Shown here: positions 1 through 64,000 of the stretch, piece after piece | Layout of the letters: every line of letters begins with the position of its first letter | Position numbering within the stretch: the first letter of the stretch is position 1 | From: Thermoanaerobaculia bacterium | GTDB taxonomy: Bacteria > Acidobacteriota > Thermoanaerobaculia > Gp7-AA8 | NCBI GenBank assembly: GCA_035629395.1 | Contig: DASPHZ010000079.1 | Span: forward strand, 693 to 64,692 | Reading direction: 5' to 3' | Length of the DNA: 64,000 nt | Program-made: the position numbers and the translations under genes | The notes under the pieces: model-generated | Database searches by the model: none | What the model was told of the DNA's origin: nothing | Seen by the model: only the letters and a program-made list of their open reading frames with translations

Positions 1-1143
1 CTGGCGTTGTTCTGGGTCGGGCTCGTGTTGCTGACGTGGAGCGTGGAGCCGACGCGCGCGCAGGCGGGGCGTGCGGGTGTGGGCATCGGCTTGATCTTTT
101 TCTCGAACATCTGGAATCCGAAGTCGCCGCTGGAGGCCGTGCTCGCGGGTCTGTATTTCCTCTGGCTGGTGCGGAAGCAGTGGGTCGCGTTCGCGGCCGC
201 GATCGTCACCGGTGCGATCGCGCTCGTGCCGCTGTTCACGTTCACGACGCCGCGCGACTATTTCTTCTTCAACATCCGCCTGAAGGCGGATGCCGTTGCG
301 GACTATCTACTCAATCCGTGGGTCACGCGCTTCTTCGCGCGGTATCCGATGTGGGCGACTGCGTCGCCGCAGCATCGATGGTGGTGGATCGTTGCGGCGA
401 TCGTGCTCGCGATCATCGCCATGCGCGTCTGGAAGCCGGCCGACCGGCGCCTCGCGTGGATCGCGATCGTCCTCGCGATCTCCGCGCTCGTCGAGCTCCG
501 CTTCATCTATCCCTATCCGAATCTCTGGGCGCAGTACCTCACGTTGATCGCCACGACGGCCGCGCTCGTGTACGCGCTGCTCGCCGCGCTGCTGCCGGCG
601 CGGATCCAGTTCGCCGTCGCGATCGCCGCCGCTCTGGTGGCCATCGTGCCGCTGCAGCGGAAGGCGTTCACCGACGTGCCGCCGTCGTGGACTCGTTACT
701 GGAGCGCACAACGCGCGCTGCAGACCAGCCTCGGGCCGGAGGACCGCGTGTGGATCTCGCCACCGCGCCATCCCGTCGCCGCGTTCGACGCGTCGTACTA
801 CTGGTACAACTTCCGCGAGTCGACTCCGTCGGCGATCAAGCGGCAGGCGAGATATCCCGAGTTTCTGCCGCCGCTCGGTTTCCGCGACCTGCCGCCGTGC
901 CATCTCCGCGCGCGCTACATCGAGCTCGGCGACTGGATGCCGTTCCTCGGCGAGGTCTGCGCGTGCGCGCAGAACGCGTTCAACACGGGCAATCTCGCGC
1001 CCACGAAATCGATGGGGATTTTCGAAGTGACGCGCGTGCAGCGCGATGAGCCGTGGCTGCAGCGGACGCGCGGACTCTGGTCCGATCTCTGCCGGCGGCA
1101 GGAGGTGTTCCTGCGCGGCGGGCACTTGAACATCGCGCCCTGA
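1..1143 (+). CDS. polytopic membrane protein, 5' end probably outside window
   Basis: The frame is open to the window edge, with no stop upstream of the TTG at 7. Several hydrophobic helices are followed by a soluble Cys-containing C-terminal part. Third-position GC is high. I recognise no family. Confidence 0.55.
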   Translation: MALFWVGLVLLTWSVEPTRAQAGRAGVGIGLIFFSNIWNPKSPLEAVLAGLYFLWLVRKQWVAFAAAIVTGAIALVPLFTFTTPRDYFFFNIRLKADAVADYLLNPWVTRFFARYPMWATASPQHRWWWIVAAIVLAIIAMRVWKPADRRLAWIAIVLAISALVELRFIYPYPNLWAQYLTLIATTAALVYALLAALLPARIQFAVAIAAALVAIVPLQRKAFTDVPPSWTRYWSAQRALQTSLGPEDRVWISPPRHPVAAFDASYYWYNFRESTPSAIKRQARYPEFLPPLGFRDLPPCHLRARYIELGDWMPFLGEVCACAQNAFNTGNLAPTKSMGIFEVTRVQRDEPWLQRTRGLWSDLCRRQEVFLRGGHLNIAP

Positions 1144-1244
1144 CGCTACCGAACCGTCACCGCCGGCGCGGCGCCGAGTTCCTATCCTCGGTGCATGCTC
1201 TTCCGGATTGCTTGCGTGCTGCTGGCACTGCGTATCTGATCCTG

Positions 1245-1691
1245 ATGCAACAGGGACAGGCGGAGGCGGTCGCCCGTCGGATCGACGAACCGGAAGGGAA
1301 ACGATTGCTTCGCTTCCTCGCCGGGGGAGCTCCCGTCACGCGCGCGGACGTCGTCGCGATGCTGCGCGGCTGGCAGTACCGCTCGGTCTCCGATCGGGCG
1401 TTCGCCGAGTGGCGGCGCAACACCGCGCCCGTGGCCGATGTCGACGACTGGGACGAGGAGAGCCATTCCCTCACGCTGCATGCCCTCGAGTACTTCGACG
1501 CGAAGCTCAATCGCGGTGAGGTCCCGCTCGCGAAGAATCCGTGTGTCGCGCTTCTCCGCACGCGCGTGGTGCCGTTGTTCCTCCAGGCGCTCGGCCCGCG
1601 CGTGCTGTCCGAGGAGCGGATGGAGGAGCTCGATCGCGAGATGAACGAGATCGAAAACGAGATGGAAGAGGCGAGGGAGGGCTGTTCGTAG
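1245..1691 (+). CDS. hypothetical protein (acidic C-terminal coiled segment)
   Basis: ATG at 1245 inside ORF 1053..1691. The upstream part of that ORF is Arg/Ala-rich and overlaps the previous gene. Codon bias is coding-like. Confidence 0.5.
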   Translation: MQQGQAEAVARRIDEPEGKRLLRFLAGGAPVTRADVVAMLRGWQYRSVSDRAFAEWRRNTAPVADVDDWDEESHSLTLHALEYFDAKLNRGEVPLAKNPCVALLRTRVVPLFLQALGPRVLSEERMEELDREMNEIENEMEEAREGCS

Positions 1692-1708
1692 TATCTTTTG
1701 ATACTACG
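1687..1708. promoter_or_regulatory. perfect 9-4-9 inverted repeat CGTAGTATC-TTTT-GATACTACG, candidate TrmB operator or hairpin
   Basis: Read directly from the sequence. It overlaps the TAG stop of the upstream gene and ends 2 nt before the ATG (1710) of the TrmB-family gene. The TATC-N4-GATA core resembles archaeal TrmB-type sites. Confidence 0.55.
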
Positions 1709-1709
1709 A

Positions 1710-2573
1710 ATGACGACACCCCTCCTCCCCACCCTTCACGACCTCGGCTTTTCGGAGCTCGAGGCCGAGGTTTACGTGCATGTGGTCGCGCATCCGCCGA
1801 TGACGGCGTATCGCATCGCGCGCGAGATCGGCAAGCAGACGCCGAACGTGTACAAGGCCGTGGAGGCGCTCGCGCGCCGCGGCGCGCTGATCGTCGAGGA
1901 AGGGGAGCATCGCCTCTGCCGCGCCGTCCCCATCGCCGACTTTTTCCGGCGCACCGAAGAGGCCTTCCTCGGCAGGACGCGCGCGGCGGAGGAGATGCTC
2001 GCGCAACTGCAGCCGCAAACCTTCGACGAGCGCGTGTACCGCCTCGAGACGGCGGAGGACGTGTTCGCGCGCTGCCGGCAGTTGCTCGAGCGGAACGCGA
2101 AACGCGTCGCCGTCGTCGACGCCTTTCCCGCGGCGCTGGCGGAGGTGCTGCCGTCGATCAGGCGCGCGGTGAAGCGCGGCATCGCCGTGTACGTCGAGGC
2201 CTATGAGGAAATCGAGATCCAGGGCGCATCCGTCGCGTTCGCGAAAGGCATCTCCACCGCGCCCGAGCAGTGGGGGAGCCAGCAGTTGAACGTCGTCGTC
2301 GATGGACGCGAGCACGTCGCGGCGCTGCTGAGCAATGATCTGCGGGTCGTCTTTCAGGCGGTGTGGAGCGAGAGCCGGTATCTCTCGCTGTTGCTCCACA
2401 GCGGCCGTCTTTGCGAGCACACGCTGACGCGGCTCATGGCGTCGTACGCGCGGCGCGAGCCGGAATCGGCGCGCAAGCGCATCCTCGACGAGCACCCGTT
2501 CTTTCTCAAAAGCGACATCCCCGGACAGCGCGAGCTGCTCGCACGCCATCTGCCGAAGGAGAAGAAACGTTGA
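1710..2573 (+). CDS. TrmB-family transcriptional regulator
   Basis: The N-terminus LHDLGFSELEAEVYVHVVAHPPMTAYRIAREIGKQTPNVYKAVEALARRGAL is a typical TrmB winged HTH. ATG at 1710 is preferred over TTG at 1698. Confidence 0.8.
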   Translation: MTTPLLPTLHDLGFSELEAEVYVHVVAHPPMTAYRIAREIGKQTPNVYKAVEALARRGALIVEEGEHRLCRAVPIADFFRRTEEAFLGRTRAAEEMLAQLQPQTFDERVYRLETAEDVFARCRQLLERNAKRVAVVDAFPAALAEVLPSIRRAVKRGIAVYVEAYEEIEIQGASVAFAKGISTAPEQWGSQQLNVVVDGREHVAALLSNDLRVVFQAVWSESRYLSLLLHSGRLCEHTLTRLMASYARREPESARKRILDEHPFFLKSDIPGQRELLARHLPKEKKR

Positions 2574-3112
2574 ATCCCGAGCTCCGCTCCACGCTCTTCA
2601 AAGTTCTCATTCCGCTGCTCGGGATCCTCATCCCGCTCGTCGTGGCGAAGGTGCGCGGGTTCTCCCTGCGCGAATTCTTCGGGTTCCACAAGCCGGCGGG
2701 GCGTTTGTTCGCGCTGTTCCTCGCGCTGTGGGTCATGTGGATGGCGCTGACCGAGGTCGTGCTGCACTGGCTCGATCCGTCCGGGAACCCGAACTGGCCG
2801 CCGTATCCGATGCTCGTCATCGTGCTGCGCATCCTCGCCATCGGCATCCTCGGTCCGATCATGGAGGAACTGATCTTCCGCGGCGTGATCTACGGCAAGC
2901 TCTCGCGGCGCATCGGCGTCCCCGCGACGATCATCGCCATCGCCATCGCGTGGACCCTCCTCCACTTCCGCTACGACTGGACGAACCTGACCGTGGTCTT
3001 CGTCGACGGCCTCTGGTTCGGCTACGCGCGTCACAAGACGGGCTCGGTCTTCACGCCGATGGCCATGCACGTGATGGCGAACCTGTTCTCGATTTACCAG
3101 TCGCTGACGTGA
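2570..3112 (+). CDS. CPBP (CAAX/Abi-type) intramembrane metalloprotease
   Basis: Motifs EELIFRG, LLHF and AMHVMAN lie in a multi-TM protein. The TTG start at 2570 overlaps the TrmB stop, with AAGGAG upstream. Confidence 0.75.
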   Translation: MNPELRSTLFKVLIPLLGILIPLVVAKVRGFSLREFFGFHKPAGRLFALFLALWVMWMALTEVVLHWLDPSGNPNWPPYPMLVIVLRILAIGILGPIMEELIFRGVIYGKLSRRIGVPATIIAIAIAWTLLHFRYDWTNLTVVFVDGLWFGYARHKTGSVFTPMAMHVMANLFSIYQSLT

Positions 3113-3232
3113 TCCCTCGCGACGCCTGGAGGACTTTACGCACGCATTCCGGAAGGCGGCACAGTCGTTCCGCGACGGTTACGAAACTCCGTCCATCGTG
3201 ACGGGCGGCGGATCTGACGTTACAGTTACGGC

Positions 3233-4321
3233 ATGATCCGATCCATCGCCGCCGTGCTTTGCCTCGCTGCAGTGGCTCCCGTGTCGTCCGCGCAGGAGTC
3301 CGACATCGCGAAGGGGCTGAAGAACCTCGCTGAGATGCACCGCATCGCCAGCGCCATCGAACTGCGCCGCACGCTCGCGGGCACGACGCAGATGCGCCTC
3401 CCGCCCGATCCGTGGGGCACGCCGTACGACGTCCAGGAAACGACCAGCGGCTACCGCATCGTCTCCGCGGGCAGCGACCTCAAATTCGACGAGATGGTCG
3501 CGCTGACGAGCGAGCAGTTCGACGGCCTCGAAGGGGACATCGTCCTCGAAGACGGCAGGCTCGTGCGATCGAACCGCAACTGGCTCTACTCGCGCATCGC
3601 CGGCAACGCCGACGCCTCGCCGGCGCTCGAACAGTTGCGCCAGGCGGAGATCGACCACGCGGTCATGCGCATCCCGGCGATGAAGATGCTCACGGGCGTG
3701 AAGGCGACGGCGATGGCGATGCAGATGGTCGCCTCGTACATCGACCAGAACAAGACCGCGCCGCCGCCGGAGCTCTCGCGCGACGCGTGGGGCACGCCGC
3801 TGCGCATCGACCTCAATCCCGACGGCACGTATCGCATCGTCAGCGCCTCCGCCGACCGCAAGTTCGACGAGGAAAGCTGGACGCGTCCGCCCGCACCCAA
3901 CACGGGCGAGGACATCATCTTCGAGAACGGCAAGGTCACGCGGCAGGTCAACGAAGCGGAAGTGATGCGCACCGGCACGATCCGCGCGGCGGCGATCCCG
4001 CAGCCGCCCGACCCGTCGCTCGAAGGTGGACGCTGGCTGCGCGTGCGCGAAGGCATCACGGCACCGGTGCCGGTCCAGCGCGTCGAGCCGGTCTATCCCG
4101 ATGAGTACCGCCGCGCGCACGTCACCGGCATCGTCGTGCTCGAAGTGGCGATCTCCGAGAGCGGCACCATCGAAGACGTGTCGATCCTCAAGAGCCTCGC
4201 CCCCGGCCTCGACATGGCCGCCGCCGACGCGGTACGCAAGTGGACGTTCAAACCGGCCATGCAGGACGGCAAGCCGGTCCCCGTGCTCTTCAACCTGACG
4301 ATCAACTTCAAACTGAAGTGA
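3233..4321 (+). CDS. secreted protein with two GspG-pseudopilin-like repeats and a TonB C-terminal domain
   Basis: Signal peptide present. Two segments, DPWGTPYDV..YRIVSAGSDLKFDE and DAWGTPLRI..YRIVSASADRKFDE, resemble the T2SS G globular domain. The C-terminus VQRVEPVYPDEYRRAHVTGIVVLEVAISESGTIEDVSILKS...KWTFKPAMQDGKPV is a TonB_C domain. Confidence 0.75.
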   Translation: MIRSIAAVLCLAAVAPVSSAQESDIAKGLKNLAEMHRIASAIELRRTLAGTTQMRLPPDPWGTPYDVQETTSGYRIVSAGSDLKFDEMVALTSEQFDGLEGDIVLEDGRLVRSNRNWLYSRIAGNADASPALEQLRQAEIDHAVMRIPAMKMLTGVKATAMAMQMVASYIDQNKTAPPPELSRDAWGTPLRIDLNPDGTYRIVSASADRKFDEESWTRPPAPNTGEDIIFENGKVTRQVNEAEVMRTGTIRAAAIPQPPDPSLEGGRWLRVREGITAPVPVQRVEPVYPDEYRRAHVTGIVVLEVAISESGTIEDVSILKSLAPGLDMAAADAVRKWTFKPAMQDGKPVPVLFNLTINFKLK

Positions 4322-4520
4322 CGCCGGCCTTCGCGCCGGCTCACTTTGCTTTCGCGGGGTCGCCGCGTGATCACCGCCGATGGCTGCCGCAGGCGAGCCG
4401 CGGATTCGTCTGCAAGCGGGCCGTCGGTCAGGAACTCCTTCGGCGAAACGCGTGTCCTGGCCATGACGTACCCGGAATCAGCGATCGATCGCGGAATCGA
4501 GCACGCCGGAACGCCATAAA

Positions 4521-5444
4521 ATGAGCCGTATGCGACGTGTGTGGGTGCTCCTTCTCCTTCTCGCGTGCTCCGCGAACGCGGATTACCGCGAGTTTCTCGA
4601 TGCCGCGCCGGATCCGGCGATGGAGACGAAGCTGCGCATGGCGGCGGAGGCGACGCTGAAGGCGTTTCCGCGCATGAAGGCGGAGGACCTCGCCATCAGC
4701 GCGATCGACGTCACGCAGCCGCACATCACCTCGCGCGCGGACGTCAACGGCAACGCGCCGTTCTATCCCGCGTCGGTCATCAAGCTCTTCTTCATGGCCG
4801 ACGTGTACGCCACGAAGAAAGAGAAGATCGCCGACGTCGATCGCGCGTTGAAAGAGATGATCGTCGTCTCCGACAACGACGCCACCGCGTATCTCGTCGA
4901 CATCCTCGCCGGCACCGTCCCCGGTCCGCCGCTGGACGGATGGGCGCTGCAGCGCTACGTCGATCGCCGCCGCGCCATCAACCGCCGTTTCGAGAAGCTC
5001 GGCTACAAGGACAACGTCAGCGCGATGATGAAGCCGTGGTCGTTCGGACCGTTCGGCGTCGACCGGCAGGTCCTAGGCGAGAACCGCGTCAACCGCAACA
5101 AGCTGACCGCGAACGCGACCGCGTCGCTCCTCCTGTGGATCGTGCGCCGCCGCGCGCCGGGCTCGCACGAGATGATGGCGCTCCTGCATCGTCCGCTCGC
5201 ACCGCAGCGCGAGGAAGAGAATCAGGTCAAGGAGTTCATCGGGGAAGCGCTGCCGACCGGTGCGCTGCTCTGGTCGAAGGCCGGCTGGACGAGTGAGGTG
5301 CGCCACGATGCGGCGTACGTCGAGCTGCCCGGCGGACGCAAGCTCATCCTCGTCATCTTCACGCGCGGCACGGCCGACGACGTGACGCTCGTCCCGGCCA
5401 CGGCTCGCAACGTGATCGCGGAGCTCACATCGACGCCGCAGTAA
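4521..5444 (+). CDS. class A beta-lactamase-related serine hydrolase
   Basis: Signal peptide plus SVIK (SxxK), SDN and KAG motifs in the expected order. Confidence 0.7.
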   Translation: MSRMRRVWVLLLLLACSANADYREFLDAAPDPAMETKLRMAAEATLKAFPRMKAEDLAISAIDVTQPHITSRADVNGNAPFYPASVIKLFFMADVYATKKEKIADVDRALKEMIVVSDNDATAYLVDILAGTVPGPPLDGWALQRYVDRRRAINRRFEKLGYKDNVSAMMKPWSFGPFGVDRQVLGENRVNRNKLTANATASLLLWIVRRRAPGSHEMMALLHRPLAPQREEENQVKEFIGEALPTGALLWSKAGWTSEVRHDAAYVELPGGRKLILVIFTRGTADDVTLVPATARNVIAELTSTPQ

Positions 5445-5512
5445 GGGAAGTCGCCCGGGTCGCGCTCCGCCTCGGCATCACCGCATTCGGCGGACCCGCC
5501 GCGCACATCGCC

Positions 5513-6478
5513 ATGCTGCGCGAGGAAGTGGTCACGCGCCGCAAGTGGATGTCCGACGAAGAATTCGTCGACCTCCTCGGCGCGACGAATCTGATCCCCG
5601 GCCCGAACTCGACGGAGATGGTCCTGCACTGCGGCTTCGTGCGAGCCGGCTGGTGGGGATTCCTCGCGGGAGGTCTGTTCATCGTGCCCGCCGCGATCAT
5701 CGTCGCCGCGTGCGCATGGGCCTATGTCGCGTTCGGAAAAACGCCGGCCGCGGAGTGGATCCTCTACGGCATCAAGCCGGTGATCATCGCGGTCGTGGTC
5801 GACGCCATCGCCGGTCTGTTGCGCACGACGGTGAAAGGACCGCTGACCGGCACCCTCGCCCTTGCCGCGGTCGTGCTCTACCTGTCCGGCGTGAACGAGC
5901 TGGCCATTCTCTTCGGCGCGGGCGTGTTGATGATCGCGTTGCGCATGAAGACGCCGATGCTCGCGGTCACGCCCGAACTGCTCGGTCTCTTTTTCTCGTT
6001 TCTGAAAATCGGCGCGGTGCTCTACGGCAGCGGATACGTGCTGCTCGCGTTCATCCGTGGAGAGTTCGCGCTCACCGACCGGCAAATCCTCGATGCCGTG
6101 GCGATCGGCCAGTTCACCCCGGGGCCGCTCTTCACCACGGCGACGTTCGTCGGCTATCTGATCGGCAGTTGGCCGGGTGCGATCGTCGCGACGATCGCGA
6201 TCTTCCTTCCGTCGTTCGTCTTCGTCGCCATCACGAATCCGCTCGTGCCGCGCATGCGTCAGTCGCGGGTGATGAGCGCGTTGCTCGACGGCGTGAACGC
6301 CGCGGCGATCGGCCTCATGGCCGGCGTCACGTGGCAGCTCGGACGCAGCGCGGTCGTCGACTGGTTCACGGCGACGCTCGCGATCATCGCCGCGATCGTG
6401 CTCGTGCGCTGGAAGATCAACTCCGCCTGGCTCGTGCTCGCGGGCGCGCTGATCGCCGTCATCGTGCGGCTGTTCTAG
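5513..6478 (+). CDS. chrA: chromate transporter (CHR family); true start probably upstream at about 5429
   Basis: LLGATNLIPGPNSTEM and a multi-TM body. The conserved CHR N-terminus (REVARVALRLGITAFGGPAAHIA) is encoded in frame upstream of the first canonical start (see findings). Confidence 0.8.
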   Translation: MLREEVVTRRKWMSDEEFVDLLGATNLIPGPNSTEMVLHCGFVRAGWWGFLAGGLFIVPAAIIVAACAWAYVAFGKTPAAEWILYGIKPVIIAVVVDAIAGLLRTTVKGPLTGTLALAAVVLYLSGVNELAILFGAGVLMIALRMKTPMLAVTPELLGLFFSFLKIGAVLYGSGYVLLAFIRGEFALTDRQILDAVAIGQFTPGPLFTTATFVGYLIGSWPGAIVATIAIFLPSFVFVAITNPLVPRMRQSRVMSALLDGVNAAAIGLMAGVTWQLGRSAVVDWFTATLAIIAAIVLVRWKINSAWLVLAGALIAVIVRLF

Positions 6479-7703
6479 CGCGGCTGCCGAGCCACAGCAG
6501 CAGTGCGCCCAGCGCACACGCGGCCGGGCACACGAGCAGCGCGTAGCGCATCGATTCCGTGAAGTCGCTCAGTTTGCCGATGAGTGCCGAGCCGACGCCG
6601 TACGCGCTGACGTTCACGATCGAGAAGAAGACGCCGATCGCAAGGCCGCGCAGGTTCGGTCCCGCGATCTCCGTCACGTCCGCCGTTGCCGGGCCGACCC
6701 ACATGATCGCCAGTGCGTACAGCGCGACGTTCACCGCGACGACGAGCGCCAGATTGTCGAGATAGAGCAGCGCGATCCACAGCGGCACCGACAGCAGCGC
6801 CGCGCCGGCGGTGAACGTCATGCGTCCGCCCGGCAGTCTGCGGCTGATGCGATCGGAAAAGTAGCCGCCGAGGATCATGGCCGGAATGCCGATGACGACG
6901 GAGATGATGCCGGCCGCCATGCCGACGGTGAGGAGGCTCAGGCCATGCTCGCGGACGAAGAACGACGGACCCCAGATGCCGAGGTTGTTCGACGCCAGGC
7001 CGAGCAAGGCGTAACCGAGGAAGAGGTAGCGCAGCGGACGCGATTCGAAGATGAGCGACCAGTCCGTGCGCTGCTTGGCGGCCGGCGCGTCGAGCATGCC
7101 GCGCGCGGGCTCGCGCAGCAGGAACACGAGCACCGCCAGTGCGAGGCCGGGAAATCCAAGGAGGTAGAACGCCCAGCGCCAGCCGTACGACTGCCCGATC
7201 CAGCCGCCGAGGAAGAACGCCAGGCCGCCGCCGAGCGCGATCGCGGATGAATACGTCGCCTGCACGGTGCCGCGCATGCGTGAAGGAAAGTAGTCGCTGA
7301 GGAGTGACAGTGCCGCAGGACCGAGAGTCGCTTCGCCGACGCCGACCATCACGCGGCAGAGAAAGATCGTCCAGAAGCTGTCGCAGAAACCGGTGAGTCC
7401 GGAGAAGAGGCTCCACACCGCGAGGCCGCAGCCGATGATGACCTTACGCGACGTGCGATCGGCGAGGCGTCCGAAGGGGATGCCGAGGAGCGTGTAGAAG
7501 ATGACGAAGGACGTCGTGCCGAGCAGCGCGAGCTGCAGATCGGTGAACGCCATCTCCTTCTTGATCGGCGTGAAGAGGATGTAGATCAGCGTGCGGTCGA
7601 GAAAATTCAGCACGTAGACCGCGGTGAGCACGGCCAGCGCGTACCACGAATAGGAGGGGACTCGTTCCTGCGGCAGGGGCGTGCTCGTCATCGTCCTGGT
7701 CAT
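6459..7703 (-). CDS. MFS transporter
   Basis: 12-TM pattern, LNFLDRTLI and the GRLADRTSRK loop motif. Start taken at MTRTM; the upstream ATG at 7763 is also possible. Confidence 0.8.
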   Translation of the reverse strand: MTRTMTSTPLPQERVPSYSWYALAVLTAVYVLNFLDRTLIYILFTPIKKEMAFTDLQLALLGTTSFVIFYTLLGIPFGRLADRTSRKVIIGCGLAVWSLFSGLTGFCDSFWTIFLCRVMVGVGEATLGPAALSLLSDYFPSRMRGTVQATYSSAIALGGGLAFFLGGWIGQSYGWRWAFYLLGFPGLALAVLVFLLREPARGMLDAPAAKQRTDWSLIFESRPLRYLFLGYALLGLASNNLGIWGPSFFVREHGLSLLTVGMAAGIISVVIGIPAMILGGYFSDRISRRLPGGRMTFTAGAALLSVPLWIALLYLDNLALVVAVNVALYALAIMWVGPATADVTEIAGPNLRGLAIGVFFSIVNVSAYGVGSALIGKLSDFTESMRYALLVCPAACALGALLLWLGSRARTAAR

Positions 7704-7830
7704 CTCCTCGAGATCTTCTCGACCTGCGGGCGCGTAGTGTAATCGAGAGGTGTGCGCTATCATGCCTCGACGTCACGGCGGATTCGTCCCCACCGCGGCG
7801 CCAATCCAAATCGAGTCCCAGGGTTCCTGA

Positions 7831-8523
7831 ATGAAGCGACTGCTTTCCACTACGGCCGTTCTGTTCCTCGTCAGCTTTGCCGCGTCCGCCCGTGCGGCCG
7901 CTCCCTCCAGCGACTCTCTCAGTCAGACGCTGCTCCGCCAGGCTCCCGGCCTGCGCGCCAGCGTGTTGCGCATGGCGCTCGACGCCAGCGAGAACGCCGC
8001 GCAGCGCGGACTCGTGAAGCGCCGCGACATCCTCACGGTGATCGATTACTCGCTCCCGTCGTCGCAGCCGCGCCTCTTCGTGTTCAATCTCGCGACGCGC
8101 AAGCTGCTGTTCCGCGAGCTCGTCGCGCATGGCAAGAACAGCGGCGGCGATCGCACGACGTTCTTCTCGAACAGCCCCGGCAGTCTCGCGACGTCGATCG
8201 GTCTGTTCGTCACGGCCGACACGTACAACGGCGGCAACGGCTACTCGCTGCGTCTCAAGGGACTCGACGAAGGCTTCAACGACATGGCGTGGGATCGCCT
8301 GATCGTCATGCACGGCGCGTCCTACGTCTCCCGCACCGCCATCAACGCCCTCGGCCGCCTCGGCCGCAGTTGGGGATGCCCGGCAGTGCGCAAGGAAGTC
8401 GCGCGCAAGATCATCGACACCGTCCGCGGCGGCAGCGCCGTGTTCGCGTACTACCCGGAGAAGACCTGGCTCGCGACCTCGGAGTGGCTGCGCAAGAAGC
8501 AGGAGATGGCTTCCAGGGATTGA
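7831..8523 (+). CDS. L,D-transpeptidase catalytic-domain family protein (YkuD_2-like)
   Basis: Signal peptide, VAHGKNSG, and the motif GRSWGCPAV containing the catalytic Cys. Confidence 0.75.
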   Translation: MKRLLSTTAVLFLVSFAASARAAAPSSDSLSQTLLRQAPGLRASVLRMALDASENAAQRGLVKRRDILTVIDYSLPSSQPRLFVFNLATRKLLFRELVAHGKNSGGDRTTFFSNSPGSLATSIGLFVTADTYNGGNGYSLRLKGLDEGFNDMAWDRLIVMHGASYVSRTAINALGRLGRSWGCPAVRKEVARKIIDTVRGGSAVFAYYPEKTWLATSEWLRKKQEMASRD

Positions 8524-8547
8524 CGCTCCCCCCAACGATGGGGAGCG
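8524..8547 (+). terminator. 8-bp stem hairpin between convergent genes
   Basis: CGCTCCCC-ccaacgat-GGGGAGCG lies immediately after the stop at 8521-8523. A second GGGCC/GGCCC hairpin follows. There is no clear T-run. Confidence 0.4.
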
Positions 8548-8590
8548 GGCCGGGGTGAGCGGCCCGTGACTCTGCGCTAACCCCTCCCCC

Positions 8591-10207
8591 TCATGCTCTT
8601 CCCGCGGAGGGGGAGAGAGGAGTGGTTGCCAGGAAGCGCGGCGCCTTTCTCGCTTTCGTCGCCTGCTCGAACGCGTACGCGTACTTGATCAGCGCCGGCT
8701 CGCTCCACGCTCCCGCGAAGAACGAGATGCCCACCGGCAGCTCGAACACCATCCCCGCCGGGACGGTGACGTGCGGATATCCCGAAACCGCGGACGCGCT
8801 CGAGTAGCCGCCCGTGTAGTGATCGCCGTTGAGGAGATCGGTCGGCCACATCGGTCCGCCGGTCGGCGCGAGCATCGCGTCGAGGCGATGCTTCTTCATC
8901 GTCGCGTCGATGCCCTGCTGCCGTGAGAGGCGGTGATTCGCCGCGAGTGCCTTCCTGTAGGCGGCTTCCGTGAGGGGCCCCTTCTTCTGCGCCATCACGA
9001 AGATTTCCTGCCCAAAGTACGGCATCTCCTCGGCGCGATGATCCTCGTTGAATTTGATGAGGTCCTCGAGCGTGCGCGTCTTCACGCTGGCCGGGGCGTT
9101 GGCGAGGTATGCGTTGAGATCGGCCTTGAACTCGTACAGCAGCACTTCGAATTCGGTTTCGTCGAACTTGCCGCGCGTCGCGATCTCGACGGGATCGACG
9201 ATCTCCGCGCCGAGGTCGCGGATCGCTTCGATGGCGGTCGTCATCACGCGGTCGACGTGATCGTTGAAGCCGAAGAACTGCCGCGCGATGCCGATGCGCG
9301 CGCCGCGCAGTCCGTTCGCGTCGAGGAATTGCGTGTAGTCCGCGCGCACGTGCCGGCGGCTGTCGAGCGTGATCGCGTCGAGCGAGTCGATGCCGGTCAT
9401 CGCGCCGAGGAGAATCGCGGCGTCGCGGACGGTGCGGGCCATCGGGCCGGCGGTGTCCTGACTGTGCGCGATGGGGATGATGCCGGTCCGGCTCACGAGC
9501 CCGAGGGTGGGCTTGATGCCGACGATGCCGCTGCCGGATGCGGGACAGACGACCGAGCCGTCCGTCTCCGTCCCGACGGCGACCGCGGCGAAGCTCGCCG
9601 CGACCGCGACCGCGCTGCCGGTGCTCGAGCCGCACGCGTTGCGATCGAGCACGTACGGATTCTTCGTCTGTCCTCCGCGTCCGCTCCAGCCGGAGGTCGA
9701 ATGCGTCGAGCGGAAGTTCGCCCACTCGCTCAGGTTCGTCTTGCCGATGATGACCGCACCCGCTTCGCGCAGACGGCGTGCGACGAAGGCGTCCTGCCTG
9801 GCGATGTTCTGCGCGAGTGCAAGCGATCCCGCGCTCGTGGCCATGCGGTCCGCCGTGTCGATGTTGTCCTTGAGCACGACCGGGATGCCGTGCAGCGGCC
9901 CGCGCACGCGTCCTGCTTTGCGCTCGGCGTCCATCGCTGCCGCAATCGACAGCGCGTCGGGATTCAGCTCGATCATCGAGTTCACCCGCGGCCCCGCCTC
10001 GTCGTATTCGGCGATGCGATGAAGGTGCATCTCGGCGAGGTGCACGGCCGTGAGCCGGCGCGCGGCCATGGCGTCCTGCATCGCGGCGATCGTCGCTTCC
10101 TGGATGTCGAACGTCGACTGCGCGAACAGCGCGAGCGGACGGGCGAGCGCGGCGGCGGTGCCGAGGCCGGCGAGGGTGAGGAAATGGCGGCGATCGAGGT
10201 CGTTCAT
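8591..10207 (-). CDS. amidase (amidase-signature family), Tat-exported
   Basis: Starts MNDLDRRHFLTLAGLG (twin-arginine signal). Contains the GSSTGSAVAVAA amidase signature. The ORF-track extension to 10930 is read-through antisense to the SGNH gene. Confidence 0.85.
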   Translation of the reverse strand: MNDLDRRHFLTLAGLGTAAALARPLALFAQSTFDIQEATIAAMQDAMAARRLTAVHLAEMHLHRIAEYDEAGPRVNSMIELNPDALSIAAAMDAERKAGRVRGPLHGIPVVLKDNIDTADRMATSAGSLALAQNIARQDAFVARRLREAGAVIIGKTNLSEWANFRSTHSTSGWSGRGGQTKNPYVLDRNACGSSTGSAVAVAASFAAVAVGTETDGSVVCPASGSGIVGIKPTLGLVSRTGIIPIAHSQDTAGPMARTVRDAAILLGAMTGIDSLDAITLDSRRHVRADYTQFLDANGLRGARIGIARQFFGFNDHVDRVMTTAIEAIRDLGAEIVDPVEIATRGKFDETEFEVLLYEFKADLNAYLANAPASVKTRTLEDLIKFNEDHRAEEMPYFGQEIFVMAQKKGPLTEAAYRKALAANHRLSRQQGIDATMKKHRLDAMLAPTGGPMWPTDLLNGDHYTGGYSSASAVSGYPHVTVPAGMVFELPVGISFFAGAWSEPALIKYAYAFEQATKARKAPRFLATTPLSPSAGRA

Positions 10208-10231
10208 CGCGCGAAAGTGTAACGTTGCGGG

Positions 10232-10996
10232 ATGCGATTCGAACGCTACGTCGCAATCGGCGACAGCACGAGCGAAGGACTCGACGATCCGGACGGCCAG
10301 GGCGGCTACCGCGGCTGGGCCAACCGTCTCGCGGAGCGCATCGCTCGCGAACAAGGCAACCTGCTGTACGCGAACCTGGCCATTCGCGGACGAACCACGC
10401 GGCAGATCCGCGACGAGCAGCTCGCGCGTGCGCTGGCGATGAAGCCGGATCTGGCGACGGTCGTCGCCGGCACGAACGACGTGCTGCGCCGGCACTTCGA
10501 GCCCGTACCGTTCGGTGCGGACCTCGAGCTCATGCAGCGGTCCCTCGTCGACCTCGGCGCGAAGGTGCTGACGTTCACGCTGCCCGATCTCCGGCCCGTG
10601 ATGCCGCTCGCGCGCATCCTCGGATCGCGGGTCGAGCAGTTGAACGACACGATCCGCGCGGCGTGTGCGCGCAGCGGCGCGATTCTCGTGGATCTCGCGG
10701 CGACCGAGGTGGGATCCGATCCGCGGCTCTGGTCGGATGACCGATTGCATGCAAACTCTGCCGGTCATGCGCGGATCGCCGAGGCGCTCGCGTATCACCT
10801 CGATCTGCCGGGAACCGATCCCTCGTGGGCCGAGCCGTTGCCGGATCGTCCGCGGACTACGGCACTGGACGTCGTGCGCGCCGAGCTCGCGTGGACGCGG
10901 CGGCATCTGCTGCCGTGGGTATGGCGGCATCTGCGCGGCAGGTCGTCGGGCGATGGGCGGGTGGAGAAGCGGCCGGAGCTGACGCCGGTCCTCTAA
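10232..10996 (+). CDS. SGNH/GDSL hydrolase
   Basis: VAIGDSTSEG block I, AGTNDV block III, and a C-terminal DDRLHAN (DxxH) motif. Confidence 0.8.
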   Translation: MRFERYVAIGDSTSEGLDDPDGQGGYRGWANRLAERIAREQGNLLYANLAIRGRTTRQIRDEQLARALAMKPDLATVVAGTNDVLRRHFEPVPFGADLELMQRSLVDLGAKVLTFTLPDLRPVMPLARILGSRVEQLNDTIRAACARSGAILVDLAATEVGSDPRLWSDDRLHANSAGHARIAEALAYHLDLPGTDPSWAEPLPDRPRTTALDVVRAELAWTRRHLLPWVWRHLRGRSSGDGRVEKRPELTPVL

Positions 10997-11160
10997 TCGC
11001 TCACGCCGCCGTTATACGACGGCGGATCGCTCGCGGGGAACGATTCCGCAATGGCTTCGTCGATGCGGTCGTCCCCGTCCATCGGACTTTGCGGATCGCG
11101 CAACGGATCGATGCGTCCGCCGCGCTCGTCCTGCCAGTCCTCTCTCTTCGGCTCGGTCAT
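10993..11160 (-). CDS. small conserved protein with ESFPASDPPS motif
   Basis: Start taken at MTEPKRED. The C-terminal AESFPASDPPSY motif recurs in small bacterial proteins of unknown function. Confidence 0.5.
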   Translation of the reverse strand: MTEPKREDWQDERGGRIDPLRDPQSPMDGDDRIDEAIAESFPASDPPSYNGGVSD

Positions 11161-11263
11161 GCAGAGGGACGCTGCGCGATCCGCGCCAGACGCAGGAAAC
11201 AATCGTGAACACCCGCGCCCGGCGGGTAGCTATCACGGCGGCGCATCCGGTACCTTCCTGCCC

Positions 11264-12469
11264 GTGCGGCTCGCGATCCTCACTCTCGTTCTCGCTGCGT
11301 TTTCGGCACGCGCCGAGCTCCCGCATTACGACCTGCAGGCGCGCGTGATGCGCAATGACGGGACGGTTGCCGCGAACGTGACGATCACGCTTCCGCCCGC
11401 AGCCGAAACGAATTTTCTCCTCGGCGGCACGTTCAGGATCACGCAGGCATCGGCCAGCGGCGCGTCGGTCACTGTCGCGCCGACGGACAAGCCGTGGAAG
11501 GGACTGCAGCGCATCACCGTGCGCAGCCGTCGCCCGTTGCGCCGCGTGAAACTGCAGATTCGCTATGCCGGGCCGCTCGGCTCCACAGGGACGCCGCCGC
11601 TCAACACGATCTCGAAGGATCTCGTCGAGCTGAATCTCGACGGCATGTGGGTGCCGGTGGTCGAAGGCTTCACCACGCGGTTCACCCTCGATGCGACGAT
11701 CGACGGGATTCCGCGCGAGCTGATCGCGCTCGCACCGGGCCGCGTCACACGCAGCGGGCGGCGCATCGTCATCGATCGCGACGACGACATCGACGTCGCG
11801 TTCGTTGCCAGTCGCGGCTTGCATCAGATGTCGGCGGACGGGTTCGAGCTGTACTCGCTCGATCCGCAGAGCGAGCTCTCGCAGTTGTACGTGCAGCACG
11901 GCACCGGCGCGTTGACGTTTCTCGAGTCGTGGTTCGGACGCATGCCCGGACGTCCGGTGCGCGTCGTCGTCGTGCGGCGTCCGCGCGAGTCGGGCTACGC
12001 GCGCCGCGGCTACGTCGTCGTGAGCGAAGCACGCCGCTCGGGCGGGGATGCGCCGATGGCGAAGTTCATCGCGCACGAGTTCGCGCACGCATGGTGGGCG
12101 CCGGTCGATCCGAACACGGAGCATCGCTGGCTGCAGGAATCGATCGCCGAGTACGTGGCCCTGCGCTACATCGATTCCGCCCTCGGCAAAGCGGCACTCG
12201 AGCAACTGCTGACGCTCAAACGCGAGATCGCGAAGAATGCGACGTCGATCCTCGGCCGCGGCGCACGCACCGACGCGGAGCTGTACAACAAAGGACCGCT
12301 GCTGCTGTTCGATCTGGAGGAGAAGATCGGGCGCGAGAAGCTCGATCAGGTTTTGCGCGAGCTCGCGCAGAACCCTCCTTCCGAGACTTCGCAGTTTCTG
12401 GATGTGTTGCGACAGGTCGCGGGCGAAGACGCCGCGCGGATGTTCGAAGCGACGCTTCGCGCGGAGTAA
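11264..12469 (+). CDS. M1-family-like zinc metallopeptidase (gluzincin)
   Basis: The GTG start gives the signal peptide VRLAILTLVLAAFSARA. HEFAHAWW followed by LQESIAEY matches HExxH...E. Confidence 0.7.
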   Translation: MRLAILTLVLAAFSARAELPHYDLQARVMRNDGTVAANVTITLPPAAETNFLLGGTFRITQASASGASVTVAPTDKPWKGLQRITVRSRRPLRRVKLQIRYAGPLGSTGTPPLNTISKDLVELNLDGMWVPVVEGFTTRFTLDATIDGIPRELIALAPGRVTRSGRRIVIDRDDDIDVAFVASRGLHQMSADGFELYSLDPQSELSQLYVQHGTGALTFLESWFGRMPGRPVRVVVVRRPRESGYARRGYVVVSEARRSGGDAPMAKFIAHEFAHAWWAPVDPNTEHRWLQESIAEYVALRYIDSALGKAALEQLLTLKREIAKNATSILGRGARTDAELYNKGPLLLFDLEEKIGREKLDQVLRELAQNPPSETSQFLDVLRQVAGEDAARMFEATLRAE

Positions 12470-12517
12470 CGACGGGAGGCCCCCGTCGTATCCCGGGGAA
12501 CGCGATAACATGCGCGC

Positions 12518-12919
12518 ATGTCTGAAGACCGCCCAGCCTCGCCTCGCTTCGACATCCTCTCCACCAGCGAAAGCGGCCTGAGTTACGTGCGCGAGAAGAA
12601 GCTCGGCGTCACGCGCGTGCTCACCGAGAGCGAGCTGGCAGACTTCACCACCGACCCGAAACCGTGCGCCGAATGCGGCGAGCAGTTCGGGTGCGAGCAC
12701 TTCAACTGCGCGGGCGAGCCGCTGCTCTCCGAGGGGGAAATCGAGCGGGACGTGCCGCCGGAGTGGAACGAATTCGCGCGCGACTACGGCCTCAGTCGGG
12801 GCGACCTCGAGCGCCTGCGCACCATCGAGCAGCACGATGGCGAGTACCGCGCGAAAGCGGACTCGGAGCACGACATGCGCACCCTCGAGCTGGTCCTGCT
12901 CCTGAACGAAAACCGCTGA
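12518..12919 (+). CDS. hypothetical protein (CxxC..C..C cluster)
   Basis: Clean ORF with coding-like bias. Contains CAECGEQFGCEHFNC. I recognise no family. Confidence 0.5.
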   Translation: MSEDRPASPRFDILSTSESGLSYVREKKLGVTRVLTESELADFTTDPKPCAECGEQFGCEHFNCAGEPLLSEGEIERDVPPEWNEFARDYGLSRGDLERLRTIEQHDGEYRAKADSEHDMRTLELVLLLNENR

Positions 12920-12947
12920 TGATCCGCGGCGCGGTGGAAGACGCGCG

Positions 12948-13667
12948 CTAAGACGTGACCGCACGGACGCGGTCGCGCAATACGTCGTCGATCTGCGGCA
13001 GGTGTCCGACGTAATCGCCGAAGCGGATGAGCACGCCGTGCTTGCGCGCACCCGCCTCGAGCAGCTCCGGCACGTCGCGCTGAAAGTGTTTGCCGCTGTG
13101 CAGAAAGTACGGCACGGCGGCGATGCTCTTTGCACCGGCGGCGACGCATTCGTCGATGGCCGCGGGGATGTCGGGTTGATTGCAGTCGAGGTAGCCGATC
13201 TTCACGATCGCGTAATCGCGGATCAGCTCCACGACGCGACGGATGTCTTCGTTCGCTTCCGGACGCGGACTGCCGTGCGCCGTGATGAGCAACGTATCCG
13301 CGGCAGGGTTCGCATCGCGCGCCGAGGTGAGGATCGCGTCGGCGAGGGCAGGATGAAACCCGATCACGTCGGCGACCACGAATGCGATCGACGGATGCTG
13401 CGCGCGCACCGACTCGATCGCACGCGGCAGATCCTCCACCACGAATTTGCCCGCCACCAAAAAATAAGGCGCGACGATGATGCGCGTCGCTCCCTGGTCG
13501 ATGCACCGTTGGATGGCAAGAGGAAAACGCGGCTCCGTGTAATTCAGAAAGCCGATCTCGACGATGGCCGCGTCGCCGCGACGGCGCATGCGCGCGGCCA
13601 TGTCGAGGAGATTGCGTTCGATGCCGCCGACGACGCTGCCGTGACTGAAGAGGAGGATCGCGTCCAA
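12948..13667 (-). CDS. cbiX: sirohydrochlorin chelatase (CbiX/SirB family)
   Basis: Two-lobed CbiX pattern: LLFSHGS ... APYFLVAG ... LITAHGS ... VPYFLHSG. The TTG start at 13667 was chosen because no other start lies after the cytochrome gene stop. Confidence 0.75.
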   Translation of the reverse strand: MDAILLFSHGSVVGGIERNLLDMAARMRRRGDAAIVEIGFLNYTEPRFPLAIQRCIDQGATRIIVAPYFLVAGKFVVEDLPRAIESVRAQHPSIAFVVADVIGFHPALADAILTSARDANPAADTLLITAHGSPRPEANEDIRRVVELIRDYAIVKIGYLDCNQPDIPAAIDECVAAGAKSIAAVPYFLHSGKHFQRDVPELLEAGARKHGVLIRFGDYVGHLPQIDDVLRDRVRAVTS

Positions 13668-13684
13668 GCGGCGGCGATTGTACG

Positions 13685-14140
13685 TTACGACTTCTGGCGC
13701 TTCTGGAGCGACGGACCCGGATCGTGCACGACCGGTTCGAGCGTGCGCAGGTAGCGGTAAATCGCGCGCAGGTCGTCTTCGCTCATCGTCGAGAACTGCT
13801 TCCACGGCATGTGCGTGCCTTTGATGCCCACACCCGCCTTGAAGCGTCCGACGAACTGCTCCTCGGGCCACGACGCGATGCGTCCCGTTTTCGGATCCGG
13901 CGTCAGGTTCGGCGTGACGAGCAGCATGTTCGGATCGTCGTCCATCGGCATCGCGAAGCCGCCCGAGAATTTCGCGGCGACATACGAGCCGTCGAGCAGC
14001 GAGCGCTTCGTGTGACAGGTCGCGCACGCAGCGACGTTGTTCGCGAGATACGCGCCGCGCTCGACGGTCGCCGCCTGCACCGGCGTCGTTTTCGGAGGTG
14101 TGAACTTCGGACCGATCGGCTTGATGACGAAAGCCATCAT
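13685..14140 (-). CDS. mono-haem c-type cytochrome domain protein, no signal peptide
   Basis: CATCH haem site plus MPW/LxAIYxYL motifs, as in the C-terminal haem domain of dehydrogenase cytochrome c subunits. The N-terminus MMAFVIKPIGP is not a signal peptide. Confidence 0.6.
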   Translation of the reverse strand: MMAFVIKPIGPKFTPPKTTPVQAATVERGAYLANNVAACATCHTKRSLLDGSYVAAKFSGGFAMPMDDDPNMLLVTPNLTPDPKTGRIASWPEEQFVGRFKAGVGIKGTHMPWKQFSTMSEDDLRAIYRYLRTLEPVVHDPGPSLQKRQKS

Positions 14141-14187
14141 CGTCGGCCTGCGCAGTCGGAGACCCTTCGCCCTCTGCGGGACTCAGG

Positions 14188-14736
14188 GTGACGAGCGTCG
14201 CACGCGTCGGCTTGACCGCGGTGCATACTTTCCGCGTGAGCGACGACGATCGCTATTGCTCCAACTGCCGCGCCGAGCTTCCGCCGAAGGCCGACTCGTG
14301 TCCCGCGTGCGGCGTCTACGCGGGCGATGTCTTCGACGGGAAGATCCGCCGCGAGAAGAAGCCGTCGAGCTGGGGCTTCTGGGTATTCGTGCTGCTGCTG
14401 GCGATGGGCGCGGCGGGCTATGCGATGTGGATGAACGTGCGGCCGGAGAGGGAAACGCCGCGTCAGACCGCGCCGGAAACACGAGTCGTGAAAGACCGCC
14501 CCGGCGGCGCGAGGAAAGCGCGCGGCGCGAGCGTCACCGAGGCCGAGGCCATTCGCCTGGCGCGGCGCCATCTCGTGACGGCGAAGAACATCAAGAACGA
14601 TTGCCTCGCGCTACTCAGCGCGGGCGACCGCAAAGGCGCGTACGTCTTCAACGTTTACGATCGCTGCGCCGAAGTCCGCCTCGGCAAATGGCGCGTCGAC
14701 GCGAAAACGGGCGAGGTCAGCGCGGCCAGTTCGTGA
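14188..14736 (+). CDS. zinc-ribbon membrane protein with PepSY-like C-terminal domain
   Basis: CSNC..CPAC ribbon, one TM helix (WGFWVFVLLLAMGAAGYAMW), and an extracytoplasmic tail. An alternative GTG start lies at 14236. Confidence 0.55.
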   Translation: MTSVARVGLTAVHTFRVSDDDRYCSNCRAELPPKADSCPACGVYAGDVFDGKIRREKKPSSWGFWVFVLLLAMGAAGYAMWMNVRPERETPRQTAPETRVVKDRPGGARKARGASVTEAEAIRLARRHLVTAKNIKNDCLALLSAGDRKGAYVFNVYDRCAEVRLGKWRVDAKTGEVSAASS

Positions 14737-17323
14737 TCACGACGAGCGGCTCCTGCGCCGCGGACGCGCGCCGCGAAACGATCGCCTCTTTGTCGTTCGA
14801 CAGCAGCACCCAGTCGACCGCGCGCAGGCGAAAGTACGTGCGCACGGTGCCGATCTCGAATCCGTTCGCGGTCGACACCGGCACCGACATCAGCGTCTGG
14901 TCCTTGCCGATGTAGAACAGCGCGCTGCCGTCCGTCGACCAGCGCGGTGAGTCGCCGATCCCGGTCGAGACCTGCCACTTCGAGCCGTCGGGCGGGAAGG
15001 GCTGCACGTAGATCTCCGGCTGTCCCGCTTCGTCGGACTGGTACGCGATCCATTTGCCGTCCGGCGAGAAGCGTCCGGAGATCTCGTTGAACTTCGTCAC
15101 CGTGAACGGCGTGATCCGTCTCGTGGCCAGATCGATGGTGACGAGATTCGACCGCGCATCGACCGTCCACATCTCGGCCAGCAGCGTGCTGCCGTCGCGC
15201 GACCAGTCGACGACCTCGATGCCGAGCTCGCGCGGCTCGGTGATGACCTGCTCCCCCGTGCCGCTCGCGAGCCGCACGCGGATCGATTGTCCGAGAGGCG
15301 TTTGCAGCGTGTAGGCGATGCGCTTTGAATCGGGCGACCACACCGGCCCGAGCTCGTCGCCCGGTTCGAACGTCACGCGCGTGCTCACGCCGCGTTTGAG
15401 GTCGTACATCCAGATGTCGTTGTTGCGCAGCGTACCGACGATGCGCTGCATGGCGAGGCGGCCGTCGTCGCGGGAGAGGTCGAGGTTCACGCCGGTGATG
15501 GCGAGGTCGCTCTCCGTTCCGGTCGTGAGATCGAAACGCGAGAGCAGCGTGTCGACGAAGGACGAGCGGGGATGGTAGGTGAGGATGCCGTCGTTCGACG
15601 CGGAGAACGCGGGCGCCGCGTATTGCGGATTGAAGTCGACGTTCGCCGCGACCACGAACGCTTCGCCGTCTTTCGTGCCGGAGTCGGCGTCGAATGGTTG
15701 CGCGTAGAGGTTGTCCTCGTGCGTGTAGAGCAGGTAGCCCGGCTCCGCGTAGTACGCCGGCGCCGCGATATCGAGCACACGCTGCACCTCCGGGCTGTCG
15801 ACCGACCCGAGGTAGACGCCGGTGTTCTCGGGAACGACGCTGAGGGCGAGAAAGAGAAAGCGCTTCCCGTCCGGCAGCCACGATGGACGCCAGTGTCCCG
15901 TCTCCTTGCGTGCGGCGTCGAGCTTTGTGACGGTCGTGACCGCGCCGCCGCTTGCGGCAATGCGGCGGATCGGCCCGAACGGCGTCGATGCGAAAAGGAT
16001 CGTGCCGTCGCTGCCCCACGCGCCGCCGCGGCTGTCGCCGACGGCCGTGATGGTGGCGATCGCGGAACTGGCGACGTCGAGGCGCTGCAGCTTCGCCTGC
16101 GCGAAGAATCCGAGCTGACGGCCGTCCGGCGACCAGAACACGTCGTACGCACCGTCGAGCCCGCGGAGCGGTTGCAGCACCGGCGAGTCGAGCGTGCGCA
16201 TGTAGAGCTGCTGCTGTTCGCGGCCGGGGCCGAGCATGGCCACGAGGCGTTTGCCGTCCGGCGAGATCGTGCCGGGCGCGTCGACGGAGTTGTACGTGAG
16301 GCCCGGCGGCGGCGCGATGTGCAGCACGGTGCGCGGCGGCGGCTGATGGTTCGCGCGATCGTACAGCGCCCACGCGATGGCCGCGACGGCGATGAGTCCC
16401 GCGGCGATCCACCCCGCGTACGCGTTGCGCTTCGCCTGCGGCAACGGGATCGTGCCCGAGGGGAGGGAGAGCGCTTCGAGCTCGAGCCGGACGTCGTGCG
16501 CCGATTGCCAGCGCTCCTCCGGATCTTTGCGCAGGCAGATGGAGATGATGCGTTCGAGCGCGGGCGGCGTCACGGGACGAATGGCGCTGACAGCCTGCGG
16601 CTCGGCGGCGAGGATGGCCGCGATGAGGCTCGCGCGGCTCTTGCCGTTGAACGCGCGGCGGCCGGTGAGCATCTCGTAGAGCAACGTGCCGAAGGCGAAG
16701 ATGTCCGTGCGCGCGTCGACGGGCAGCCCCTCGAGCTGCTCCGGCGCCATGTACTGGAACGTGCCGATGATCGTCCCTTCTTCGGTGAGCGGACGCGCCA
16801 GGGTCGGCGCGGGGTGGGTGTTGCTGTCGGGCCCGATCCCTTCGACCTCCACGCTGCGCGCGAGGCCGAAGTCGAGGAGCTTCGCGCCGCTGCGCGTCAG
16901 CATGACGTTCCCCGGTTTGAGGTCGCGATGGATGATGCCGCGGCGATGTGCTTTGTCGAGCGCGTCCGCGATCTCGATGGCGGTGCGCAGGGCCTCGTCG
17001 AGCGACAACGGCCCTTTGAGGAGGCGGTCCGCGAGCGTCTCGCCTTCGAGGTGCTCCATGACGAGGTAGTCGATGCCGTCGTGGTGGCCGACGTCGTGGA
17101 GGGTGCAGATGTGCGGGTGCGTCAGCGCGGAAATGGCTTTCGCCTCCCGCTCGAAGCGGAGGCGCAGTTGCGCGTTGCCCGCGAGCGCCTGGGGAAGGAC
17201 TTTGACCGCGACGGTGCGGTCGAGACGCGTGTCGCGCGCGCGATAGACCTCGCCCATGCCGCCGGCACCGAGCGGCGCGAGGATCTCATACGGCCCCAGC
17301 CGGGCACCCGGCGCGATGGTCAT
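14717..17323 (-). CDS. Ser/Thr protein kinase with TM helix and TolB-like beta-propeller
   Basis: GAGGMGEVY, HRDLKPGN, DFGLAR and APE motifs. One TM helix is followed by repeated SPDG/WSPDG propeller blades. Confidence 0.9.
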   Translation of the reverse strand: MTIAPGARLGPYEILAPLGAGGMGEVYRARDTRLDRTVAVKVLPQALAGNAQLRLRFEREAKAISALTHPHICTLHDVGHHDGIDYLVMEHLEGETLADRLLKGPLSLDEALRTAIEIADALDKAHRRGIIHRDLKPGNVMLTRSGAKLLDFGLARSVEVEGIGPDSNTHPAPTLARPLTEEGTIIGTFQYMAPEQLEGLPVDARTDIFAFGTLLYEMLTGRRAFNGKSRASLIAAILAAEPQAVSAIRPVTPPALERIISICLRKDPEERWQSAHDVRLELEALSLPSGTIPLPQAKRNAYAGWIAAGLIAVAAIAWALYDRANHQPPPRTVLHIAPPPGLTYNSVDAPGTISPDGKRLVAMLGPGREQQQLYMRTLDSPVLQPLRGLDGAYDVFWSPDGRQLGFFAQAKLQRLDVASSAIATITAVGDSRGGAWGSDGTILFASTPFGPIRRIAASGGAVTTVTKLDAARKETGHWRPSWLPDGKRFLFLALSVVPENTGVYLGSVDSPEVQRVLDIAAPAYYAEPGYLLYTHEDNLYAQPFDADSGTKDGEAFVVAANVDFNPQYAAPAFSASNDGILTYHPRSSFVDTLLSRFDLTTGTESDLAITGVNLDLSRDDGRLAMQRIVGTLRNNDIWMYDLKRGVSTRVTFEPGDELGPVWSPDSKRIAYTLQTPLGQSIRVRLASGTGEQVITEPRELGIEVVDWSRDGSTLLAEMWTVDARSNLVTIDLATRRITPFTVTKFNEISGRFSPDGKWIAYQSDEAGQPEIYVQPFPPDGSKWQVSTGIGDSPRWSTDGSALFYIGKDQTLMSVPVSTANGFEIGTVRTYFRLRAVDWVLLSNDKEAIVSRRASAAQEPLVVITNWPR

Positions 17324-17407
17324 GTGTGGGGGAGTGTAATCGCTTCGCCGAGGGAGAGACGACGCGGAGCTTCCGGCGGTCGGCGCGGTCGGCCCCGTCG
17401 GCTCCCT

Positions 17408-18397
17408 CTAAGCGAAAGCGCCCGCGATCAATTCATACGACCGCACGCGAGCCGCGTGGTCGTACGTGATCGTCACCACCATCGCTTCGTCGGCGCCGTA
17501 CTCCTGCACCGCGGCTTCGATGCCGCTGCGCACGGTTGCCGGTGAACCGACGATCGTCCGCCGTTCCTGCGAAGGTGGCGGCTGATCTTCGAGAAAGCGC
17601 ATCGCCACGTCGATCGGCGGAATCGGAATGAGTTGTCCGCGGAAGAACAACGTGAACATCATCCGCGCGCTCGAGGCGAGGCGCACCGCTTCCTCGTCCG
17701 TGTCCGCGCAGATCGCCCACACCGCGACCGTCATGCGCGGCTTTTCCGCGCGGCGGGAAGGCTGGAACGTTTCGCGATAGCGCGCCGCGATCTCCCCGCC
17801 TTTCGGATTGATGAAGTCCGCGAACGCGTACGGCAGGCCGAGCTCCGCGGCCCAGAGTCCGCTCTGCGCGGAGCTGCCGAGGAGCCACAGCTCGGGCAGC
17901 TCGGGACGGCCGGGGAGCTGCGTGAGGCGCGCGAACGGATGGTCCGCCGGCATGTCGTCGTCGAGGTACGACATCAATTCGACGAGCTGCGCGGGAAAGT
18001 CGTCCGGCGCGGCCTGGCGGCGATCGCGCTGCAACGCGAATGCGGTCACGGGATCGGTGCCCGCGGCGCGGCCGACGGCGAGATCGATGCGTCCCGGCGT
18101 GATGCCGCTCAGCATGCTGAACGACTCCGCGACGCGCAGCGGCGAGTAATGCGGGAGCATCACGCCGCCGCTGCCCACCCGGATCGTCGACGTCGCCGTC
18201 GCAATCGGTCCGATGAGCGCTTCGGGGCTCGCGCACGCGAGCGCCGGTGTTCCGTGATGTTCGGCGACCCAGTAGCGGTGATAGCCGAGGCGTTCGGCGT
18301 TTCGGGCGAGGTCGATCGAGTTGCGCAACGCCTGCGCGCCCGACATCCCCTCGGAGATCGGCGCCTGATCGAGCACGGAAAGGATGAAATCAGCCAA
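17408..18397 (-). CDS. LLM-class flavin-dependent oxidoreductase
   Basis: LGYHRYWVAEHHG and overall luciferase-like similarity. TTG start. Confidence 0.8.
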   Translation of the reverse strand: MADFILSVLDQAPISEGMSGAQALRNSIDLARNAERLGYHRYWVAEHHGTPALACASPEALIGPIATATSTIRVGSGGVMLPHYSPLRVAESFSMLSGITPGRIDLAVGRAAGTDPVTAFALQRDRRQAAPDDFPAQLVELMSYLDDDMPADHPFARLTQLPGRPELPELWLLGSSAQSGLWAAELGLPYAFADFINPKGGEIAARYRETFQPSRRAEKPRMTVAVWAICADTDEEAVRLASSARMMFTLFFRGQLIPIPPIDVAMRFLEDQPPPSQERRTIVGSPATVRSGIEAAVQEYGADEAMVVTITYDHAARVRSYELIAGAFA

Positions 18398-19163
18398 GTT
18401 GCACCGTGAGCATCGATACCGAACCGCCGTCGATGCCGTCGACGGGAAACGCGACCGCGTCGTCTTCGCGCTGCATGCCGAGGACGTAGAGGAGGGGGAG
18501 GTAGTGATCGGGCGTGGGCGCGGAGAGTTGCGCGTCGCGGCCGAGTTTCTCGTAGCCGACGAGCGGCCCGTGATCGCGCTTGGTGATGCATTCGCGCGCG
18601 AGCTTCTCGAAGCGGACCGCCCAGTCGAACGGCTCCGGATCGTGCCGTCCCCACGCGTACGTGTGCAGGTTGTGCACGAGATTGCCGCTGCCCATCACGA
18701 AAATCCCTTCGTCGCGCAGCGGCGCGAGTTTTTGTCCGAGCTCGTAGTGATACTCCGCGGGCTGCGTCTCGTCGATGCTCAGTTGCACGATCGAAATGTC
18801 GGCGTCGGGAAACACGTGGCAGAGCACGGCCCACGTGCCGTGATCGAGTCCCCAGCGCAGCTCGCCCTGGACTTCGATCGGTGCGAGCAGCGACTGCAAA
18901 CGTTCGACGAGCTGCGGCGCGCCGGGCGCGCGATATTCGTATTCGTACAGCGGACGCGGAAAGCCGCCAAAGTCGTGAATCGTGCGCGGCTGGTCATTCG
19001 CGGTGACGAGCGTGGCCGGCAGGTACCAGTGCGCGGAAACGCACACGATCGCCTGCGGCCGCGGCATCGCCTGGCCGATCTCCGACCACTTCTGCGTCCA
19101 GCGATTGTGCTGGATCGCGTTCATCGGGTTGCCGTGTCCGAAAAAGATGGCCGGCATGCGCAT
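18390..19163 (-). CDS. ygiD: 4,5-DOPA dioxygenase extradiol (YgiD family)
   Basis: MRMPAIFFGHGNPMNA ... SAHW ... HDFGGFP ... DHGTW motifs. The track ORF 5' extension is rejected. Confidence 0.85.
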   Translation of the reverse strand: MRMPAIFFGHGNPMNAIQHNRWTQKWSEIGQAMPRPQAIVCVSAHWYLPATLVTANDQPRTIHDFGGFPRPLYEYEYRAPGAPQLVERLQSLLAPIEVQGELRWGLDHGTWAVLCHVFPDADISIVQLSIDETQPAEYHYELGQKLAPLRDEGIFVMGSGNLVHNLHTYAWGRHDPEPFDWAVRFEKLARECITKRDHGPLVGYEKLGRDAQLSAPTPDHYLPLLYVLGMQREDDAVAFPVDGIDGGSVSMLTVQLG

Positions 19164-19330
19164 GAGGGGGACTTCTAGCACGACTCTGACCAATCTGGGG
19201 CAGTACGGATCAGTGGCTGCAATGCGGATGACCCGCAAGATGCACCGCGCCGGCGAACGCGCAACCGTACGAAACGTAACGCCGCAATCTCGCGCCGTTC
19301 CGCCGCAGCCGCTCATGACATGATCTCGTC

Positions 19331-20164
19331 ATGACTCTGACGATTCTCGAACCGCGCGCCGCGGCGCTCGAGCTCGACGGGATGATGGTCGGGCGCATCC
19401 TGCCGTCCGCGCGGCGCCGTACGGTCGGGCCGTTCATCTTCTTCGACGTCATGGGCCCGGCCGAGTTCGCGTCCGGCAAGGGGATGGACGTGCGTCCGCA
19501 TCCGCACATCGGGCTGGCCACCGTCACGTACCTCTTCGACGGCGAGATCGTCCACCGCGACTCCCTCGGATACACGCAGCCGATCCGTCCCGGCGAGATC
19601 AACTGGATGACCGCCGGCCGCGGCATCGCCCATTCGGAGCGCATGTCCGGCGAAGTACGCGCACGCGGCTCGCGGCTGCACGGCATCCAGTTGTGGGTCG
19701 CGCTGCCGGACGAAGCGGAAGAAGCCGAGCCCTCCTTCGATCACTACGACGCCGGCGTGATGCCGGAGAAGGAGATCGAAGGCGCGCGCGTGCGTCTGCT
19801 CGCGGGATCCGCGTACGGCATGACCTCACCGGTGAAGACGTACTCGCCGATGGTGTACGCGGAGATCGACCTGCGCCCCGGCGCGACACTCGCGCTGCCC
19901 GAGGAACATCCGGAGCTCGCGATCTACGAGGTCGACACGAACCGCATGGTCCTCTTCGATGAAGACACGAAGTCCTTCACGCCGGAGATCGCCACGCACC
20001 TCATGCTCATCGGCGGGACATCGGTCGGCAAGCGGCACATCTGGTGGAACTTCGTGTCGAGCTCGAAAGAGCGGATCGAACGGGCCAAGGCCGATTGGCG
20101 CGCGCGACGCTTTGCCACGGTCGTCGACGATGAAGTCGAGTTCGTCGAGTTGCCGGAGAGGTGA
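19331..20164 (+). CDS. pirin family protein
   Basis: PFIFFD...HPHIGLATVTYL...GEINWMTAGRGIAHSE cupin motifs. Confidence 0.85.
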   Translation: MTLTILEPRAAALELDGMMVGRILPSARRRTVGPFIFFDVMGPAEFASGKGMDVRPHPHIGLATVTYLFDGEIVHRDSLGYTQPIRPGEINWMTAGRGIAHSERMSGEVRARGSRLHGIQLWVALPDEAEEAEPSFDHYDAGVMPEKEIEGARVRLLAGSAYGMTSPVKTYSPMVYAEIDLRPGATLALPEEHPELAIYEVDTNRMVLFDEDTKSFTPEIATHLMLIGGTSVGKRHIWWNFVSSSKERIERAKADWRARRFATVVDDEVEFVELPER

Positions 20165-20250
20165 GAGCGTCGCGTCAGGCTTCCGGGATCGTGCGCCTGA
20201 TTTGCATCTCACGAAAGTCCTGACCCTGACGCCAACGCAAGGAGTATTCG

Positions 20251-21227
<977 letters not shown>

Positions 21228-21228
<1 letters not shown>

Positions 21229-22259
21229 TGCTGCGCCGCATTCTGTACGCCCTCGGAGCCGCACTCGGCGCGGTCCTGGGCGGTGGTCTGGTCGCGGGGT
21301 GGCTCTTCTCCGCACCGAAGTACCGCGGACCGAAATCCGATCACTTCGACGGCAAACGCTTCTTCAATCTCGAGCCGACGACGCACGCCGGCTTCTTGGA
21401 CATGGTCAAGTGGATGACCAGCCGCGACGAAGGCCAGTGGGACGAGTGGCGCGAGATCACACCCGCGCCGCGTCCGCCGCAGCGCGTGGCCGGCGGCGAG
21501 CTGCGCGTGACGTGGGTGAATCACGCCACGTTTCTCATCCAGACCGAGAACGTCAACATCCTGACCGATCCGATCTGGTCGGAGCGCTGCAGCCCCGTGC
21601 AGTGGGCGGGACCGAAACGGCATCACGCCCCGGGTATCCGCTTCGAAGACCTGCCGCCCATCGACGCGGTGATCGTCAGCCACAACCACTACGACCACAT
21701 GGACGCCGCGACGCTCCAGCGCCTGAAGCGCGAGCACAACCCGCGCATTTTCGTCGGCCTCGGCAACGACGGCTTCCTGCAGGGCGCGACGGCACTCGAC
21801 TGGTGGCAGTCCGCGCAAGTCGGGGCCGTCCAGGTGCACGTCGTCCCCGCGCAGCATTTCTCCTCGCGCGGACTGGCGGATCGCGACGCGAACCTCTGGT
21901 GCGGCTTCGTGCTCGAGACGCCGAACGGGCCGCTCTTCTTCGCCGGCGACACCGGATGGGGCTCGCATTTCGCGAACATCCGCAAGCGCTTCGGGGCGAT
22001 TCGCCTGGCGTTGCTCCCCATCGGCGCGTTCCGTCCCGAGTGGTTCATGCAGGCCGTGCACATCTCGCCGCGAAGCGCGGTGCGGGCGGCACAGGCGCTC
22101 GAGGCGCAGGTCGCCATTCCGATGCATTACTACACCTTCCACCTCGGCGATGACGGTCAGGACGAGCCCGCGAAGGTGCTCCGCAGCGCGCTGACGCCGG
22201 GCGTGCGGTTCGATTTCCTCCAGCCCGGCGAGACCGCGCGATATCTTCCGCAACCATGA
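21228..22259 (+). CDS. MBL-fold metallo-hydrolase (NAPE-PLD-like) with N-terminal TM anchor
   Basis: The ATG overlaps the AKR stop (TGATG). [20 protein letters not shown]. Confidence 0.75.
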
Positions 22260-23881
22260 CGCAACCAGGTCAGCGCCCCTCCGAAGAGATGCTCGTGAAC
22301 GTGCCGCGGCTCGTGGCCGCGTACTACGCGGAGCGGCCGGATCCGAACGTGCGCGATCAGCGCGTCGCGTTCGGCACCTCGGGGCATCGCGGCTCGTCAC
22401 TGAAGACGGCGTTCAACGAGCTGCACATCCTCGCCACGACACAGGCCATCTGCGATTACCGCCGCGCGCAGAACATCGACGGTCCGCTGTACCTCGGCAT
22501 CGACACGCATGCGTTGTCCGAGCCCGCATTCGTGTCGGCGATGGAAGTGCTGGCCGCGAATGGAGTGGAGGTGTTCATCGACGAGCACCGCGGCTACACG
22601 CCGACGCCCGTGATCTCGCACGCGATCCTCACGTACAACCGCGGACGCCAGTCCGGCCTGGCGGACGGCATCGTCGTCACGCCTTCGCACAATCCACCCG
22701 AGGACGGCGGCTTCAAGTACAACCCGCCGCACGGCGGTCCTTCCGGCACCGACGCGACGAAGACCATCGAGAACGCCGCGAATGCGTTGATGGCCGATCC
22801 GTCGTCGATCAAGCGCGTCTCGTTCGCGAAAGCGCTCGGTGCTTCGACCACGCACCGTCACGATTACATCGGCGCGTATGCCGGCGACCTCGCCGCGGTG
22901 GTCGATCTCGAAGCGGCGCGCGACGTCCGCATCGGCGTCGATCCTCTCGGCGGTGCCGGCGTCGCGTTCTGGAGCGTGATCCGCGAGCGCTACAAACTCG
23001 ATCTGGAGATCGTGAACGAGTCGGTCGATCCGACGTTCCGCTTCATGACGCTCGACTGGGACGGCCGGATCCGCATGGACTGCTCGTCGCCGCACGCGAT
23101 GGCCAGCCTCATCGCGTTGCGCGACAGGTTCGACGTCGCGTTCGGTAACGACACGGACAACGACCGCCACGGCATCGTCACGCCGAGCGCGGGCCTTCTC
23201 AATCCGAATCACTACCTCGCCGTCGCGATCTCGTATCTCTTCACCCATCGCCCGCAATGGAGCGCCGACGCGGCGATCGGGAAGACGGTGGTGAGCAGCA
23301 GTCTCATTGACCGTGTCGCCGCGGCGCTCGGACGCAGGCTGTACGAGGTGCCGGTCGGGTTCAAATGGTTCGTCGACGGTCTGCTCGCGGGGACGCTCGG
23401 CTTCGGCGGAGAGGAGAGCGCGGGCGCGTCGTTCCTGCGCCGCGACGGCAGCGTGTGGACCACCGACAAGGACGGCATCATCATGGGCCTCCTCGCCGCG
23501 GAGATGACGGCGCGCACCGGACGCGATCCGGGCGAGCTGTATCGCGCGCTCGCCGAAGCGCACGGCGCGCCGTTCTACGCGCGCACCGACGCCGCGGCCA
23601 CGCCCGAGCAGAAAGCCCTTCTCGGCAAGCTCGCGCCGTCGCAGGTCACGGCCAAAACGCTCGCCGGCGATCCGATCGAAGCAATCCTCACCAACGCTCC
23701 CGGCGACGGCAACGCCATCGGCGGCCTCAAAGTGACGACGCAAAACGGCTGGTTCGCCGCACGCCCGTCCGGTACCGAGAACATCTACAAGATCTACGCG
23801 GAAAGCTTCGAGGGCGAGGCGCATTTGCGAAAAATTCAGGAAGAGGCGCAGGCCGTCGTCTCTGCCGCGCTGGAGAGATGA
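22256..23881 (+). CDS. pgm: phosphoglucomutase, alpha-D-glucose phosphate-specific
   Basis: FGTSGHRG and [15 protein letters not shown] active-site loop, with a GEESAG sugar-binding loop. Confidence 0.92.
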
Positions 23882-24103
23882 GAGATGAGAGATGAGAGAT
23901 GAACGATGAGAGATGAGAGATGAGAGATGAGAGATGAGCGATGAGGTCGGCGCGTGCGTCGCCGCCGGTCCCCCCTCGGCCCTCGGCCCTTTGCCCTCGG
24001 CCCTGTATCGTCGCCCCGAGATGAGAGATGAGCGATGAGAGATGAGGTCGGCGCGTGCGTCGCCGCCGGTCCCCCCTCGGCCCTCGGCCCTCGGCCCTCA
24101 GCC
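23873..24103. repeat. composite heptanucleotide arrays forming a 101-bp direct duplication
   Basis: (GAGAGAT) x10 at 23873-23942, with variants GAACGAT and GAGCGAT. A 48-nt segment GAGGTCGGCGCGTGCGTCGCCGCCGGTCCCC... lies at 23943-23990 and repeats at 24044-24091. (CTCGGCC) x4 occurs at 23975-24002 and 24076-24103. A short second GAGAGAT array lies at 24018-24043. Confidence 0.9.
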
Positions 24104-24111
24104 CTACTTCA

Positions 24112-24127
24112 GGGCAGGTTTCTTGCT
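24112..24127 (+). promoter_or_regulatory. candidate sigma-54 (-24/-12) promoter GGGCAG-N5-TTGCT
   Basis: GG at 24113-14 and GC at 24125-26 give exact GG-N10-GC spacing. The -12 TTGCT is perfect and the -24 retains GGCA. It lies 23 nt upstream of the ATG at 24149. Confidence 0.4.
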
Positions 24128-24148
24128 CTAGTTCCCCATCGAGGGACT

Positions 24149-25132
24149 ATGAACATGAGAACCTACAAATCATTGGCAGCAGCGAGCTTAGCGCTCGTCC
24201 TCCTCGCTGCGTGCGGCTCGTCCGGCCTCGGTGACATCCTCGGTGGCGGCGGCAGCACGAGTGGGGCTTCGAATTACGAAATCCGCGGCACGGTCGACTC
24301 GGTCGATCCCAACAGCCGCTCCATCTATCTCACCAACGTCAGCGGTTACACCTCGATGCTTTCGAACAGCGGCGGCAGCGCGGTCCGCGTCTACTACGAC
24401 GACCGCACGCCGGTCTCGCATCAGGGCTCGACGTACCGCCCCGAAGATCTCGAGCGCGGCGACCAGATCTCGGTCCGTGTCGATGAGGACGGCAACCGCC
24501 TCCTCGCCAGCACCATGACCGTCATCTCCGACGTCTCGAACGGCTCGTCGTATCCGGCCTCGGGCTCGGGCGTGTACGGCTCGAACGTGCGCGGCACCAT
24601 CCGCTACATCGACACTTCGCGCCGCACGATCGAAGTCGACACCGGCAGCGTGAACCCCGTCATCGTCGAGTTCGACACGTCGACGCCGGTGTACCACGGC
24701 AATCAGACCTTCCGCCCGGGCGACCTCGAGCGTGGCGATGAGATCGACGTCCGTCTCGACAGTTCCAACAACGGCCGCTACGTCGCGCGCGACATCACCG
24801 TGACGCGCAACGTCAGCGACCCGAACAGCGGCGGTCTCTACGGCTCGTCGCAGACGTCCACCGTCCGCGGTACGGTTCGCAACATCGACACCTCGCGCCG
24901 CACGGTCGAGCTCGAATCTGCAACCTGGGCCGCGGGCTTCAACACCGGCGCCGGCAACAGCCGCACGGTCGTCCTGCAGTACGACAGCAACACGCGCATC
25001 GACGTCAACGGCTCTCTGCAGCCGCTCGAAGGCCTCGAACGCGGTGATGTGGTCGAAGTGCAGGTCCGCAATCTCGGCGGCTCGAGCTATCTGATCGACC
25101 GCGCACTCCTCGTTCGCGACGTCCGCAGGTAA
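24149..25132 (+). CDS. lipoprotein with three tandem ~95-aa beta-rich repeats (DUF5666-like)
   Basis: Lipobox LLAAC. The pattern VRGT(V/I)..(I/V)D...R(S/T)(I/V)...(Y/F)D..T.V......(Y/F)RP.DLERGD.(I/V).V occurs three times. Confidence 0.7.
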   Translation: MNMRTYKSLAAASLALVLLAACGSSGLGDILGGGGSTSGASNYEIRGTVDSVDPNSRSIYLTNVSGYTSMLSNSGGSAVRVYYDDRTPVSHQGSTYRPEDLERGDQISVRVDEDGNRLLASTMTVISDVSNGSSYPASGSGVYGSNVRGTIRYIDTSRRTIEVDTGSVNPVIVEFDTSTPVYHGNQTFRPGDLERGDEIDVRLDSSNNGRYVARDITVTRNVSDPNSGGLYGSSQTSTVRGTVRNIDTSRRTVELESATWAAGFNTGAGNSRTVVLQYDSNTRIDVNGSLQPLEGLERGDVVEVQVRNLGGSSYLIDRALLVRDVRR

Positions 25133-25151
25133 AACGTAAACGCTGCAACGC

Positions 25152-25178
25152 GAAGCGCCGGTACGGCACCGGCGCTTC
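25152..25178 (+). other. 11-bp perfect stem hairpin between lipoprotein and OMP genes
   Basis: GAAGCGCCGGT-acggc-ACCGGCGCTTC. There is no T-run, so it may be an attenuator or an mRNA processing or stability element. Confidence 0.5.
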
Positions 25179-25186
25179 GCTTGCAC

Positions 25187-25987
25187 ATGCGTTCCGCGCT
25201 TTTTCTCCTCGTCCTCGCCACTCCGCTCGCCGCACAGGACAACGTCCTCTTCCCGCGCTTCAGCCTCGTCGGCGGCAGCTCCGCGTCCGACTTCGAAACG
25301 AACGCGCGTATCGATCCCGAAACGTCCGCCGAAGAAGGGACGCTCGTCAGTTTCGAGAACGACCTCGGCCTCGACGACTCCTCGCAGCTCGAACGCTTCA
25401 GCGTGCAATGGCGTCCGTTCGCGCGACACGAGCTCGCGGCCACGTACTTTTCCGCTCCGCGCAGCGGGCGCGAACAGATCGACCGCGAGATCGTCTTCCG
25501 CAACGAGACCTATCGCGCGCAGGCGCTCGTGACGACGCAATGGGACCTCGACTACGCGAGCCTCACGTACACGTACTGGCTCCGCCGCGGAGAGCGCGAC
25601 GGCTTCGGTCTCACTCTCGGCGCCGCAACGCTCGCCCTCGATGCGAGCGTCACGGCGGAACGTGAAGACGAGTCGCTGACGGTCACGCAGGAGGCGAACA
25701 CGGACGTGCCGGTCGCGCTGGTGGGATTGCAGGGACGCGTTGCGCTCACGCAGCACGTTCTCGGCGAAGCGAGCGTGGCGACGCTGCCGCGCGTGACGAT
25801 CGAGGACTACACGGGCAGCGCACTGACGGCATCCGCGCGCATCGAATACCGCCCCGTGCGCTGGCTCGGGATCGGCGCGGCGTACAACTACTTCCGGCTC
25901 GACGTGGACGTCGAACAGCTCGATCTGCGCGGCGCGCTCGACATGACCATCCGCGGGCCGGAAGCATTCGTGCGGCTGGCGTTCTGA
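25187..25987 (+). CDS. outer-membrane beta-barrel protein
   Basis: Signal peptide, alternating amphipathic strands, and a C-terminal aromatic residue (RLAF). Confidence 0.65.
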   Translation: MRSALFLLVLATPLAAQDNVLFPRFSLVGGSSASDFETNARIDPETSAEEGTLVSFENDLGLDDSSQLERFSVQWRPFARHELAATYFSAPRSGREQIDREIVFRNETYRAQALVTTQWDLDYASLTYTYWLRRGERDGFGLTLGAATLALDASVTAEREDESLTVTQEANTDVPVALVGLQGRVALTQHVLGEASVATLPRVTIEDYTGSALTASARIEYRPVRWLGIGAAYNYFRLDVDVEQLDLRGALDMTIRGPEAFVRLAF

Positions 25988-26024
25988 CGGGGACGACCTT
26001 GGTCTCCCCCCGGCGGCAGCGGCC

Positions 26025-27503
26025 TCACCGCACCGCATCCACCAGATCGCGGTTCATGCGGAGCTCGAGCCGGCGCGGACGTCCCGTTCCGTCGAGACTG
26101 AACGTCACCAGCGTATCCGCGTACTCGTACGCGCGATCGCGCCAGCGCGCGCGGAACGTGTCGTAATGCCAGTGCTCGAGATCGGCGATGACGCCGCGCG
26201 CGAACTGCAGCGACAGCGCGCCGTTCTCGTGACGCACGGTCATCGTGCCGAAGACGGGATCCTCGTATGTGCCGGCGTACTCCGCGAGCTCTCGTGATGG
26301 CTTCGTGTTCGCGGTGCGCACCGGCTCCGCCGGTGCCGGACGCGCGCGTGTCATCGCGAGTGCTTCCGCGGCCGAGTCTTTGAGCGGCCGGTCGAGGAGC
26401 GTGTCGAGGATGCGTCCCGCGAGTGCGCCGTGCAGGATCGGCGCGGCCCACGTGTTCACCATCACCGCGACGCCGATGCGCTCCTCCGGCAGGATCGCCG
26501 CGTAAGTCGGCATCCCGTCCGCACCGCCGCTGTGCCACAGCATCGGATGGCCGTGGTAATCGAAGACCTGCCATCCGAGGCCGTAGCCGGCGAAGTAGCG
26601 CAGCCCGCGTGCGGCGCGGAACTGCGGCGTCGTCGCGATGACGATCTGCGGCGCATGCATCTCGTTCATCGCCTCGGCGGAGATGATCCGCTTGCCTTCC
26701 CACGTGCCGTCGCCGAGGTGGAAGAGGAGCCATTTCGCGAGATCGCGGGCGGTGGTGTTGACCGCGTTCGCGCCGAACGCGTTCATCGCCTTCTTGTCGC
26801 GGATCGGCTGCGAGACTCCGGCGAGGACCGCATGCGCCGAAGAGTGATTCGCGCTGGTTACGTGCGAGACGCCGGCGGTACTGTCGTTCATGCCGAGAGG
26901 CTCGAGGAGACGCTTGCGAACGAGATCGACGAACGGCATGCCGGCGGCCGCGGCGGCTGCTTCGGCCGCGACGATGTAGCCGTGGTTCGAGTAGATCAGC
27001 GTGTTGCGAAACGGCTCGCGCTCTTTCAGGAACCGCATCCGCCGGATCACCTCGGCCGTGTCGTACTCGGTGAACACGAACAGCGAGTCGGCTCGATCGA
27101 GGCCGGTGCGATGCGTGAGCAGATCGCGGATGGTGACGTTCTGCGTGCGGTACGGATCGGCGAGCTCGAAGGTGGGAAGGTGGCGGCGCACCGGATCGTC
27201 CCAGCGCATCTTTCCTTCGTCGACGAGCGTGGCGATCACCGACGCGGTGAATGACTTCGAGATCGACGCGATGTCGAACACCGTGTCGCCGTCGACGCGC
27301 TCCGGCTTGCCGAGCGTGCGGACGCCGTAGCCTTTCGCGACGAGCACCTTGCCGTCGCGGACGACGACGACGGAGAGGCCGGGTGTCTCCCAGGCCGCGC
27401 GTGCGTTCTCGATGTACGCGTCGAGCTCGGGAGTCCAGTCTCCTGCCCACGCACTGCATGTCAAAAAAATGACACCTACCGCGCAAAAAAAGAGTCGTCT
27501 CAT
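26025..27503 (-). CDS. class C beta-lactamase-related serine hydrolase with C-terminal DUF3471-like domain
   Basis: Signal peptide, SISKSF (SxxK), YSNHGY (YxN). Its ATG overlaps the stop of the upstream M56 gene (ATGA). Confidence 0.85.
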   Translation of the reverse strand: MRRLFFCAVGVIFLTCSAWAGDWTPELDAYIENARAAWETPGLSVVVVRDGKVLVAKGYGVRTLGKPERVDGDTVFDIASISKSFTASVIATLVDEGKMRWDDPVRRHLPTFELADPYRTQNVTIRDLLTHRTGLDRADSLFVFTEYDTAEVIRRMRFLKEREPFRNTLIYSNHGYIVAAEAAAAAAGMPFVDLVRKRLLEPLGMNDSTAGVSHVTSANHSSAHAVLAGVSQPIRDKKAMNAFGANAVNTTARDLAKWLLFHLGDGTWEGKRIISAEAMNEMHAPQIVIATTPQFRAARGLRYFAGYGLGWQVFDYHGHPMLWHSGGADGMPTYAAILPEERIGVAVMVNTWAAPILHGALAGRILDTLLDRPLKDSAAEALAMTRARPAPAEPVRTANTKPSRELAEYAGTYEDPVFGTMTVRHENGALSLQFARGVIADLEHWHYDTFRARWRDRAYEYADTLVTFSLDGTGRPRRLELRMNRDLVDAVR

Positions 27504-28918
27504 TGCAAGCCCTCCATTGCGGCCGTGCGCACTGCCACGTGCCGATCTTCGGTTTTCTTTTCGAGCAGGTCGCGGCGGCCGAGCGCGGCGAAGTAGCGCA
27601 CCGCGCCGTGGCGCACTTGCCAGGCATCGTCTTCGAGCAGCGGCTCCATCGCATGGGCGGCCGCGGGGTCGGCACCGTTCGCGAGTGCCGTGGCGGCGAT
27701 GGCACGCACGCGCCAGACGGGATGCGCGGTGAGCGCGACCAGTTCCCGCGTCGCCCGGCGATCGCGTGCGATCGAGAGGCCGAATGCGGCGTACGCCTGC
27801 ACGCGCCAGTCGCCGTCGTGCAGCGCCTCGATCAGCGGCGCGACGAGCTCGCCGTGGCGCACCTGCAGCAACGCCCAGCGGGCACGCTCGGGGACGAAGT
27901 CGATTTCGTGCTGCGGCTCGCGCGCGGCGAGTTGCTGCATCGTCGCGATCAACGCGGCGTCGGGACCGGTGGCTTCGACAGACGGAATCGTGGAAGGAAG
28001 CGGGATGCGTTCGCTGAACGGCGAGGCGACGAAGTCGCCGCGCAGATCGGGCTCGCCTCCGCGCAACGTGAGCGCGGCGAGCACCGGCGCGGCGGCGAGG
28101 GCGATGACGATCACCATGGTGCGCGTCGCACGCGCCGCACGCGCGTGCTGCGACGGATCGAGGATCGCGTGAATGCGCTCGGCGAGGTGCGAGCGTCCGG
28201 CCATGGCGATGCCGAGGGTGCGACGCTGCACGAGGCCGCGGGCGATGTCGAGAATTGCCTGCGCATACGCATCGGCCGCGATGCCGCGTGCGAGCACGGC
28301 GTCGTCGCATGCGCGCTCGCGCTCGACGTTCGCGCGGCGCACGACGAGCCACGCCAGCGGATGGAACCAGTAGACGGCGAGGCAGACGTCGGCGATGGCG
28401 CCGAGGAGGGAGTCGCGCCGCGCGACGTGGGCGCGCTCGTGGAGAAGCACGGCTTCGAGCTTCGCTTCGTCCCACGATGCGGCGGCCGGCGGAAGGACGA
28501 TGCGCGAGCCGAGGGTCACCGGCTGCTCGACTTCGTTGCTGATGAGGGCATCGCGGAAGGGGACGGCGCGATGGACGAGGCGGCGGGCGCGGAGGAAAGC
28601 CGCGCATTGGGTCGAGAGCATGGCCAGGGTGCCGAGGAGCCAGAGAGAGGGGCGGGGGGAGGAGGGTTCGGCCGACGGCAAAGAGAGCGGTGGCGGCGAT
28701 GCCGCCAGTCCAGTGGGCGTGGACGCCGGCGTTCCGCTGACGATGGGCGCATCGAGTTTGAGCGGCGGGACGAGGAAGGTCAGGAGGGGGACGGTGAGCG
28801 CCGCGAGCTGGGCGGCGACGAGGATGAGGTGTCGCGTCGATGCAGCGGCGCGGCGTGCGAGCGTCACGCACGCGAGTGCGAGCGCGAAGACGAGCGTGAC
28901 TTTCAGCACGACGATCAC
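27500..28918 (-). CDS. M56-family (BlaR1/MecR1-like) metallopeptidase with C-terminal HEAT-like repeats, no penicillin-binding sensor domain
   Basis: TM N-terminus, HERAHVARRD (HExxH), WFHPLAWL. The C-terminus carries repeated D/E-xW-xVR-xxAAxAL units. Confidence 0.8.
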   Translation of the reverse strand: MIVVLKVTLVFALALACVTLARRAAASTRHLILVAAQLAALTVPLLTFLVPPLKLDAPIVSGTPASTPTGLAASPPPLSLPSAEPSSPRPSLWLLGTLAMLSTQCAAFLRARRLVHRAVPFRDALISNEVEQPVTLGSRIVLPPAAASWDEAKLEAVLLHERAHVARRDSLLGAIADVCLAVYWFHPLAWLVVRRANVERERACDDAVLARGIAADAYAQAILDIARGLVQRRTLGIAMAGRSHLAERIHAILDPSQHARAARATRTMVIVIALAAAPVLAALTLRGGEPDLRGDFVASPFSERIPLPSTIPSVEATGPDAALIATMQQLAAREPQHEIDFVPERARWALLQVRHGELVAPLIEALHDGDWRVQAYAAFGLSIARDRRATRELVALTAHPVWRVRAIAATALANGADPAAAHAMEPLLEDDAWQVRHGAVRYFAALGRRDLLEKKTEDRHVAVRTAAMEGLQ

Positions 28919-29295
28919 GCTTTCTCCTTCTTCCGCGCGCGTTCGACGAGCGCGGCGAGGGCGTCGATCTCTTCCGCGCTCAGCTTGCGCTCGCTGCCGA
29001 GGAGTGCGGCCATCGCGCGCGACGGCGAGCCGTCGAAGAACGTGGAGACGACGTGCTTGATCGCCGACTTTGCCGCGTGCTGTTTCGTGAGCGTCGGGTA
29101 GTAGACGTAGCGGCCGCCTTCGTCCTCGTGGCGCACGTGTCCTTTCGACTCGAGCACGCGCAGCAGGCCGCGCACGGTCGTATAAGTCGGCGCATCAGGC
29201 AAACGCTCCAGCACCTCGGACGCGGTGGCGCGGCCGAGATGGTAGATGACGTCGAGGATCTGCCGCTCGCGGCGGCTGAGAGGATCGGAGGCCAT
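28915..29295 (-). CDS. BlaI/MecI/CopY-family transcriptional repressor
   Basis: LSRRERQILDVIYHLGRATASEVLERL...TTVRGLLRVLESKGHV. The stop overlaps the start of the M56 gene. Confidence 0.9.
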   Translation of the reverse strand: MASDPLSRRERQILDVIYHLGRATASEVLERLPDAPTYTTVRGLLRVLESKGHVRHEDEGGRYVYYPTLTKQHAAKSAIKHVVSTFFDGSPSRAMAALLGSERKLSAEEIDALAALVERARKKEKA

Positions 29296-29310
29296 GTCAA
29301 ATTTTTGACA
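29295..29310. promoter_or_regulatory. 7-2-7 inverted repeat TGTCAAA-TT-TTTGACA overlapping the blaI-like start codon; candidate operator of a leaderless promoter
   Basis: Read directly from the sequence. There is no SD upstream of the ATG. On the minus strand, TTGCCG-N17-CAAAAT is followed 5 nt later by the ATG. Confidence 0.6.
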
Positions 29311-29316
29311 GGGTAG

Positions 29317-30349
29317 CACGGCAATCTGATTTACGCGCCGCCCGCGGGCACGCAGTCGTGGTCGTGGCAGGCGGCGAAGACCATCGTCGGCTCGGCCGAC
29401 ACGAACCACCACGAGCTGATCGCCCACCTCGGGCGCACGCACCTCTTCGTCGAGCCGTTCATCGTGGCCACGCACAAAGTGCTGGCGGCCCATCATCCGG
29501 TGTCGCTGCTCCTCCGGCCGCATTTCGAAGGGACGATCTTCATCAACTGGGCGGCCGTGCGATTCCTGATCGACGACGGCGGGGGAGTGGACCAGCTCCT
29601 GGCGGGTACGATCCAGTCGTCGCGGAAGGTGGCGGTGGAATCGGTCACCGGGATGACGTTCGACGACGCGATCGTGCCGCGTGCGCTGGCCGGCCGCGGG
29701 TTCGGCAGCAACGTGCCGTTCGCGTTTCCGTATCGCGACGACGCGATGGCCGTGTGGGGTGCGCTCCGCGACTGGGTGGCATCGTACCTCGCGCTCTTCT
29801 ACGCGAACGACGCCGCGGTGCAGAACGACGGCGCGCTGCAGGCGTGGGCGGATCTCGTCCGCGCGGACGACGGAGGACGCGTGAAGACCTTCCCCGCGCT
29901 GCAATCCATCGACGTCCTCGTGGATGCGTTGGCGGGAATCATCTTCACGGCCAGCGCACAGCACGCGGCGGTGAACTTCCCGCAGGCGCCGGTGATGGCG
30001 TACACACCGACGATGCCGGGCGCGGGCTATGCCGCGGTGCCGGACGCGGTCGCTTCGACGAGCGAGCCGCAGTGGCTGAACGTCCTCCCGCCCATCGACA
30101 TGGCGGGCGCTGCAGCTCCGCATCACGTACGCGCTCGGCTCCGTGCACTACACGACCCTCGGCCGGTACCCGTTGGGATGGTTCCTGCGGAGCGGACACC
30201 CGGCCGCCATTCAGGAGCGCCTGAGCTCATTCCATCACGCGCTGTCGACGGTCGAGGCCGCGATCGACGCACGCAACGCGGGACTCCCGCCGGCTTTCCA
30301 GTACCCGTACCTCAAGCCTTCGCAGATCCCGCAGAGCATCAACATCTGA
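29317..30349 (+). pseudogene. lipoxygenase remnant: C-terminal half only, plus one frameshift near 30100-30112
   Basis: Iron-ligand region HHELIAHLGRTHLFVEPFIVATH and LLRPHFEGTIFIN. After a frame change, the canonical C-terminus YPYLKPSQIPQSINI-stop (terminal Ile). There is no start codon and no N-terminal ~300 aa. Confidence 0.8.
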
Positions 30350-30354
30350 TTTGC

Positions 30355-30392
30355 AAAAAAGGCCGGGCGAGGAGTGTGCTCCTCGCCCGGCC
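30355..30392 (-). terminator. rho-independent terminator of the metalloprotease gene
   Basis: 14-bp perfect stem GGCCGGGCGAGGAG/CTCCTCGCCCGGCC with loop TGTG, followed on the minus strand by TTTTTT. It lies 10 nt beyond the stop at 30403. Confidence 0.85.
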
Positions 30393-30402
30393 TCCGTTCC
30401 GG

Positions 30403-33400
30403 TCACTGGCAGGAAGTGTCCGGGACGGAAACGATGATGTTGCTGGTGGTGACGTTGTCGACCCACGCGCCGGCGGGGCCCGCTTCGACCAGAGGATCCG
30501 AACCGAAGCGGAAACGGATCTGGCCTTTGCGTCCCGCGTAAGCGGAGAGATCGGCGTCGAAGCGGGTCATGAGCGGCGAGACGCCGGCGAACATCGGCGA
30601 GCCTGCACCGACGCATGACGTGCTGGCGGAAACACCGGCGTAGCCCTGCGTCAGCGGAAGCGTGTGCCACGACTGCCCGCCGTCGAGCGTGATCTGGATG
30701 TCCAGACCATCGAGGAAGCCTTCGACCGGCGTGCCTTCGGTGACGTACGCCAGGTCGAATGACATCGCCGAATTCGCGGAGAACTCCATCTCCCCTGACG
30801 TCAGCGTGTCGCACTGATCGGCGGTGTAGCCGGAGTGGAAGACCGTAGTCAGGTTGCCGGTCGTCGGAGCCAGTCCGCGCGCCCACAGCCCCTCGGGCAT
30901 CCAGCCGTCGTTGCTGCCGTCGAACGTGGCGAGGTGTGTGGTGGTGACGAGGTCGCGGTTGACGACGACGTCGAGCGCGCGCGCCGCGGGCTCGAGGCGT
31001 TCCGTCGACCAGCTCGTGGCGGTGAACGTCGCGTCCGTGGCGTGCGGCGCGGATCCGACGGAGACGGTGAAGCTGGCCGTCGACGAAGCACCAACCGCGA
31101 GCGAGCCTACGTTCACGGTGTCCGTGAGGACCATCAGCGCCGGATGATCGGCGGCCAGACCGACGCGCGCGTTCGTAGCCGCACGGTCGCCGCGGTTCTT
31201 GACCGTAACGGTGACGCGGAGCGTCTCGCCCGGATCGGGCACGCCGTCGCCATCGCCGCAGGTGGTGAGGCTGTCGTTGTCGATGACGATGGACTCGGGA
31301 CGCACGTACGTATCGGCAAAGACGCTGCAAAGTGAGTCATCGAGCGGCAGCGTGACCGGGACGGCGAAGCAGCCCTGATCCGACGTCACGTCGAGCACGA
31401 GCTGCAGCGCGCTTCCGCAGAGAGATCCATCCGTATCGATGGTGATGCCGAACGACTGATCCGGACCGCCGACGGCTCCCGCGGCGATGCTGCCGTACGT
31501 CGACGGCGTGGACGAGATCACGACGACGCCCGTCGTGACCGAGCGCAACGTCGCCGAGACGTTCGTCAGCGCGCCGAGGCCGTGGTTGCGAAGTGCGATG
31601 AAGAGCGTCGCCTGCTCGCCCGGATCGAGATCGCCGTCGCTGTTACCGCCGACGAGATCGGTGATCACGATGTTGTTGATCGCCGGTGCCGGCTGCGAGA
31701 CCGTGATCGACTGCACGCCGCCGCTCGAGACGGCGAAGCAGCCGCCGCCGCGGTTGGCCTGTACGCGGTAGTAGTACGTGACGCCGTTGTCGATGCCGAT
31801 GTCGGTGACGCTGTTGCCGGTGGTCACGCGCGCGACTTCGAGGAACACGTCGTCGCGGCGTTCGGTACGCAGGACGCTGTACGACGTCGCACCCGGCACC
31901 GAGGTCCAGGAGATCGTGATCGACGGCGTGCCGGTCGGCGAGTGGGTGGCCTGCGCGAGCGTCACGGCCGGCGTGCCCGGCGCGGTGCAGTTCTTCGCGT
32001 CGACGGCAACCGAGGGGGAGGTCGTGCCCGGCGCCCATTCTTCGTTGCCGTGATGCACGTAGGCGTCGTTGATGTAGGCCGCGTGCGGAGTGCCGTTCGC
32101 GAGACCGTCGCCTTCGTCGTCCGCGATCATGAAGCCGTCGTACGCGGAGACGCCCTGCACCTGGAAGCGCGACGGCGCATACGACGCCACCACCGGACGC
32201 GATTCGAAGTAGAGCTGCTCGAGGATCGTCCACGCGACGTCGCGGCCGAAGCCGGGGTTGCCGGCCGGCAGCGTATCGCCGTCGAACGTGCGGTGCTGCT
32301 TGTTCGCGTCGAGCGTGACCGTGCCGTACTTGCGGCCGGTCTCGAGGTTGTACGCGAGATGCCAGCTCACCTGGCCCCACAGCTCGCCTTCGCAGTGACC
32401 TTCGCCGAGGAGCGGTCCGATGTAGTACGGGCTCGTGGTGACCGCGGCGCACGTCGTGGTGACGTTGGTCGTGGTGAGGCGGCCGGTGGTCGTGCGGTGT
32501 TCGTCGAGATTGCGCACGCCGTCGCAGTCCGCAATCGCGCCGGTGACCGGATCGGTCACGTAAGGACCGCTGCTGGAGTTGTAGAACGACTGGCCGACGC
32601 ACGCGTCGTGATCGACGAAGAGCGCCACGTGGTCGGCGACCGCTTCGCCCGTGGCCATGTCGCCGAGGCCCGCGGCGTAACCGGGATCTTCACCGTCGTT
32701 GTCGTCGAGGCCGTGCCCCCATTCGTGCTGCATGACGTCGCGGATCTCGCCGGTGTTGCGGCATTTGATGATGCTGCTGCCGGACGCGAGCTCGCCGGCC
32801 TTGAAGAAGTTCAGGCTCGAGCCGTCCCAGAACGCGTTGCAGACGTCGTTGATGTTCACCTTCACCGGGACCTTCGTGTCGAGCCACGGGAGGTTCATCC
32901 ACTTGAGCGCGATCATGCGCGCGACGTTCGTGTGGAAGAACGCGGTGCGATCCGCGGGCGTCGACGTGCCGTTGCCGTACGACGTCGTCGGCTGATCGGG
33001 GCCGAGGACGACGTCGCGGCCGCCGGTGCCGAGGTTGATGAGACCGTTCGTCGATTCGGCGTACGGCTGGAACCCGGCCTGCGGGTCGGCTTCGGACTTT
33101 ACGCAGTCCTCGCAGCTGGTGTCGAAGAACGTGCCGTTAAGGCCCGTCGACGCCTTGCCGCCGCCCCATACGAAGCTGCCGTTCGCGTTCGCCGATTCGC
33201 CGCCATTGACCTCGGCGAACGGAAACGAGCGCACGATTTCCGTGTCGGTCGCCTGCGCCGGCTTCACACCGCCGACGACTTTGCCGCCGGTGCCGGCCGT
33301 GCAGGCGGCGTAGCGGTTGGAGTCGCCGAAGGCGATGACGGCGCCGGTCAGCGCGTCGACGTGCGCGACCCACGTGGAGCGCCCGCCGTCGAGACGGAAC

Positions 33401-34086
33401 GCGAGCTCGTACGTGAGGCGATAGGTGAGGAGCGTGCCGAGGGGACCGTTCATCGGGAGGAACTTCAGCTTCGGTTCCTGGAGAACGTCGATCGCGGACT
33501 GCGTCACGCCGGCATGCACGAGCGTGGCGGTGAGCGCCTGCGATGCGGAGAGCAGCGGCGTCGTGATCGCGGGCACGTTGGCGATGTTCGCGGAGTGCCA
33601 GTAAATGAGGTTGCCGTTGTTGACGGCGAACACGAGCCGCGCGTGCTCGACCGGGATGCCGGCGATCTTGTAGTCGAACGCGGCGTACATCACGCGTCCG
33701 CTGCGCACGGCGGTGGCGCCGGTCGGGTCATAGGTGAGGCCCGTGTTCGTCGCGCCGAAGAGAGAAGGGTTGGCGTCGATGAACGCGCGCGCCACGCTTT
33801 CGAGCTGCGCGGGATTCTTCGTCCACGGGATCGCTCCGCCGAAGACGCGGCGCGGACGGTTCGTCAGCGTGTCGAACTGCGCGGTCCAGTTGCCCCCGTG
33901 GGCGAGGTTCCACGCCGACCACGTCGGGCTGGCGAGATAGAGGTTGATCTTCGCGTTGTCGAGGAGCGGTTTGAGGGGAGGAAGGGCGACGGCTTTCGCG
34001 TCGAGGGATGCTTCCCGGATGCGAGGCTCGATGGCGAACAGCGAGCTGCAGACCAGGAGCAGGGCGATGACGAACCACTTACGCAT
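30403..34086 (-). CDS. secreted multidomain zinc metalloprotease (HExxH) with FN3, two CARDB-like domains and a C-terminal jelly-roll/MAM-like domain
   Basis: Signal peptide, propeptide-like N-terminus, VMQHEWGHGLDD, FN3 (SWTSVPGATSYSVLR...YYYRV), DLDPGEQATL and VPDPGETLRV segments. Confidence 0.8.
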   Translation of the reverse strand: MRKWFVIALLLVCSSLFAIEPRIREASLDAKAVALPPLKPLLDNAKINLYLASPTWSAWNLAHGGNWTAQFDTLTNRPRRVFGGAIPWTKNPAQLESVARAFIDANPSLFGATNTGLTYDPTGATAVRSGRVMYAAFDYKIAGIPVEHARLVFAVNNGNLIYWHSANIANVPAITTPLLSASQALTATLVHAGVTQSAIDVLQEPKLKFLPMNGPLGTLLTYRLTYELAFRLDGGRSTWVAHVDALTGAVIAFGDSNRYAACTAGTGGKVVGGVKPAQATDTEIVRSFPFAEVNGGESANANGSFVWGGGKASTGLNGTFFDTSCEDCVKSEADPQAGFQPYAESTNGLINLGTGGRDVVLGPDQPTTSYGNGTSTPADRTAFFHTNVARMIALKWMNLPWLDTKVPVKVNINDVCNAFWDGSSLNFFKAGELASGSSIIKCRNTGEIRDVMQHEWGHGLDDNDGEDPGYAAGLGDMATGEAVADHVALFVDHDACVGQSFYNSSSGPYVTDPVTGAIADCDGVRNLDEHRTTTGRLTTTNVTTTCAAVTTSPYYIGPLLGEGHCEGELWGQVSWHLAYNLETGRKYGTVTLDANKQHRTFDGDTLPAGNPGFGRDVAWTILEQLYFESRPVVASYAPSRFQVQGVSAYDGFMIADDEGDGLANGTPHAAYINDAYVHHGNEEWAPGTTSPSVAVDAKNCTAPGTPAVTLAQATHSPTGTPSITISWTSVPGATSYSVLRTERRDDVFLEVARVTTGNSVTDIGIDNGVTYYYRVQANRGGGCFAVSSGGVQSITVSQPAPAINNIVITDLVGGNSDGDLDPGEQATLFIALRNHGLGALTNVSATLRSVTTGVVVISSTPSTYGSIAAGAVGGPDQSFGITIDTDGSLCGSALQLVLDVTSDQGCFAVPVTLPLDDSLCSVFADTYVRPESIVIDNDSLTTCGDGDGVPDPGETLRVTVTVKNRGDRAATNARVGLAADHPALMVLTDTVNVGSLAVGASSTASFTVSVGSAPHATDATFTATSWSTERLEPAARALDVVVNRDLVTTTHLATFDGSNDGWMPEGLWARGLAPTTGNLTTVFHSGYTADQCDTLTSGEMEFSANSAMSFDLAYVTEGTPVEGFLDGLDIQITLDGGQSWHTLPLTQGYAGVSASTSCVGAGSPMFAGVSPLMTRFDADLSAYAGRKGQIRFRFGSDPLVEAGPAGAWVDNVTTSNIIVSVPDTSCQ

Positions 34087-34474
34087 TGAAGTTTCTCTCC
34101 TGCTTTTGAAGGACGATGAAAAACTGCCGGACCGTCAATCGAGGTCTTGCAGCGCCAGATCGGGATGAACCTGAAGACCGGGAACGCCGCCGACGCGGAC
34201 TCGGGGTTTGCCGCGCGAGGTGGGCGATGAGACGAAAGTTCCTGCCAGACGTCGTGTCATTGCTTGCCCTTTCCGTTAGTTGGTAGTGGTGCTACCGGCG
34301 CAGGCAAGTTGCAAGCCATGTCTTGTAAGTTATTGCAACGGCTGGAGATGGCGTGGTCGCGGTACTACCACCAAATTTGGAGACCGGCGTATTGGCCTCA
34401 AGCTGACGCTTTCGGGTGTCTTTTCGACGCGAGGTTTTCGGCGTCCAACGCCGGCGCGCGAAGCGCGCTCGGGA

Positions 34475-36748
34475 ATGGCATACTGTCGCCGCTACTTATT
34501 CGGTGTCACCCTCTTGAAAACGATCCGGCTGCTTTCTGCTCTGCTCGTCTGCCTCGTCACCGCGGGTCACGCGGCGGCGCAGCTCTATGCCCTGCCGGGA
34601 CGCAAGTCGACTTCGCCGACCCAGTGCTTCACCTGTCTCGGATCGAACGTGAACCTCCCCACCTGGCAGTACGACCGGCCGCTCTTCGCGCACGCCGGGC
34701 GGTACGTCGACTCGACGACGACCGGCAACATCCAGAACGTGGGGATGCGCACGGTGCGCGCGCGGCAGATCCGCGTATCCGAGGATCACAACCGCATCTT
34801 CATTGCCCTCGGTGAGGCGATCGGCTCCTACAGGCTCGACACCTTCTTCACCACCCACCTGCGCAAGCCGCTCGGCACGATGAGCCAGCTCCAGGTCACC
34901 GGCGCGGCCATCGGCGGACGCAGTCCGCTCGAGAAAGTCTCCGTCCCGCACCAGTTCTTCTACGCCGAGATGTCGAGCTCCTCGGGCTGGACCACCGGCT
35001 TTCAGGACGCGCAGGAAGTGCTCACCGATTTCGACGTCGACGACCGCGGCTACGTCTACATCGGCAACCATTACTGGGGTTGGGGCATCTCGCACGACAA
35101 CGGCGCCGAGAACGGCAGCCACATGGCGTACATGTTCCAGCAGCGGGAGCTGTCGATCCGCCCCGTGACCGTCTTCGCGTTCAAGCGCGGTGCGACCTAT
35201 TACGCCGTCGTCTCGGAGACTGTCCGCAGCGCGGGCGCGTATGTGCTCTACAACGTCACGAACCCGCAGGTGCCGATCGAGATCGCCCTGCGCAACAAGA
35301 CCAACAAGCTGCACGACGACAAGTACGGCATCATCGCCGTCGCGAAATACGGCGCTGGCGAGCGCCTCGGCCTCATCAACACCGACGGCCACGTGCGCAT
35401 CTACAGCTACGAAGGCTTCGTCAATGACGAGGCACCGCTCGCCGATTACACGCCGTCGGCCGGGAAGCGTTTTTCCAGCGTCGCCTTCGACGGCACGGGA
35501 CGCCTGTGGATCACCGAGACGTCGGATCAGATCGTGACGAACGTTCTGCATCGCGCGACGCCGTCCGGCAGTCTCTACACGAAAGAAACGCTCGACGTGT
35601 ACGGCACCGCGTTCTCGCCGGAGCATCTCGACGTCTCCACTGATTACGTGGCGGTCGGCGGACGCAGTCTGCTCGACGGCGTCAACGGCGGCGACATGCG
35701 CCTCTATCGCATCGTGAACGGCTCGCTCGAGCTGATGGACGACGGCGGCTTTTTCCGCCGCTACTACCACGTCGCGCCCGCGGGGTACGCGGATCCCGGC
35801 ATCTACACCGCGATGCATTCGTTCAAGCTCGTCGAGCAGGGCGGGAAAACGTACCTCGTGTACAGCGCGCGCGGTCTCGGCGACGTCTACGAGCTCGGCA
35901 CGAACGAAGAGCGCATCCCGACCACGATCTCGCTGCGCACCGAGGGGCCGGGGACGAACGTGCATCTCATCGCGACGGTCACCGCTTCTTCGATGGGCGC
36001 GGCACCGCTCGGCGGCGTCGTCACGTTGACGAAGAACGGACAGCCGCTCACGAATGCGACCGTGTCCGGTACGAACGATCCGCGCACGTTCATCGTGAAC
36101 ATCACGCGCGCGGACCTCACGTCGAACGCGGTGCTCGCGGCCTCGTACGAAGGCGATGCGCTGTACGCGCCGAGCGGCCCCGTGTCCCTGCAGTACTCGC
36201 CCGCCACTCTCGCCGCACCGACCGGGTTCACCGCTTCGGCGACGAGTCCGAATTCAGTGCAACTGACGTGGGACCCGCTTCCGGGCGTCGCGTATTACGA
36301 GGTGCTGCGCAAGGACGCGGGCACGAACTGGGTGCGCGTGACGAACGTCTCCACTCCGTCGTATCTCGACATTTTCGTGATCGCGAATCAGGCGTATCTC
36401 TATCGCGTGCGCGGCTACGACTCGCGCGCGGGCGCGGACAGCGTGACGGAGATCGCGACGACGTTTTCGTGGACCGACCATCCTCTCGGTGCGGGCTCGC
36501 CCGTCAAGGCCGTGCACGTCACCGAACTGCGCACCATTACGAACGCCGTGCGTCGCGCCGCGGGATTCGAAGAAGTCGCATTCGCCGATCCCCATCTCGC
36601 CCGCGGCGACAGCATCCGCCTTTTGCACGCCACGCAACTCCGTACCGCGATCGGGGAGATGCGGGCGGCTCTCGGACTCGCTCCGCTCGCGGCGGCGACG
36701 CCGTTTTCGCGCGACGACGTTTCCATCCTGCGCAACGGTCTGCAGTAA
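34475..36748 (+). CDS. secreted beta-propeller / Ig-like / FN3 protein with triple AVHxxELR C-terminal module (paralogue 1)
   Basis: Signal peptide ...LLVCLVTAGHAAAQ. About 45% identical to the next gene over the propeller part and about 80% over the Ig-like part. TTG at 34514 is an alternative start that aligns better with paralogue 2. Confidence 0.8.
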   Translation: MAYCRRYLFGVTLLKTIRLLSALLVCLVTAGHAAAQLYALPGRKSTSPTQCFTCLGSNVNLPTWQYDRPLFAHAGRYVDSTTTGNIQNVGMRTVRARQIRVSEDHNRIFIALGEAIGSYRLDTFFTTHLRKPLGTMSQLQVTGAAIGGRSPLEKVSVPHQFFYAEMSSSSGWTTGFQDAQEVLTDFDVDDRGYVYIGNHYWGWGISHDNGAENGSHMAYMFQQRELSIRPVTVFAFKRGATYYAVVSETVRSAGAYVLYNVTNPQVPIEIALRNKTNKLHDDKYGIIAVAKYGAGERLGLINTDGHVRIYSYEGFVNDEAPLADYTPSAGKRFSSVAFDGTGRLWITETSDQIVTNVLHRATPSGSLYTKETLDVYGTAFSPEHLDVSTDYVAVGGRSLLDGVNGGDMRLYRIVNGSLELMDDGGFFRRYYHVAPAGYADPGIYTAMHSFKLVEQGGKTYLVYSARGLGDVYELGTNEERIPTTISLRTEGPGTNVHLIATVTASSMGAAPLGGVVTLTKNGQPLTNATVSGTNDPRTFIVNITRADLTSNAVLAASYEGDALYAPSGPVSLQYSPATLAAPTGFTASATSPNSVQLTWDPLPGVAYYEVLRKDAGTNWVRVTNVSTPSYLDIFVIANQAYLYRVRGYDSRAGADSVTEIATTFSWTDHPLGAGSPVKAVHVTELRTITNAVRRAAGFEEVAFADPHLARGDSIRLLHATQLRTAIGEMRAALGLAPLAAATPFSRDDVSILRNGLQ

Positions 36749-36793
36749 CGGGAAAATGGCATACTGGGCCCTCCAATAGCCGGGGTCCAGAGA

Positions 36794-39037
36794 ATGCGTT
36801 TCATCGTCTTCGCAGTCGTGTGCCTGCTTGCAGCGCTTCCGGCGCCCGCGCAGTTCTGGACGTTCCCCGGCGCCAAGTCGGAGACGCCGACATGTTGCAC
36901 CGGCTGCCGCGATGCGGCGGAAGGCCTGTTGACGTGGCAGTACGAGTGGCCGATCGTGGCGCACACCGGTCGTTACGTCGACTCCACGAGGATCGGCATC
37001 TACCAGAATCCGTTCCGCACCGCCCGCGCGCGGCGCATCCGCGTCAACCGCGACTGGAACCGCGTCTACATCGCCCTCGGCGAAGCGATCGCCGCGTATC
37101 CGCTCGACACGTTTTTCACGACCGAGCTCCGCAAACCGATGGAGACGCCGAACTCGCTGGCGCTGAGCCAGCATCCGACCCGCAACCCGATCGAGAGCAT
37201 CGCCGTCCCGGAGCGGTACTTTTACGCCGAGTCGCCTCTGTCCGGGTGGATCTGCGGATCGCCGGACGCGGGTGACGTGCTGACCGACTTCGACAGCGAC
37301 GATCGCGGCAACCTCTACGTCGGCACGATCCAGTTCGGCTGGGGCTTTGCGCACGACGGGCACGTGATCCCCGGCCATCCCTCGTATCGCGGGATGATGG
37401 ATTACCGCGTGCAGGTGGCGTCGTCGATCGAGCCGACGAGCGTCATCTCGCTGAAGATCGGGAGGATGTACTACGCCGTGATCTCGCAGCACGTGGCCAG
37501 CGCCGGCGCGACCATGCTCTACGACGTAACGAATGACAAGACGACGCCGCGCGAGATCGCGTCGCGGCCGGGGGCGGACGACGAACGCAACGACAAATAC
37601 GGCATCGCGGCGTGGGCAAAGTACGAGGAAGGTCAGCGGCTGGCCCTGCTCAACACCGACGGGCACGTGCGCATTTACGACTACGCCGAGTTCATTGCGG
37701 ACGCCGAGCCGCTCGCGGATTTCACACCCGCGAGCGGGAAAAAGTTCGTGAGCCTCGCCTTCGACGACGAGGGAAAGCTCTGGTTGGCCGAGACAAGCCA
37801 GGACGTCGACAGAAACCACCTCTATCGCGTCACAGCGATCGACGGCGGCTACACGAAAGAGGCCTTCGACGTCTACGGCGGCCCTTTCTCACCGACCGTG
37901 CTGCACGTCGGCGGCGGCTATGTGGCGGTGGCCGGCAGGAGCCCTGCCGATCCGCTGGAGCGAAGCGGCGACATGCGCCTGCTGCGCATCACGAACGGCG
38001 AGCCCGTTCCCGTGTCCGACCGCGGTTTTTTTCGCAACTACTACGACATCGCGCCTTCCGGATACGCGACGCCGAGGATCTACACCAATCCGTACATCGG
38101 CCTGCGCTCGCTGCAGCTCGTCGACCAGGGCTCGAAGACCTACCTCATGTACAGCACCCTCGGCCTCGGCGACGTGTACGAGCTCAGTCGCGGCGAGAAC
38201 CGCATTCCCACCACCATCGCGCTGCGCACGGAGAGCAACGGCCCGAACGTGCAGCTCATCGCGACCGTCACCGCTTCCTCGATGGGCGCGGCACCGCTCA
38301 GCGGCGTGGTGACGATCACGAAGAACGGGCAGCCGCTGACGAACGCGAACGTCTCCGGCACGAACGACCCGCTGACGTTCATCGTCAATCTGCCGCGCAC
38401 CGATCTCACCGTCGCGGCCACGCTCGGCGCCGCGTACGAAGGCGACGATCTCTACGCGCCGAGCGGTCCGGTGTCGATCCAGTTCTCCCCCGCGGCACTG
38501 GCCGCGCCGACCGGCTTCCACGCAATCGCCACGACGGCCGCCTCCGTGCAGCTCACGTGGGACGCCGTCCCCGGCGTCGTTCTGTACGAAGTGCAGCGCC
38601 GCGGCAGCGGCGGTCCGTGGAGCGTGCTCGCCACGACCATCGCGCCGCTGTACCTCGACCTCACCGTGGCGGCAAACCAGGTCTACCTCTATCGCGTGCA
38701 CGCCGTCGGTACGACGGCCGGCCCCGATAGCGTCACCGAGCTCGCGAGCACCTATGCCCTCACCGACGACCCGCTGCACGAGGGCGCGGTCGTGCAGGCG
38801 GCGCACGTCACCGAGCTGCGCACGATCGTGAATGCCGCACGCGCCGTGGCGGGCATGGCTCCGTTCGCGTTCACCGATGCCGGGCTCGCACCGGGTGCGG
38901 TGATCCGCGCGGTGCACGCGAGCGAGCTGCGCACCGCGTGCGAGCAGTTGCGCGCCGAGCTGGGGCTCGCTCCGCTCGCCCCAGCCGCCGCCTTCTCGCG
39001 CGCCGACCTCCTCACCCTCCGCGCCGGCCTGCGGTAA
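36794..39037 (+). CDS. secreted beta-propeller / Ig-like / FN3 protein with triple AVHxxELR C-terminal module (paralogue 2)
   Basis: Signal peptide MRFIVFAVVCLLAALPAPAQ. Collinear with 34475..36748. Confidence 0.85.
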   Translation: MRFIVFAVVCLLAALPAPAQFWTFPGAKSETPTCCTGCRDAAEGLLTWQYEWPIVAHTGRYVDSTRIGIYQNPFRTARARRIRVNRDWNRVYIALGEAIAAYPLDTFFTTELRKPMETPNSLALSQHPTRNPIESIAVPERYFYAESPLSGWICGSPDAGDVLTDFDSDDRGNLYVGTIQFGWGFAHDGHVIPGHPSYRGMMDYRVQVASSIEPTSVISLKIGRMYYAVISQHVASAGATMLYDVTNDKTTPREIASRPGADDERNDKYGIAAWAKYEEGQRLALLNTDGHVRIYDYAEFIADAEPLADFTPASGKKFVSLAFDDEGKLWLAETSQDVDRNHLYRVTAIDGGYTKEAFDVYGGPFSPTVLHVGGGYVAVAGRSPADPLERSGDMRLLRITNGEPVPVSDRGFFRNYYDIAPSGYATPRIYTNPYIGLRSLQLVDQGSKTYLMYSTLGLGDVYELSRGENRIPTTIALRTESNGPNVQLIATVTASSMGAAPLSGVVTITKNGQPLTNANVSGTNDPLTFIVNLPRTDLTVAATLGAAYEGDDLYAPSGPVSIQFSPAALAAPTGFHAIATTAASVQLTWDAVPGVVLYEVQRRGSGGPWSVLATTIAPLYLDLTVAANQVYLYRVHAVGTTAGPDSVTELASTYALTDDPLHEGAVVQAAHVTELRTIVNAARAVAGMAPFAFTDAGLAPGAVIRAVHASELRTACEQLRAELGLAPLAPAAAFSRADLLTLRAGLR

Positions 39038-39042
39038 CGGAG

Positions 39043-39064
39043 CGCCGGCGTCCTCGCCGGTTTT
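39043..39064 (+). terminator. rho-independent terminator
   Basis: CCGGCG-tcct-CGCCGG followed by TTTT, 6 nt after the stop at 39037. Confidence 0.6.
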
Positions 39065-39105
39065 ACGAGGACCCCCTTGACAAACGCGCATGCTGACTCC
39101 AGATT

Positions 39106-39135
39106 ACTAACCAGTTGGTTAAACCAACCAGTTAG
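39106..39135. promoter_or_regulatory. candidate TetR operator: palindrome TAACCA-GT-TGGTTA plus direct repeat AACCAGTT
   Basis: ACTAACCAGTTGGTTAAACCAACCAGTTAGG ends about 10 nt upstream of the TetR ATG (39145). Confidence 0.65.
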
Positions 39136-39144
39136 GTGATCTGA

Positions 39145-39783
39145 ATGCCTCCACGCAAAACCATCCACGATTCCGACGCCCGCGCCCGCATTCTCGCCGC
39201 GGCCACCGAGGTCTTCGCCACCATCGGCTTCGCCGCGGCGCGCGTCGACGACATCGCCGAGCGCGCCGGCGTCAACAAGGCCATGCTCTACTACCACGTC
39301 GGCGACAAGGAACGGCTCTACGCCACCGTCCTCACCGACACCGTCGACCGCGGTTTCGCCGAGCTCCGCGCCGCGACGGAAAAAGCGGGGACGCCCGCGA
39401 GGAAGCTCGCCTGCGTCCTCGACGCTTTCGCCGAATTCGGCACCTCCAACCCCTACTTCGTTCCCATCATGTTCCGCGAGGTCGCCTCGGGTGGCGCCAC
39501 GCTTCCCGACGAGATGCTCGTGCGCATGGCCGGCGTCTTCCGCGTCGTCGGGGACGTGATCGCCGAGGGGATGAAGAAGGGCGCTTTTCGCAAGGTCGAT
39601 CCACTCCTCACGCACGTCTCCCTCGTCGGCACGATGATGTTCCTCGTCGCCTCGCAGCCCATTCGCCTGCGCCTCGCCAAAGTAGCGGGCGTCGAGCACC
39701 AACCCTCGCTGCAGGACCTCGCCGATCACACACTCAACCTCGTGCTGCACGGCATCGAGAAACCGCAAAAAGGAAAAAAATGA
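39145..39783 (+). CDS. TetR/AcrR-family transcriptional regulator
   Basis: RILAAATEVFATIGFAAARVDDIAERAGVNKAMLYYHV. The stop overlaps the start of the TolC-like gene (ATGA). Confidence 0.9.
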   Translation: MPPRKTIHDSDARARILAAATEVFATIGFAAARVDDIAERAGVNKAMLYYHVGDKERLYATVLTDTVDRGFAELRAATEKAGTPARKLACVLDAFAEFGTSNPYFVPIMFREVASGGATLPDEMLVRMAGVFRVVGDVIAEGMKKGAFRKVDPLLTHVSLVGTMMFLVASQPIRLRLAKVAGVEHQPSLQDLADHTLNLVLHGIEKPQKGKK

Positions 39784-41294
39784 AGTACCTGCCGTTCGTT
39801 CTCCTGTTCGCGCTGACCGCGCGCTCGCAGGAGCTGTCGCTCGCCGATGCGATCGCGATGGCTCTCGCGAAAAACGGCGACGTCGTCGTCGAGCGCGAAT
39901 CGCTCCACATCGCCGAGGCGACCGTGCTCCGGGCCGAAGCCGCGTACGAGCCCACATTGCGCGGCGAATTGCGTCTGCGCGAGCGCACCGATCCGGTGAA
40001 CTCGATCCTCTCGGGCGCACCGCGCGGCGAGCTCGCGCCGACCCAGCGTTCGTTCGTGACCTCCGCCTCCGTCGTGCAACTGCTGCCGACCGGCGGCACC
40101 GTGTCCGTGTTCTCCGGCATCACGCGTGACGACACGAACAGCATCCTCGCGCTGCTCACGCCGTCGTGGACCACGCTCCTCGGCGCCGAGGTCCGCCAGC
40201 CGCTCCTGCAGAACCGCCGCATCGATCCCGCGCGCCGCGCCATCCGCATCGCCCACGTCGATCGCACGCGCGCCATCTCCTCGCTGCGCCGGGTGGCCAC
40301 GGAAACGACGGCCGCCGTCGAGCGCGCGTACTGGACCGCGGTCGCCGCGCAACGCGACGTCGAGACGCGCCAGTCCGCGCTCGAAGTCGCGGAGAAACAA
40401 CGCGAAGACACGCGCACGCGCATCGAGGCCGGCACGCAATCCGAGGCCGACCTCGCGCAGACGACAGCGGAAGTGGAGCGGAGGAGGGGAGAGCTCGTGG
40501 TGGCCCGCGAGAACGCGGAGCGCGCGGGCAACGCGCTCGCGTTTCTGACCGGAGCGTCGGGCTTCAGGCTTCCGGGACTGGTCGCTGCGACAGAAACTCC
40601 GCGCCGCCCGCCGCCCGACGCCGCGATCGCCACAGCGATCGCCCATCGCGCCGACCTCGACGAGCTCACCACCCGCCTCGAACGCGCCGACATCGACATC
40701 GAAGCGGCCGCCGACCGCGTGCGCCCGCAGATCGACCTCGTCGCCCACTACTCCGGCCGCGGACTCGCCGGCACGCGCAACGAAGACGCCATCGAGCCAT
40801 TCGGCCCCGTCGTCGTCGCGAACGAAATCAACGGAGGACTCGGCCGCTCGTTCCGTTCGCTCGACGAGTTTCCGGACGCCTCCCTCGGCGTGGCGATCTC
40901 GATCCCGATCGGCAACACCGCCGCGAAGCAGGACGTCGCCATCGCACGTGCGCTGCGCCGCCAGTCCGAGGCGACGCTCGAGCACGCACGCCAGCGCATC
41001 GCCATGGAAGTCCGCAACGCCATCGCGTCACTCGCGAGCGCGGAACAGCGCATCACCGCGGCGCGGGCGGCACGCGAGGCGGCCGAGGTGCAGTTGCAGG
41101 CGGAGCGGGACCGCTTCGAAGCCGGCATCTCCAACACGTTTTTCATCCTCACGCGCCAGAACGATCTCACCGCCGCGCGCGTCGCCGAGACCGTCGCACT
41201 CGCCGACTACCGCAAGGCCGAAACCGAATTCGCCCGCGCCACCGGAACACTGCTCGAGGCGCGCGGCATCAGCATCGAGGGAGGTACTCAGTGA
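39780..41294 (+). CDS. TolC-family outer-membrane efflux protein
   Basis: Signal peptide and two OEP repeats: LSLADAIAMALAKN..., and the second half with the same heptad pattern. Confidence 0.85.
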   Translation: MKYLPFVLLFALTARSQELSLADAIAMALAKNGDVVVERESLHIAEATVLRAEAAYEPTLRGELRLRERTDPVNSILSGAPRGELAPTQRSFVTSASVVQLLPTGGTVSVFSGITRDDTNSILALLTPSWTTLLGAEVRQPLLQNRRIDPARRAIRIAHVDRTRAISSLRRVATETTAAVERAYWTAVAAQRDVETRQSALEVAEKQREDTRTRIEAGTQSEADLAQTTAEVERRRGELVVARENAERAGNALAFLTGASGFRLPGLVAATETPRRPPPDAAIATAIAHRADLDELTTRLERADIDIEAAADRVRPQIDLVAHYSGRGLAGTRNEDAIEPFGPVVVANEINGGLGRSFRSLDEFPDASLGVAISIPIGNTAAKQDVAIARALRRQSEATLEHARQRIAMEVRNAIASLASAEQRITAARAAREAAEVQLQAERDRFEAGISNTFFILTRQNDLTAARVAETVALADYRKAETEFARATGTLLEARGISIEGGTQ

Positions 41295-42247
41295 AACGAT
41301 TACTCATCATCGCGGCGCTCGCGCTCGTCGCCTGCGGCGACCGCAAGGACGACGGCACGATCCATCTCAACGGCCGCATCGAAGCCCCCAGCGTCGACCT
41401 AGGGCCGAAAGTCTCCGGACGCGTGACGGAGGTGCTCGTGCGCGAAGGCGACCGCGTCAAAGCCGGCACGCTCCTCGTGCGTCTCGACCTCGGCGAATCC
41501 GCCATCGCCGTCGAACGCGAACAGGCCGGCGTGCGCTCGGCGCAGGCACGCGCGCAGGATCTCGAATCGGGCTCGCGCGAATCGGAGATCGGCGCCGCGG
41601 ACGCGGAAGTGAGCGATCGTCGCGCGGCCGTGTCGCTCGCCGAGAAAGAGCTCGAGCGCCAGCGGTTCCTGCTCGACCGCAAAGTCGGCACGCAGCGCGA
41701 CTACGACCGCGCGCGCACCGATCTCGATCGCGCACGCGCTGCACTGCGCGCTTCCACCGAGCGCGCGGAGCTCGCGCGTGAAGGCGCACGCCGCAAGCAG
41801 ACCGAGGCCGCGGAAGCGGAAGCGGAGCGCGCGCAGGCGGTGCTCAAGCAGAGCGTGAGCGTCGCGCGGGAAGGGGAGATCCGCGCGCCCGCGGACGGCG
41901 TGATCGTGCATCGCCTCGCCGAGCCGGGCCAGCTCGTCGGACCGGGCCAGGCCGCGGTGACGATGGCCTTCGCCAATCGCCTCTTCGTGCGCACGTTCAT
42001 CCCGGAGACGAAGCTCGGCCGGGTGCGCATGGGCACGCCCGTGCGCGTCACGGTCGATGCGCATCCGGGCAAAGAGTTCCCCGCGCGCATCACCGAGATC
42101 GCGCCCGAGGCGGAGTTCACGCCGAAGGCGGTGGAGACGAAGAGCGAGCGTGTGAATCTCGTCTACGCGGCGAAAGCCGATCTCGATCGCGGCTGGAGCG
42201 AGCCGCTCGTGCCGGGACAGCCGGCGGAAGTCGTCGTGAAGCCATGA
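41291..42247 (+). CDS. HlyD-family periplasmic adaptor
   Basis: The GTG overlaps the TolC stop. Lipoyl-like hairpin GRVTEVLVREGDRVKAGTLLVRLD, coiled coil, and beta-barrel PGQPAEVVV. Confidence 0.85.
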   Translation: MKRLLIIAALALVACGDRKDDGTIHLNGRIEAPSVDLGPKVSGRVTEVLVREGDRVKAGTLLVRLDLGESAIAVEREQAGVRSAQARAQDLESGSRESEIGAADAEVSDRRAAVSLAEKELERQRFLLDRKVGTQRDYDRARTDLDRARAALRASTERAELAREGARRKQTEAAEAEAERAQAVLKQSVSVAREGEIRAPADGVIVHRLAEPGQLVGPGQAAVTMAFANRLFVRTFIPETKLGRVRMGTPVRVTVDAHPGKEFPARITEIAPEAEFTPKAVETKSERVNLVYAAKADLDRGWSEPLVPGQPAEVVVKP

Positions 42248-42362
42248 TCGCCGCCGCCGTCGTATCGAGCCGCGCAGACGGCGAAACCTCTCGAAATGCG
42301 CACGATTCGCGTCGTGCGAGGCCCTGCGCCGTCTGCGCGGCTCAGGGTGACGGGGAGCTCGC

Positions 42363-43256
42363 ATGATCGCCGCACGCAATCTCACGCGCCGCTTCGCGGC
42401 GAAGACCGCGCTGGATGACGTCTCGCTCAGCATCGAGCCGGGCGAGCTGTTCGGCCTCATCGGCCCGGACGGCGCCGGGAAGACCACGTTCTTCCGCATC
42501 GTCGCGGGCGTGCTGAAGCCGACGTCCGGCAGCGTCACCGTGAAGCCGGACGTCACGTTCGGCTTCGTCCCGCAGCGCTTCGCGATGTACGAAGACCTCT
42601 CGGTCGACGAGAACCTCCGCCTGCGCGCGAAGCTCTACGACGTCCCGAACGACGTCGCGCGTGCACGCGCCGCCGATCTCCTCGGACGCGTGGGGATGGA
42701 TCGCTTCCGCAACCGTCTCGCGGGCGCGCTCTCCGGTGGCATGAAGCAAAAGCTCGCGCTCGTCGCGGCGCTGCTGACGAAGCCCGGGCTGCTCCTGCTC
42801 GACGAGCCGACGACCGGCGTCGATCCCGTGTCGCGTCGCGAATTCTGGGCGCTCCTCAACCAACTGCATCACGAGGGGCTGACGATCGTCGTCTCGACGC
42901 CGTACATGGACGAAGCCGAGTACGCGACGCGCATCGCGTTCCTCGATCACGGCCGCATCTCGTCCATCGGCACACGTCCGGAAATCCTCGGCACGTACGA
43001 CCGTCCGCTGCTCGAGATCCGTACCTCGAACCGCCTGCGCGTGCGCGAGCTTCTCGAGCCGATGTCCGAGATCGACGACCTTTCCCTCTTCGGCACCGTG
43101 CTGCATGCACGCGGCGCGGAGGGCACCGGTCCCGAGTTGCTCCCGCGCGTGCGCGCCGCGCTGCGCGACGTCGTGGCCGAAGAGGAGATCCAGCCGCTCG
43201 CGCCATCGCTCGAAGACGTGTTCGTCCTGGCCGGCGGCGAAGGAGAGGAAGAATGA
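42363..43256 (+). CDS. ABC transporter ATP-binding protein
   Basis: Walker A GPDGAGKTT, signature LSGGMKQK, Walker B LLLLDEP. Confidence 0.9.
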   Translation: MIAARNLTRRFAAKTALDDVSLSIEPGELFGLIGPDGAGKTTFFRIVAGVLKPTSGSVTVKPDVTFGFVPQRFAMYEDLSVDENLRLRAKLYDVPNDVARARAADLLGRVGMDRFRNRLAGALSGGMKQKLALVAALLTKPGLLLLDEPTTGVDPVSRREFWALLNQLHHEGLTIVVSTPYMDEAEYATRIAFLDHGRISSIGTRPEILGTYDRPLLEIRTSNRLRVRELLEPMSEIDDLSLFGTVLHARGAEGTGPELLPRVRAALRDVVAEEEIQPLAPSLEDVFVLAGGEGEEE

Positions 43257-44191
43257 GCGCGCTGATTCACGTCGAGCACGTGACGCGCCGCTTCGGCACG
43301 TTCACCGCCGTCGACGACGTTTCCTTCGATCTCCCGCGCGGCAAAGTCTTCGGCTTCCTCGGACCGAACGGCTCCGGCAAGTCGACGACGATCCGCATGC
43401 TCGCGGGCCTGCTCGCGCCGACCGCGGGCCGCATCACCGGTTTCGGCAATCTCGACGTGACGAAAGACACGGAGGCGTGGAAGTCGCGGCTCGGCTACAT
43501 GAGCCAGAAGTTCTCGCTCTATCTCGATCTCACCGTCGAAGAGAACCTGCGCTTCTACGGGACGATCTACGGTCTCGAGCGCGAGCGCCTGGCCGCGCGC
43601 ATCGATGCGCTCGCGAAGCGTTTGCGCTTCGAGAAGATCCGCAACCAGCTCACCGAAGGGTTGTCGACCGGACTGCGCCAGCGCGTGGCACTCGCCGCGG
43701 CGCTGCTGCACGAGCCCGAACTGCTGTTCCTCGACGAGCCGACGGGCGGTGTCGACCCGCGCGGCCGCCGTCTGTTCTGGGATCTCATCTACGAGCTGGC
43801 CGCCGACCGCGACATGACCGTGCTCGTGACCACGCACTACATGGACGAGGCCGAGCAGTGCGATCGGCTGGCGTTCATCCTCGACGGCGTCCTGATCGCC
43901 GACGGCGCGCCGCACGAACTGAAGAAAGACTTGCGCGGGCGGATTCTCGAAGTACGCACCGAGCTCGATCCGTTCGCCATCGTGAAATCGATCCAATCCG
44001 ACCCCTCCCTCGAAGACGTGTACCTCTTCGGCCTCACCGTGCGCGCCGTCGCCGGCGAGGGTGCGGCCGCGCGCGTGCGCGAGCTGCTGGCGCGCTGGGG
44101 CACACCGGAACAGGCCGAGCCTTCGCTCGAAGACGTGTTCGTCTCGCTCGCGCGCCAGCGGGTGCGGACGAAAGAGGCGGTGACCGCATGA
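43253..44191 (+). CDS. ABC transporter ATP-binding protein
   Basis: GPNGSGKST, LSTGLRQR, LLFLDEP. Overlaps its neighbours by 4 nt. Confidence 0.9.
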   Translation: MSALIHVEHVTRRFGTFTAVDDVSFDLPRGKVFGFLGPNGSGKSTTIRMLAGLLAPTAGRITGFGNLDVTKDTEAWKSRLGYMSQKFSLYLDLTVEENLRFYGTIYGLERERLAARIDALAKRLRFEKIRNQLTEGLSTGLRQRVALAAALLHEPELLFLDEPTGGVDPRGRRLFWDLIYELAADRDMTVLVTTHYMDEAEQCDRLAFILDGVLIADGAPHELKKDLRGRILEVRTELDPFAIVKSIQSDPSLEDVYLFGLTVRAVAGEGAAARVRELLARWGTPEQAEPSLEDVFVSLARQRVRTKEAVTA

Positions 44192-45303
44192 AACGACTGC
44201 TCGCATTGACCTGGAAAGAGTTCCTGCAACTGCGCCGCGACAAGATGACGCTGCGCATGATCGTGATGGTGCCGGTGATGCAGACCATGATCTTCGGCTA
44301 CGCCATCAACTACGACGTCAAACATCTCAAGACCATCGTCTTCGACGAAAGCCGCACCTACGAGAGCCGCGAGCTCGTGGCGAAGATGACGAGCACGGGC
44401 TACTTCGACGTGCTGCAGTACGTCGACTCGTTCGACGAATTGCAGCGCGAGATCGACGCGGGGCGGGCCGCCGTCGGACTCGTGTTCGACCGCGACTTCG
44501 GCAAGAACCGGCATCGCGGACGTCCCGCGGAAGCGTTCCTCATCGTGAACGCGAGCGACACGACGACGTCCTCACAGGCCATGTCGATCATGTCCGGCAT
44601 CAGTCAGACGATGTCCATCCAGACGCTCGCGCGGCGCGGCGGCTGGACGAACAAACAACTGCCGGTCGACGTGCGCGTGCGTCCCTGGTACAACCCCGAT
44701 CTGCGCACGGCGCGCTTCATCATTCCCGGCCTCATCGCCATCATCCTCACGTTCACGCTCATCCAGTTCACCGCCATCGCCATCGTGCGCGAGCGCGAGC
44801 GCGGCACGCTCGAGCAGTTGCAGGTCACTCCGGCCACGCGCGCGGAACTGATCGTCGGCAAGATCCTGCCGTTCATCGTCATCGGCTACTTTCAGTTCAC
44901 GCTCACCATCCTGCTGATGCGGTTTCTTTTCAGGATCGAGATCGCCGGCTCGCTGCTGCAGTTGTATCTCGTCGGCTTCCTGTTCATGGCCGCGGTCCTC
45001 GGGCTGGGCATGCTGATCTCGACCATTGCGCAGACGCAGATGCAGGCCACGCAGATGTCGATGTTCTTCCTGCTGCCGTTCGTCTTCCTGTCGGGGTACG
45101 TGTTTCCCATCGAAGGCATGCCGCTCTTTTTCCGCTGGATCTCGAACGTGATTCCGGCGAAGTACTTCATCGAAGTGATCCGCGGCATCGTCCTGCGCGG
45201 CGCGTCGTTGCCGGAGCTCTGGCGGCCGACGGCGCTCCTCGCGCTCTACACGTTCCTGATCATCGGTCTCGCGGTGGCGCGGTTCAAAAAGACAACCGCG
45301 TGA
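44188..45303 (+). CDS. ABC-2 type transporter permease
   Basis: MKRLLALTWKEFLQLRRDKMTL, six TM helices, YbhS/YbhR-like. ATGA overlap with the ATPase gene. Confidence 0.85.
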   Translation: MKRLLALTWKEFLQLRRDKMTLRMIVMVPVMQTMIFGYAINYDVKHLKTIVFDESRTYESRELVAKMTSTGYFDVLQYVDSFDELQREIDAGRAAVGLVFDRDFGKNRHRGRPAEAFLIVNASDTTTSSQAMSIMSGISQTMSIQTLARRGGWTNKQLPVDVRVRPWYNPDLRTARFIIPGLIAIILTFTLIQFTAIAIVRERERGTLEQLQVTPATRAELIVGKILPFIVIGYFQFTLTILLMRFLFRIEIAGSLLQLYLVGFLFMAAVLGLGMLISTIAQTQMQATQMSMFFLLPFVFLSGYVFPIEGMPLFFRWISNVIPAKYFIEVIRGIVLRGASLPELWRPTALLALYTFLIIGLAVARFKKTTA

Positions 45304-45330
45304 CGGAGGCGCCGGCCTCCGGCAGTCCGG

Positions 45331-45687
45331 TCAGGCCGTGAGCATCTTCACGAGGAGCGCGCCGAGCAGTTCGTCGGCGCGTTCCTCACCCACGAGCTCG
45401 ACCAACGCATCGCGCTGCGGCGCGAGCGATTCGCGCAACGCGTCGATCGAGTCGACACGCAGCGACGTGGCCTGCAGGATCGGTTCGACCGCCGCGCCGA
45501 CGAGCGCGTCTTTCGTCGGCCAGCGCCGATAGATGGTGGTTTTGGCGATGCCGGTGCGCGCCGACACCTCGTCGACGTTGAAGTCGCGATAGCCGCTCGC
45601 GCGCAGCAGCTCGAGCGTGACGGCGAGGATCTTCTCGTCCGCACCCGCGCGGCGAGGCCGGCCGCGTCCCCGCTTCGGCTCACTCAT
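45331..45687 (-). CDS. short TetR-family regulator (118 aa, ligand domain truncated)
   Basis: KILAVTLELLRASGYRDFNVDEVSARTGIAKTTIYRRWPTKDAL. Only about 60 aa follow the HTH. The start overlaps the hydrolase stop. Confidence 0.7.
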   Translation of the reverse strand: MSEPKRGRGRPRRAGADEKILAVTLELLRASGYRDFNVDEVSARTGIAKTTIYRRWPTKDALVGAAVEPILQATSLRVDSIDALRESLAPQRDALVELVGEERADELLGALLVKMLTA

Positions 45688-46946
45688 TCCGCGGATCGTA
45701 TCGCGCGATCGAGCTCCGTGTTGCGGTTGCGCAGCACCATCACGTTTCCGTCGAGGAACTGCACGGAGAGGAACGAGTCGGGATAGAAGAACGCGTCGCC
45801 GCTCATCGGCACGATCTCGCTGCGCCGTCCGCCCGTGCGTGCGACGAAGAGCTTGCCGCCTTCGAGCGTGACGCGGCGCTCCGCACCGCTCGCGCTCTTG
45901 TACGTGCCCACGAATCGCTGGAGCGCTTCCGCGGGAAGCGCGATCGCCTTCGGCTCGTACGGCTTGCCGAGGAGCTGGAGGGCGAGCTTCGTGGCGATGA
46001 AGTCGGGGCGGGGCGTGCGGTGTGCGTCGTTCGACCACACGGCCACGAAGATTTTCTTCTCCGGAATCATCAGCACGTGCGCGGTGAAGCCCGGGATGTC
46101 GCCGCCGTGCTCGATCACGCGCGCACCTTCGAGGTCGCTGATGAACCAGCCGTAGCCGTAACTCGACAGCTTCGACGGCGTGAACGCGCGCTGGAGGTTT
46201 GCGGCCGCGTATTCGTTCCAGCGTTTCAGATCGTCGACCGTCGAGAGCAATCCGCCGACGGAGAACGCGCGCGAGGGACTGAAGATCGTGGCGTTGCGGA
46301 CGCCGTTCGCATCGCGGTCGTAGCCACGTGCGCGATTCGGGATGATCTCCGTGAGGCTGTCCATCCGCGTCTGCGTCAGCCCGGCGGGATCGAGCACCGC
46401 TTTCTTCAGATACGACGCGTAACTCTCGCCGGACACGTTCTCGATCACCGCGCCGAGCAGAAAGTACGCGGAGTTCGTGTACGCGTACTTGGTTCCGGGC
46501 TCGAACTCGAGCGGCGTCGCGCGGATGAGCGCGACGATCTCGTCGACCGTCGCCTCCTGTCGCAGCGCGGCGTGGTACTCGGGGATGCGCGTGTACTCGA
46601 ACACACCCGCGGTGTGGGTGAGGAGGTGCTCGAGTGTGATCGTCTCCGGAAAGCCGCTCACGTACTTTGTGAGTGGATCGGCGAGCGCGAGTTTGCCGTC
46701 CGCGGCGAGTTTGAGAATCGCCGCGGCGGTGAACTGTTTGGTGATCGAGCCGGTGCGGAAGAGCATGTCCGCGCGCAGGGGCGTGCGGAGCTCGACGTCC
46801 GCGAACCCGGTCGCCTCGCGCACGATCGTCTCGCCGTCGCGCACGGCGAAGATCACGGTGCCCGGTGCCGGCGCCTCTGCTTGCGCCAAGAGCGCAGAAC
46901 TGGCGGAGGCAAAGAGGCAGAGAAGCAGAGAGAGGCTGCGCCGCAT
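45684..46946 (-). CDS. class C beta-lactamase-related serine hydrolase
   Basis: Signal peptide MRRSLSLLLCLFASA, SITKQF (SxxK), YTNSAY (YxN). Confidence 0.85.
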   Translation of the reverse strand: MRRSLSLLLCLFASASSALLAQAEAPAPGTVIFAVRDGETIVREATGFADVELRTPLRADMLFRTGSITKQFTAAAILKLAADGKLALADPLTKYVSGFPETITLEHLLTHTAGVFEYTRIPEYHAALRQEATVDEIVALIRATPLEFEPGTKYAYTNSAYFLLGAVIENVSGESYASYLKKAVLDPAGLTQTRMDSLTEIIPNRARGYDRDANGVRNATIFSPSRAFSVGGLLSTVDDLKRWNEYAAANLQRAFTPSKLSSYGYGWFISDLEGARVIEHGGDIPGFTAHVLMIPEKKIFVAVWSNDAHRTPRPDFIATKLALQLLGKPYEPKAIALPAEALQRFVGTYKSASGAERRVTLEGGKLFVARTGGRRSEIVPMSGDAFFYPDSFLSVQFLDGNVMVLRNRNTELDRAIRSAE

Positions 46947-47066
46947 CGTGTGAATGTCACGGAGGCGGCCCGGATTGTCGAGGGGCGTGGGACGGGCGGT
47001 CGGATTCGCGGGGCGCGCTGCTTCGGTCTTCGGGACAGCCAACGGCGGCGCGCCGTGCGGTACTGA

Positions 47067-47741
47067 TCAGTCGCCGGACCCGAGGAACATCAGCTCGGCG
47101 CCGGGGTGCTCGAGCCAGGCCGGCGAGTCGAGCTGCGCGTAACGGCGCCCGCGGAAGCGCTGCTGCAGGGCGGGAGGGAAGGGTGTCGGAATCGTGACGT
47201 GCAGCTCGAGATCGTCGAAGAGATCCGACTGCAGGTCGGGCGCTTCGAGCAGACCCCAGGCGATCGGATCGGGATTGGCGACGGTGACGATGTAGTCCGC
47301 CTCCTGCTCGAGCGCGACTTCCGCGGCGATCGGATCGTCGTGCTTCGTCTCCACGATCTGCCAGCGCAGATGCGCGTGCTCGCGATGCGTGGCGATGTCG
47401 TACGTGCCGGTGGCGAACACGCGCGCGGCGGGAAGGTGGCGGAGGCCGCGGGTCTTGGTGCCGTACACCTGTGCGCCGAGGGCGGCTTGCATGTCGTACG
47501 GGGTGAGGACGAGATCGACGAACCCCCAGAAACGATCGCGGCGCGCGGAGGGCGGCAGGCGTTTGCGTCCGACGGCGATGGCGCGCTCGAACGCGGCGCG
47601 GCCGGGACTCAGCAGAATGATGAGGCGCTGGACGTCGTCGAGCTCGCCCGGAGCCTGCTCCTCCACGCGCGGGCGATAGAGAAAGGAGACCTCCCCCTGC
47701 TCGATCGTCCTCGCCAATTCCGCCACGGCAGTGCGCCCCAT
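47067..47741 (-). CDS. conserved hypothetical protein
   Basis: Coding-like bias. N-terminal IEQGEVSFLYRPRV motif. Function unknown. TTG at 47759 is an alternative start. Confidence 0.55.
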   Translation of the reverse strand: MGRTAVAELARTIEQGEVSFLYRPRVEEQAPGELDDVQRLIILLSPGRAAFERAIAVGRKRLPPSARRDRFWGFVDLVLTPYDMQAALGAQVYGTKTRGLRHLPAARVFATGTYDIATHREHAHLRWQIVETKHDDPIAAEVALEQEADYIVTVANPDPIAWGLLEAPDLQSDLFDDLELHVTIPTPFPPALQQRFRGRRYAQLDSPAWLEHPGAELMFLGSGD

Positions 47742-47863
47742 GCGCAGGAGAACGTTCAAAGGCGGTGCCGCGTCGGACTCGGCAGCGATCCTGCAGTTAT
47801 TCGGACCAACAGGCCGGCGTACCTGAATCCGGCTCGTCCGTAAATACCTCTGGAGGAATCATC

Positions 47864-48310
47864 TTGAGATCATGGGCTGCCGCGGCGGTGGTTGGGCCGC
47901 TGCTCGTTGTGGGGGTGGTGGGTTGTGTGGATCGCGGGGAGGCGCGCACGCTGCGCGCGCAGGATGCGATCACGGAGACAGCGGTTGCCTCGCAGGGTGT
48001 CTATGCGCTCGGCACCAGCCTCAACCGCGAAGGCGCGGTCGCACGCGACGCCGTGAGCGAATCGTTCGGTCGCGGCGGGGAAGTGTTCCTATCGATCGAC
48101 GTGCGCAGCGCCAGTGCCGATTCGACGATCGGCGTGATCTGGCACGGCCCGGCCGGCGTGGTCCTGCACCGCGAATCGCGCGACGTCCCGAAGAGCGCGC
48201 ACTACGTCGCGTTCTCGGCCCCGACGACGCATTGGCCTCGGGGAGAATGCACCGCGGCCGTCGTCATCGACGGGCGTGTGGTCGCGCAGTTGCCCTTTAC
48301 GGTGGTGTGA
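47864..48310 (+). CDS. lipoprotein
   Basis: TTG start 8 nt after GGAGG. Lipobox VVGC. Confidence 0.55.
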   Translation: MRSWAAAAVVGPLLVVGVVGCVDRGEARTLRAQDAITETAVASQGVYALGTSLNREGAVARDAVSESFGRGGEVFLSIDVRSASADSTIGVIWHGPAGVVLHRESRDVPKSAHYVAFSAPTTHWPRGECTAAVVIDGRVVAQLPFTVV

Positions 48311-48335
48311 CCGCCCGCCCACCCGCCCACGGGGG

Positions 48336-48441
48336 CAAGGAGGAAGGCGGAAGGATGAAGGATGACAGGCGTGGCGCGTACCGCGTACGCGGCGCTCACG
48401 ACCACGCTCCTTCATCCTTCATCCTTTATCCTTCCTCCTTG
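48336..48441. repeat. inverted pair of heptamer arrays forming a ~30-bp imperfect stem
   Basis: Left arm AAGGAGG-AAGGCGG-AAGGATG-AAGGATG. Right arm (C)TCCTTC-ATCCTTC-ATCCTTT-ATCCTTC-CTCCTTG. The ~42-nt spacer contains its own CGCGTAC-cgc-GTACGCG hairpin. Confidence 0.85.
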
Positions 48442-48470
48442 GCCCCGCGGACGGCATTACGATACGCCCG

Positions 48471-48863
48471 ATGACCACCTTCCACGGAAACGGCACGTTC
48501 GAAGTGAAGCTCACGCCTGTCGCCGCGGCATTCGAAGAATCGGCGATCGGCCGGATGTCGCTCGACAAACGATTTCAAGGCGATCTCGAGGCGACGAGCA
48601 AAGGGGAGATGCTCGCGGTGCAGACGAGCGTCAAAGGCTCCGCCGGTTACGTGGCCATGGAGCGCGTGACGGGCACGCTCGCGGGACGCAGCGGCACGTT
48701 TGCGCTGCAGCACAGCGGGACGATGAACCGGGGCGCGATGCATCTGGATCTCAACGTCGTGCCCGACTCCGGCACGGACGCTCTCGAAGGCATCAGCGGC
48801 AAGATGTCGATCGAGATCAAAGAGGGGAAGCACTCCTACTCGTTCGCGTACTCACTTCCGTGA
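48471..48863 (+). CDS. DUF3224 domain protein
   Basis: FEVKLTP ... GEMLAVQTSVKGSAGYVAMERVTGTLAGRSGTFALQHSG pattern typical of DUF3224. Confidence 0.7.
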   Translation: MTTFHGNGTFEVKLTPVAAAFEESAIGRMSLDKRFQGDLEATSKGEMLAVQTSVKGSAGYVAMERVTGTLAGRSGTFALQHSGTMNRGAMHLDLNVVPDSGTDALEGISGKMSIEIKEGKHSYSFAYSLP

Positions 48864-49575
48864 GGTGCTGCACGATCTCCGCGTTCACCGCGGCCGCGTG
48901 CGAGATCGGTCCCATGTGCCCGACGCCTTCGAAGATTTTGAGACGCGCGTCCGGCAGCGCCTGCGCGAGTTTCTGCGCGACGCGGCGCGAAGCGAGCGGC
49001 GTGAGCTCGCCGCTCATCACGAGCGTCGGCGCGGTGATGGTGCCGTAGGTCTCGCGCGAAGTGCGGTCGGCGCCGAGGGACATCACTTCCTGGAAGAGCT
49101 TCCAGCCTACGGCGCGGAACGCGTTGCGCGTCTCCTCGTTGAGGCGATCCCACGCGCCGCGGCCGTTCCACCACTCGACGAAGGCTGCCAGCCACGGATC
49201 GCCGCTCCATTCGCGGCTGACGTTGTCCAATGTCGCACGCGCGTCCGCGTCTTCGACGTCGTCGAGCGCCCCGAATGCGACCGGCTCGTACGCGGCGATC
49301 GAGCGCACGCGCTCCGGGTGGCGCAGCGCGAGTTGCAGCGCGAGGAAGCCGCCGTACGAATGTCCGACGAGATGCACCGGCTCGGCGAGCAGCGTCTCGA
49401 GATAGTCGAGATCCTGGCGGAAGTGAAACGGCTCGCCGTCCGGCCACGGGGTGCCGTATCCGAGCAGGTCCGGCGCGATCACGTGAAAGCCGGGCGAGAG
49501 CATCTCCGCGAGCTTGCGCCACTGCCGCGAAGTGAACCCGCCGCTGTGAATCAGAACAGCCGTCTGCCTGGTCAT
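48817..49575 (-). CDS. alpha/beta-fold hydrolase
   Basis: Nucleophile elbow GHSYGG and a C-terminal GHMGP His motif. It overlaps the convergent DUF3224 gene by 47 nt. Confidence 0.8.
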   Translation of the reverse strand: MTRQTAVLIHSGGFTSRQWRKLAEMLSPGFHVIAPDLLGYGTPWPDGEPFHFRQDLDYLETLLAEPVHLVGHSYGGFLALQLALRHPERVRSIAAYEPVAFGALDDVEDADARATLDNVSREWSGDPWLAAFVEWWNGRGAWDRLNEETRNAFRAVGWKLFQEVMSLGADRTSRETYGTITAPTLVMSGELTPLASRRVAQKLAQALPDARLKIFEGVGHMGPISHAAAVNAEIVQHLTEVSTRTSRSASPL

Positions 49576-49597
49576 CCCAAGATGCTAACCTCGACTC

Positions 49598-49789
49598 ATG
49601 GATCGCGAGCTCAATAAAAGCCTCATCATCGGTATCGCCCTCGCCGGCATCGCGCTCGAGCTCACCGCCATCGTGCTCCTCGCCTCGAAGCGCATCACCA
49701 TGCCCGTGGCCACGCCGCTGATCATCACCGGCATGTTCCTGGCGTTCGTGCCGGTCTTCGTCGTGGCGCGGCGCGCGCGGCGGAAGTAG
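49598..49789 (+). CDS. small two-TM membrane protein
   Basis: 63 aa with two hydrophobic helices, a basic tail RRARRK, and strong GC3 bias. Confidence 0.5.
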   Translation: MDRELNKSLIIGIALAGIALELTAIVLLASKRITMPVATPLIITGMFLAFVPVFVVARRARRK

Positions 49790-50028
49790 CTGCGCGGCGA
49801 TCAGCCGGATGGTTCCGCCGCAGCGTCCGGCGAAGAATGCCGGCGCGTGACCCCGCGCAGTCTGGCGCAGACTTCCGCCCGCGGCAGCGGCGCCGGGAAA
49901 TTGCCGGCGATCCACATCGGAAGAAGTGGTACAGGGCCGCGCGCAAGGTGCGCACCCAGTGCACACCTGTATGGCCACGCGGTGCTCAGCGCATGACCGC
50001 AAACTACTGAAAATAAAAGTCGATTCCG

Positions 50029-50044
50029 TGGCACCTCCGGTGCT
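50029..50044 (+). promoter_or_regulatory. sigma-54 (-24/-12) promoter TGGCAC-CTCCG-GTGCT
   Basis: Perfect -24 hexamer and exact GG-N10-GC spacing. An AT-rich tract lies immediately upstream. AAGGAGG-N4-ATG (50082) lies 38 nt downstream. Confidence 0.65.
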
Positions 50045-50081
50045 CTGCAGCGGCTGCGCTGTACGACGAAAAGGAGGAATC

Positions 50082-51743
50082 ATGAAACGACTTTTAGCGG
50101 CCCTGTTCCTGTGTGGTGCGGCGAGCGCCGTCGCGATGCCGACCCCCGTCTCCGACCTGCCGGTGTCGTGTACGTTCAACAGCGGTTCGGCGTGCTCCAA
50201 GACTTACGACTCGACGAGCGGCGTCTGCCGGACCGTGCGCTTCGCGACGAGCGCGGGCGAGATCCAACTGCTCGTCTGCGACAAGACCGATCATTACGAG
50301 TTGTACCGCCAGTCCTATCCCGCGAATATCACGTTCAAAGCCTGTGCTGGTGGCGGATCGGTCGATCAGCTCGCAGGTTTTTCGAGCTTCACCAGCACGA
50401 CGCTCGGCAGCGGCTGCGGTGCGCCTCTGCCACCAGGAGACGACGATGCGACGGCGCTCGTGAATCCGAGCTCCACCGGTTTTGCGAATGAAACCCGCGC
50501 CGCCAATCACGCGCGTCTGCTCGACGTGTGGTGGAACAACGGCAACGTCATCCAGCACTTCGCGTGCAGCTACGGCACGTGTGCCTGGGTGCCGTGGTAT
50601 TCGGTCAGTCACTCGTGCAATCTCGGGGAATTGAAGCCATTGTCCGACTGCGGCGGCAGCGGCAGTGCGACGCTGCAGGACAACTGCATGGTCACCGACG
50701 AGTTCTCCCAGGTGTTCCTGGCCACTGCACAAGGCACGAACGCCTCACGAGTGCAGGAACTCTTCAATACCCTGCGCCTCCTCGCCAGCGGCAACAATGG
50801 CGGACTGTTCGAAACGCTTCCGGCCTGGCGGGCACGCCGTACGAACACGACGGTCAGCGTCGCTTCGTCGGGCGCCAATCGCGATTCGGCCAGTGACGCC
50901 GACGCACGCATTCTTCTCGCGTTGTCCATCGCCGCCGCCTCGCCGTATTTTCCGGAGACGGAGCGCACCGCCTATCGCAACTACGCGAATGCAATGGCGG
51001 CCGATTTCCTGCAGCACGATTTCCGCCGCGAGTGCCGCACGGGCCGCAACGGCGTACAGATCTGCGACTGGCTCGCGTCCGGCGGCAATGCGGCCAATGG
51101 CCAGCTCGATTACGATTTCTTCACCTACGCGGGCTATTTCGGCGACGCGACCATCGCGCTGCTCGCCGCGTACAAGGCGCTCGGCCAGTCCTCGTATCTC
51201 GACGCCGCGCGCGACACGGTGAACGCGTATCTCCTCGCCTCCGACTTTACGACGAGCTTCCGCGTGCCGGCGAAATCGTTCCGCTGGGATACGTCCGTTT
51301 CGCCGCCGCGTTCCGCGTGCAGTCCGGGAAGCTGCACCGGCGCCTGGGACGATTCCGATGCCCCGCGTGCCACGAGCATCTGCAAAGCAACCTATTACGC
51401 ATCGCTCCTGGGCGTCTCACTGCCGGGCGATCTCGATGCGTATTGCACGGCATGGCGCAACCGCGGCGGACTCACGTCCAATACGTACAAGATGCAATAC
51501 GCATTCGACGGCACACCGCAGGGGACGTTCCAGGACGGGCCGTATGAGAACGGGCTCGCGGCTTCGCTCGATTTTGCATACGCGGCCGGCGACCTCGGCA
51601 CGCGTCTCGACCGCGTCGGCACGAAGTGGGATGCGGCCAACAATCGCTGGTACGGGCAGACCTGCGTCGGCGTTTATCGGAATGCGTTCTTCACGACGAA
51701 CCTCGGCAGTGCCATCGGGCGCGACCTGAACGTCTGGAAATAG
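50082..51743 (+). CDS. secreted Cys-rich protein with glycoside-hydrolase family 8-like signature
   Basis: Signal peptide MKRLLAALFLCGAASAVA. ASDADARILLAL approximates the GH8 PROSITE pattern A-[ST]-D-[AG]-D-x2-[IM]. The family call is tentative. Confidence 0.7.
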   Translation: MKRLLAALFLCGAASAVAMPTPVSDLPVSCTFNSGSACSKTYDSTSGVCRTVRFATSAGEIQLLVCDKTDHYELYRQSYPANITFKACAGGGSVDQLAGFSSFTSTTLGSGCGAPLPPGDDDATALVNPSSTGFANETRAANHARLLDVWWNNGNVIQHFACSYGTCAWVPWYSVSHSCNLGELKPLSDCGGSGSATLQDNCMVTDEFSQVFLATAQGTNASRVQELFNTLRLLASGNNGGLFETLPAWRARRTNTTVSVASSGANRDSASDADARILLALSIAAASPYFPETERTAYRNYANAMAADFLQHDFRRECRTGRNGVQICDWLASGGNAANGQLDYDFFTYAGYFGDATIALLAAYKALGQSSYLDAARDTVNAYLLASDFTTSFRVPAKSFRWDTSVSPPRSACSPGSCTGAWDDSDAPRATSICKATYYASLLGVSLPGDLDAYCTAWRNRGGLTSNTYKMQYAFDGTPQGTFQDGPYENGLAASLDFAYAAGDLGTRLDRVGTKWDAANNRWYGQTCVGVYRNAFFTTNLGSAIGRDLNVWK

Positions 51744-51764
51744 GAGCCGTTTCCGGAGGCCGGT

Positions 51765-54461
51765 ATGATTCCGTGCCTCCGGATGTCCAGCGCCAAAACA
51801 CCGCCGATCGGGCCACTCGATCCGATGGACGCAACGCCGCTGCCGTTGCGCCCGGGGGATCTCCTCGCGCAACGCTACGAGATCCTCCGGCTCCTCGGCA
51901 GCGGCGGGTCGGCGTATGTCTACGCGGCACACGATCACCGCATCGGAATCGACATCGCGCTCAAGCTGCTGCGCGGCGGCAACCGATCGGAGATCGACGT
52001 GGAGCGGACGCGACGCGAGGCGGAATTCTCGCTCGCGTCCGCGAGTCCGCATCTCGTGCGAACCTTCGACCTCGTCGAGACCGAGGGCCACGTGTTCCTG
52101 ACGATGGAGCTCGTGGGAGGAGGCTCGCTTCGCGATCGTCTGCGTCGCGGTCCACTGTCGGTCGAGGAAGTCATTCGGCTCGCGGGAGAGATCCTCGAAG
52201 GTCTCGTCGCTCTCCACGCACACGACATCGTGCACCGCGACCTGAAGCCGGGAAACCTCCTTCTGACGGAAGACGGGCATGTGAAGTTGTCGGACTTTGG
52301 CATTGCGCGCCGGTGGACTGACGACACGCGCATCACGGTCACGGGCCTGCCGGTCGGTACCGTCGATTATCTGTCGCCCGAACAGGCCGCCGGCGCGGAC
52401 GTCGATCCGCGGGCGGATCTCTATTCACTGGGGATCGTGCTGTTCGAGATGCTGACGGGCCGCGTTCCGTTCGAAGCGTCGAGCGCCGTCGGCGCGATCG
52501 TCATGCGGTTGAATCGCGCAGCCGCGGATGTCCGCGCGCTGCGAGGCGACACACCGCGATGGCTGGCGCGTTTCGTGGCGCGTCTGCTCGAACGAAATCG
52601 TGAAGAACGCCATCCCTCGGCGGCGACGGCTCTGGATCACCTTCACAGAAAACGCGGCCGGATGCGGTGGCGTCCCCTGACTGTCGCGATCGTTCTCGCG
52701 CTGTTCCTTGCGTTATCGGCATTCGGTTTCTGGTGGCGGAGACCCTCGGGCGGAATCGACATGGTGATGAACGGCGACTGGGGCATTCGCGCCGTCGATG
52801 CGAACGGCGATACGTTGTGGACCCGCCCGGACAGTCGCACGCCCGCGGTGACCATGGTCCGCCGCGGCGCAATTCCGGAGATCGCGGCGGTTCTCGCGCC
52901 GTCACCCAGCCTTTCCACGGCACCGCGTTTTGCGCGTACGCTGTCGTTTCTCGACGTTCGGACGGGGCGTGTACTGCGGACGCGGAATCTCCCCTGGCCG
53001 GCGCATACATTTCCCGAGCATTCGGAGTTTTTCGGGATTGCGCAGGTAGTCGCACACGATCTCAATCACGATGGCTACGACGAAGTCATCGTCAGCTACG
53101 TGCACAATTACTTTCCGTCTTACACCGTCCTGTACGACCTGCGGCGCGATGAAGCGCGCCTGCTGTTCATCGCCTCCGGTCATCACCGCGTGGAGGGTGC
53201 GGCGGATCTCGACGGCGATCGCGTGGACGAACTGGTTCTGTCAGGCACCGCCAACAAGCAAGGCTGGTATGTCGGCATCGCCGCCATTCGCATTCCGTTT
53301 CCTGCGGAAGATTTGCCGTACAGCACGACGGCATTCACGCCGGACCGGTTCGAAGTACCGCGAATGCGCGCTCTTCTCTGGTATGCGCTCTGTCCCCCGG
53401 GCGGCCTTCGCCATCGCGGAGTGATTGTGGATTCCGGGAGACGGATCATCCGCGTCGAATACATGCATCGACCTCCGGTCGAGCTGACGTTCGACGGGTT
53501 TCCATCCGGCCCATGGACGCCCGGCACGGGGACGTCCGCACAACGACAGGCTGCACGGGATCGCGCCTACGAACATCTGCGCGACGCACAGCGCTTCACC
53601 ACGAGCGGACAGGGCGATGCTGCCGTGGAGCGGGCCGAAGCCGCGCGTTCCCTCGCGGAAGATGCAGGAGATCCGACACTCGCGGAATGGAGCGCCCGCG
53701 TAAAAGGTGTCGCGCTCGTCCATGCGCGTCGCTTCGACGATGCGTCCCGGCTGTTCACGCACCTCGCCGAAGGTTCGGAAGCCGCCGCCGATATCGCATG
53801 GGATGCGGGGAACGCATTGCATCTTGCCGGCAACCTGCCGGCCGCGGTGCAGTGGTATCGACGCAGCGTCGGGCGGGAGGGCTTGCCGGGTGTCGGGCGG
53901 CTGAAGTACGAGGCGCTGCAGGGACTGGTACTTGCCCTCGGCGAGATGGACCGATGGGACGACGCGGCGAAAGAAATCGACCGGTGGGCGGCCAGTTTTC
54001 CAAACGAGTCGACCGTTGCGGCGTCCTGGTTTCGTCACTTTCTCGCATGGCGCACGGGTCGCGTGGCATTCGCTCGCTACGATCCGGACGAGCCGATCGA
54101 CTGGTACCGATACTGGGCGCTGGAGATCCGGCTCGCGCTGAATGCCGAGCCGCTCGAGACGCTGCGGGCGATCGACGCCGATCGGGCACGCGCATCGGAG
54201 ACGCGGCGGGTGCTGCTGCTCGCGCGTGCCGAGGCACTGCGGCGAAGCGGACGGTTGGACGAGGCGCTGCAGGTCGCGCGCGAGGCCTATCTCGCATTGC
54301 GGGCCCGCCGGCTCGAATCGGCGCTCGATCGCGGCCACTTCGATCTCGCCGCGGAACGGCTCGCGAAAATCGCCGAGCTGACAGGCCTGCATGCGGAGGC
54401 TGCGCGCGTTCGTGCCGAGGCGGCGGCGTTGCGCTGGCACCCGACTGGAATCCCCCGCTGA
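51765..54461 (+). CDS. Hanks-type Ser/Thr protein kinase with TM helix, FG-GAP-like segment and TPR-like C-terminus
   Basis: GSGGSAYVY, HRDLKPGN, DFGIAR, SPEQ. TM helix VAIVLALFLALSAFGFWW. DLNHDGYDE and DLDGDRVDE motifs. Confidence 0.9.
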   Translation: MIPCLRMSSAKTPPIGPLDPMDATPLPLRPGDLLAQRYEILRLLGSGGSAYVYAAHDHRIGIDIALKLLRGGNRSEIDVERTRREAEFSLASASPHLVRTFDLVETEGHVFLTMELVGGGSLRDRLRRGPLSVEEVIRLAGEILEGLVALHAHDIVHRDLKPGNLLLTEDGHVKLSDFGIARRWTDDTRITVTGLPVGTVDYLSPEQAAGADVDPRADLYSLGIVLFEMLTGRVPFEASSAVGAIVMRLNRAAADVRALRGDTPRWLARFVARLLERNREERHPSAATALDHLHRKRGRMRWRPLTVAIVLALFLALSAFGFWWRRPSGGIDMVMNGDWGIRAVDANGDTLWTRPDSRTPAVTMVRRGAIPEIAAVLAPSPSLSTAPRFARTLSFLDVRTGRVLRTRNLPWPAHTFPEHSEFFGIAQVVAHDLNHDGYDEVIVSYVHNYFPSYTVLYDLRRDEARLLFIASGHHRVEGAADLDGDRVDELVLSGTANKQGWYVGIAAIRIPFPAEDLPYSTTAFTPDRFEVPRMRALLWYALCPPGGLRHRGVIVDSGRRIIRVEYMHRPPVELTFDGFPSGPWTPGTGTSAQRQAARDRAYEHLRDAQRFTTSGQGDAAVERAEAARSLAEDAGDPTLAEWSARVKGVALVHARRFDDASRLFTHLAEGSEAAADIAWDAGNALHLAGNLPAAVQWYRRSVGREGLPGVGRLKYEALQGLVLALGEMDRWDDAAKEIDRWAASFPNESTVAASWFRHFLAWRTGRVAFARYDPDEPIDWYRYWALEIRLALNAEPLETLRAIDADRARASETRRVLLLARAEALRRSGRLDEALQVAREAYLALRARRLESALDRGHFDLAAERLAKIAELTGLHAEAARVRAEAAALRWHPTGIPR

Positions 54462-54463
54462 CC

Positions 54464-55762
54464 ATGCTCAGCCTGGTCTTTCACGATGCGAGAACGCGAA
54501 CGCGTCATTCGCGCGCCGTCCCCGACGGCGAGGCGCACATCGGACGCGCGGAAGACAACGAGATTCCGCTGCCGTTCGACGAGAATCTCTCGCGCCGGCA
54601 TGCGCGTGTGACGAGGATCGGTCGCGCTGTTCGCATCGAAGACCTGCAATCGACGAACGGCATCCTCGTCGGCAGTGCGCGCGTGCCGTCCGTCGTCCTG
54701 CATCCCGGCGATGCGCCGGTGCAGATCGGCTCCACGTTCGTCACCATCGAAGAAGCGGATACGGGCGACCTCCTGCCCGCGTTTCCGGTGGAGCGCGCGG
54801 GAAATCCGGAACGTGCGAAAGCGACGCTGCCGGTCGACGACGATCGCTGCACGCTCGCCGGGCGGGGACTGCAGCGCGTGGTGCGCAAATCGGTGCAGAT
54901 GCAGCGCGTGGTCATGCAGGCGCTCGCATTCGCACGCCTCGCGCGTCCCGTGCTGCTCCTCGGCGAGACCGGCACGGGAAAGGAAGTCATCGCGCGGCTG
55001 ATTCACGACAACGGACCGAATCCGGGTGGGCCGTTCGTGGCGGTGAATTGCGCGACCATGACACGGGAACTGATCCATTCGGAGCTGTTCGGGATCGAGG
55101 ACGGCGTTGCCACGGGTGTGCGTGCGCGGCGCGGCTTCTTTGCGGAAGCCGAAGGGGGAACGCTGTTTCTCGATGAAATCGGCGACATCGACATCGAGAT
55201 GCAGGCCACGCTGCTGCGCGCGCTCGAGGAGCATGCGATTCGCGCGGCAGGGATGCGCCGGTCACGCACGGTGCGTCTTCGGGTGATCCTCGCGACGAAT
55301 CGCCGCGATCGCATTCGCGCCGATCTGTACTTCCGCTGCAAGCGGATCGACATTCCGCCCCTGCGCGAGCGGCCGGAGGATATTGCGAATCTGGCGCGCC
55401 ATTTCCTCGACGCGATCTGCCGCGAACAGAAAGTCCTGCCGGTGGTGATCAGCCAGAGCGCGGTCGCGCTGCTCGCGGCGCATCCGTGGCCCGGCAATGC
55501 GCGCGAATTGAACGGCGTCCTCGAAGACGCGGTCGTGCTGTTCGGACATGGAGGGATGCTGCACGCGGAGCACATTGCGAACGTCCTCGGTGACGCCGCA
55601 TTGCTGTCGCCGTCGTCGCTGGTCGATCGTCATGCGGCGCTCACGCGCGCCGCGGTCGCGGGCGCGTTGCGTGAGCACGACGGGAATCAAAGTGCCGCCG
55701 CGCGGGCACTGGGGATGTCGCGCAGCGGGATCCGCAAAGCGATGCGCCGATTTCAGCTCTGA
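54464..55762 (+). CDS. FHA-domain, sigma-54-interaction (AAA+) domain, Fis-HTH transcriptional activator
   Basis: FHA: GRAEDNEIPL...SRRHARV...STNGILV. Walker A GETGTGKE, Walker B LFLDEIG, PLRERPEDI, GNARELN. C-terminal HTH NQSAAARALGMSRSGIRKAM. The ATG lies 2 nt after the kinase stop. Confidence 0.9.
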   Translation: MLSLVFHDARTRTRHSRAVPDGEAHIGRAEDNEIPLPFDENLSRRHARVTRIGRAVRIEDLQSTNGILVGSARVPSVVLHPGDAPVQIGSTFVTIEEADTGDLLPAFPVERAGNPERAKATLPVDDDRCTLAGRGLQRVVRKSVQMQRVVMQALAFARLARPVLLLGETGTGKEVIARLIHDNGPNPGGPFVAVNCATMTRELIHSELFGIEDGVATGVRARRGFFAEAEGGTLFLDEIGDIDIEMQATLLRALEEHAIRAAGMRRSRTVRLRVILATNRRDRIRADLYFRCKRIDIPPLRERPEDIANLARHFLDAICREQKVLPVVISQSAVALLAAHPWPGNARELNGVLEDAVVLFGHGGMLHAEHIANVLGDAALLSPSSLVDRHAALTRAAVAGALREHDGNQSAAARALGMSRSGIRKAMRRFQL

Positions 55763-55766
55763 TCCG

Positions 55767-56492
55767 CTATTTCTTCTGCGCTGCCGCGATGCGCTCGCGC
55801 TGCTTTGCCGCCATTTCGACGAGCCGGCGCAATTCTTCGACCGGCTTCGGATGGTCGTCCACCTGCAGGCGCACCACCGTGTCGTTGTGCAGCCACACAC
55901 CACCGTTTTTCTTCACGATGAGCATGGCCGCGGATTGCATCCCGCGCGTGTCGCCGCCGGCTTTCTGTCCCGCTTCGAGTGCGGCCATCAGGCGCAGGGA
56001 GAGGTGGCCCTCCGTCGACTCGAACGCTTTCACCATGTCGTTGACGACCGCTTCGCCCGCGAGGATGTTGCCCTGCGCGGTGCAGTACACGCCGCCTTTG
56101 TGGCCCGCCCACGCGGACGCTTTCGGTCCGGTGAACGCGGCGTAGTTGCCCTTCGCATCCATGATCGCGAACTGGCGCCCGTGCTTCGTCCAGTCGTCCG
56201 GACGCGGATCGGGGTCGCTCTCCCAGATCGCCTTCACCGCGGCGGCAGGCGTGAGGCCAGCGCGCAGCAGGTCGAGTCCCTGCTGGCCGTAACTCACATC
56301 GACGATGGCCTGCGTGGCGACGACGCCCACCTCCGCCTCCGCCCACAGCACGCCATTGCCGACGGCGAACACGCGCGACTGCACCGCGCCACCGACTTCG
56401 CCGGTCTTCGGGTCGTAGCCGAGGATGGAGAAGGTGGCGACCTGGGCGAGGGCGGGGGTGGTGAGCAGCAGCAGCACGAGCAGTTTGCGCAT
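55767..56492 (-). CDS. DUF1028 (Ntn-hydrolase fold) family protein, secreted
   Basis: The signal peptide is followed by TFSILGYDPKTGEVGGAVQS, the hallmark DUF1028 N-terminus. Confidence 0.75.
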   Translation of the reverse strand: MRKLLVLLLLTTPALAQVATFSILGYDPKTGEVGGAVQSRVFAVGNGVLWAEAEVGVVATQAIVDVSYGQQGLDLLRAGLTPAAAVKAIWESDPDPRPDDWTKHGRQFAIMDAKGNYAAFTGPKASAWAGHKGGVYCTAQGNILAGEAVVNDMVKAFESTEGHLSLRLMAALEAGQKAGGDTRGMQSAAMLIVKKNGGVWLHNDTVVRLQVDDHPKPVEELRRLVEMAAKQRERIAAAQKK

Positions 56493-56509
56493 GCCGCGGA
56501 GTGTAACGG

Positions 56510-57187
56510 TCATTCGACGCGGCCCGCGCGGCCGATGACGACGCCGAGAATCACGAACGTCGGATCGTCGGGTGCGACCTCGATGGCGCGATAGCGTGGA
56601 TTCGCGCTGAGGAGGAAGTGCCGGCGCCGTTCCGACGTCAATCGTTTCACGAAGACGTCGTCGCCGATCCGGCAGGCGATGATCTTCCCGAGCGCCGATT
56701 GCGCCGCGCTGCGCGGGCGCGTGCTCGCGTAAAGCGTGTCGCCCGCCAGAATGCCGGCGTCGCGCATCGAGTCTCCGAGGGCGCGCAGAACGAGACTCGC
56801 ATCGGCGAACCGCTTCTGCGGCGGCGGAAACAAGGCGTCGGCGATCCGCACGACAGGCTCGGCGAGCTCCGACGCGGGGACGATCTCGGCATTCGGGTGC
56901 TCGCGTGCGTCGATGGTGGCGAGCTTCCCGTCGATCCACTCACGGAAGACGGTCAACGCCGTCTCGTCCGCGCGCGAGATCTGGATCGACTCGCCGGCGA
57001 GTACGCCGACCGTCGTGCCGGTCGCTTGGGCGATCTTCACCAGCAACTGGTACGTCGGGTTCACGTTTTCGCCAGTGACGATGTTGCTGACGTTCTTCCG
57101 CGACGTCTCGACCTCACGAGCGACCTGAGCGGCAGTCTTGCCGCTGGCCTTGATCGCCGCCTTGACGCGTTGCGCGAGCGTCATCAT
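56510..57187 (-). CDS. XRE-HTH / S24 LexA-CI-like repressor
   Basis: N-terminal HTH KTAAQVAREVETSRKNVSNIVTG. C-terminal S24 domain with GDSM (Ser) and VKRL (Lys). Confidence 0.8.
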   Translation of the reverse strand: MMTLAQRVKAAIKASGKTAAQVAREVETSRKNVSNIVTGENVNPTYQLLVKIAQATGTTVGVLAGESIQISRADETALTVFREWIDGKLATIDAREHPNAEIVPASELAEPVVRIADALFPPPQKRFADASLVLRALGDSMRDAGILAGDTLYASTRPRSAAQSALGKIIACRIGDDVFVKRLTSERRRHFLLSANPRYRAIEVAPDDPTFVILGVVIGRAGRVE

Positions 57188-57209
57188 CGGGCGGTATCAT
57201 GACTCGCAT

Positions 57210-57237
57210 AAGTTACTTAATCGAAGAAAGTAACGTT
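57210..57237. promoter_or_regulatory. inverted repeat AAGTTACTT / AAGTAACGTT in the most AT-rich stretch of the window
   Basis: Lies in the divergent region between the S24 repressor (-) and the phd/vapC pair (+). It is a candidate operator for the repressor or the antitoxin. Confidence 0.45.
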
Positions 57238-57278
57238 AACTTCAATACCCAGTCGGAAAGTGATGTAAACATCAACGC

Positions 57279-57518
57279 ATGGACACCTTCAGCATTGAGG
57301 AAGCGCGGACCCAGCTCGCCGAGCTGGTCGACCGTGCGGCGCGCGGCGAGGCTTTCGTGATCTCGAAGGACGGGAAGCCGCTCGTAAAGGTGTCTGCCGT
57401 CGATGCGCCCCCGAAACCGCGACGTCTCGGCTTCCTTGCAGGGGAGATCGAAGTGCCCGATGATTTCGATCGCATGGGTGAGCGCGAGATCGCCGCCCTG
57501 TTCGGAATCGGCGATTGA
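57279..57518 (+). CDS. type II antitoxin, Phd/YefM family
   Basis: FSIEEARTQLAELVDRAARGEAFVISKDGKPL. The stop overlaps the toxin start. Confidence 0.85.
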   Translation: MDTFSIEEARTQLAELVDRAARGEAFVISKDGKPLVKVSAVDAPPKPRRLGFLAGEIEVPDDFDRMGEREIAALFGIGD

Positions 57519-57901
57519 AACTGCTGCTCGACACGCACCTCCTCCTCTGGGCCGCCGGGCAGCCGGCGCGCCTGTCCGCGGAGGCGAAGAAGCTCCTCGA
57601 GGACTCCGCGAACGAACTGCTCTTCAGCGCCGCGAGTCTCTGGGAGATCACCATCAAGGCGTCTCTCGACCGCGATGACTTTCGCGTCGATGCGCGCGCC
57701 CTCCGCGGCGCGCTTCTGGAGCACGGCTTCGTCGAGCTCCCGGTGACGAGCGAGCACGCCCTCCATGTCGGCAGCCTCCCGCCGCTGCACAAAGACCCGT
57801 TCGATCGCCTTCTGCTCGCGCAAGCCATCGCCGAGGGCGTCACGCTGCTGACGACGGATACCGTCCTGGCGCGCTACGGGGAGCCGGTGCGGCAGATATA
57901 A
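57515..57901 (+). CDS. vapC: type II toxin, PIN-domain VapC family
   Basis: LLLDTHLLLW ... SLWEITIK ... HKDPFDRLL ... TTD acidic PIN residues. Confidence 0.85.
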   Translation: MKLLLDTHLLLWAAGQPARLSAEAKKLLEDSANELLFSAASLWEITIKASLDRDDFRVDARALRGALLEHGFVELPVTSEHALHVGSLPPLHKDPFDRLLLAQAIAEGVTLLTTDTVLARYGEPVRQI

Positions 57902-57974
57902 CGCGCCGCATTTCAGTGGGTCCTCCTATAAGGAATTCGGCATCTGCGACACTCCTGAATGGAGGTCCAGCCGA

Positions 57975-60152
57975 GTGAAGATTGTCGTCCGCGCCGTAAT
58001 CAGTGTGTCCACGCTTCTCCTGATCGACTTTTCCGCCGCAGCGGCGAGCCTTCGCGCGCCGGCGGTTACTTCGATCTATCCGCCATCCGGCGCGACCGCC
58101 GGTGGCACGCTGGTCACAATTCGCGGGACGTACTTTCAGGCGGGTGCGACGGTTTCGATCGGTGGGGCGCCTCTCGTCGACCTCACCTACGAGGGCAACG
58201 GCATCATCAAGGGCACGACCACTGCGCGCATCCGCGGGACCGTGAACGTCGTGGTAACAAACCCGCCTCCGAACGGCGTGAGTGCGCGCCTGTTGAAGGC
58301 GTTCACCTATACCGACGGCACTTGCTGCGAGTATCCGCGTTTCACCACGCTGGCCCTGGCCGGGGCATCGACGCAACCGCCGCCGTCGGTCGTCGTCGGC
58401 GCATTTGCGGGAGTTCCGAACAGCATCGTCGCTCCGGCGTTCGACTTCATTTCCCTCTTCGAGGGTAACGGAACCCACGCATTCACGCCGGTGCAGAAGT
58501 TCGACAGCGACGCGAACTATTCTGCGACGGAGGTGCTGGACATCAACGGTGACAGCGTCGAGGACGTCGCGCTCGCGGCGCTCGGAGGAAACGTCGTCAC
58601 GTTCCTCGGTGACGCTGAAACGCCCCTGGCAGACTCGCGAACCGCGCCGAGCACCGCGTTCGCTTTCGCGCTCGACAGCGGTGACTTCAACGGTGACGGT
58701 GTGCCCGATCTCGTGATCCCCGACCATGCGACGGGCAATGTGAACATCTGCCTCGGAAATCTGGGTGGAGGCGGATGTGCGGCGACGAACACGTATGCCG
58801 TCTGCACGGCGCCGTCCGGTGTGACCACGGGGGACTTCAACGGCGACAAGCATGTCGATATCGCCGTCAGTGACGATTTGGAGCGTGCGGTCACGATTCT
58901 CCTCGGCAATGGAACCGGCTCGTTCGAGGTCGGGCCGCCCATTCCCGCCGGCACGCCGGCAACGAACGTAATGGGTCTTGCTGCAGGGTACCTCGACGAC
59001 AACGGCATTCTCGACCTGGCCGTCTCGACCGGTGCGATCCTGCTCGGCAACGGCGACGGCACCTTCACCGCTGGAACACCGCTTCCGCTGACCAGCGGAC
59101 GCCATGTAGCCGTCAGTGATTTCAATCGCGACGGAAAGCGCGACATCGCCATCGATACATCACGTGCCGCGGTGCACGTCCTGCTCGGCAACGGTCAAGG
59201 CGGCTTTGTGCAAGGACCGACCATTCAGGCAGTGGGTGGTTTCTACGATGCCTTCGCACCCTTCGACATCGAAGGAGACGGCATGGTCGACCTTGCGATT
59301 GGCGGCGCGCCCGTCGTCGCGAGGAACGTCATCGCGACCTGTCCCGCCATCACGGTCAATCCCTCGGCACTGCCGCTGGGCACGGTCGATCAGACGTACG
59401 ATTTCACGTTCACACAGAGCGGCGGCGAAGGCCCGATCACATTCACACTTTCGGGCGCGCTGCCGCAGGGGCTGGCGTTCGCGGGTGGAACGCTCAGCGG
59501 CACACCGGCGCAGGCGGGGTCGTATCCGATCAGCGTCACTGCGGCTGACGCGAATGGCTGCTGGTCGACCCGCGCCTACACGCTCGCAATCAACGGTGAG
59601 TGTGCGAGCAATCTAGTGGCCGTCGCCACGGCTGCGGCCTCCGTGCGCTTGTCATGGACAGGCGTGAGCGGCGCGACGTCCTATCAGGTCTGGCGCCGCT
59701 CGGCTGGCCAGATCGACGCTCATGTCGCATCTACGTCGGCGACGCAGTACGACGAGGTGGTGGAGACAGGGAAAACGTACGTTTACTACGTTCGGGCGGT
59801 AATCGGTACGCAGGTGACCTGTCCGAGCAATACCGACATTGCAACGACGGTCGTGTTCACCGATCCGCAGATCGTTCCGGGAGTGACGCCCGTGAAAGCC
59901 GTGCACATTCCGCAAATGCGCCTGGCGGTCAATGCGGTTCGCGCTGCGGCCGGACTGACCGCGGCGTCATTCTCGAGCATCGGCGTCGGGAGCACAATCA
60001 GGACGGCGCATATCCACGAGCTCCGTAGCGCATTGAGTCCGGCGCGTGCGAGCCTTGGACTCGCGGTCATCGATTTTACGGATACACCGCTGACGGCGAT
60101 GACGCCGATCCGCGCGGTGCATCTGACGGAGCTGCGAAACGGCGTGCAGTAA
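57975..60152 (+). CDS. secreted IPT/TIG, FG-GAP beta-propeller, Ig-like, FN3 protein with triple AVHxxELR C-terminal module (paralogue 3)
   Basis: GTG start after GGAGGTCCA. IPT: PAVTSIYPPSGATAGGTLVTIRGTYF. Six or more FG-GAP repeats (GDFNGDG.PD). He_PIG-like Ig. FN3 SWTGVSGATSYQVWR. Confidence 0.85.
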   Translation: MKIVVRAVISVSTLLLIDFSAAAASLRAPAVTSIYPPSGATAGGTLVTIRGTYFQAGATVSIGGAPLVDLTYEGNGIIKGTTTARIRGTVNVVVTNPPPNGVSARLLKAFTYTDGTCCEYPRFTTLALAGASTQPPPSVVVGAFAGVPNSIVAPAFDFISLFEGNGTHAFTPVQKFDSDANYSATEVLDINGDSVEDVALAALGGNVVTFLGDAETPLADSRTAPSTAFAFALDSGDFNGDGVPDLVIPDHATGNVNICLGNLGGGGCAATNTYAVCTAPSGVTTGDFNGDKHVDIAVSDDLERAVTILLGNGTGSFEVGPPIPAGTPATNVMGLAAGYLDDNGILDLAVSTGAILLGNGDGTFTAGTPLPLTSGRHVAVSDFNRDGKRDIAIDTSRAAVHVLLGNGQGGFVQGPTIQAVGGFYDAFAPFDIEGDGMVDLAIGGAPVVARNVIATCPAITVNPSALPLGTVDQTYDFTFTQSGGEGPITFTLSGALPQGLAFAGGTLSGTPAQAGSYPISVTAADANGCWSTRAYTLAINGECASNLVAVATAAASVRLSWTGVSGATSYQVWRRSAGQIDAHVASTSATQYDEVVETGKTYVYYVRAVIGTQVTCPSNTDIATTVVFTDPQIVPGVTPVKAVHIPQMRLAVNAVRAAAGLTAASFSSIGVGSTIRTAHIHELRSALSPARASLGLAVIDFTDTPLTAMTPIRAVHLTELRNGVQ

Positions 60153-60281
60153 GAGCAGCATCAGTTTGCGCATGGTGGCTAAACGTAAATCGACTGCGCG
60201 GACCGAAGAGTTCCTGATTTCTCGCCTTCCATGGGTAAGGAATCACGACCTGGCGACACTCCTTCAGTGGAGGTCCATCCC

Positions 60282-62455
60282 GTGAAGACTGTCTTCCGCT
60301 TCGGCATCGCGGTGTCCGTGCTGTTCCTGTGCGTATTTTCCGTTGCCGCTGCGAATCAGCGCGTGCCCGCGGTCACCGTCATCTATCCGCCGTATGGTTC
60401 GGTGGAGGGTGGCACGGTTGTGACGATCCATGGGACCTACTTTCAAGGTGTTCCCTCCGTGGTGATCGGCGGTGTGCCGCTCACGAACGTCGTCCGCAAG
60501 TCTGCCGGCGAAATCACGGGAACAACCGGAGCTCGGATGCGTGGGACCGTCACACTCGTCGTCACCAATCCGGATGGTGCGAACGCTCGCCTCCTCAAGG
60601 GGTTTACCTATACAGATGGTGCCTGCTGCGAATACCCGAGGTTTACCACCACGGCGCTGACCGGCGCTTCACAGCAGCCGCCGCCTTCCGTCGCCGTCGG
60701 TACATTTACCGGACTCTGGAATAGTCCGGTCTTTCCTGCCTTCGATTTCATTTCACTATTCGTCGGCGACGCCTCTCCCGACTTCACGCCCGTCCGGAAG
60801 TTCGATAGCAACGCGAACTTTTCCGCAACCGAGGTGCTGGACATGAATGGCGACAGCATCGAGGACGTAGCCATGGCGGCCCTCGGTGGCGATGTCCTTA
60901 CCCTGCTTGGCGATCGGACGGACCCGTTCTCGGACTCGCGAATCGCGCCCAGCACTGCCGTCGCTTTCGCGCTCGACAGCGGCGATTCAACGGGGATGGC
61001 GTCCCCGATCTCGTCATCCCCGACCATGAATCCGGCAACGTCAACATCTGCCTCGGCAATCTCGGCGGTGGCGGATGCGCCGCGACGATCACCTACGCCG
61101 TCTGCATGGCGCCGTCCGGCGTCACGACCGGTGACTTTGACAACGACGCGCATCTCGATATCGCCGTGAGCGACGATGAGGCAGGCGTTGTCACGATCCT
61201 TCTCGGCAGCGGAACCGGATCGTTCGAAATCGGACCGCCCATAGCCGCGGGCACGCCGGCGACCCCGGTGATGGGTCTCGCGGCTGGTTATCTCAATGCT
61301 GACGCGAGCCTCGATCTCGCCGTTTCAACGGGTGCCGTGCTGCTGGGAAACGGCGACGGCACGTTCCTCGCCGGCACACCACTCCCATTCACCAGCGGAC
61401 GTCATGTCGCCATCAGCGATTTCAATCGCGACGGCTATCGCGATATCGCCATCGACAGCCCACAGACGGCGGTGCACACGATGTTGGGCGATGGCCACGG
61501 CGGCTTCGTGCGGGGGCCGACGGTGCAGGCAGCGGGTGGTCTCTACGACGCCTTTGCCATCTTTGATATCGAAGGCGATGGGATGGTCGATCTGGCCATC
61601 GGCGGGTCTCCAGTCGTGGCGCGTAACGTCATCGCCACCTGTCCCACCATCACGATGAATCCCTCCAGTCTTCCGGCAGCGACGGTCGGTGAGACGTATC
61701 CCTCCGTCACATTCGCACAGAGCGGCGGCAGCGGTGCGATCACGTACAAACTCACGGGTACGCTGCCGAACGGGATGTCCTTCGCGGGAGGAACGCTCAG
61801 CGGCACGCCGGGGCAGGTGGGGGAGTATCCGCTCGTTGTGACTGCCGCTGATGCGAATGGCTGCTGGACACGAAAAGAATACGTGCTGACGGTCACCGGG
61901 ACCTGTCCGATGAATCTTGTGGCTGCCGCTGCAGGTGCGGGCTCAGTGCAGTTGTCGTGGACTGGCGTGAGCGGCGCGACGTCTTATCAAGTCTGGCGCA
62001 GCTCGTTGGGACAGGCGGCGACGCACATCGCCTCGCCATTGACGAACGAATATGACGATACGACAGCCGCCAACAGGACCTACGTGTACTACGTTCGCGC
62101 GGTTACGGGTGCGCAGGTCTCCTGTCCGAGCAACTTCGAGATTGCCACGACGATCGCCTTCTCAGATCCGGTCATCACCGCGGACAACACAGTGGTGAAG
62201 CTCGTGCAATTCACGCAATTGCAAAGCGCCGTGAATGCAGTACGCGCAGCGGCGGGGCTAGACCCCGCCTCTTTTTCGAGCATCACCGTCGGGAGCAGAA
62301 TCAGAACGGCGCACGTCCACGAGCTTCGCAGCGCGCTCACGCCGGCACGCGCGATCCTCGGTTTGCCCGCGATCAGCTTCACCGATCAACCGCTGACCGC
62401 TGCAACGCCCATCCGCGCAGTGCATCTCACGGAGTTGCGCAATGGGGTGAAGTGA
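60282..62455 (+). pseudogene. paralogue 4 of the IPT/FG-GAP/FN3 family, interrupted by a 1-nt deletion at about 60986
   Basis: ORFs 60231..61169 and 61106..62455 are collinear with 57975..60152. The frame changes inside GD-FNGDG (GGCGAT-TCAAC versus GGTGACTTCAAC in the paralogue). GTG start at 60282 after GGAGGTCCA. Confidence 0.8.
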
Positions 62456-62880
62456 TGCGGGTTACTCGATGGGCCCGCAGGCCGAACTCCGACGCCGAGG
62501 ACCGCGAAGTCCGGATTTTCAGGCGTGATCGCGATGGCATCGAGGGTGCGCGCTGGAGCAGGAGTGCTGCTGCCGCGACATCGAATTGCCCATCGCTCGC
62601 AGCACGAGCGTTCGGCGTTCGCGATCCCGCCGCACTTCTCTCGAGACGCGCTGACGCAGGGAGGATCTCGGCGGTTCGGCTCCGTGAGCGTGTCGATGGC
62701 AGAACGATCCGACTACGTAGATCTGCTGCCGGTGACCGGCGAACACGCAGTCACGTCGTCACGCCATCGGGGACTTCCCCCCGAAGACCGCGGCCATCGG
62801 CGGCGGGTGGTGGGGCACCGTACGGCGCGTGGTCGGCCCGCGCTGAGCGGCACGCTCGTCTCCGTCAGCCTCTGCCGTAA

Positions 62881-62897
62881 CGGCACCGTGGTTGCAT
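62881..62897 (+). promoter_or_regulatory. sigma-54 (-24/-12) promoter CGGCAC-CGTGG-TTGCAT
   Basis: GG at 62882-83 and GC at 62894-95 give exact spacing. The -12 element is perfect. It lies about 105 nt upstream of the poly-HAMP gene ATG. Confidence 0.55.
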
Positions 62898-63000
62898 AGC
62901 CCTCATCTCCAAGACTGATTGCCCTCGGGGCCGTCCAGCCGAACTCGCTTTCAAACACAACTGAATACGTCGTACGCTCCACGGAGGGAGAACCGCGGTT

Positions 63001-64000
<1,000 letters not shown>

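Follow-up and report, generated by a model that had tools for sequence, protein, structure and literature searches.

The region described here lies in a stretch of 64,000 nucleotides (64 kb; hereafter the window) from a Thermoanaerobaculia bacterium, probably a soil organism, whose source is a metagenome contig of 66 kb, and it comprises three genes and their upstream control region, all on the forward strand. Gene 1 (50082-51743) is predicted to encode an exported, cysteine-rich protein of 553 residues and is followed by a gene for a Hanks-type Ser/Thr kinase (51765-54461; 898 residues) and by one for an FHA-domain enhancer-binding protein (EBP; 54464-55762; 432 residues). Only 21 nt separate gene 1 from the kinase gene, whose ATG is preceded by GGAGG, and 2 nt separate the kinase stop codon from the ATG of the EBP. 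Neither a sigma-70-like promoter nor a convincing terminator was seen inside the three-gene unit, and the gene downstream of the EBP is convergent. The single transcript that a preliminary description of this DNA had considered likely from the two gaps is therefore in keeping with the layout.

A sigma-54-type -24/-12 promoter element, TGGCACCTCCGGTGCT, occupies the intergenic region at 50029-50044, on the same strand as the genes and 37 nt upstream of the ATG of gene 1. It reads TGGCAC-N5-GTGCT, with a GG-to-GC spacing of exactly 10 nt, and departs from the sigma-54 consensus TGGCAC-N5-TTGCW at one position, where G stands in place of the leading T of TTGC. As already noted in the preliminary description, it stands upstream of an AAGGAGG-ATG start; it is also the sole match to TGGCAC-N6-TGCW on both strands of the 64 kb, where 0.17 would be expected and at least one match arose in 15 of 100 shuffled windows. 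The GGCA-N8-GCT core is invariant and at the same position in 7 of 7 orthologous loci, a conservation that points to sigma-54 use and is hard to account for otherwise. Transcription is predicted to start near 50054-50056, which would give a short leader RNA, predicted to be unstructured, with the Shine-Dalgarno sequence AAGGAGG at 50071-50077. Another -24/-12 match was noticed in the window at 62881. A tblastn search with E. coli RpoN gave no match, either to the window or to any of 240 fetched loci, which weighs against the sigma-54 reading; EBP genes are numerous in Thermoanaerobaculia metagenome-assembled genomes and, with the match at 62881, speak indirectly for a genome with rpoN.

Further upstream, a candidate enhancer (49948-49989) consists of four 8-bp boxes akin to a palindrome: GTGCGCAC itself (box 1, 49948-55), GTGCACAC (box 2, 49959-66), ATGGCCAC (box 3, 49971-78) and GTGCTCAG (box 4, 49982-89). 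Their start-to-start spacings of 11, 12 and 11 bp amount to an 11-bp phasing, and they lie 47-81 bp 5' of the -24/-12 element. The boxes can be aligned across the 7 orthologous loci, boxes 2 and 4 being nearly invariant, and most of these loci hold 2-4 near-matches within 160 bp, where the background density is about 1.3 per kb. A longer version of the palindrome, TGCGCAC-N3-GTGCGCA with up to two mismatches, occurs five times in the window (1.26 expected), and two of these five overlap the candidate enhancer. The phased palindromes are a likely enhancer, to which the EBP would bind, and their conservation at this distance argues that the EBP acts at its own locus. The distance between enhancer and promoter is rather short, a point that we counted against the circuit proposed below. 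Between the two, in a genome of about 66% G+C, runs an A/T-rich spacer, CAAACTACTGAAAATAAAAGTCGAT (50000-50024), with a CTGAAAA-like core that is kept in relatives; this spacer could bend the DNA intrinsically or offer a site of IHF type.

The kinase, which from its relatives could start at 51783 (MSSAK), carries a Pkinase domain (PF00069, E 3e-50) at residues 38-292 (51876-52640). It is active-looking, with catalytic motifs (K67 in IALK, HRDLKPGN, DFG and SPE) that are intact and nearly invariant in the family. A single predicted transmembrane helix (about residues 305-325; 52677-52739) leads to an ectodomain (52740-54458) that combines a beta-rich, FG-GAP-like part with a TPR solenoid; its AlphaFold model has a pLDDT of 94 and resembles propeller-plus-TPR proteins. 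The membrane kinase with FG-GAP-like and TPR-like parts that had been read from the sequence was thus recovered, the Pfam matches to FG-GAP and TPR being weak. Kinases with this sensor form 54 clusters, and those that are named come only from Thermoanaerobaculia or Acidobacteria. The N-terminal tail bears the motif T12-P-P-I (51798-51809), and T-x-x-[VILF] recurs in 38 of 44 tails of the family, which makes the conserved T-x-x-[V/I] a candidate docking site for an FHA domain. A second Hanks kinase is encoded in the window at 14720-17407, and no PP2C phosphatase was found in the Pfam-annotated part of the window (about 40-62 kb).

The EBP has the AAA+ domain, Walker motifs and C-terminal Fis-type HTH of the NtrC family. 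Pfam matches cover an FHA domain (PF00498, residues 26-88, 54539-54727, E 5e-13), the AAA+ Sigma54_activat domain (PF00158, residues 140-297, 54881-55354, E 1e-45), AAA_lid_14 (E 3e-18) and HTH_8 (residues 401-430, 55664-55753, E 8e-9). The FHA domain named in the preliminary description is borne out by its pocket residues (G27, R28, S43, H46, N65 and G66), which are all there and conserved within the clade, as are Walker A (GETGTGKE) and Walker B (LFLDE); the linker holds conserved ETGD (T100) and KATLP (T121) motifs. The canonical GAFTGA loop is absent: the L1 loop is G214-VATG-V219 (55103-55120), and GVATGV is what the EBP of the window and every close orthologue carry. In PspF and NtrC, the Phe of GAFTGA is essential for sigma-54 engagement, and we counted this Phe-less loop, a variant that the preliminary description had missed, against sigma-54 activation by the EBP. 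The EBP of one triad locus, L245, retains the Phe (GVFTGV), which marks GVATGV as a drifting homologue of GAFTGA; paralogous FHA-EBPs carry RVATGV, KAATGV or RIAAGV, and the presence of GVATGV-type loops in at least 118 species suggests a functional subfamily. The identical variant occurs in DVUA0100 of Desulfovibrio vulgaris Hildenborough, an EBP predicted to serve sigma-54 promoters, whose own operon is predicted to be sigma-54-dependent and autoregulated (PMC4641369). DVUA0100 differs from our EBP in its long, uncharacterised N-terminal domain, for which no FHA is reported, in having no adjacent kinase mentioned and in its cargo of type III secretion genes; the evidence there, as here, is computational only.

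The triad is present at seven independent loci, with gene 1 identities of 50-81% and unrelated flanks. Five of them (the window, L003, L005, L012 and L245) hold the complete triad in the same order; at the other two (L009 and L244), where the contigs end within the kinase gene or just after its start, the order is kept as far as it can be read. Kinases of this sensor family are directly followed by an FHA-EBP in 8 of 8 loci with a readable downstream gene, three of which are paralogues without gene 1, and in relatives the two genes abut or overlap, often by their stop and start codons, with sensor domains only 38-60% identical. This pairing favours the earlier proposal that the adjacent kinase provides the input to the EBP. 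An unrelated kinase-TPR/FHA-EBP pair occurs at L043, and the kinase/FHA-EBP pair is also found without gene 1 in other Acidobacteriota. Thus, the pair is a module and gene 1 its clade-specific cargo. Near the paralogous pairs no good intergenic -24/-12 match was found, so the coupling to sigma-54 is documented for the gene 1 clade only.

The predicted product of gene 1 begins with a Sec-type signal peptide (about residues 1-18). Next comes a mobile beta domain rich in cysteines, at roughly residues 23-105, and then an (alpha/alpha)6 barrel that takes up about residues 125-553. The protein can be compared with the GH8 enzymes BcsZ, CMCax and CelA, with which it would share the barrel and, with periplasmic BcsZ, export. 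Its AlphaFold model (mean pLDDT 92) finds GH8 enzymes as its best 24 neighbours in a Foldseek search of the PDB (E 1e-8 to 1e-6, probability 1.0 for the best), with target-normalised TM-scores of 0.58-0.72. In contrast, the protein matches nothing in Pfam or NCBIfam, Glyco_hydro_8 (PF01270) being absent even at E 0.1-1, and a profile search of PDB sequences returned no GH8. Among 46 relatives, three touch Glyco_hydro_8 (best E 0.005) and seven C5-epim_C, all weakly. Aligned with E. coli BcsZ by hhalign, though weakly (E 0.06), the protein has E207 opposite the catalytic E55, and TDEFSQ, LPAW and ASDAD opposite TSEGQS, LPAWL and ASDGD; written as TDE.SQ, the first block resembles TSEGQS. The residues conserved in the family are D206/E207, W249, D272 (in ASDAD), Y352 and D426/R429, together with many cysteines; D272 is invariant, and in the wider family D206 is invariant, whereas E207, opposite the catalytic acid of GH8, is kept in 37 of 44 members (84%). 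Besides its extra Cys-rich beta domain and conserved cysteines, gene 1 differs from GH8 in belonging to a separate family (66 clusters at 90% identity, 301 at 50%) that spans Acidobacteriota and DPANN archaea; relatives of gene 1 bear extracellular modules such as PKD, fn3 and PEGA. Of the earlier description as a secreted, Cys-rich, GH8-like enzyme, secretion and cysteine content hold up through the predicted signal peptide and the conserved cysteines; "GH8-like" stands for the predicted fold only and finds no counterpart in the Pfam search, and the catalytic residues are uncertain.

Taken together, our preferred reading, to which we would give a probability of about two in three, is that the triad is a self-contained, autoregulated sigma-54 operon in which a Hanks kinase and an FHA domain take the place of the histidine kinase and receiver. 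From sensing to feedback, we infer the following steps. The ectodomain of the membrane kinase, with its beta-rich and TPR parts, would sense a cue from outside the cytoplasm, probably a glycan of the cell surface or the environment, or else the product or substrate of gene 1. The kinase would autophosphorylate, one likely site being the N-terminal T-x-x-[V/I] tail. The FHA domain of the co-translated EBP could then dock on the phospho-threonine of the kinase, relieving auto-inhibition or promoting assembly of the AAA+ ring, and the linker threonines may be phosphorylated as well. Bound to the phased GTGCGCAC boxes, some 50-80 bp upstream, the EBP would remodel the sigma-54 holoenzyme at TGGCAC-N5-GTGCT, and the resulting transcript would yield an exported (alpha/alpha)6 glycan-active enzyme along with more kinase and EBP, closing a positive feedback. 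Such a feedback circuit from kinase to sigma-54 had been proposed in the preliminary description, and the conservation of synteny, promoter, boxes and pairing, as judged from sequence, favours it. Against it, we noted that no basal promoter that might supply the first kinase and EBP molecules was found, and that the part of the window with Pfam annotation showed no PP2C phosphatase.

Could the -24/-12 match be a coincidence in a G+C-rich genome, heading an ordinary operon? The shuffled windows show that such a match can arise by chance; however, this one has the right position and strand, and its core is kept in seven orthologous loci while the surrounding DNA has diverged, so this reading is disfavoured and we regard it as very improbable. 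A more serious objection is that the GVATGV loop has cost the EBP its coupling to sigma-54. The protein would then act at the GTGCGCAC boxes in the manner of a sigma-70-type activator or repressor, and the -24/-12 element would be non-functional or belong to another EBP. Regulators of EBP type that work in the sigma-70 manner are familiar from TyrR and Rhodobacter NtrC. VpsR, EBP-like and without the sigma-54 contact residues, works with other holoenzymes (PMC6158489). The spread of non-canonical loops across orthologues and paralogues (GVATGV, RVATGV, KAATGV and RIAAGV) and the paralogous pairs that lack a nearby -24/-12 match point the same way. Yet the invariant GGCA-N8-GCT in 7 of 7 loci, the failure to find a sigma-70-like promoter inside the unit, the Phe kept in L245, the breadth of GVATGV-type loops (at least 118 species) and the placement of DVUA0100 within operons predicted to be sigma-54-dependent (PMC4641369) all speak against decoupling, which we consider unlikely.

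About equally unlikely, in our estimate, is that the genes share a transcript while the neighbouring kinase does not feed the EBP directly, the FHA domain of the EBP reading a phospho-threonine carried by some other protein or kinase, or serving only for oligomerisation. FHA domains are promiscuous, several M. tuberculosis kinases phosphorylating the same FHA proteins (PMC6213207), and the second Hanks kinase of the window would be at hand; against this, the FHA-EBP directly follows the kinase, often with overlapping stop and start codons, despite the divergence of the sensors, and the conserved kinase tail fits FHA specificity. Somewhat greater weight, while still on the doubtful side, goes to the view that gene 1 encodes no hydrolase at all: the product could be an (alpha/alpha)6 protein of different catalysis, for instance a lyase or an epimerase, or it could have no enzymatic role and act in the periplasm as a partner of the kinase ectodomain or by presenting a ligand to it. 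The sequence match to GH8 is not significant, the alignment to BcsZ is weak, C5-epim_C is touched by more relatives than Glyco_hydro_8 and the Glu opposite the GH8 acid varies. Set against these points are the 24 closest structural neighbours, all GH8 enzymes, the three motif blocks that line up with BcsZ and the acidic or aromatic nature of the invariant residues, as a glycan-active site would have.

The preliminary description knew of no characterised system with this composition and order, which overstated the novelty, as three systems precede the triad in part. The order recalls the enterobacterial glnA-ntrB-ntrC operon (glnALG, glnAp2), in which a sigma-54 promoter with upstream activator sites is followed by an enzyme, a sensor kinase and an EBP that activates its own operon, as we propose for the triad. 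Where glnALG has a cytoplasmic histidine kinase, the triad has a Hanks Ser/Thr kinase whose ectodomain is large; it further differs in using an FHA domain rather than a receiver as EBP input, an L1 loop of GVATGV and an exported (alpha/alpha)6 protein rather than glutamine synthetase as cargo. FHA-domain EBPs of Myxococcus xanthus were reportedly described by Jelsbak, Givskov and Kaiser in PNAS in 2005, who are said to have proposed a link between Ser/Thr kinases and sigma-54. They share the FHA–sigma-54 AAA+–HTH architecture, and we know of no partner kinase shown biochemically for them; in contrast, the triad EBP, from the class Thermoanaerobaculia of the Acidobacteriota, is genetically tied to one kinase and one cis target promoter. 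In Mycobacterium tuberculosis, pknH and embR are adjacent, and a kinase gene beside an FHA-regulator gene is likewise the conserved arrangement in 8 of 8 readable loci of the triad family. FHA-mediated signalling from kinase to regulator is established for this pair (Molle et al. 2003, via PMC6213207); there, the FHA domain of a transcription regulator is the means by which a Hanks kinase in the membrane acts on it, as proposed here, and the targets are cell-envelope polysaccharide genes, a further likeness to the triad. Unlike the triad EBP, EmbR, whose FHA domain is C-terminal, is a sigma-70 regulator of OmpR/SARP type, has no AAA+ domain or sigma-54 involvement and does not share an operon with its target.

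In textbooks, sigma-54 activators stand at the output end of histidine-kinase two-component systems, and we know of no study that has dissected the link from Ser/Thr kinase through FHA to sigma-54 in a system where kinase, activator and promoter are all defined. The cassette of about 5.8 kb joins a kinase with a candidate docking motif, an FHA-EBP, a conserved enhancer and promoter and a single cargo gene, and because kinase, activator and promoter all lie within it, the pathway can be tested by reconstitution. It is a compact test case for a possible activation of sigma-54 genes by eukaryote-like kinases, and it offers natural material for asking how sigma-54 can be engaged through an L1 loop that lacks the "essential" Phe. 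It also points to an undescribed family of exported (alpha/alpha)6 proteins, found in Acidobacteriota and DPANN archaea and numbering about 300 clusters at 50% identity. It is tempting to combine these strands, tentatively and at somewhat less than even odds, into a reading in which the kinase/FHA-EBP pair is a "Ser/Thr two-component system" widespread in Acidobacteriota, the Phe-less loop a second mode of sigma-54 engagement and the cargo a new family. If this is true, a phospho-threonine on the T-x-x-V tail of the kinase, read by the FHA domain, would replace aspartyl phosphotransfer as the sigma-54 switch, the (V/A)A(T/A)GV loop would mark an uncharacterised mode in which AAA+ activators engage sigma-54, and the cargo would be the founding member of a new (alpha/alpha)6 family of carbohydrate-active proteins, shared between Thermoanaerobaculia and DPANN archaea.

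The operon lies on a soil-type metagenome contig of 66.5 kb from ENA, and the nearest named relatives of this stretch are Thermoanaerobaculia (Acidobacteriota) MAGs. Three co-directional ORFs follow one another on the forward strand, namely gene 1 (50082-51743, 553 aa), a Hanks-type kinase gene (51765-54461, 898 aa) and the gene for an FHA-domain enhancer-binding protein, or EBP (54464-55762, 432 aa). Downstream lies a convergent gene, and the genes upstream are divergent or unrelated. The preliminary description had placed a sigma-54 promoter ahead of gene 1 and stressed the tight spacing of the next two genes, and both observations stand. The -24/-12 element TGGCACCTCCGGTGCT (50029-50044, +) has a GG-GC spacing of exactly 10 nt and is the sole match to TGGCAC-N6-TGCW in the window (0.17 expected); it is followed by a Shine-Dalgarno sequence, AAGGAGG (50071-77, +), and the gene 1 ATG at 50082. 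The intergenic gaps are 21 nt (gene 1/kinase) and 2 nt (kinase/EBP), and a scan of 49400-56200 revealed neither a sigma-70-type promoter nor a convincing terminator, nor any basal promoter that could supply the first kinase and EBP molecules.

Upstream of the promoter lie four boxes akin to the 8-bp palindrome GTGCGCAC, starting at 49948, 49959, 49971 and 49982 and thus spaced by 11-12 bp, with an A/T-rich tract between the boxes and the promoter. The window contains 5 matches to the composite TGCGCAC-N3-GTGCGCA, more than the 1.26 expected, and among orthologous loci boxes 2 and 4 hardly vary. The -24/-12 element is kept in all seven orthologous upstream regions, 40-54 nt ahead of the ATG, in the variants TGGCACCTCCGCTGCT, TGGCACCTCCGTCGCT, TGGCAACTCCGATGCT, CGGCATCCGCGGTGCT and GGGCACCTCCACTGCT (twice); GGCA...GCT is invariant (7/7 loci), while most of the remaining intergenic sequence diverges. 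As judged from sequence, the region is organised like an EBP-dependent promoter that has an enhancer of its own. The conserved -24/-12 element together with the phased boxes argues that the encoded EBP acts at its own operon, which would amount to positive autoregulation.

Two further features of the promoter sequence deserve mention. In the window (50045-50066) and in two orthologous loci, L003 and L244, an inverted repeat, CAGC-N6-GCTG, spans the predicted transcription start, with perfect 8-bp arms in L244 (TCTACAGC/GCTGTAGA); it is missing from the other four triad loci (L012, L005, L009 and L245). This repeat may be an operator. We rejected a leader RNA hairpin, because the repeat extends to both sides of the predicted start and no structure was found in the transcribed leader. 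Elsewhere in the window, a second -24/-12-type match, CGGCACCGTGGTTGCA (62881-62896, +), is intergenic and sits some 104 nt ahead of GGAGGGAG-ATG (63000); the ORF beginning there (63000-64000, +) runs off the window end, and its tandem repeats resemble HAMP domains by eye. This second match hints that the organism employs sigma-54 at other sites too. A tblastn search with E. coli RpoN gave no rpoN match in the window or in the fetched loci (240 loci).

Comparison with relatives separates the signalling genes from their cargo. Homologues of gene 1 at 50-81% identity sit on contigs with unrelated flanking genes, and the synteny check recovered the complete triad in four of these settings (L003, L005, L012 and L245); the L009 and L244 contigs break off inside the kinase gene or shortly after its start. 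Distant gene 1 homologues (archaeal; L011, L031, L034 and L036) occur without the kinase and the EBP. Conversely, the three loci L040-L042 each have a paralogous kinase of the same sensor family as the triad kinase, with an FHA-EBP gene immediately downstream, and lack gene 1. Since gene 1 occurs without the pair and the pair without gene 1, the kinase and its FHA-EBP are the signalling unit that is conserved, and gene 1 is what a single clade carries as cargo. Another Acidobacteriota MAG carries an unrelated kinase-TPR/FHA-EBP pair, whose EBP has the loop sequence GVATGV. A search allowing up to two mismatches detected no intergenic -24/-12 match near the paralogous kinase/EBP pairs. In L040 (10570-10660), a weaker sigma-54-like site, TGGAATCGAGATTGCA, lies downstream of the FHA-EBP gene and ahead of a signal-peptide ORF, and so the cargo of other dyads may lie downstream.

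One distant gene 1 homologue has a different neighbour. In L011 (8001-11637, on a 491-kb contig), a homologue of 35-39% identity is followed by a TPR-GGDEF protein, with no kinase or EBP, and a GG-N10-GC match, TGGCGTGACGCATGCA, is found 34 nt ahead of its called start. The TPR-GGDEF protein may be an alternative signalling partner of this enzyme family.

What, then, does gene 1 encode? A Sec-type signal peptide, MKRLLAALFLCGAASAVA, opens the protein, which contains many conserved cysteines. A lipoprotein reading was discarded, as LFLC is unlike a lipobox and the orthologues lack that Cys. The AlphaFold model (46 homologues, pLDDT 92) comprises a beta domain at the N-terminus (about residues 25-105) followed by an alpha-helical barrel. 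The GH8 likeness claimed in the preliminary description survives at the level of the predicted fold, as the best 24 Foldseek neighbours in the PDB are all GH8 enzymes (E 1e-8 to 1e-6, probability 1.0, target-normalised TM-score 0.58-0.72), among them P. putida endoglucanase, CMCax, CelA, chitosanase, xylanase and BcsZ, but it finds no echo in Pfam or NCBIfam, where gene 1 has zero matches. A profile search against PDB sequences returned nothing except a spurious MupZ match, and Pfam scans of divergent members returned accessory extracellular domains and nothing else. Weak Glyco_hydro_8 matches are present in 3 of 46 relatives and weak C5-epim_C matches in 7 of 46, both families belonging to the six-hairpin clan. 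Alignment of the family with E. coli BcsZ by hhalign is sensible yet statistically weak (E 0.06), pairing TDE207FSQ with TSE55GQS, LPAW249 with LPAWL and SASD272AD with SASDGD (gene 1/BcsZ). D206, D272, Y352, D426 and R429 are invariant in a divergent family sample, and E207 is kept in 37/44. Taken together, gene 1 encodes an exported, probably glycan-active (alpha/alpha)6 protein; GH8 enzymes are its closest structural relatives, yet membership of GH8 is not demonstrable.

The gene 1 family is small: a search of 5.8 billion proteins gave 66 clusters at 90% identity, and a profile search of 1.84 billion representatives gave 301 at 50% identity; the 150 listed among the latter all match strongly. 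Its taxonomy is divided between Thermoanaerobaculia/Acidobacteriota and DPANN archaea (Woesearchaeota, Nanoarchaeia), and other members carry PKD, fn3, PEGA, Laminin_G or CarboxypepD_reg modules. The Cys-rich beta domain, about 75 aa at the gene 1 N-terminus (window 50148-50396; elsewhere L007/L013 7644-7850, 10230-10448 and 10945-11520, and L014-L038), behaves as a mobile module: in the archaeal homologues it is C-terminal to the barrel and repeated, with 1-3 copies there, and it also turns up in neighbouring ORFs. A metagenome scan for gene 1 recovered a duplicate of L012 alone. In L012 (contig DASPMO010000147.1, MAG SMAG_U12094, Thermoanaerobaculia) the orthologue has a frame break near codon 30 (7912-8001, equal to 6001-6090 of L243), with a stop after ...PASCL and homology picking up in a different frame; the break is due to faulty assembly or marks a pseudogene.

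The second gene encodes, as had been proposed, a membrane kinase with FG-GAP-like and TPR-like parts. Its Pkinase match is strong (E 3e-50) and the FG-GAP and TPR matches are weak (Pfam), the set of catalytic motifs is complete, and one transmembrane helix (about residues 305-325) places residues 326-898 outside the cytoplasm. The ectodomain model (pLDDT 94) shows a beta-rich FG-GAP-like domain and then a TPR solenoid; a fold search returned generic propeller-plus-TPR architectures without a clue to the ligand. Almost all of the 54 clusters in the sensor-domain family are kinases, and the few with organism names come from Thermoanaerobaculia or Acidobacteria. One gene call starts the protein at 51765 (898 aa); another version (878 aa) would begin at M21, and the orthologues start with MSSA(N/K), corresponding to window 51783. 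When these starts are compared, the sole good Shine-Dalgarno sequence (GGAGG) belongs to the ATG at 51765. FHA domains classically prefer a hydrophobic residue at pT+3, and among 46 aligned N-termini a T-x-x-[V/I/L/F] motif occupies a common position in 38 of the 44 full tails; it usually reads TETV, with TPTI in kinases of the triad clade and TPPI in the window kinase. Because the motif fits this preference, we propose it as a candidate FHA docking site. A second Hanks-type Ser/Thr kinase gene is present in the window at 14720-17407 (-), and no PP2C phosphatase was seen among the Pfam-annotated genes at about 40-62 kb.

The third product likewise has the domains of the FHA-type enhancer-binding protein that had been claimed (FHA 5e-13, Sigma54_activat 1e-45, AAA_lid_14, HTH_8 8e-9) and is the only FHA or sigma-54 AAA+ ORF detected in the whole window. 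Its orthologues conserve the FHA pocket residues, Walker A and B and the HTH. The L1 loop, through which EBPs contact sigma-54, reads GVATGV (window 55103-55120) instead of GAFTGA in every close orthologue, GVFTGV in the L245 triad, and RVATGV, KAATGV or RIAAGV in the paralogues. This loop without phenylalanine is a weak point of the sigma-54 circuit model. In the literature found, GVATGV had been flagged earlier only for D. vulgaris DVUA0100, an EBP with the identical loop that lies within operons predicted to be sigma-54-dependent and that the authors deemed functional (PMC4641369). A DNA pattern search for FGI[D/E]xGVATGV (loci L124-L241) located it in at least 118 species, most of them in the Acidobacteriota, Myxococcota and Desulfobacterota. 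This breadth, together with DVUA0100, indicates a widespread natural EBP subfamily rather than a decayed gene. Our own FHA profile (12 sequences) matched in about 14 of the 118 species listed, most having other N-terminal domains. A locus search with the EBP alignment keyed on generic Walker motifs and retrieved unrelated EBPs. Deeper-branching dyad EBPs (L005 12272-14008, L245 5964-7577, L040-L043) are 540-600 aa long, with an extra stretch of about 150 aa between FHA and AAA+ that is absent from the 420-434-aa EBPs of the triad clade.

We propose a circuit in which an extracytoplasmic signal reaches the kinase ectodomain and the kinase autophosphorylates on its N-terminal tail and/or activation loop. 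The EBP, translationally coupled to the kinase, would then dock through its FHA domain on the phospho-threonine, and its AAA+ ring would be de-repressed or assemble at the GTGCGCAC boxes. The sigma-54 holoenzyme would form an open complex, and the operon would yield the exported enzyme together with further kinase and EBP. Two linker threonines conserved in the short-form EBPs, T100 (ETGD) and T121 (KATLP), could be alternative or additional phospho-sites.

FHA-EBPs have reportedly been described in Myxococcus xanthus, and the triad EBP shares their domain architecture. The logic and gene order match those of glnAp2-glnA-ntrB-ntrC, with the phospho-chemistry replaced. The signalling principle resembles that of PknH-EmbR, where the FHA domain mediates phosphorylation of the regulator by a Hanks kinase (PMC6213207). 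In the literature searched, we encountered no characterised system uniting a dedicated Hanks kinase, an FHA-EBP, their own sigma-54 promoter and a single enzyme cargo; the novelty claimed in the preliminary description is overstated, given the FHA-EBPs of Myxococcus, the glnA-ntrB-ntrC gene order and the PknH-EmbR pair. As a minimal model, the triad lends itself to testing how a kinase could signal to sigma-54 and how a non-canonical L1 loop could function.

Follow-up and report, generated by a model that had tools for sequence, protein, structure and literature searches.

A predicted three-repeat helical domain on diverse extracytoplasmic proteins of Acidobacteriota: a candidate docking or anchoring module

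Introduction

SLH domains (PF00395) consist of three tandem repeats set around a pseudo-threefold helical core, carry a TRAE motif and form a terminal portable module on unrelated extracellular proteins. Type I dockerins (PF00404) are small C-terminal modules made of two 22-aa Ca-binding F-hand segments, found on various enzymes in many copies per genome and docking to a shared protein scaffold. The C-terminal domain (CTD) of T9SS cargo (Por_Secre_tail, PF18962/TIGR04183), mainly found in Bacteroidota, is a folded beta-sandwich of ~80-100 aa located at the extreme C-terminus of Sec-dependent and highly diverse passengers. In the T6SS-borne PAAR/VgrG/Rhs system, PAAR (PF05488), a monomeric, beta-structured cone, caps the trimeric VgrG and bears Rhs toxins.

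In soil, Acidobacteriota rank among the most abundant bacteria, and they encode secreted hydrolases, proteases and adhesins in very large numbers. We know of no described mechanism by which their secreted proteins are held or arranged at the cell surface. Here we analysed a stretch of 64,000 nucleotides from a Thermoanaerobaculia bacterium (contig DASPHZ010000079.1), hereafter the window, in which a preliminary description had reported four proteins with the same C-terminal ending.

Results

Four proteins of the window share a C-terminal tail

All four ORFs are present, with ends as first described, and in each of them an FN3 domain is joined to a tail of ~100 aa. A tail HMM run against the six-frame translation of the window matched these four proteins, called A to D, and nothing else (E 1.8e-32 to 1.7e-44), which is far above chance. 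All four have signal-like N-termini. Their features are as follows:

34475..36748, plus strand: gene A, a listed ORF of 757 aa (tail HMM E 1.4e-34)
36203..36454, plus strand: FN3-type beta-sandwich of A (alignment with the FN3 of C and D; translation-checked coordinates)
36455..36745, plus strand: tail of A, 97 aa (alignment, tail HMM, translation)
36794..39037, plus strand: gene B, a listed ORF of 747 aa (tail HMM E 1.8e-32)
38492..38743, plus strand: FN3-type beta-sandwich of B (alignment with the FN3 of A, C and D; translation-checked coordinates)
38744..39034, plus strand: tail of B, 97 aa (alignment, tail HMM, translation)
57975..60152, plus strand: gene C, 725 aa, GTG start (tail HMM E 1.7e-44)
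59598..59849, plus strand: FN3 of C (seven strands in AF2, E4-E83; Foldseek matches to FN3 structures)
59850..60149, plus strand: three-repeat helical domain of C (AF2, repeat homology, translated coordinates)
59850-59957, 59967-60062 and 60069-60149, plus strand: repeats 1, 2 and 3 of C
60231..62455, plus strand: gene D, frameshifted paralogue of C with 66-73% identity (tail HMM E 5.1e-42)
61901-62152, plus strand: FN3 of D
62153-62452, plus strand: three-repeat domain of D

Gene C encodes, in this order, a signal-like N-terminus, an IPT/TIG domain, FG-GAP repeats, a He_PIG Ig domain, the FN3 and the three-repeat tail (Pfam E-values of 6e-10 for TIG, 2.4e-28 for FG-GAP_3 and 5.7e-11 for He_PIG). 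Gene D is split into two ORFs (60231-61169 and 61106-62455) by one base missing near 60986, GAT-T(T)C-AAC, as located by tblastn with C. Both proteins have three repeats, the third being shortened and ending after ELRNGV, and in repeat 1 of D (VKLVQFTQLQ) both the conserved H and the conserved R are gone. The start first proposed for the tail, 59846, had to be moved: the final FN3 strand of C, 'DIAT', overlaps it and passes without linker into the tail, and the three-repeat domain proper runs from 59850.

Gene A encodes a signal-like hydrophobic N-terminal segment (h-region KD 3.09), a body of ~480 aa, an Ig-like region, the FN3 and the tail. Gene B is its tandem paralogue with an identical architecture, and 56% identity over FN3 plus tail. 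The tail of A holds two full repeats (VKAVHVTELR and IRLLHATQLR) followed by a degenerate third, FSRDDVSILRNGLQ, and that of B also has two full repeats before a degenerate third, FSRADLLTLRAGLR; in both degenerate copies the FTD arm is absent and D replaces H. The protein bodies had been said to differ, with IPT plus FG-GAP in one pair and a propeller in the other. The IPT/TIG, FG-GAP and He_PIG domains of C and D are well founded, but the propeller of A and B found no support, Pfam yielding one weak Big_3_5 match and PDB sequences none. Pfam assigns no family to the ~480-aa body of A, and for this protein as a whole it gives only weak matches to Big_3_5 and fn3. Likewise, the 'GATSYxVxR' type ascribed to all four terminal FN3 domains applies to C and D only, A reading GVAYYEVLR and B GVVLYEVQR.

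TetR-OEP-HlyD-ABC genes lie downstream of B, a context that we found in five sources only (the window and 4 of 64 tail loci in other genomes). Given the Sec signals and the lack of a conserved context, we dropped a link to type I secretion through these genes.

The tail is made of three homologous repeats and is predicted to fold

As first proposed, the tail is built from repeats of ~35 aa, three in C and D, the last of them shortened, and two plus the degenerate third in A and B. The three repeats are mutually homologous (hhalign probability 98.8-99.3%, E 1e-17 to 1e-21), with the consensus [FWY]-T-D-x5-G-x-T-x-[VI]-[KR]-A-x-H-x-x-E-L-R, and exactly three of them occur in 367 of 378 family members. 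The tail forms a discrete unit whose number of repeats is fixed. Each repeat has the residues T, D, H, E and R, conserved at 86-99% among 1,296 unique repeats, and the conserved H, L, [VLI], [ALV] and A share a helical stripe flanked by E and R.

That the tail folds is predicted with high confidence. AF2 gave a pLDDT of 86 and a pTM of 0.78 for the tail of C alone, and 95.1 and 0.90 for FN3 plus tail (C residues 542-725), modelled as a compact three-helix domain rigid on the beta-sandwich, with tail helices at residues 22-36, 55-71 and 92-102 (numbered from 59841). Each unit would comprise an ordered extended arm ([FWY]-T-D...G-x-T-x-[VI]-[KR]-A) and then one helix (H-x-x-E-L-R...R...G-L). In the model, the three helices would form a closed core wrapped by the three arms, and this core, fused without linker to the upstream FN3 or Ig-like beta-sandwich, would make a single rigid unit. 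Judging by repeat equivalence, arm length and helical periodicity, the helices are probably parallel and pseudo-threefold, so that the three near-invariant His would meet at one end of the bundle. Since the conserved E, L and R and the hydrophobic stripe would suit a coiled-coil-like structural role, conservation alone is no proof of a binding site.

An FN3 or another beta-sandwich precedes the tail

The domain upstream of the tail in C has an FN3 fold, a seven-stranded beta-sandwich in the AF2 model, for which Foldseek retrieved Tencon, a C. thermocellum Fn3-like protein and human FN3-14 (E 2e-6 to 5e-6, TMt 0.73-0.78). Pfam fn3 scores 11.8-15.6 bits in the window proteins (E 0.02-0.29), below its 25-bit gathering threshold, and reaches E<=0.001 in 35 of 48 homologous ORFs with the same module. 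Among the 71 top-scoring full-length representatives, the commonest Pfam matches were Big_9 (49/71) and He_PIG (33/71), fn3 being matched in 5, and the aligned sequence immediately upstream of the tail in the top representatives carries a Big_9-like signature. FN3 is obligate upstream of the tail solely in the Thermoanaerobaculia/Pyrinomonadaceae-type branch. Therefore, the family-defining part is the three-repeat helical domain.

The tail matches no family in the libraries searched

The preliminary description could not place the tail in a named family, and we found no annotated family or structure for it in Pfam-A, NCBIfam r20, PHROGs, PDB sequences or PDB folds. Pfam-A returned nothing significant (best E 0.15), and the sole overlapping NCBIfam match was EncB on gene D (E 0.14, 12.4 bits for a cutoff of 210). 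PHROGs gave nothing convincing (best E 0.0025 over 25 aa), the best PDB sequence had an E of 0.28, and Foldseek listed 51 PDB folds at E<=10, the best at E 1.0. BFVD matches (E 0.1-0.4) were all to uncharacterised proteins, and a full-text literature search found neither the motif nor the domain described.

No binding, docking or anchoring family was similar to the tail in sequence or fold (Pfam at E<=10, PDB). SLH was absent from Pfam matches at E<=10 and from the 51 Foldseek matches, and dockerin had no Pfam match at E<=10, the repeat consensus holding no D/N-rich loop. For the T9SS sorting domain (PF18962, TIGR04183), neither Pfam nor NCBIfam gave a match to the tail, whose predicted fold is helical and of which internal copies occur. 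PEP-CTERM, LPXTG and sortase/exosortase signals had no NCBIfam or Pfam match, and a C-terminal TM segment was found in 0 of 103 tail representatives. In the window proteins, where signal-like N-termini are present, there was no RTX match that would indicate type I secretion, and their last 60 residues contain no hydrophobic 18-mer (top KD 0.46-1.12). The hydrophobicity scan and the Pfam/NCBIfam models thus agree with the first observation of a tail free of TM segment, PEP-CTERM, LPXTG and T9SS-like ending.

Two Pfam entries were rejected as models of the tail: precomputed annotation places the PF25564 (DUF7933) match at N-terminal residues 3-86, and assigns PF25833 in 4 of 120 tail-bearing matches, which was not reproduced locally. 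A phage origin was also discarded, tblastn against GenBank phages being empty and PHROGs unconvincing; IMG/VR holds a single partial two-repeat variant of the tail in 2.9 million contigs.

The tail is widespread, mostly C-terminal and fused to unrelated passengers

A profile search found 7,066 tail-bearing protein clusters at 50% identity. Together with 64 loci in other Acidobacteriota genomes, this shows that the tail is not confined to recent duplicates in its source genome. Every one of the 64 loci with an organism name belongs to Acidobacteriota; since the genome scan used a narrower alignment as query, this taxonomy holds for the '...TELRNGV' branch alone. The larger branch of the family has a GC content of ~70% and Big_9, LRR and reprolysin passengers.

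In 233 of 260 top matches, no more than 5 residues separate the end of the tail from the C-terminus, and in ~70 of 74 Acidobacteriota ORFs the stop codon follows the tail directly. In ~10% of top representatives it is internal and followed by real domains (CARDB 8e-13, NHL 4e-13, Big_9, PPC). Its portability, proposed from the four window proteins, is borne out by its fusion with dozens of extracytoplasmic domain types that are unrelated to one another. Among the 71 representatives, passengers include Big_9, He_PIG, LRR, PKD, reprolysin M12, S8, M10, cadherin-like and FG-GAP domains, and GH44, M57, M12, CAP, kelch/galactose-oxidase, glyoxal oxidase and sortilin/BNR among the 48 Acidobacteriota ORFs.

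Genomes carry several tail paralogues, often in tandem, with four in the window and, despite the narrow search pattern, three or four loci per MAG. At one locus (L017) three tail genes stand in succession, and at another (L036) two are co-oriented and the third is convergent.

A subset of tail genes adjoins fibre-like and RHS toxin genes

A minimal conserved family of ~279 aa consists of a basic N-terminus, a TM helix, a Pro-rich spacer, FN3 and the tail, and nothing else, so that FN3 plus tail is the sole candidate functional end of this protein. In five of seven contigs its gene is flanked by a fibre-like gene on one side and an RHS toxin gene on the other, and in the remaining two the array is cut off by the end of the contig. 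At L070 the small protein is encoded at 8597-9433 and the accompanying fibre, which has a conserved C-terminal stretch of ~180 aa, at 6633-8567. Counting all tail genes, 9 of 64 loci have a fibre-like gene immediately downstream in the same orientation, and at some of these loci the tail gene carries an enzyme. The fibre-like proteins match phage tail-fibre PHROGs (E down to 8e-36) and the Bdellovibrio MAT fibres 8OJN, 8OML and 8OND (E 5e-9 to 5e-7), which are trimeric (PMC10769870). All-against-all clustering of the flanks of the 64 loci and the window revealed no gene family adjoining most tail genes, the best reaching 9 of 64 loci, and the window itself contains no fibre-like gene. Since a subset of tail genes adjoins trimeric fibre and RHS toxin genes, gene context suggests the co-encoded trimeric tail-fibre-like proteins as the one concrete candidate partner.

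No cohesin was detected. In L004 and L005 an N-terminal domain looked cohesin-like by eye; Pfam gave no match, and we rejected this reading.

Discussion

The tail resembles SLH in having three tandem homologous repeats per chain, with a pseudo-threefold core that is established in SLH and inferred here, a polar motif in each repeat (T-D...H..ELR for TRAE), and in being a terminal, portable module found, within one lineage, on numerous extracellular enzymes and surface proteins that are otherwise unrelated. However, the two share no sequence or fold similarity, the tail repeat having ~35 aa and one helix where that of SLH has ~55 aa and a helix-loop-helix, and the hosts of the tail are Gram-negative Acidobacteriota. 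With type I dockerins it has in common a small C-terminal loop-plus-helix repeat module present on various enzymes in many copies per genome, and docking to a shared protein scaffold would be the common logic; it differs by its three 35-aa repeats devoid of Asp/Asn-rich calcium loops. As for the T9SS CTD, size, extreme C-terminal position, Sec dependence, diversity of passengers and concentration in one lineage (all named loci being from Acidobacteriota) are alike, whereas the tail is helical, internal in ~10% of cases and found in a membrane-anchored protein. Likeness to PAAR/VgrG/Rhs concerns the cassette subset only, in which a monomeric domain of inferred threefold pseudo-symmetry is encoded beside trimeric fibre-like and RHS/YD-shell genes. 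PAAR is absent from the Pfam matches, its cone is beta-structured while the tail is helical, and tail proteins are Sec-dependent rather than T6SS-borne.

Given that the tail matches nothing in the family and structure libraries covered here and is present on thousands of differing secreted enzymes and adhesins, we tentatively read it as a putative non-catalytic docking or anchoring domain, with a probability of about 45%. Such a shared tag would hold diverse passenger domains on one common ligand at the cell envelope, which could be an envelope or matrix glycan, following the logic of SLH, or a protein partner, following that of dockerin and cohesin. Among the three roles initially suggested (oligomerisation, anchoring and secretion recognition), anchoring or docking is thus favoured and secretion recognition weakened.

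A role as C-terminal secretion or sorting domain for a novel Acidobacteriota outer-membrane export or attachment machinery, analogous to the T9SS CTD and possibly removed, would account for the at least 90% of tails at the extreme C-terminus, for passengers that are all of extracellular type behind a Sec signal, for a folded ~100-aa tail in the size class of the T9SS CTD and for named genome loci from a single phylum. Nevertheless, a cleaved signal is weakened because ~10% of copies are internal, with confident domains after them, and because the small N-terminally TM-anchored protein, which would stay unreleased across the outer membrane, also carries the tail. Moreover, T9SS, PEP-CTERM and sortase-type models give no match, and the +/-6 kb flanks of the 64 loci contain no conserved machinery gene, so we consider this role unlikely. 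Somewhat more doubtful is a structural end-cap or stabiliser of Ig-like/FN3 stalks, maybe metal-stabilised or oligomerising and without a ligand of its own. It agrees with a tail that always follows a beta-sandwich without linker and is predicted to form one rigid body with it (pTM 0.90), and with a stripe of H, L, [VLI], [ALV] and A flanked by E/R, as in a packed helical core with inter-helix salt bridges. But a comparable cap is missing from the end of many Ig and FN3 arrays in bacteria, and this role leaves unexplained why the same tail occurs on many unrelated enzymes of one phylum with many paralogues per genome, and why a minimal TM+FN3+tail protein is kept in fibre/RHS cassettes.

We hold it least probable that the tail is a CBM-like module binding a substrate or target, which would draw enzymes to an environmental polymer rather than to the producer cell. 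GH44 glycoside hydrolases, glyoxal/galactose-oxidase-like enzymes and proteases do carry it, at the C-terminus where non-catalytic binding modules usually sit on such enzymes. However, its passengers are adhesins (LRR, Ig, FG-GAP) or enzymes acting on chemically unrelated substrates, so one common substrate is unlikely, and the RHS-cassette context is ill-suited to polymer degradation. Nearly all known CBMs are beta-sandwiches or beta-trefoils, while the tail is helical and has no match to a CBM family in Pfam.

Returning to docking or anchoring, a far more speculative and improbable proposal is that the three-repeat domain is a pseudo-threefold adaptor plugging monomeric cargo onto trimeric, phage-tail-fibre-like surface fibres. 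The cargo would be exo-enzymes, adhesins and, via the small membrane-anchored FN3+tail protein, RHS toxins, and contact could be made at the threefold axis of the fibre or at its conserved C-terminal domain, in a logic akin to dockerin-cohesin or PAAR-VgrG with unrelated folds. Were this true, the tail would be the tag of an undescribed Acidobacteriota system for surface display and toxin presentation; through the link to trimeric fibres and RHS toxins there is a candidate partner that can be tested by experiment.

The tail provides a concrete handle on the receptor or machinery with which it works. It is also a possible new fold and a candidate for a new curated domain family, through which thousands of 'hypothetical' or 'FN3 domain-containing' annotations would improve. 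Short stand-alone 'Big_9+tail' proteins, which dominated the first homology searches, were set aside, the two examined being gene fragments: at L065 the tail gene is interrupted by an IS21 insertion, and at L066 the short ORF directly follows an upstream ORF in what looks like a frameshift.

The tail shared by four window proteins

All four ORFs that the preliminary description had credited with a common end were found in the window, and the last ~180 residues of their proteins could be aligned:

34475-36748: gene A, ORF ending in a fibronectin type III (FN3) domain and the tail; N-terminal body, 34475-35900
36794-39037: gene B, ORF ending in FN3 and the tail; N-terminal body, 36794-38250
57975-60152: gene C, ORF ending in FN3 and the tail
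60231-61169 and 61106-62455: gene D, two ORFs, frame broken

A signal-like hydrophobic segment stands at the N-terminus of all four proteins, and no hydrophobic C-terminal segment was seen in any of them, in agreement with the earlier statement that the tail end lacks a TM segment. The N-terminal bodies of A and B (~480 aa each), earlier read as a propeller, matched no Pfam family or PDB sequence. C and D are paralogues (66-73% identity, 72% between the tails); D lost its frame via a single absent base near 60986, where C encodes DSGDFNGDG and D reads GAT-TCA-ACG against the expected GAT-TTC-AAC (GATTCAAC at 60980-60990 in place of GATTTCAAC). This break, together with the residues lost from its first tail repeat (below), is consistent with a decaying pseudogene, the alternative being a sequencing error.

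An HMM built from the window tails and a few homologues, run against all 64 kb of the window translated in six frames, matched A, B, C and D only (E 1.7e-44 to 1.8e-32). There are three repeats in C and in D, and two full ones plus a degenerate third in A and B. Pfam fn3 stayed below threshold on the window proteins. AlphaFold2 modelled C residues 542-725 as containing a sandwich of seven strands, which matched solved FN3 domains in Foldseek (E 2e-6, TMt 0.74-0.78) and supports the FN3 proposed ahead of the tail. Since its final strand "DIAT" passes straight into the first "FTD" arm, the three-repeat domain proper of C begins at 59850.

Predicted structure of the tail

Profile-profile comparison of repeat positions 1-3 gave probabilities of 98.8-99.3% (E 1e-17 to 1e-21), indicating true internal duplications. 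The repeat number is exactly three in 367 of 378 members, which argues for a closed domain rather than an open-ended repeat array. With 124-126 aligned homologues as input, AlphaFold2 modelled the tail alone with pLDDT 86 and pTM 0.78, and FN3 plus tail with pLDDT 95.1 and pTM 0.90; these last values indicate that both act as one rigid body. The tail is an autonomous, closed domain that folds confidently in prediction. In the model, every repeat opens with an arm of 18-21 residues that is ordered but has no regular secondary structure, and a single helix follows:

tail residues 22-36: helix of repeat 1
tail residues 55-71: helix of repeat 2
tail residues 92-102: helix of repeat 3

Given equivalent units with arms long enough to return along a helix, the three helices probably run parallel with pseudo-threefold symmetry. 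From 1,296 unique repeats we derived the following consensus, where figures after residues are percent conservation:

[FWY]-T90-D96-x-x-[LI]-x-x-G79-x-T75-x-[VI]-[KR]-A-[VA]-H96-[LVIF]-x-E86-L93-R99-x-[AR]-[VLI]-x-A-[ALV]-[RY]-x-A-[AL]-G85-L

Residues H, L, [VLI], [ALV] and A would lie on a single helical stripe, with E and R beside it like inter-helix salt-bridge positions and, given parallel helices, the three near-invariant His would converge at one end of the bundle. In the first repeat of D (62153-62260), the near-invariant His and Arg are gone (VKLVQFTQLQ).

Library and literature searches

The tail found no match in the libraries searched, in agreement with the preliminary description, which could not assign it to a named domain family. 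The best Pfam-A value was E 0.15, even with a cut-off of 10; NCBIfam release 20 gave no significant match, only EncB at E 0.14, far under its cutoff; PHROGs gave a single 25-residue match (E 0.0025), and PDB sequences none below E 0.28, with single sequence or profile. In Foldseek searches of the PDB, the tail model reached E 1.0 at best and the matches of the FN3 plus tail model were confined to the FN3 half. Against BFVD viral structures, the tail model matched uncharacterised rudivirus and phage proteins at TMq 0.68-0.69 and E 0.1-0.4. By "unannotated" we mean without match in Pfam-A, NCBIfam, PHROGs, PDB and BFVD. No description of the tail was found by full-text searching of the literature.

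The structures nearest to the model of window 59841-60149 were K4NWU9, a Sulfolobales rod-shaped virus protein (TMq 0.68), and A0A8S5VH47 from an uncultured phage (TMq 0.69, rmsd 2.4), both uncharacterised and with a Foldseek probability of ~1, yet E 0.1-0.4. Two newer Pfam accessions in precomputed annotations (PF25833 and PF25564) were considered and neither is the tail.

Size, taxonomy and passengers of the family

When 1.84 billion cluster representatives were searched exhaustively with a profile, 7,066 proteins were retrieved at E<=1e-3 (5,294 at E<=1e-10). Scanning one genome per GTDB species with patterns specific to the window's branch yielded 64 loci, all 64 in Acidobacteriota (mainly Thermoanaerobaculia, some Pyrinomonadaceae), with up to 59% identity to C; the tail is hence not confined to recent duplicates here. 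Other source names of carriers include Vicinamibacterales. The window itself probably belongs to an acidobacterium similar to Thermoanaerobaculia. The larger branch has ~70% GC and Big_9 or He_PIG where FN3 would stand. A neighbour at one of its loci scores 777 bits with TIGR03434, the ADOP family of duplicated permeases, which is typical of Acidobacteria, so that this branch is likely Acidobacteriota as well. Altogether, the family is very large and every named genome locus is Acidobacteriota. In phages the domain is essentially absent, as judged by viral sequence searches including 2.9 million IMG/VR contigs. The sole match among these contigs, viral-binned (L071:4533-5189), has an Ig/FN3-like segment, just two repeats and then a coiled-coil-like stretch.

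The tail is extracytoplasmic and usually C-terminal. Its end lies <=5 residues from the C-terminus in 233 of 260 proteins from the profile searches, and precisely at the stop codon in ~70 of 74 ORFs from Acidobacteriota genomes. In about 10% of the top representatives the tail is internal, with CARDB, NHL, Big_9, PPC or PKD confidently detected after it. Pfam searches of 71 full-length representatives found Big_9 (49), He_PIG (33), LRR (about 20), PKD (19) and reprolysin M12 (16), along with Big_2, cadherin-like, FN3, FG-GAP, subtilase S8, matrixin M10 and PPC. In 48 Acidobacteriota genome ORFs with the tail we found fn3 (35), GH44, M57, M12, M10, CAP, kelch/galactose-oxidase, glyoxal oxidase, sortilin/BNR, TIG and PKD. 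Being joined to so many unrelated extracellular domain types, the tail is indeed a portable module, and we rate it as a non-catalytic tag of secreted proteins with a fold and sequence family for which the searched libraries gave no match.

There are several paralogues in a genome, and tandem arrangements are frequent (four copies in the window, a row of three in L017, and two co-oriented plus one convergent in L036); no gene family adjoins most tail genes in the 64-locus flanks. In one locus (L065:3335-8543), an LRR-reprolysin...Big_9+tail gene is interrupted by an IS21-family insertion (IstA, IstB at 5480-7788), which accounts for one of many seemingly stand-alone short "Big_9+tail" database proteins.

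Fibre-like genes and an RHS cassette

One conserved family of ~279-aa proteins is minimal: a basic N-terminus leads into a single TM helix and a Pro-rich spacer, after which come only the motif SKEYIYAGGRLIATEEP, FN3 and the tail. Its gene is preceded by one for a Sec-signal fibre-like protein and followed by one for a Sec-signal RHS/YD-shell toxin (1680-1900 aa) and then a small immunity-like ORF, except in L069, where the fibre-like gene sits between the ~279-aa and RHS genes. Fibre-like and RHS genes flank it on both sides in 5 of 7 contigs; in the other two, the contig end truncates one flanking gene and the part that remains agrees with the cassette. The cassette (50-56% GC), of which we found no published description in the literature searched, occupies six loci:

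L067:7325-16773 (L068 is the same contig from another sample)
L069:6812-16777
L070:3551-15197
L072:7069-11106 (downstream gene cut by the contig end)
L073:230-8234
L075:7674-15654 (L074, a further contig, is a contig-end fragment)

The fibre-like proteins matched phage tail-fibre PHROGs (E 1e-17 down to 8e-36) and also trimeric MAT fibres of Bdellovibrio, in the beta-helix regions of the latter (8OJN 5e-9, 8OML 1e-7, 8OND 5e-7); PMC10769870 describes these MAT fibres. Among the 64 genome loci, nine (L008, L023, L033, L043, L053, L055, L060, L061 and L063) have the same fibre-like gene directly 3' of an FN3+tail gene and on the same strand, from ~6400 in the 12-kb loci; in five of the nine, the tail gene encodes a galactose-oxidase-like or M10-like enzyme. 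Wherever present in a flank, the fibre gene adjoins the tail gene; the window has none. Across classes, the fibre proteins share 60-70% identity over their C-terminal ~180 aa (end ...GEILVLLSLQ).

Possible function of the tail

In logic the tail resembles SLH domains, dockerins and T9SS C-terminal domains, but every membership test for these three places it outside them. The arrangement of the cassette subset is similar to PAAR on VgrG with Rhs cargo, without homology. We favour a putative role as a docking or anchoring domain, at a probability of roughly 0.45, because the tail is portable and tags unrelated passengers, tolerates internal positions, forms with FN3 the only plausible functional end of the minimal membrane-anchored protein, and is repeatedly co-encoded with a trimeric fibre, which could be its receptor. 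The C-terminal bias would also suit a secretion or sorting domain, a reading that we consider unlikely given that neither the internal copies nor the TM-anchored form fit it. Less probable again is a structural cap, with which the rigid packing and heptad-like conservation agree but the distribution does not. A CBM-like substrate binder seems the least plausible: it would account for the enzyme passengers, but not for the adhesin passengers or the RHS cassettes.

Further genes of the window

The stretch 3' of gene B (39145-45303) encodes a TetR regulator and an outer-membrane efflux protein (OEP), both confirmed by Pfam, and, as read from ORF translations, an HlyD-like protein, two ABC ATPases and an ABC-2-type permease. 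Of the 64 loci, only 4 have an ABC-type ORF of this block beside a tail gene. On the minus strand, the ORF at 30403-34086 encodes a secreted protein of 1227 aa, in which we found an HExxH motif (QHEWGHG), a CARDB domain and, internally, an FN3 that is likewise of the "GATSYSVLR" type. This protein has no three-repeat tail, so that the FN3 type also exists without it in the same neighbourhood.
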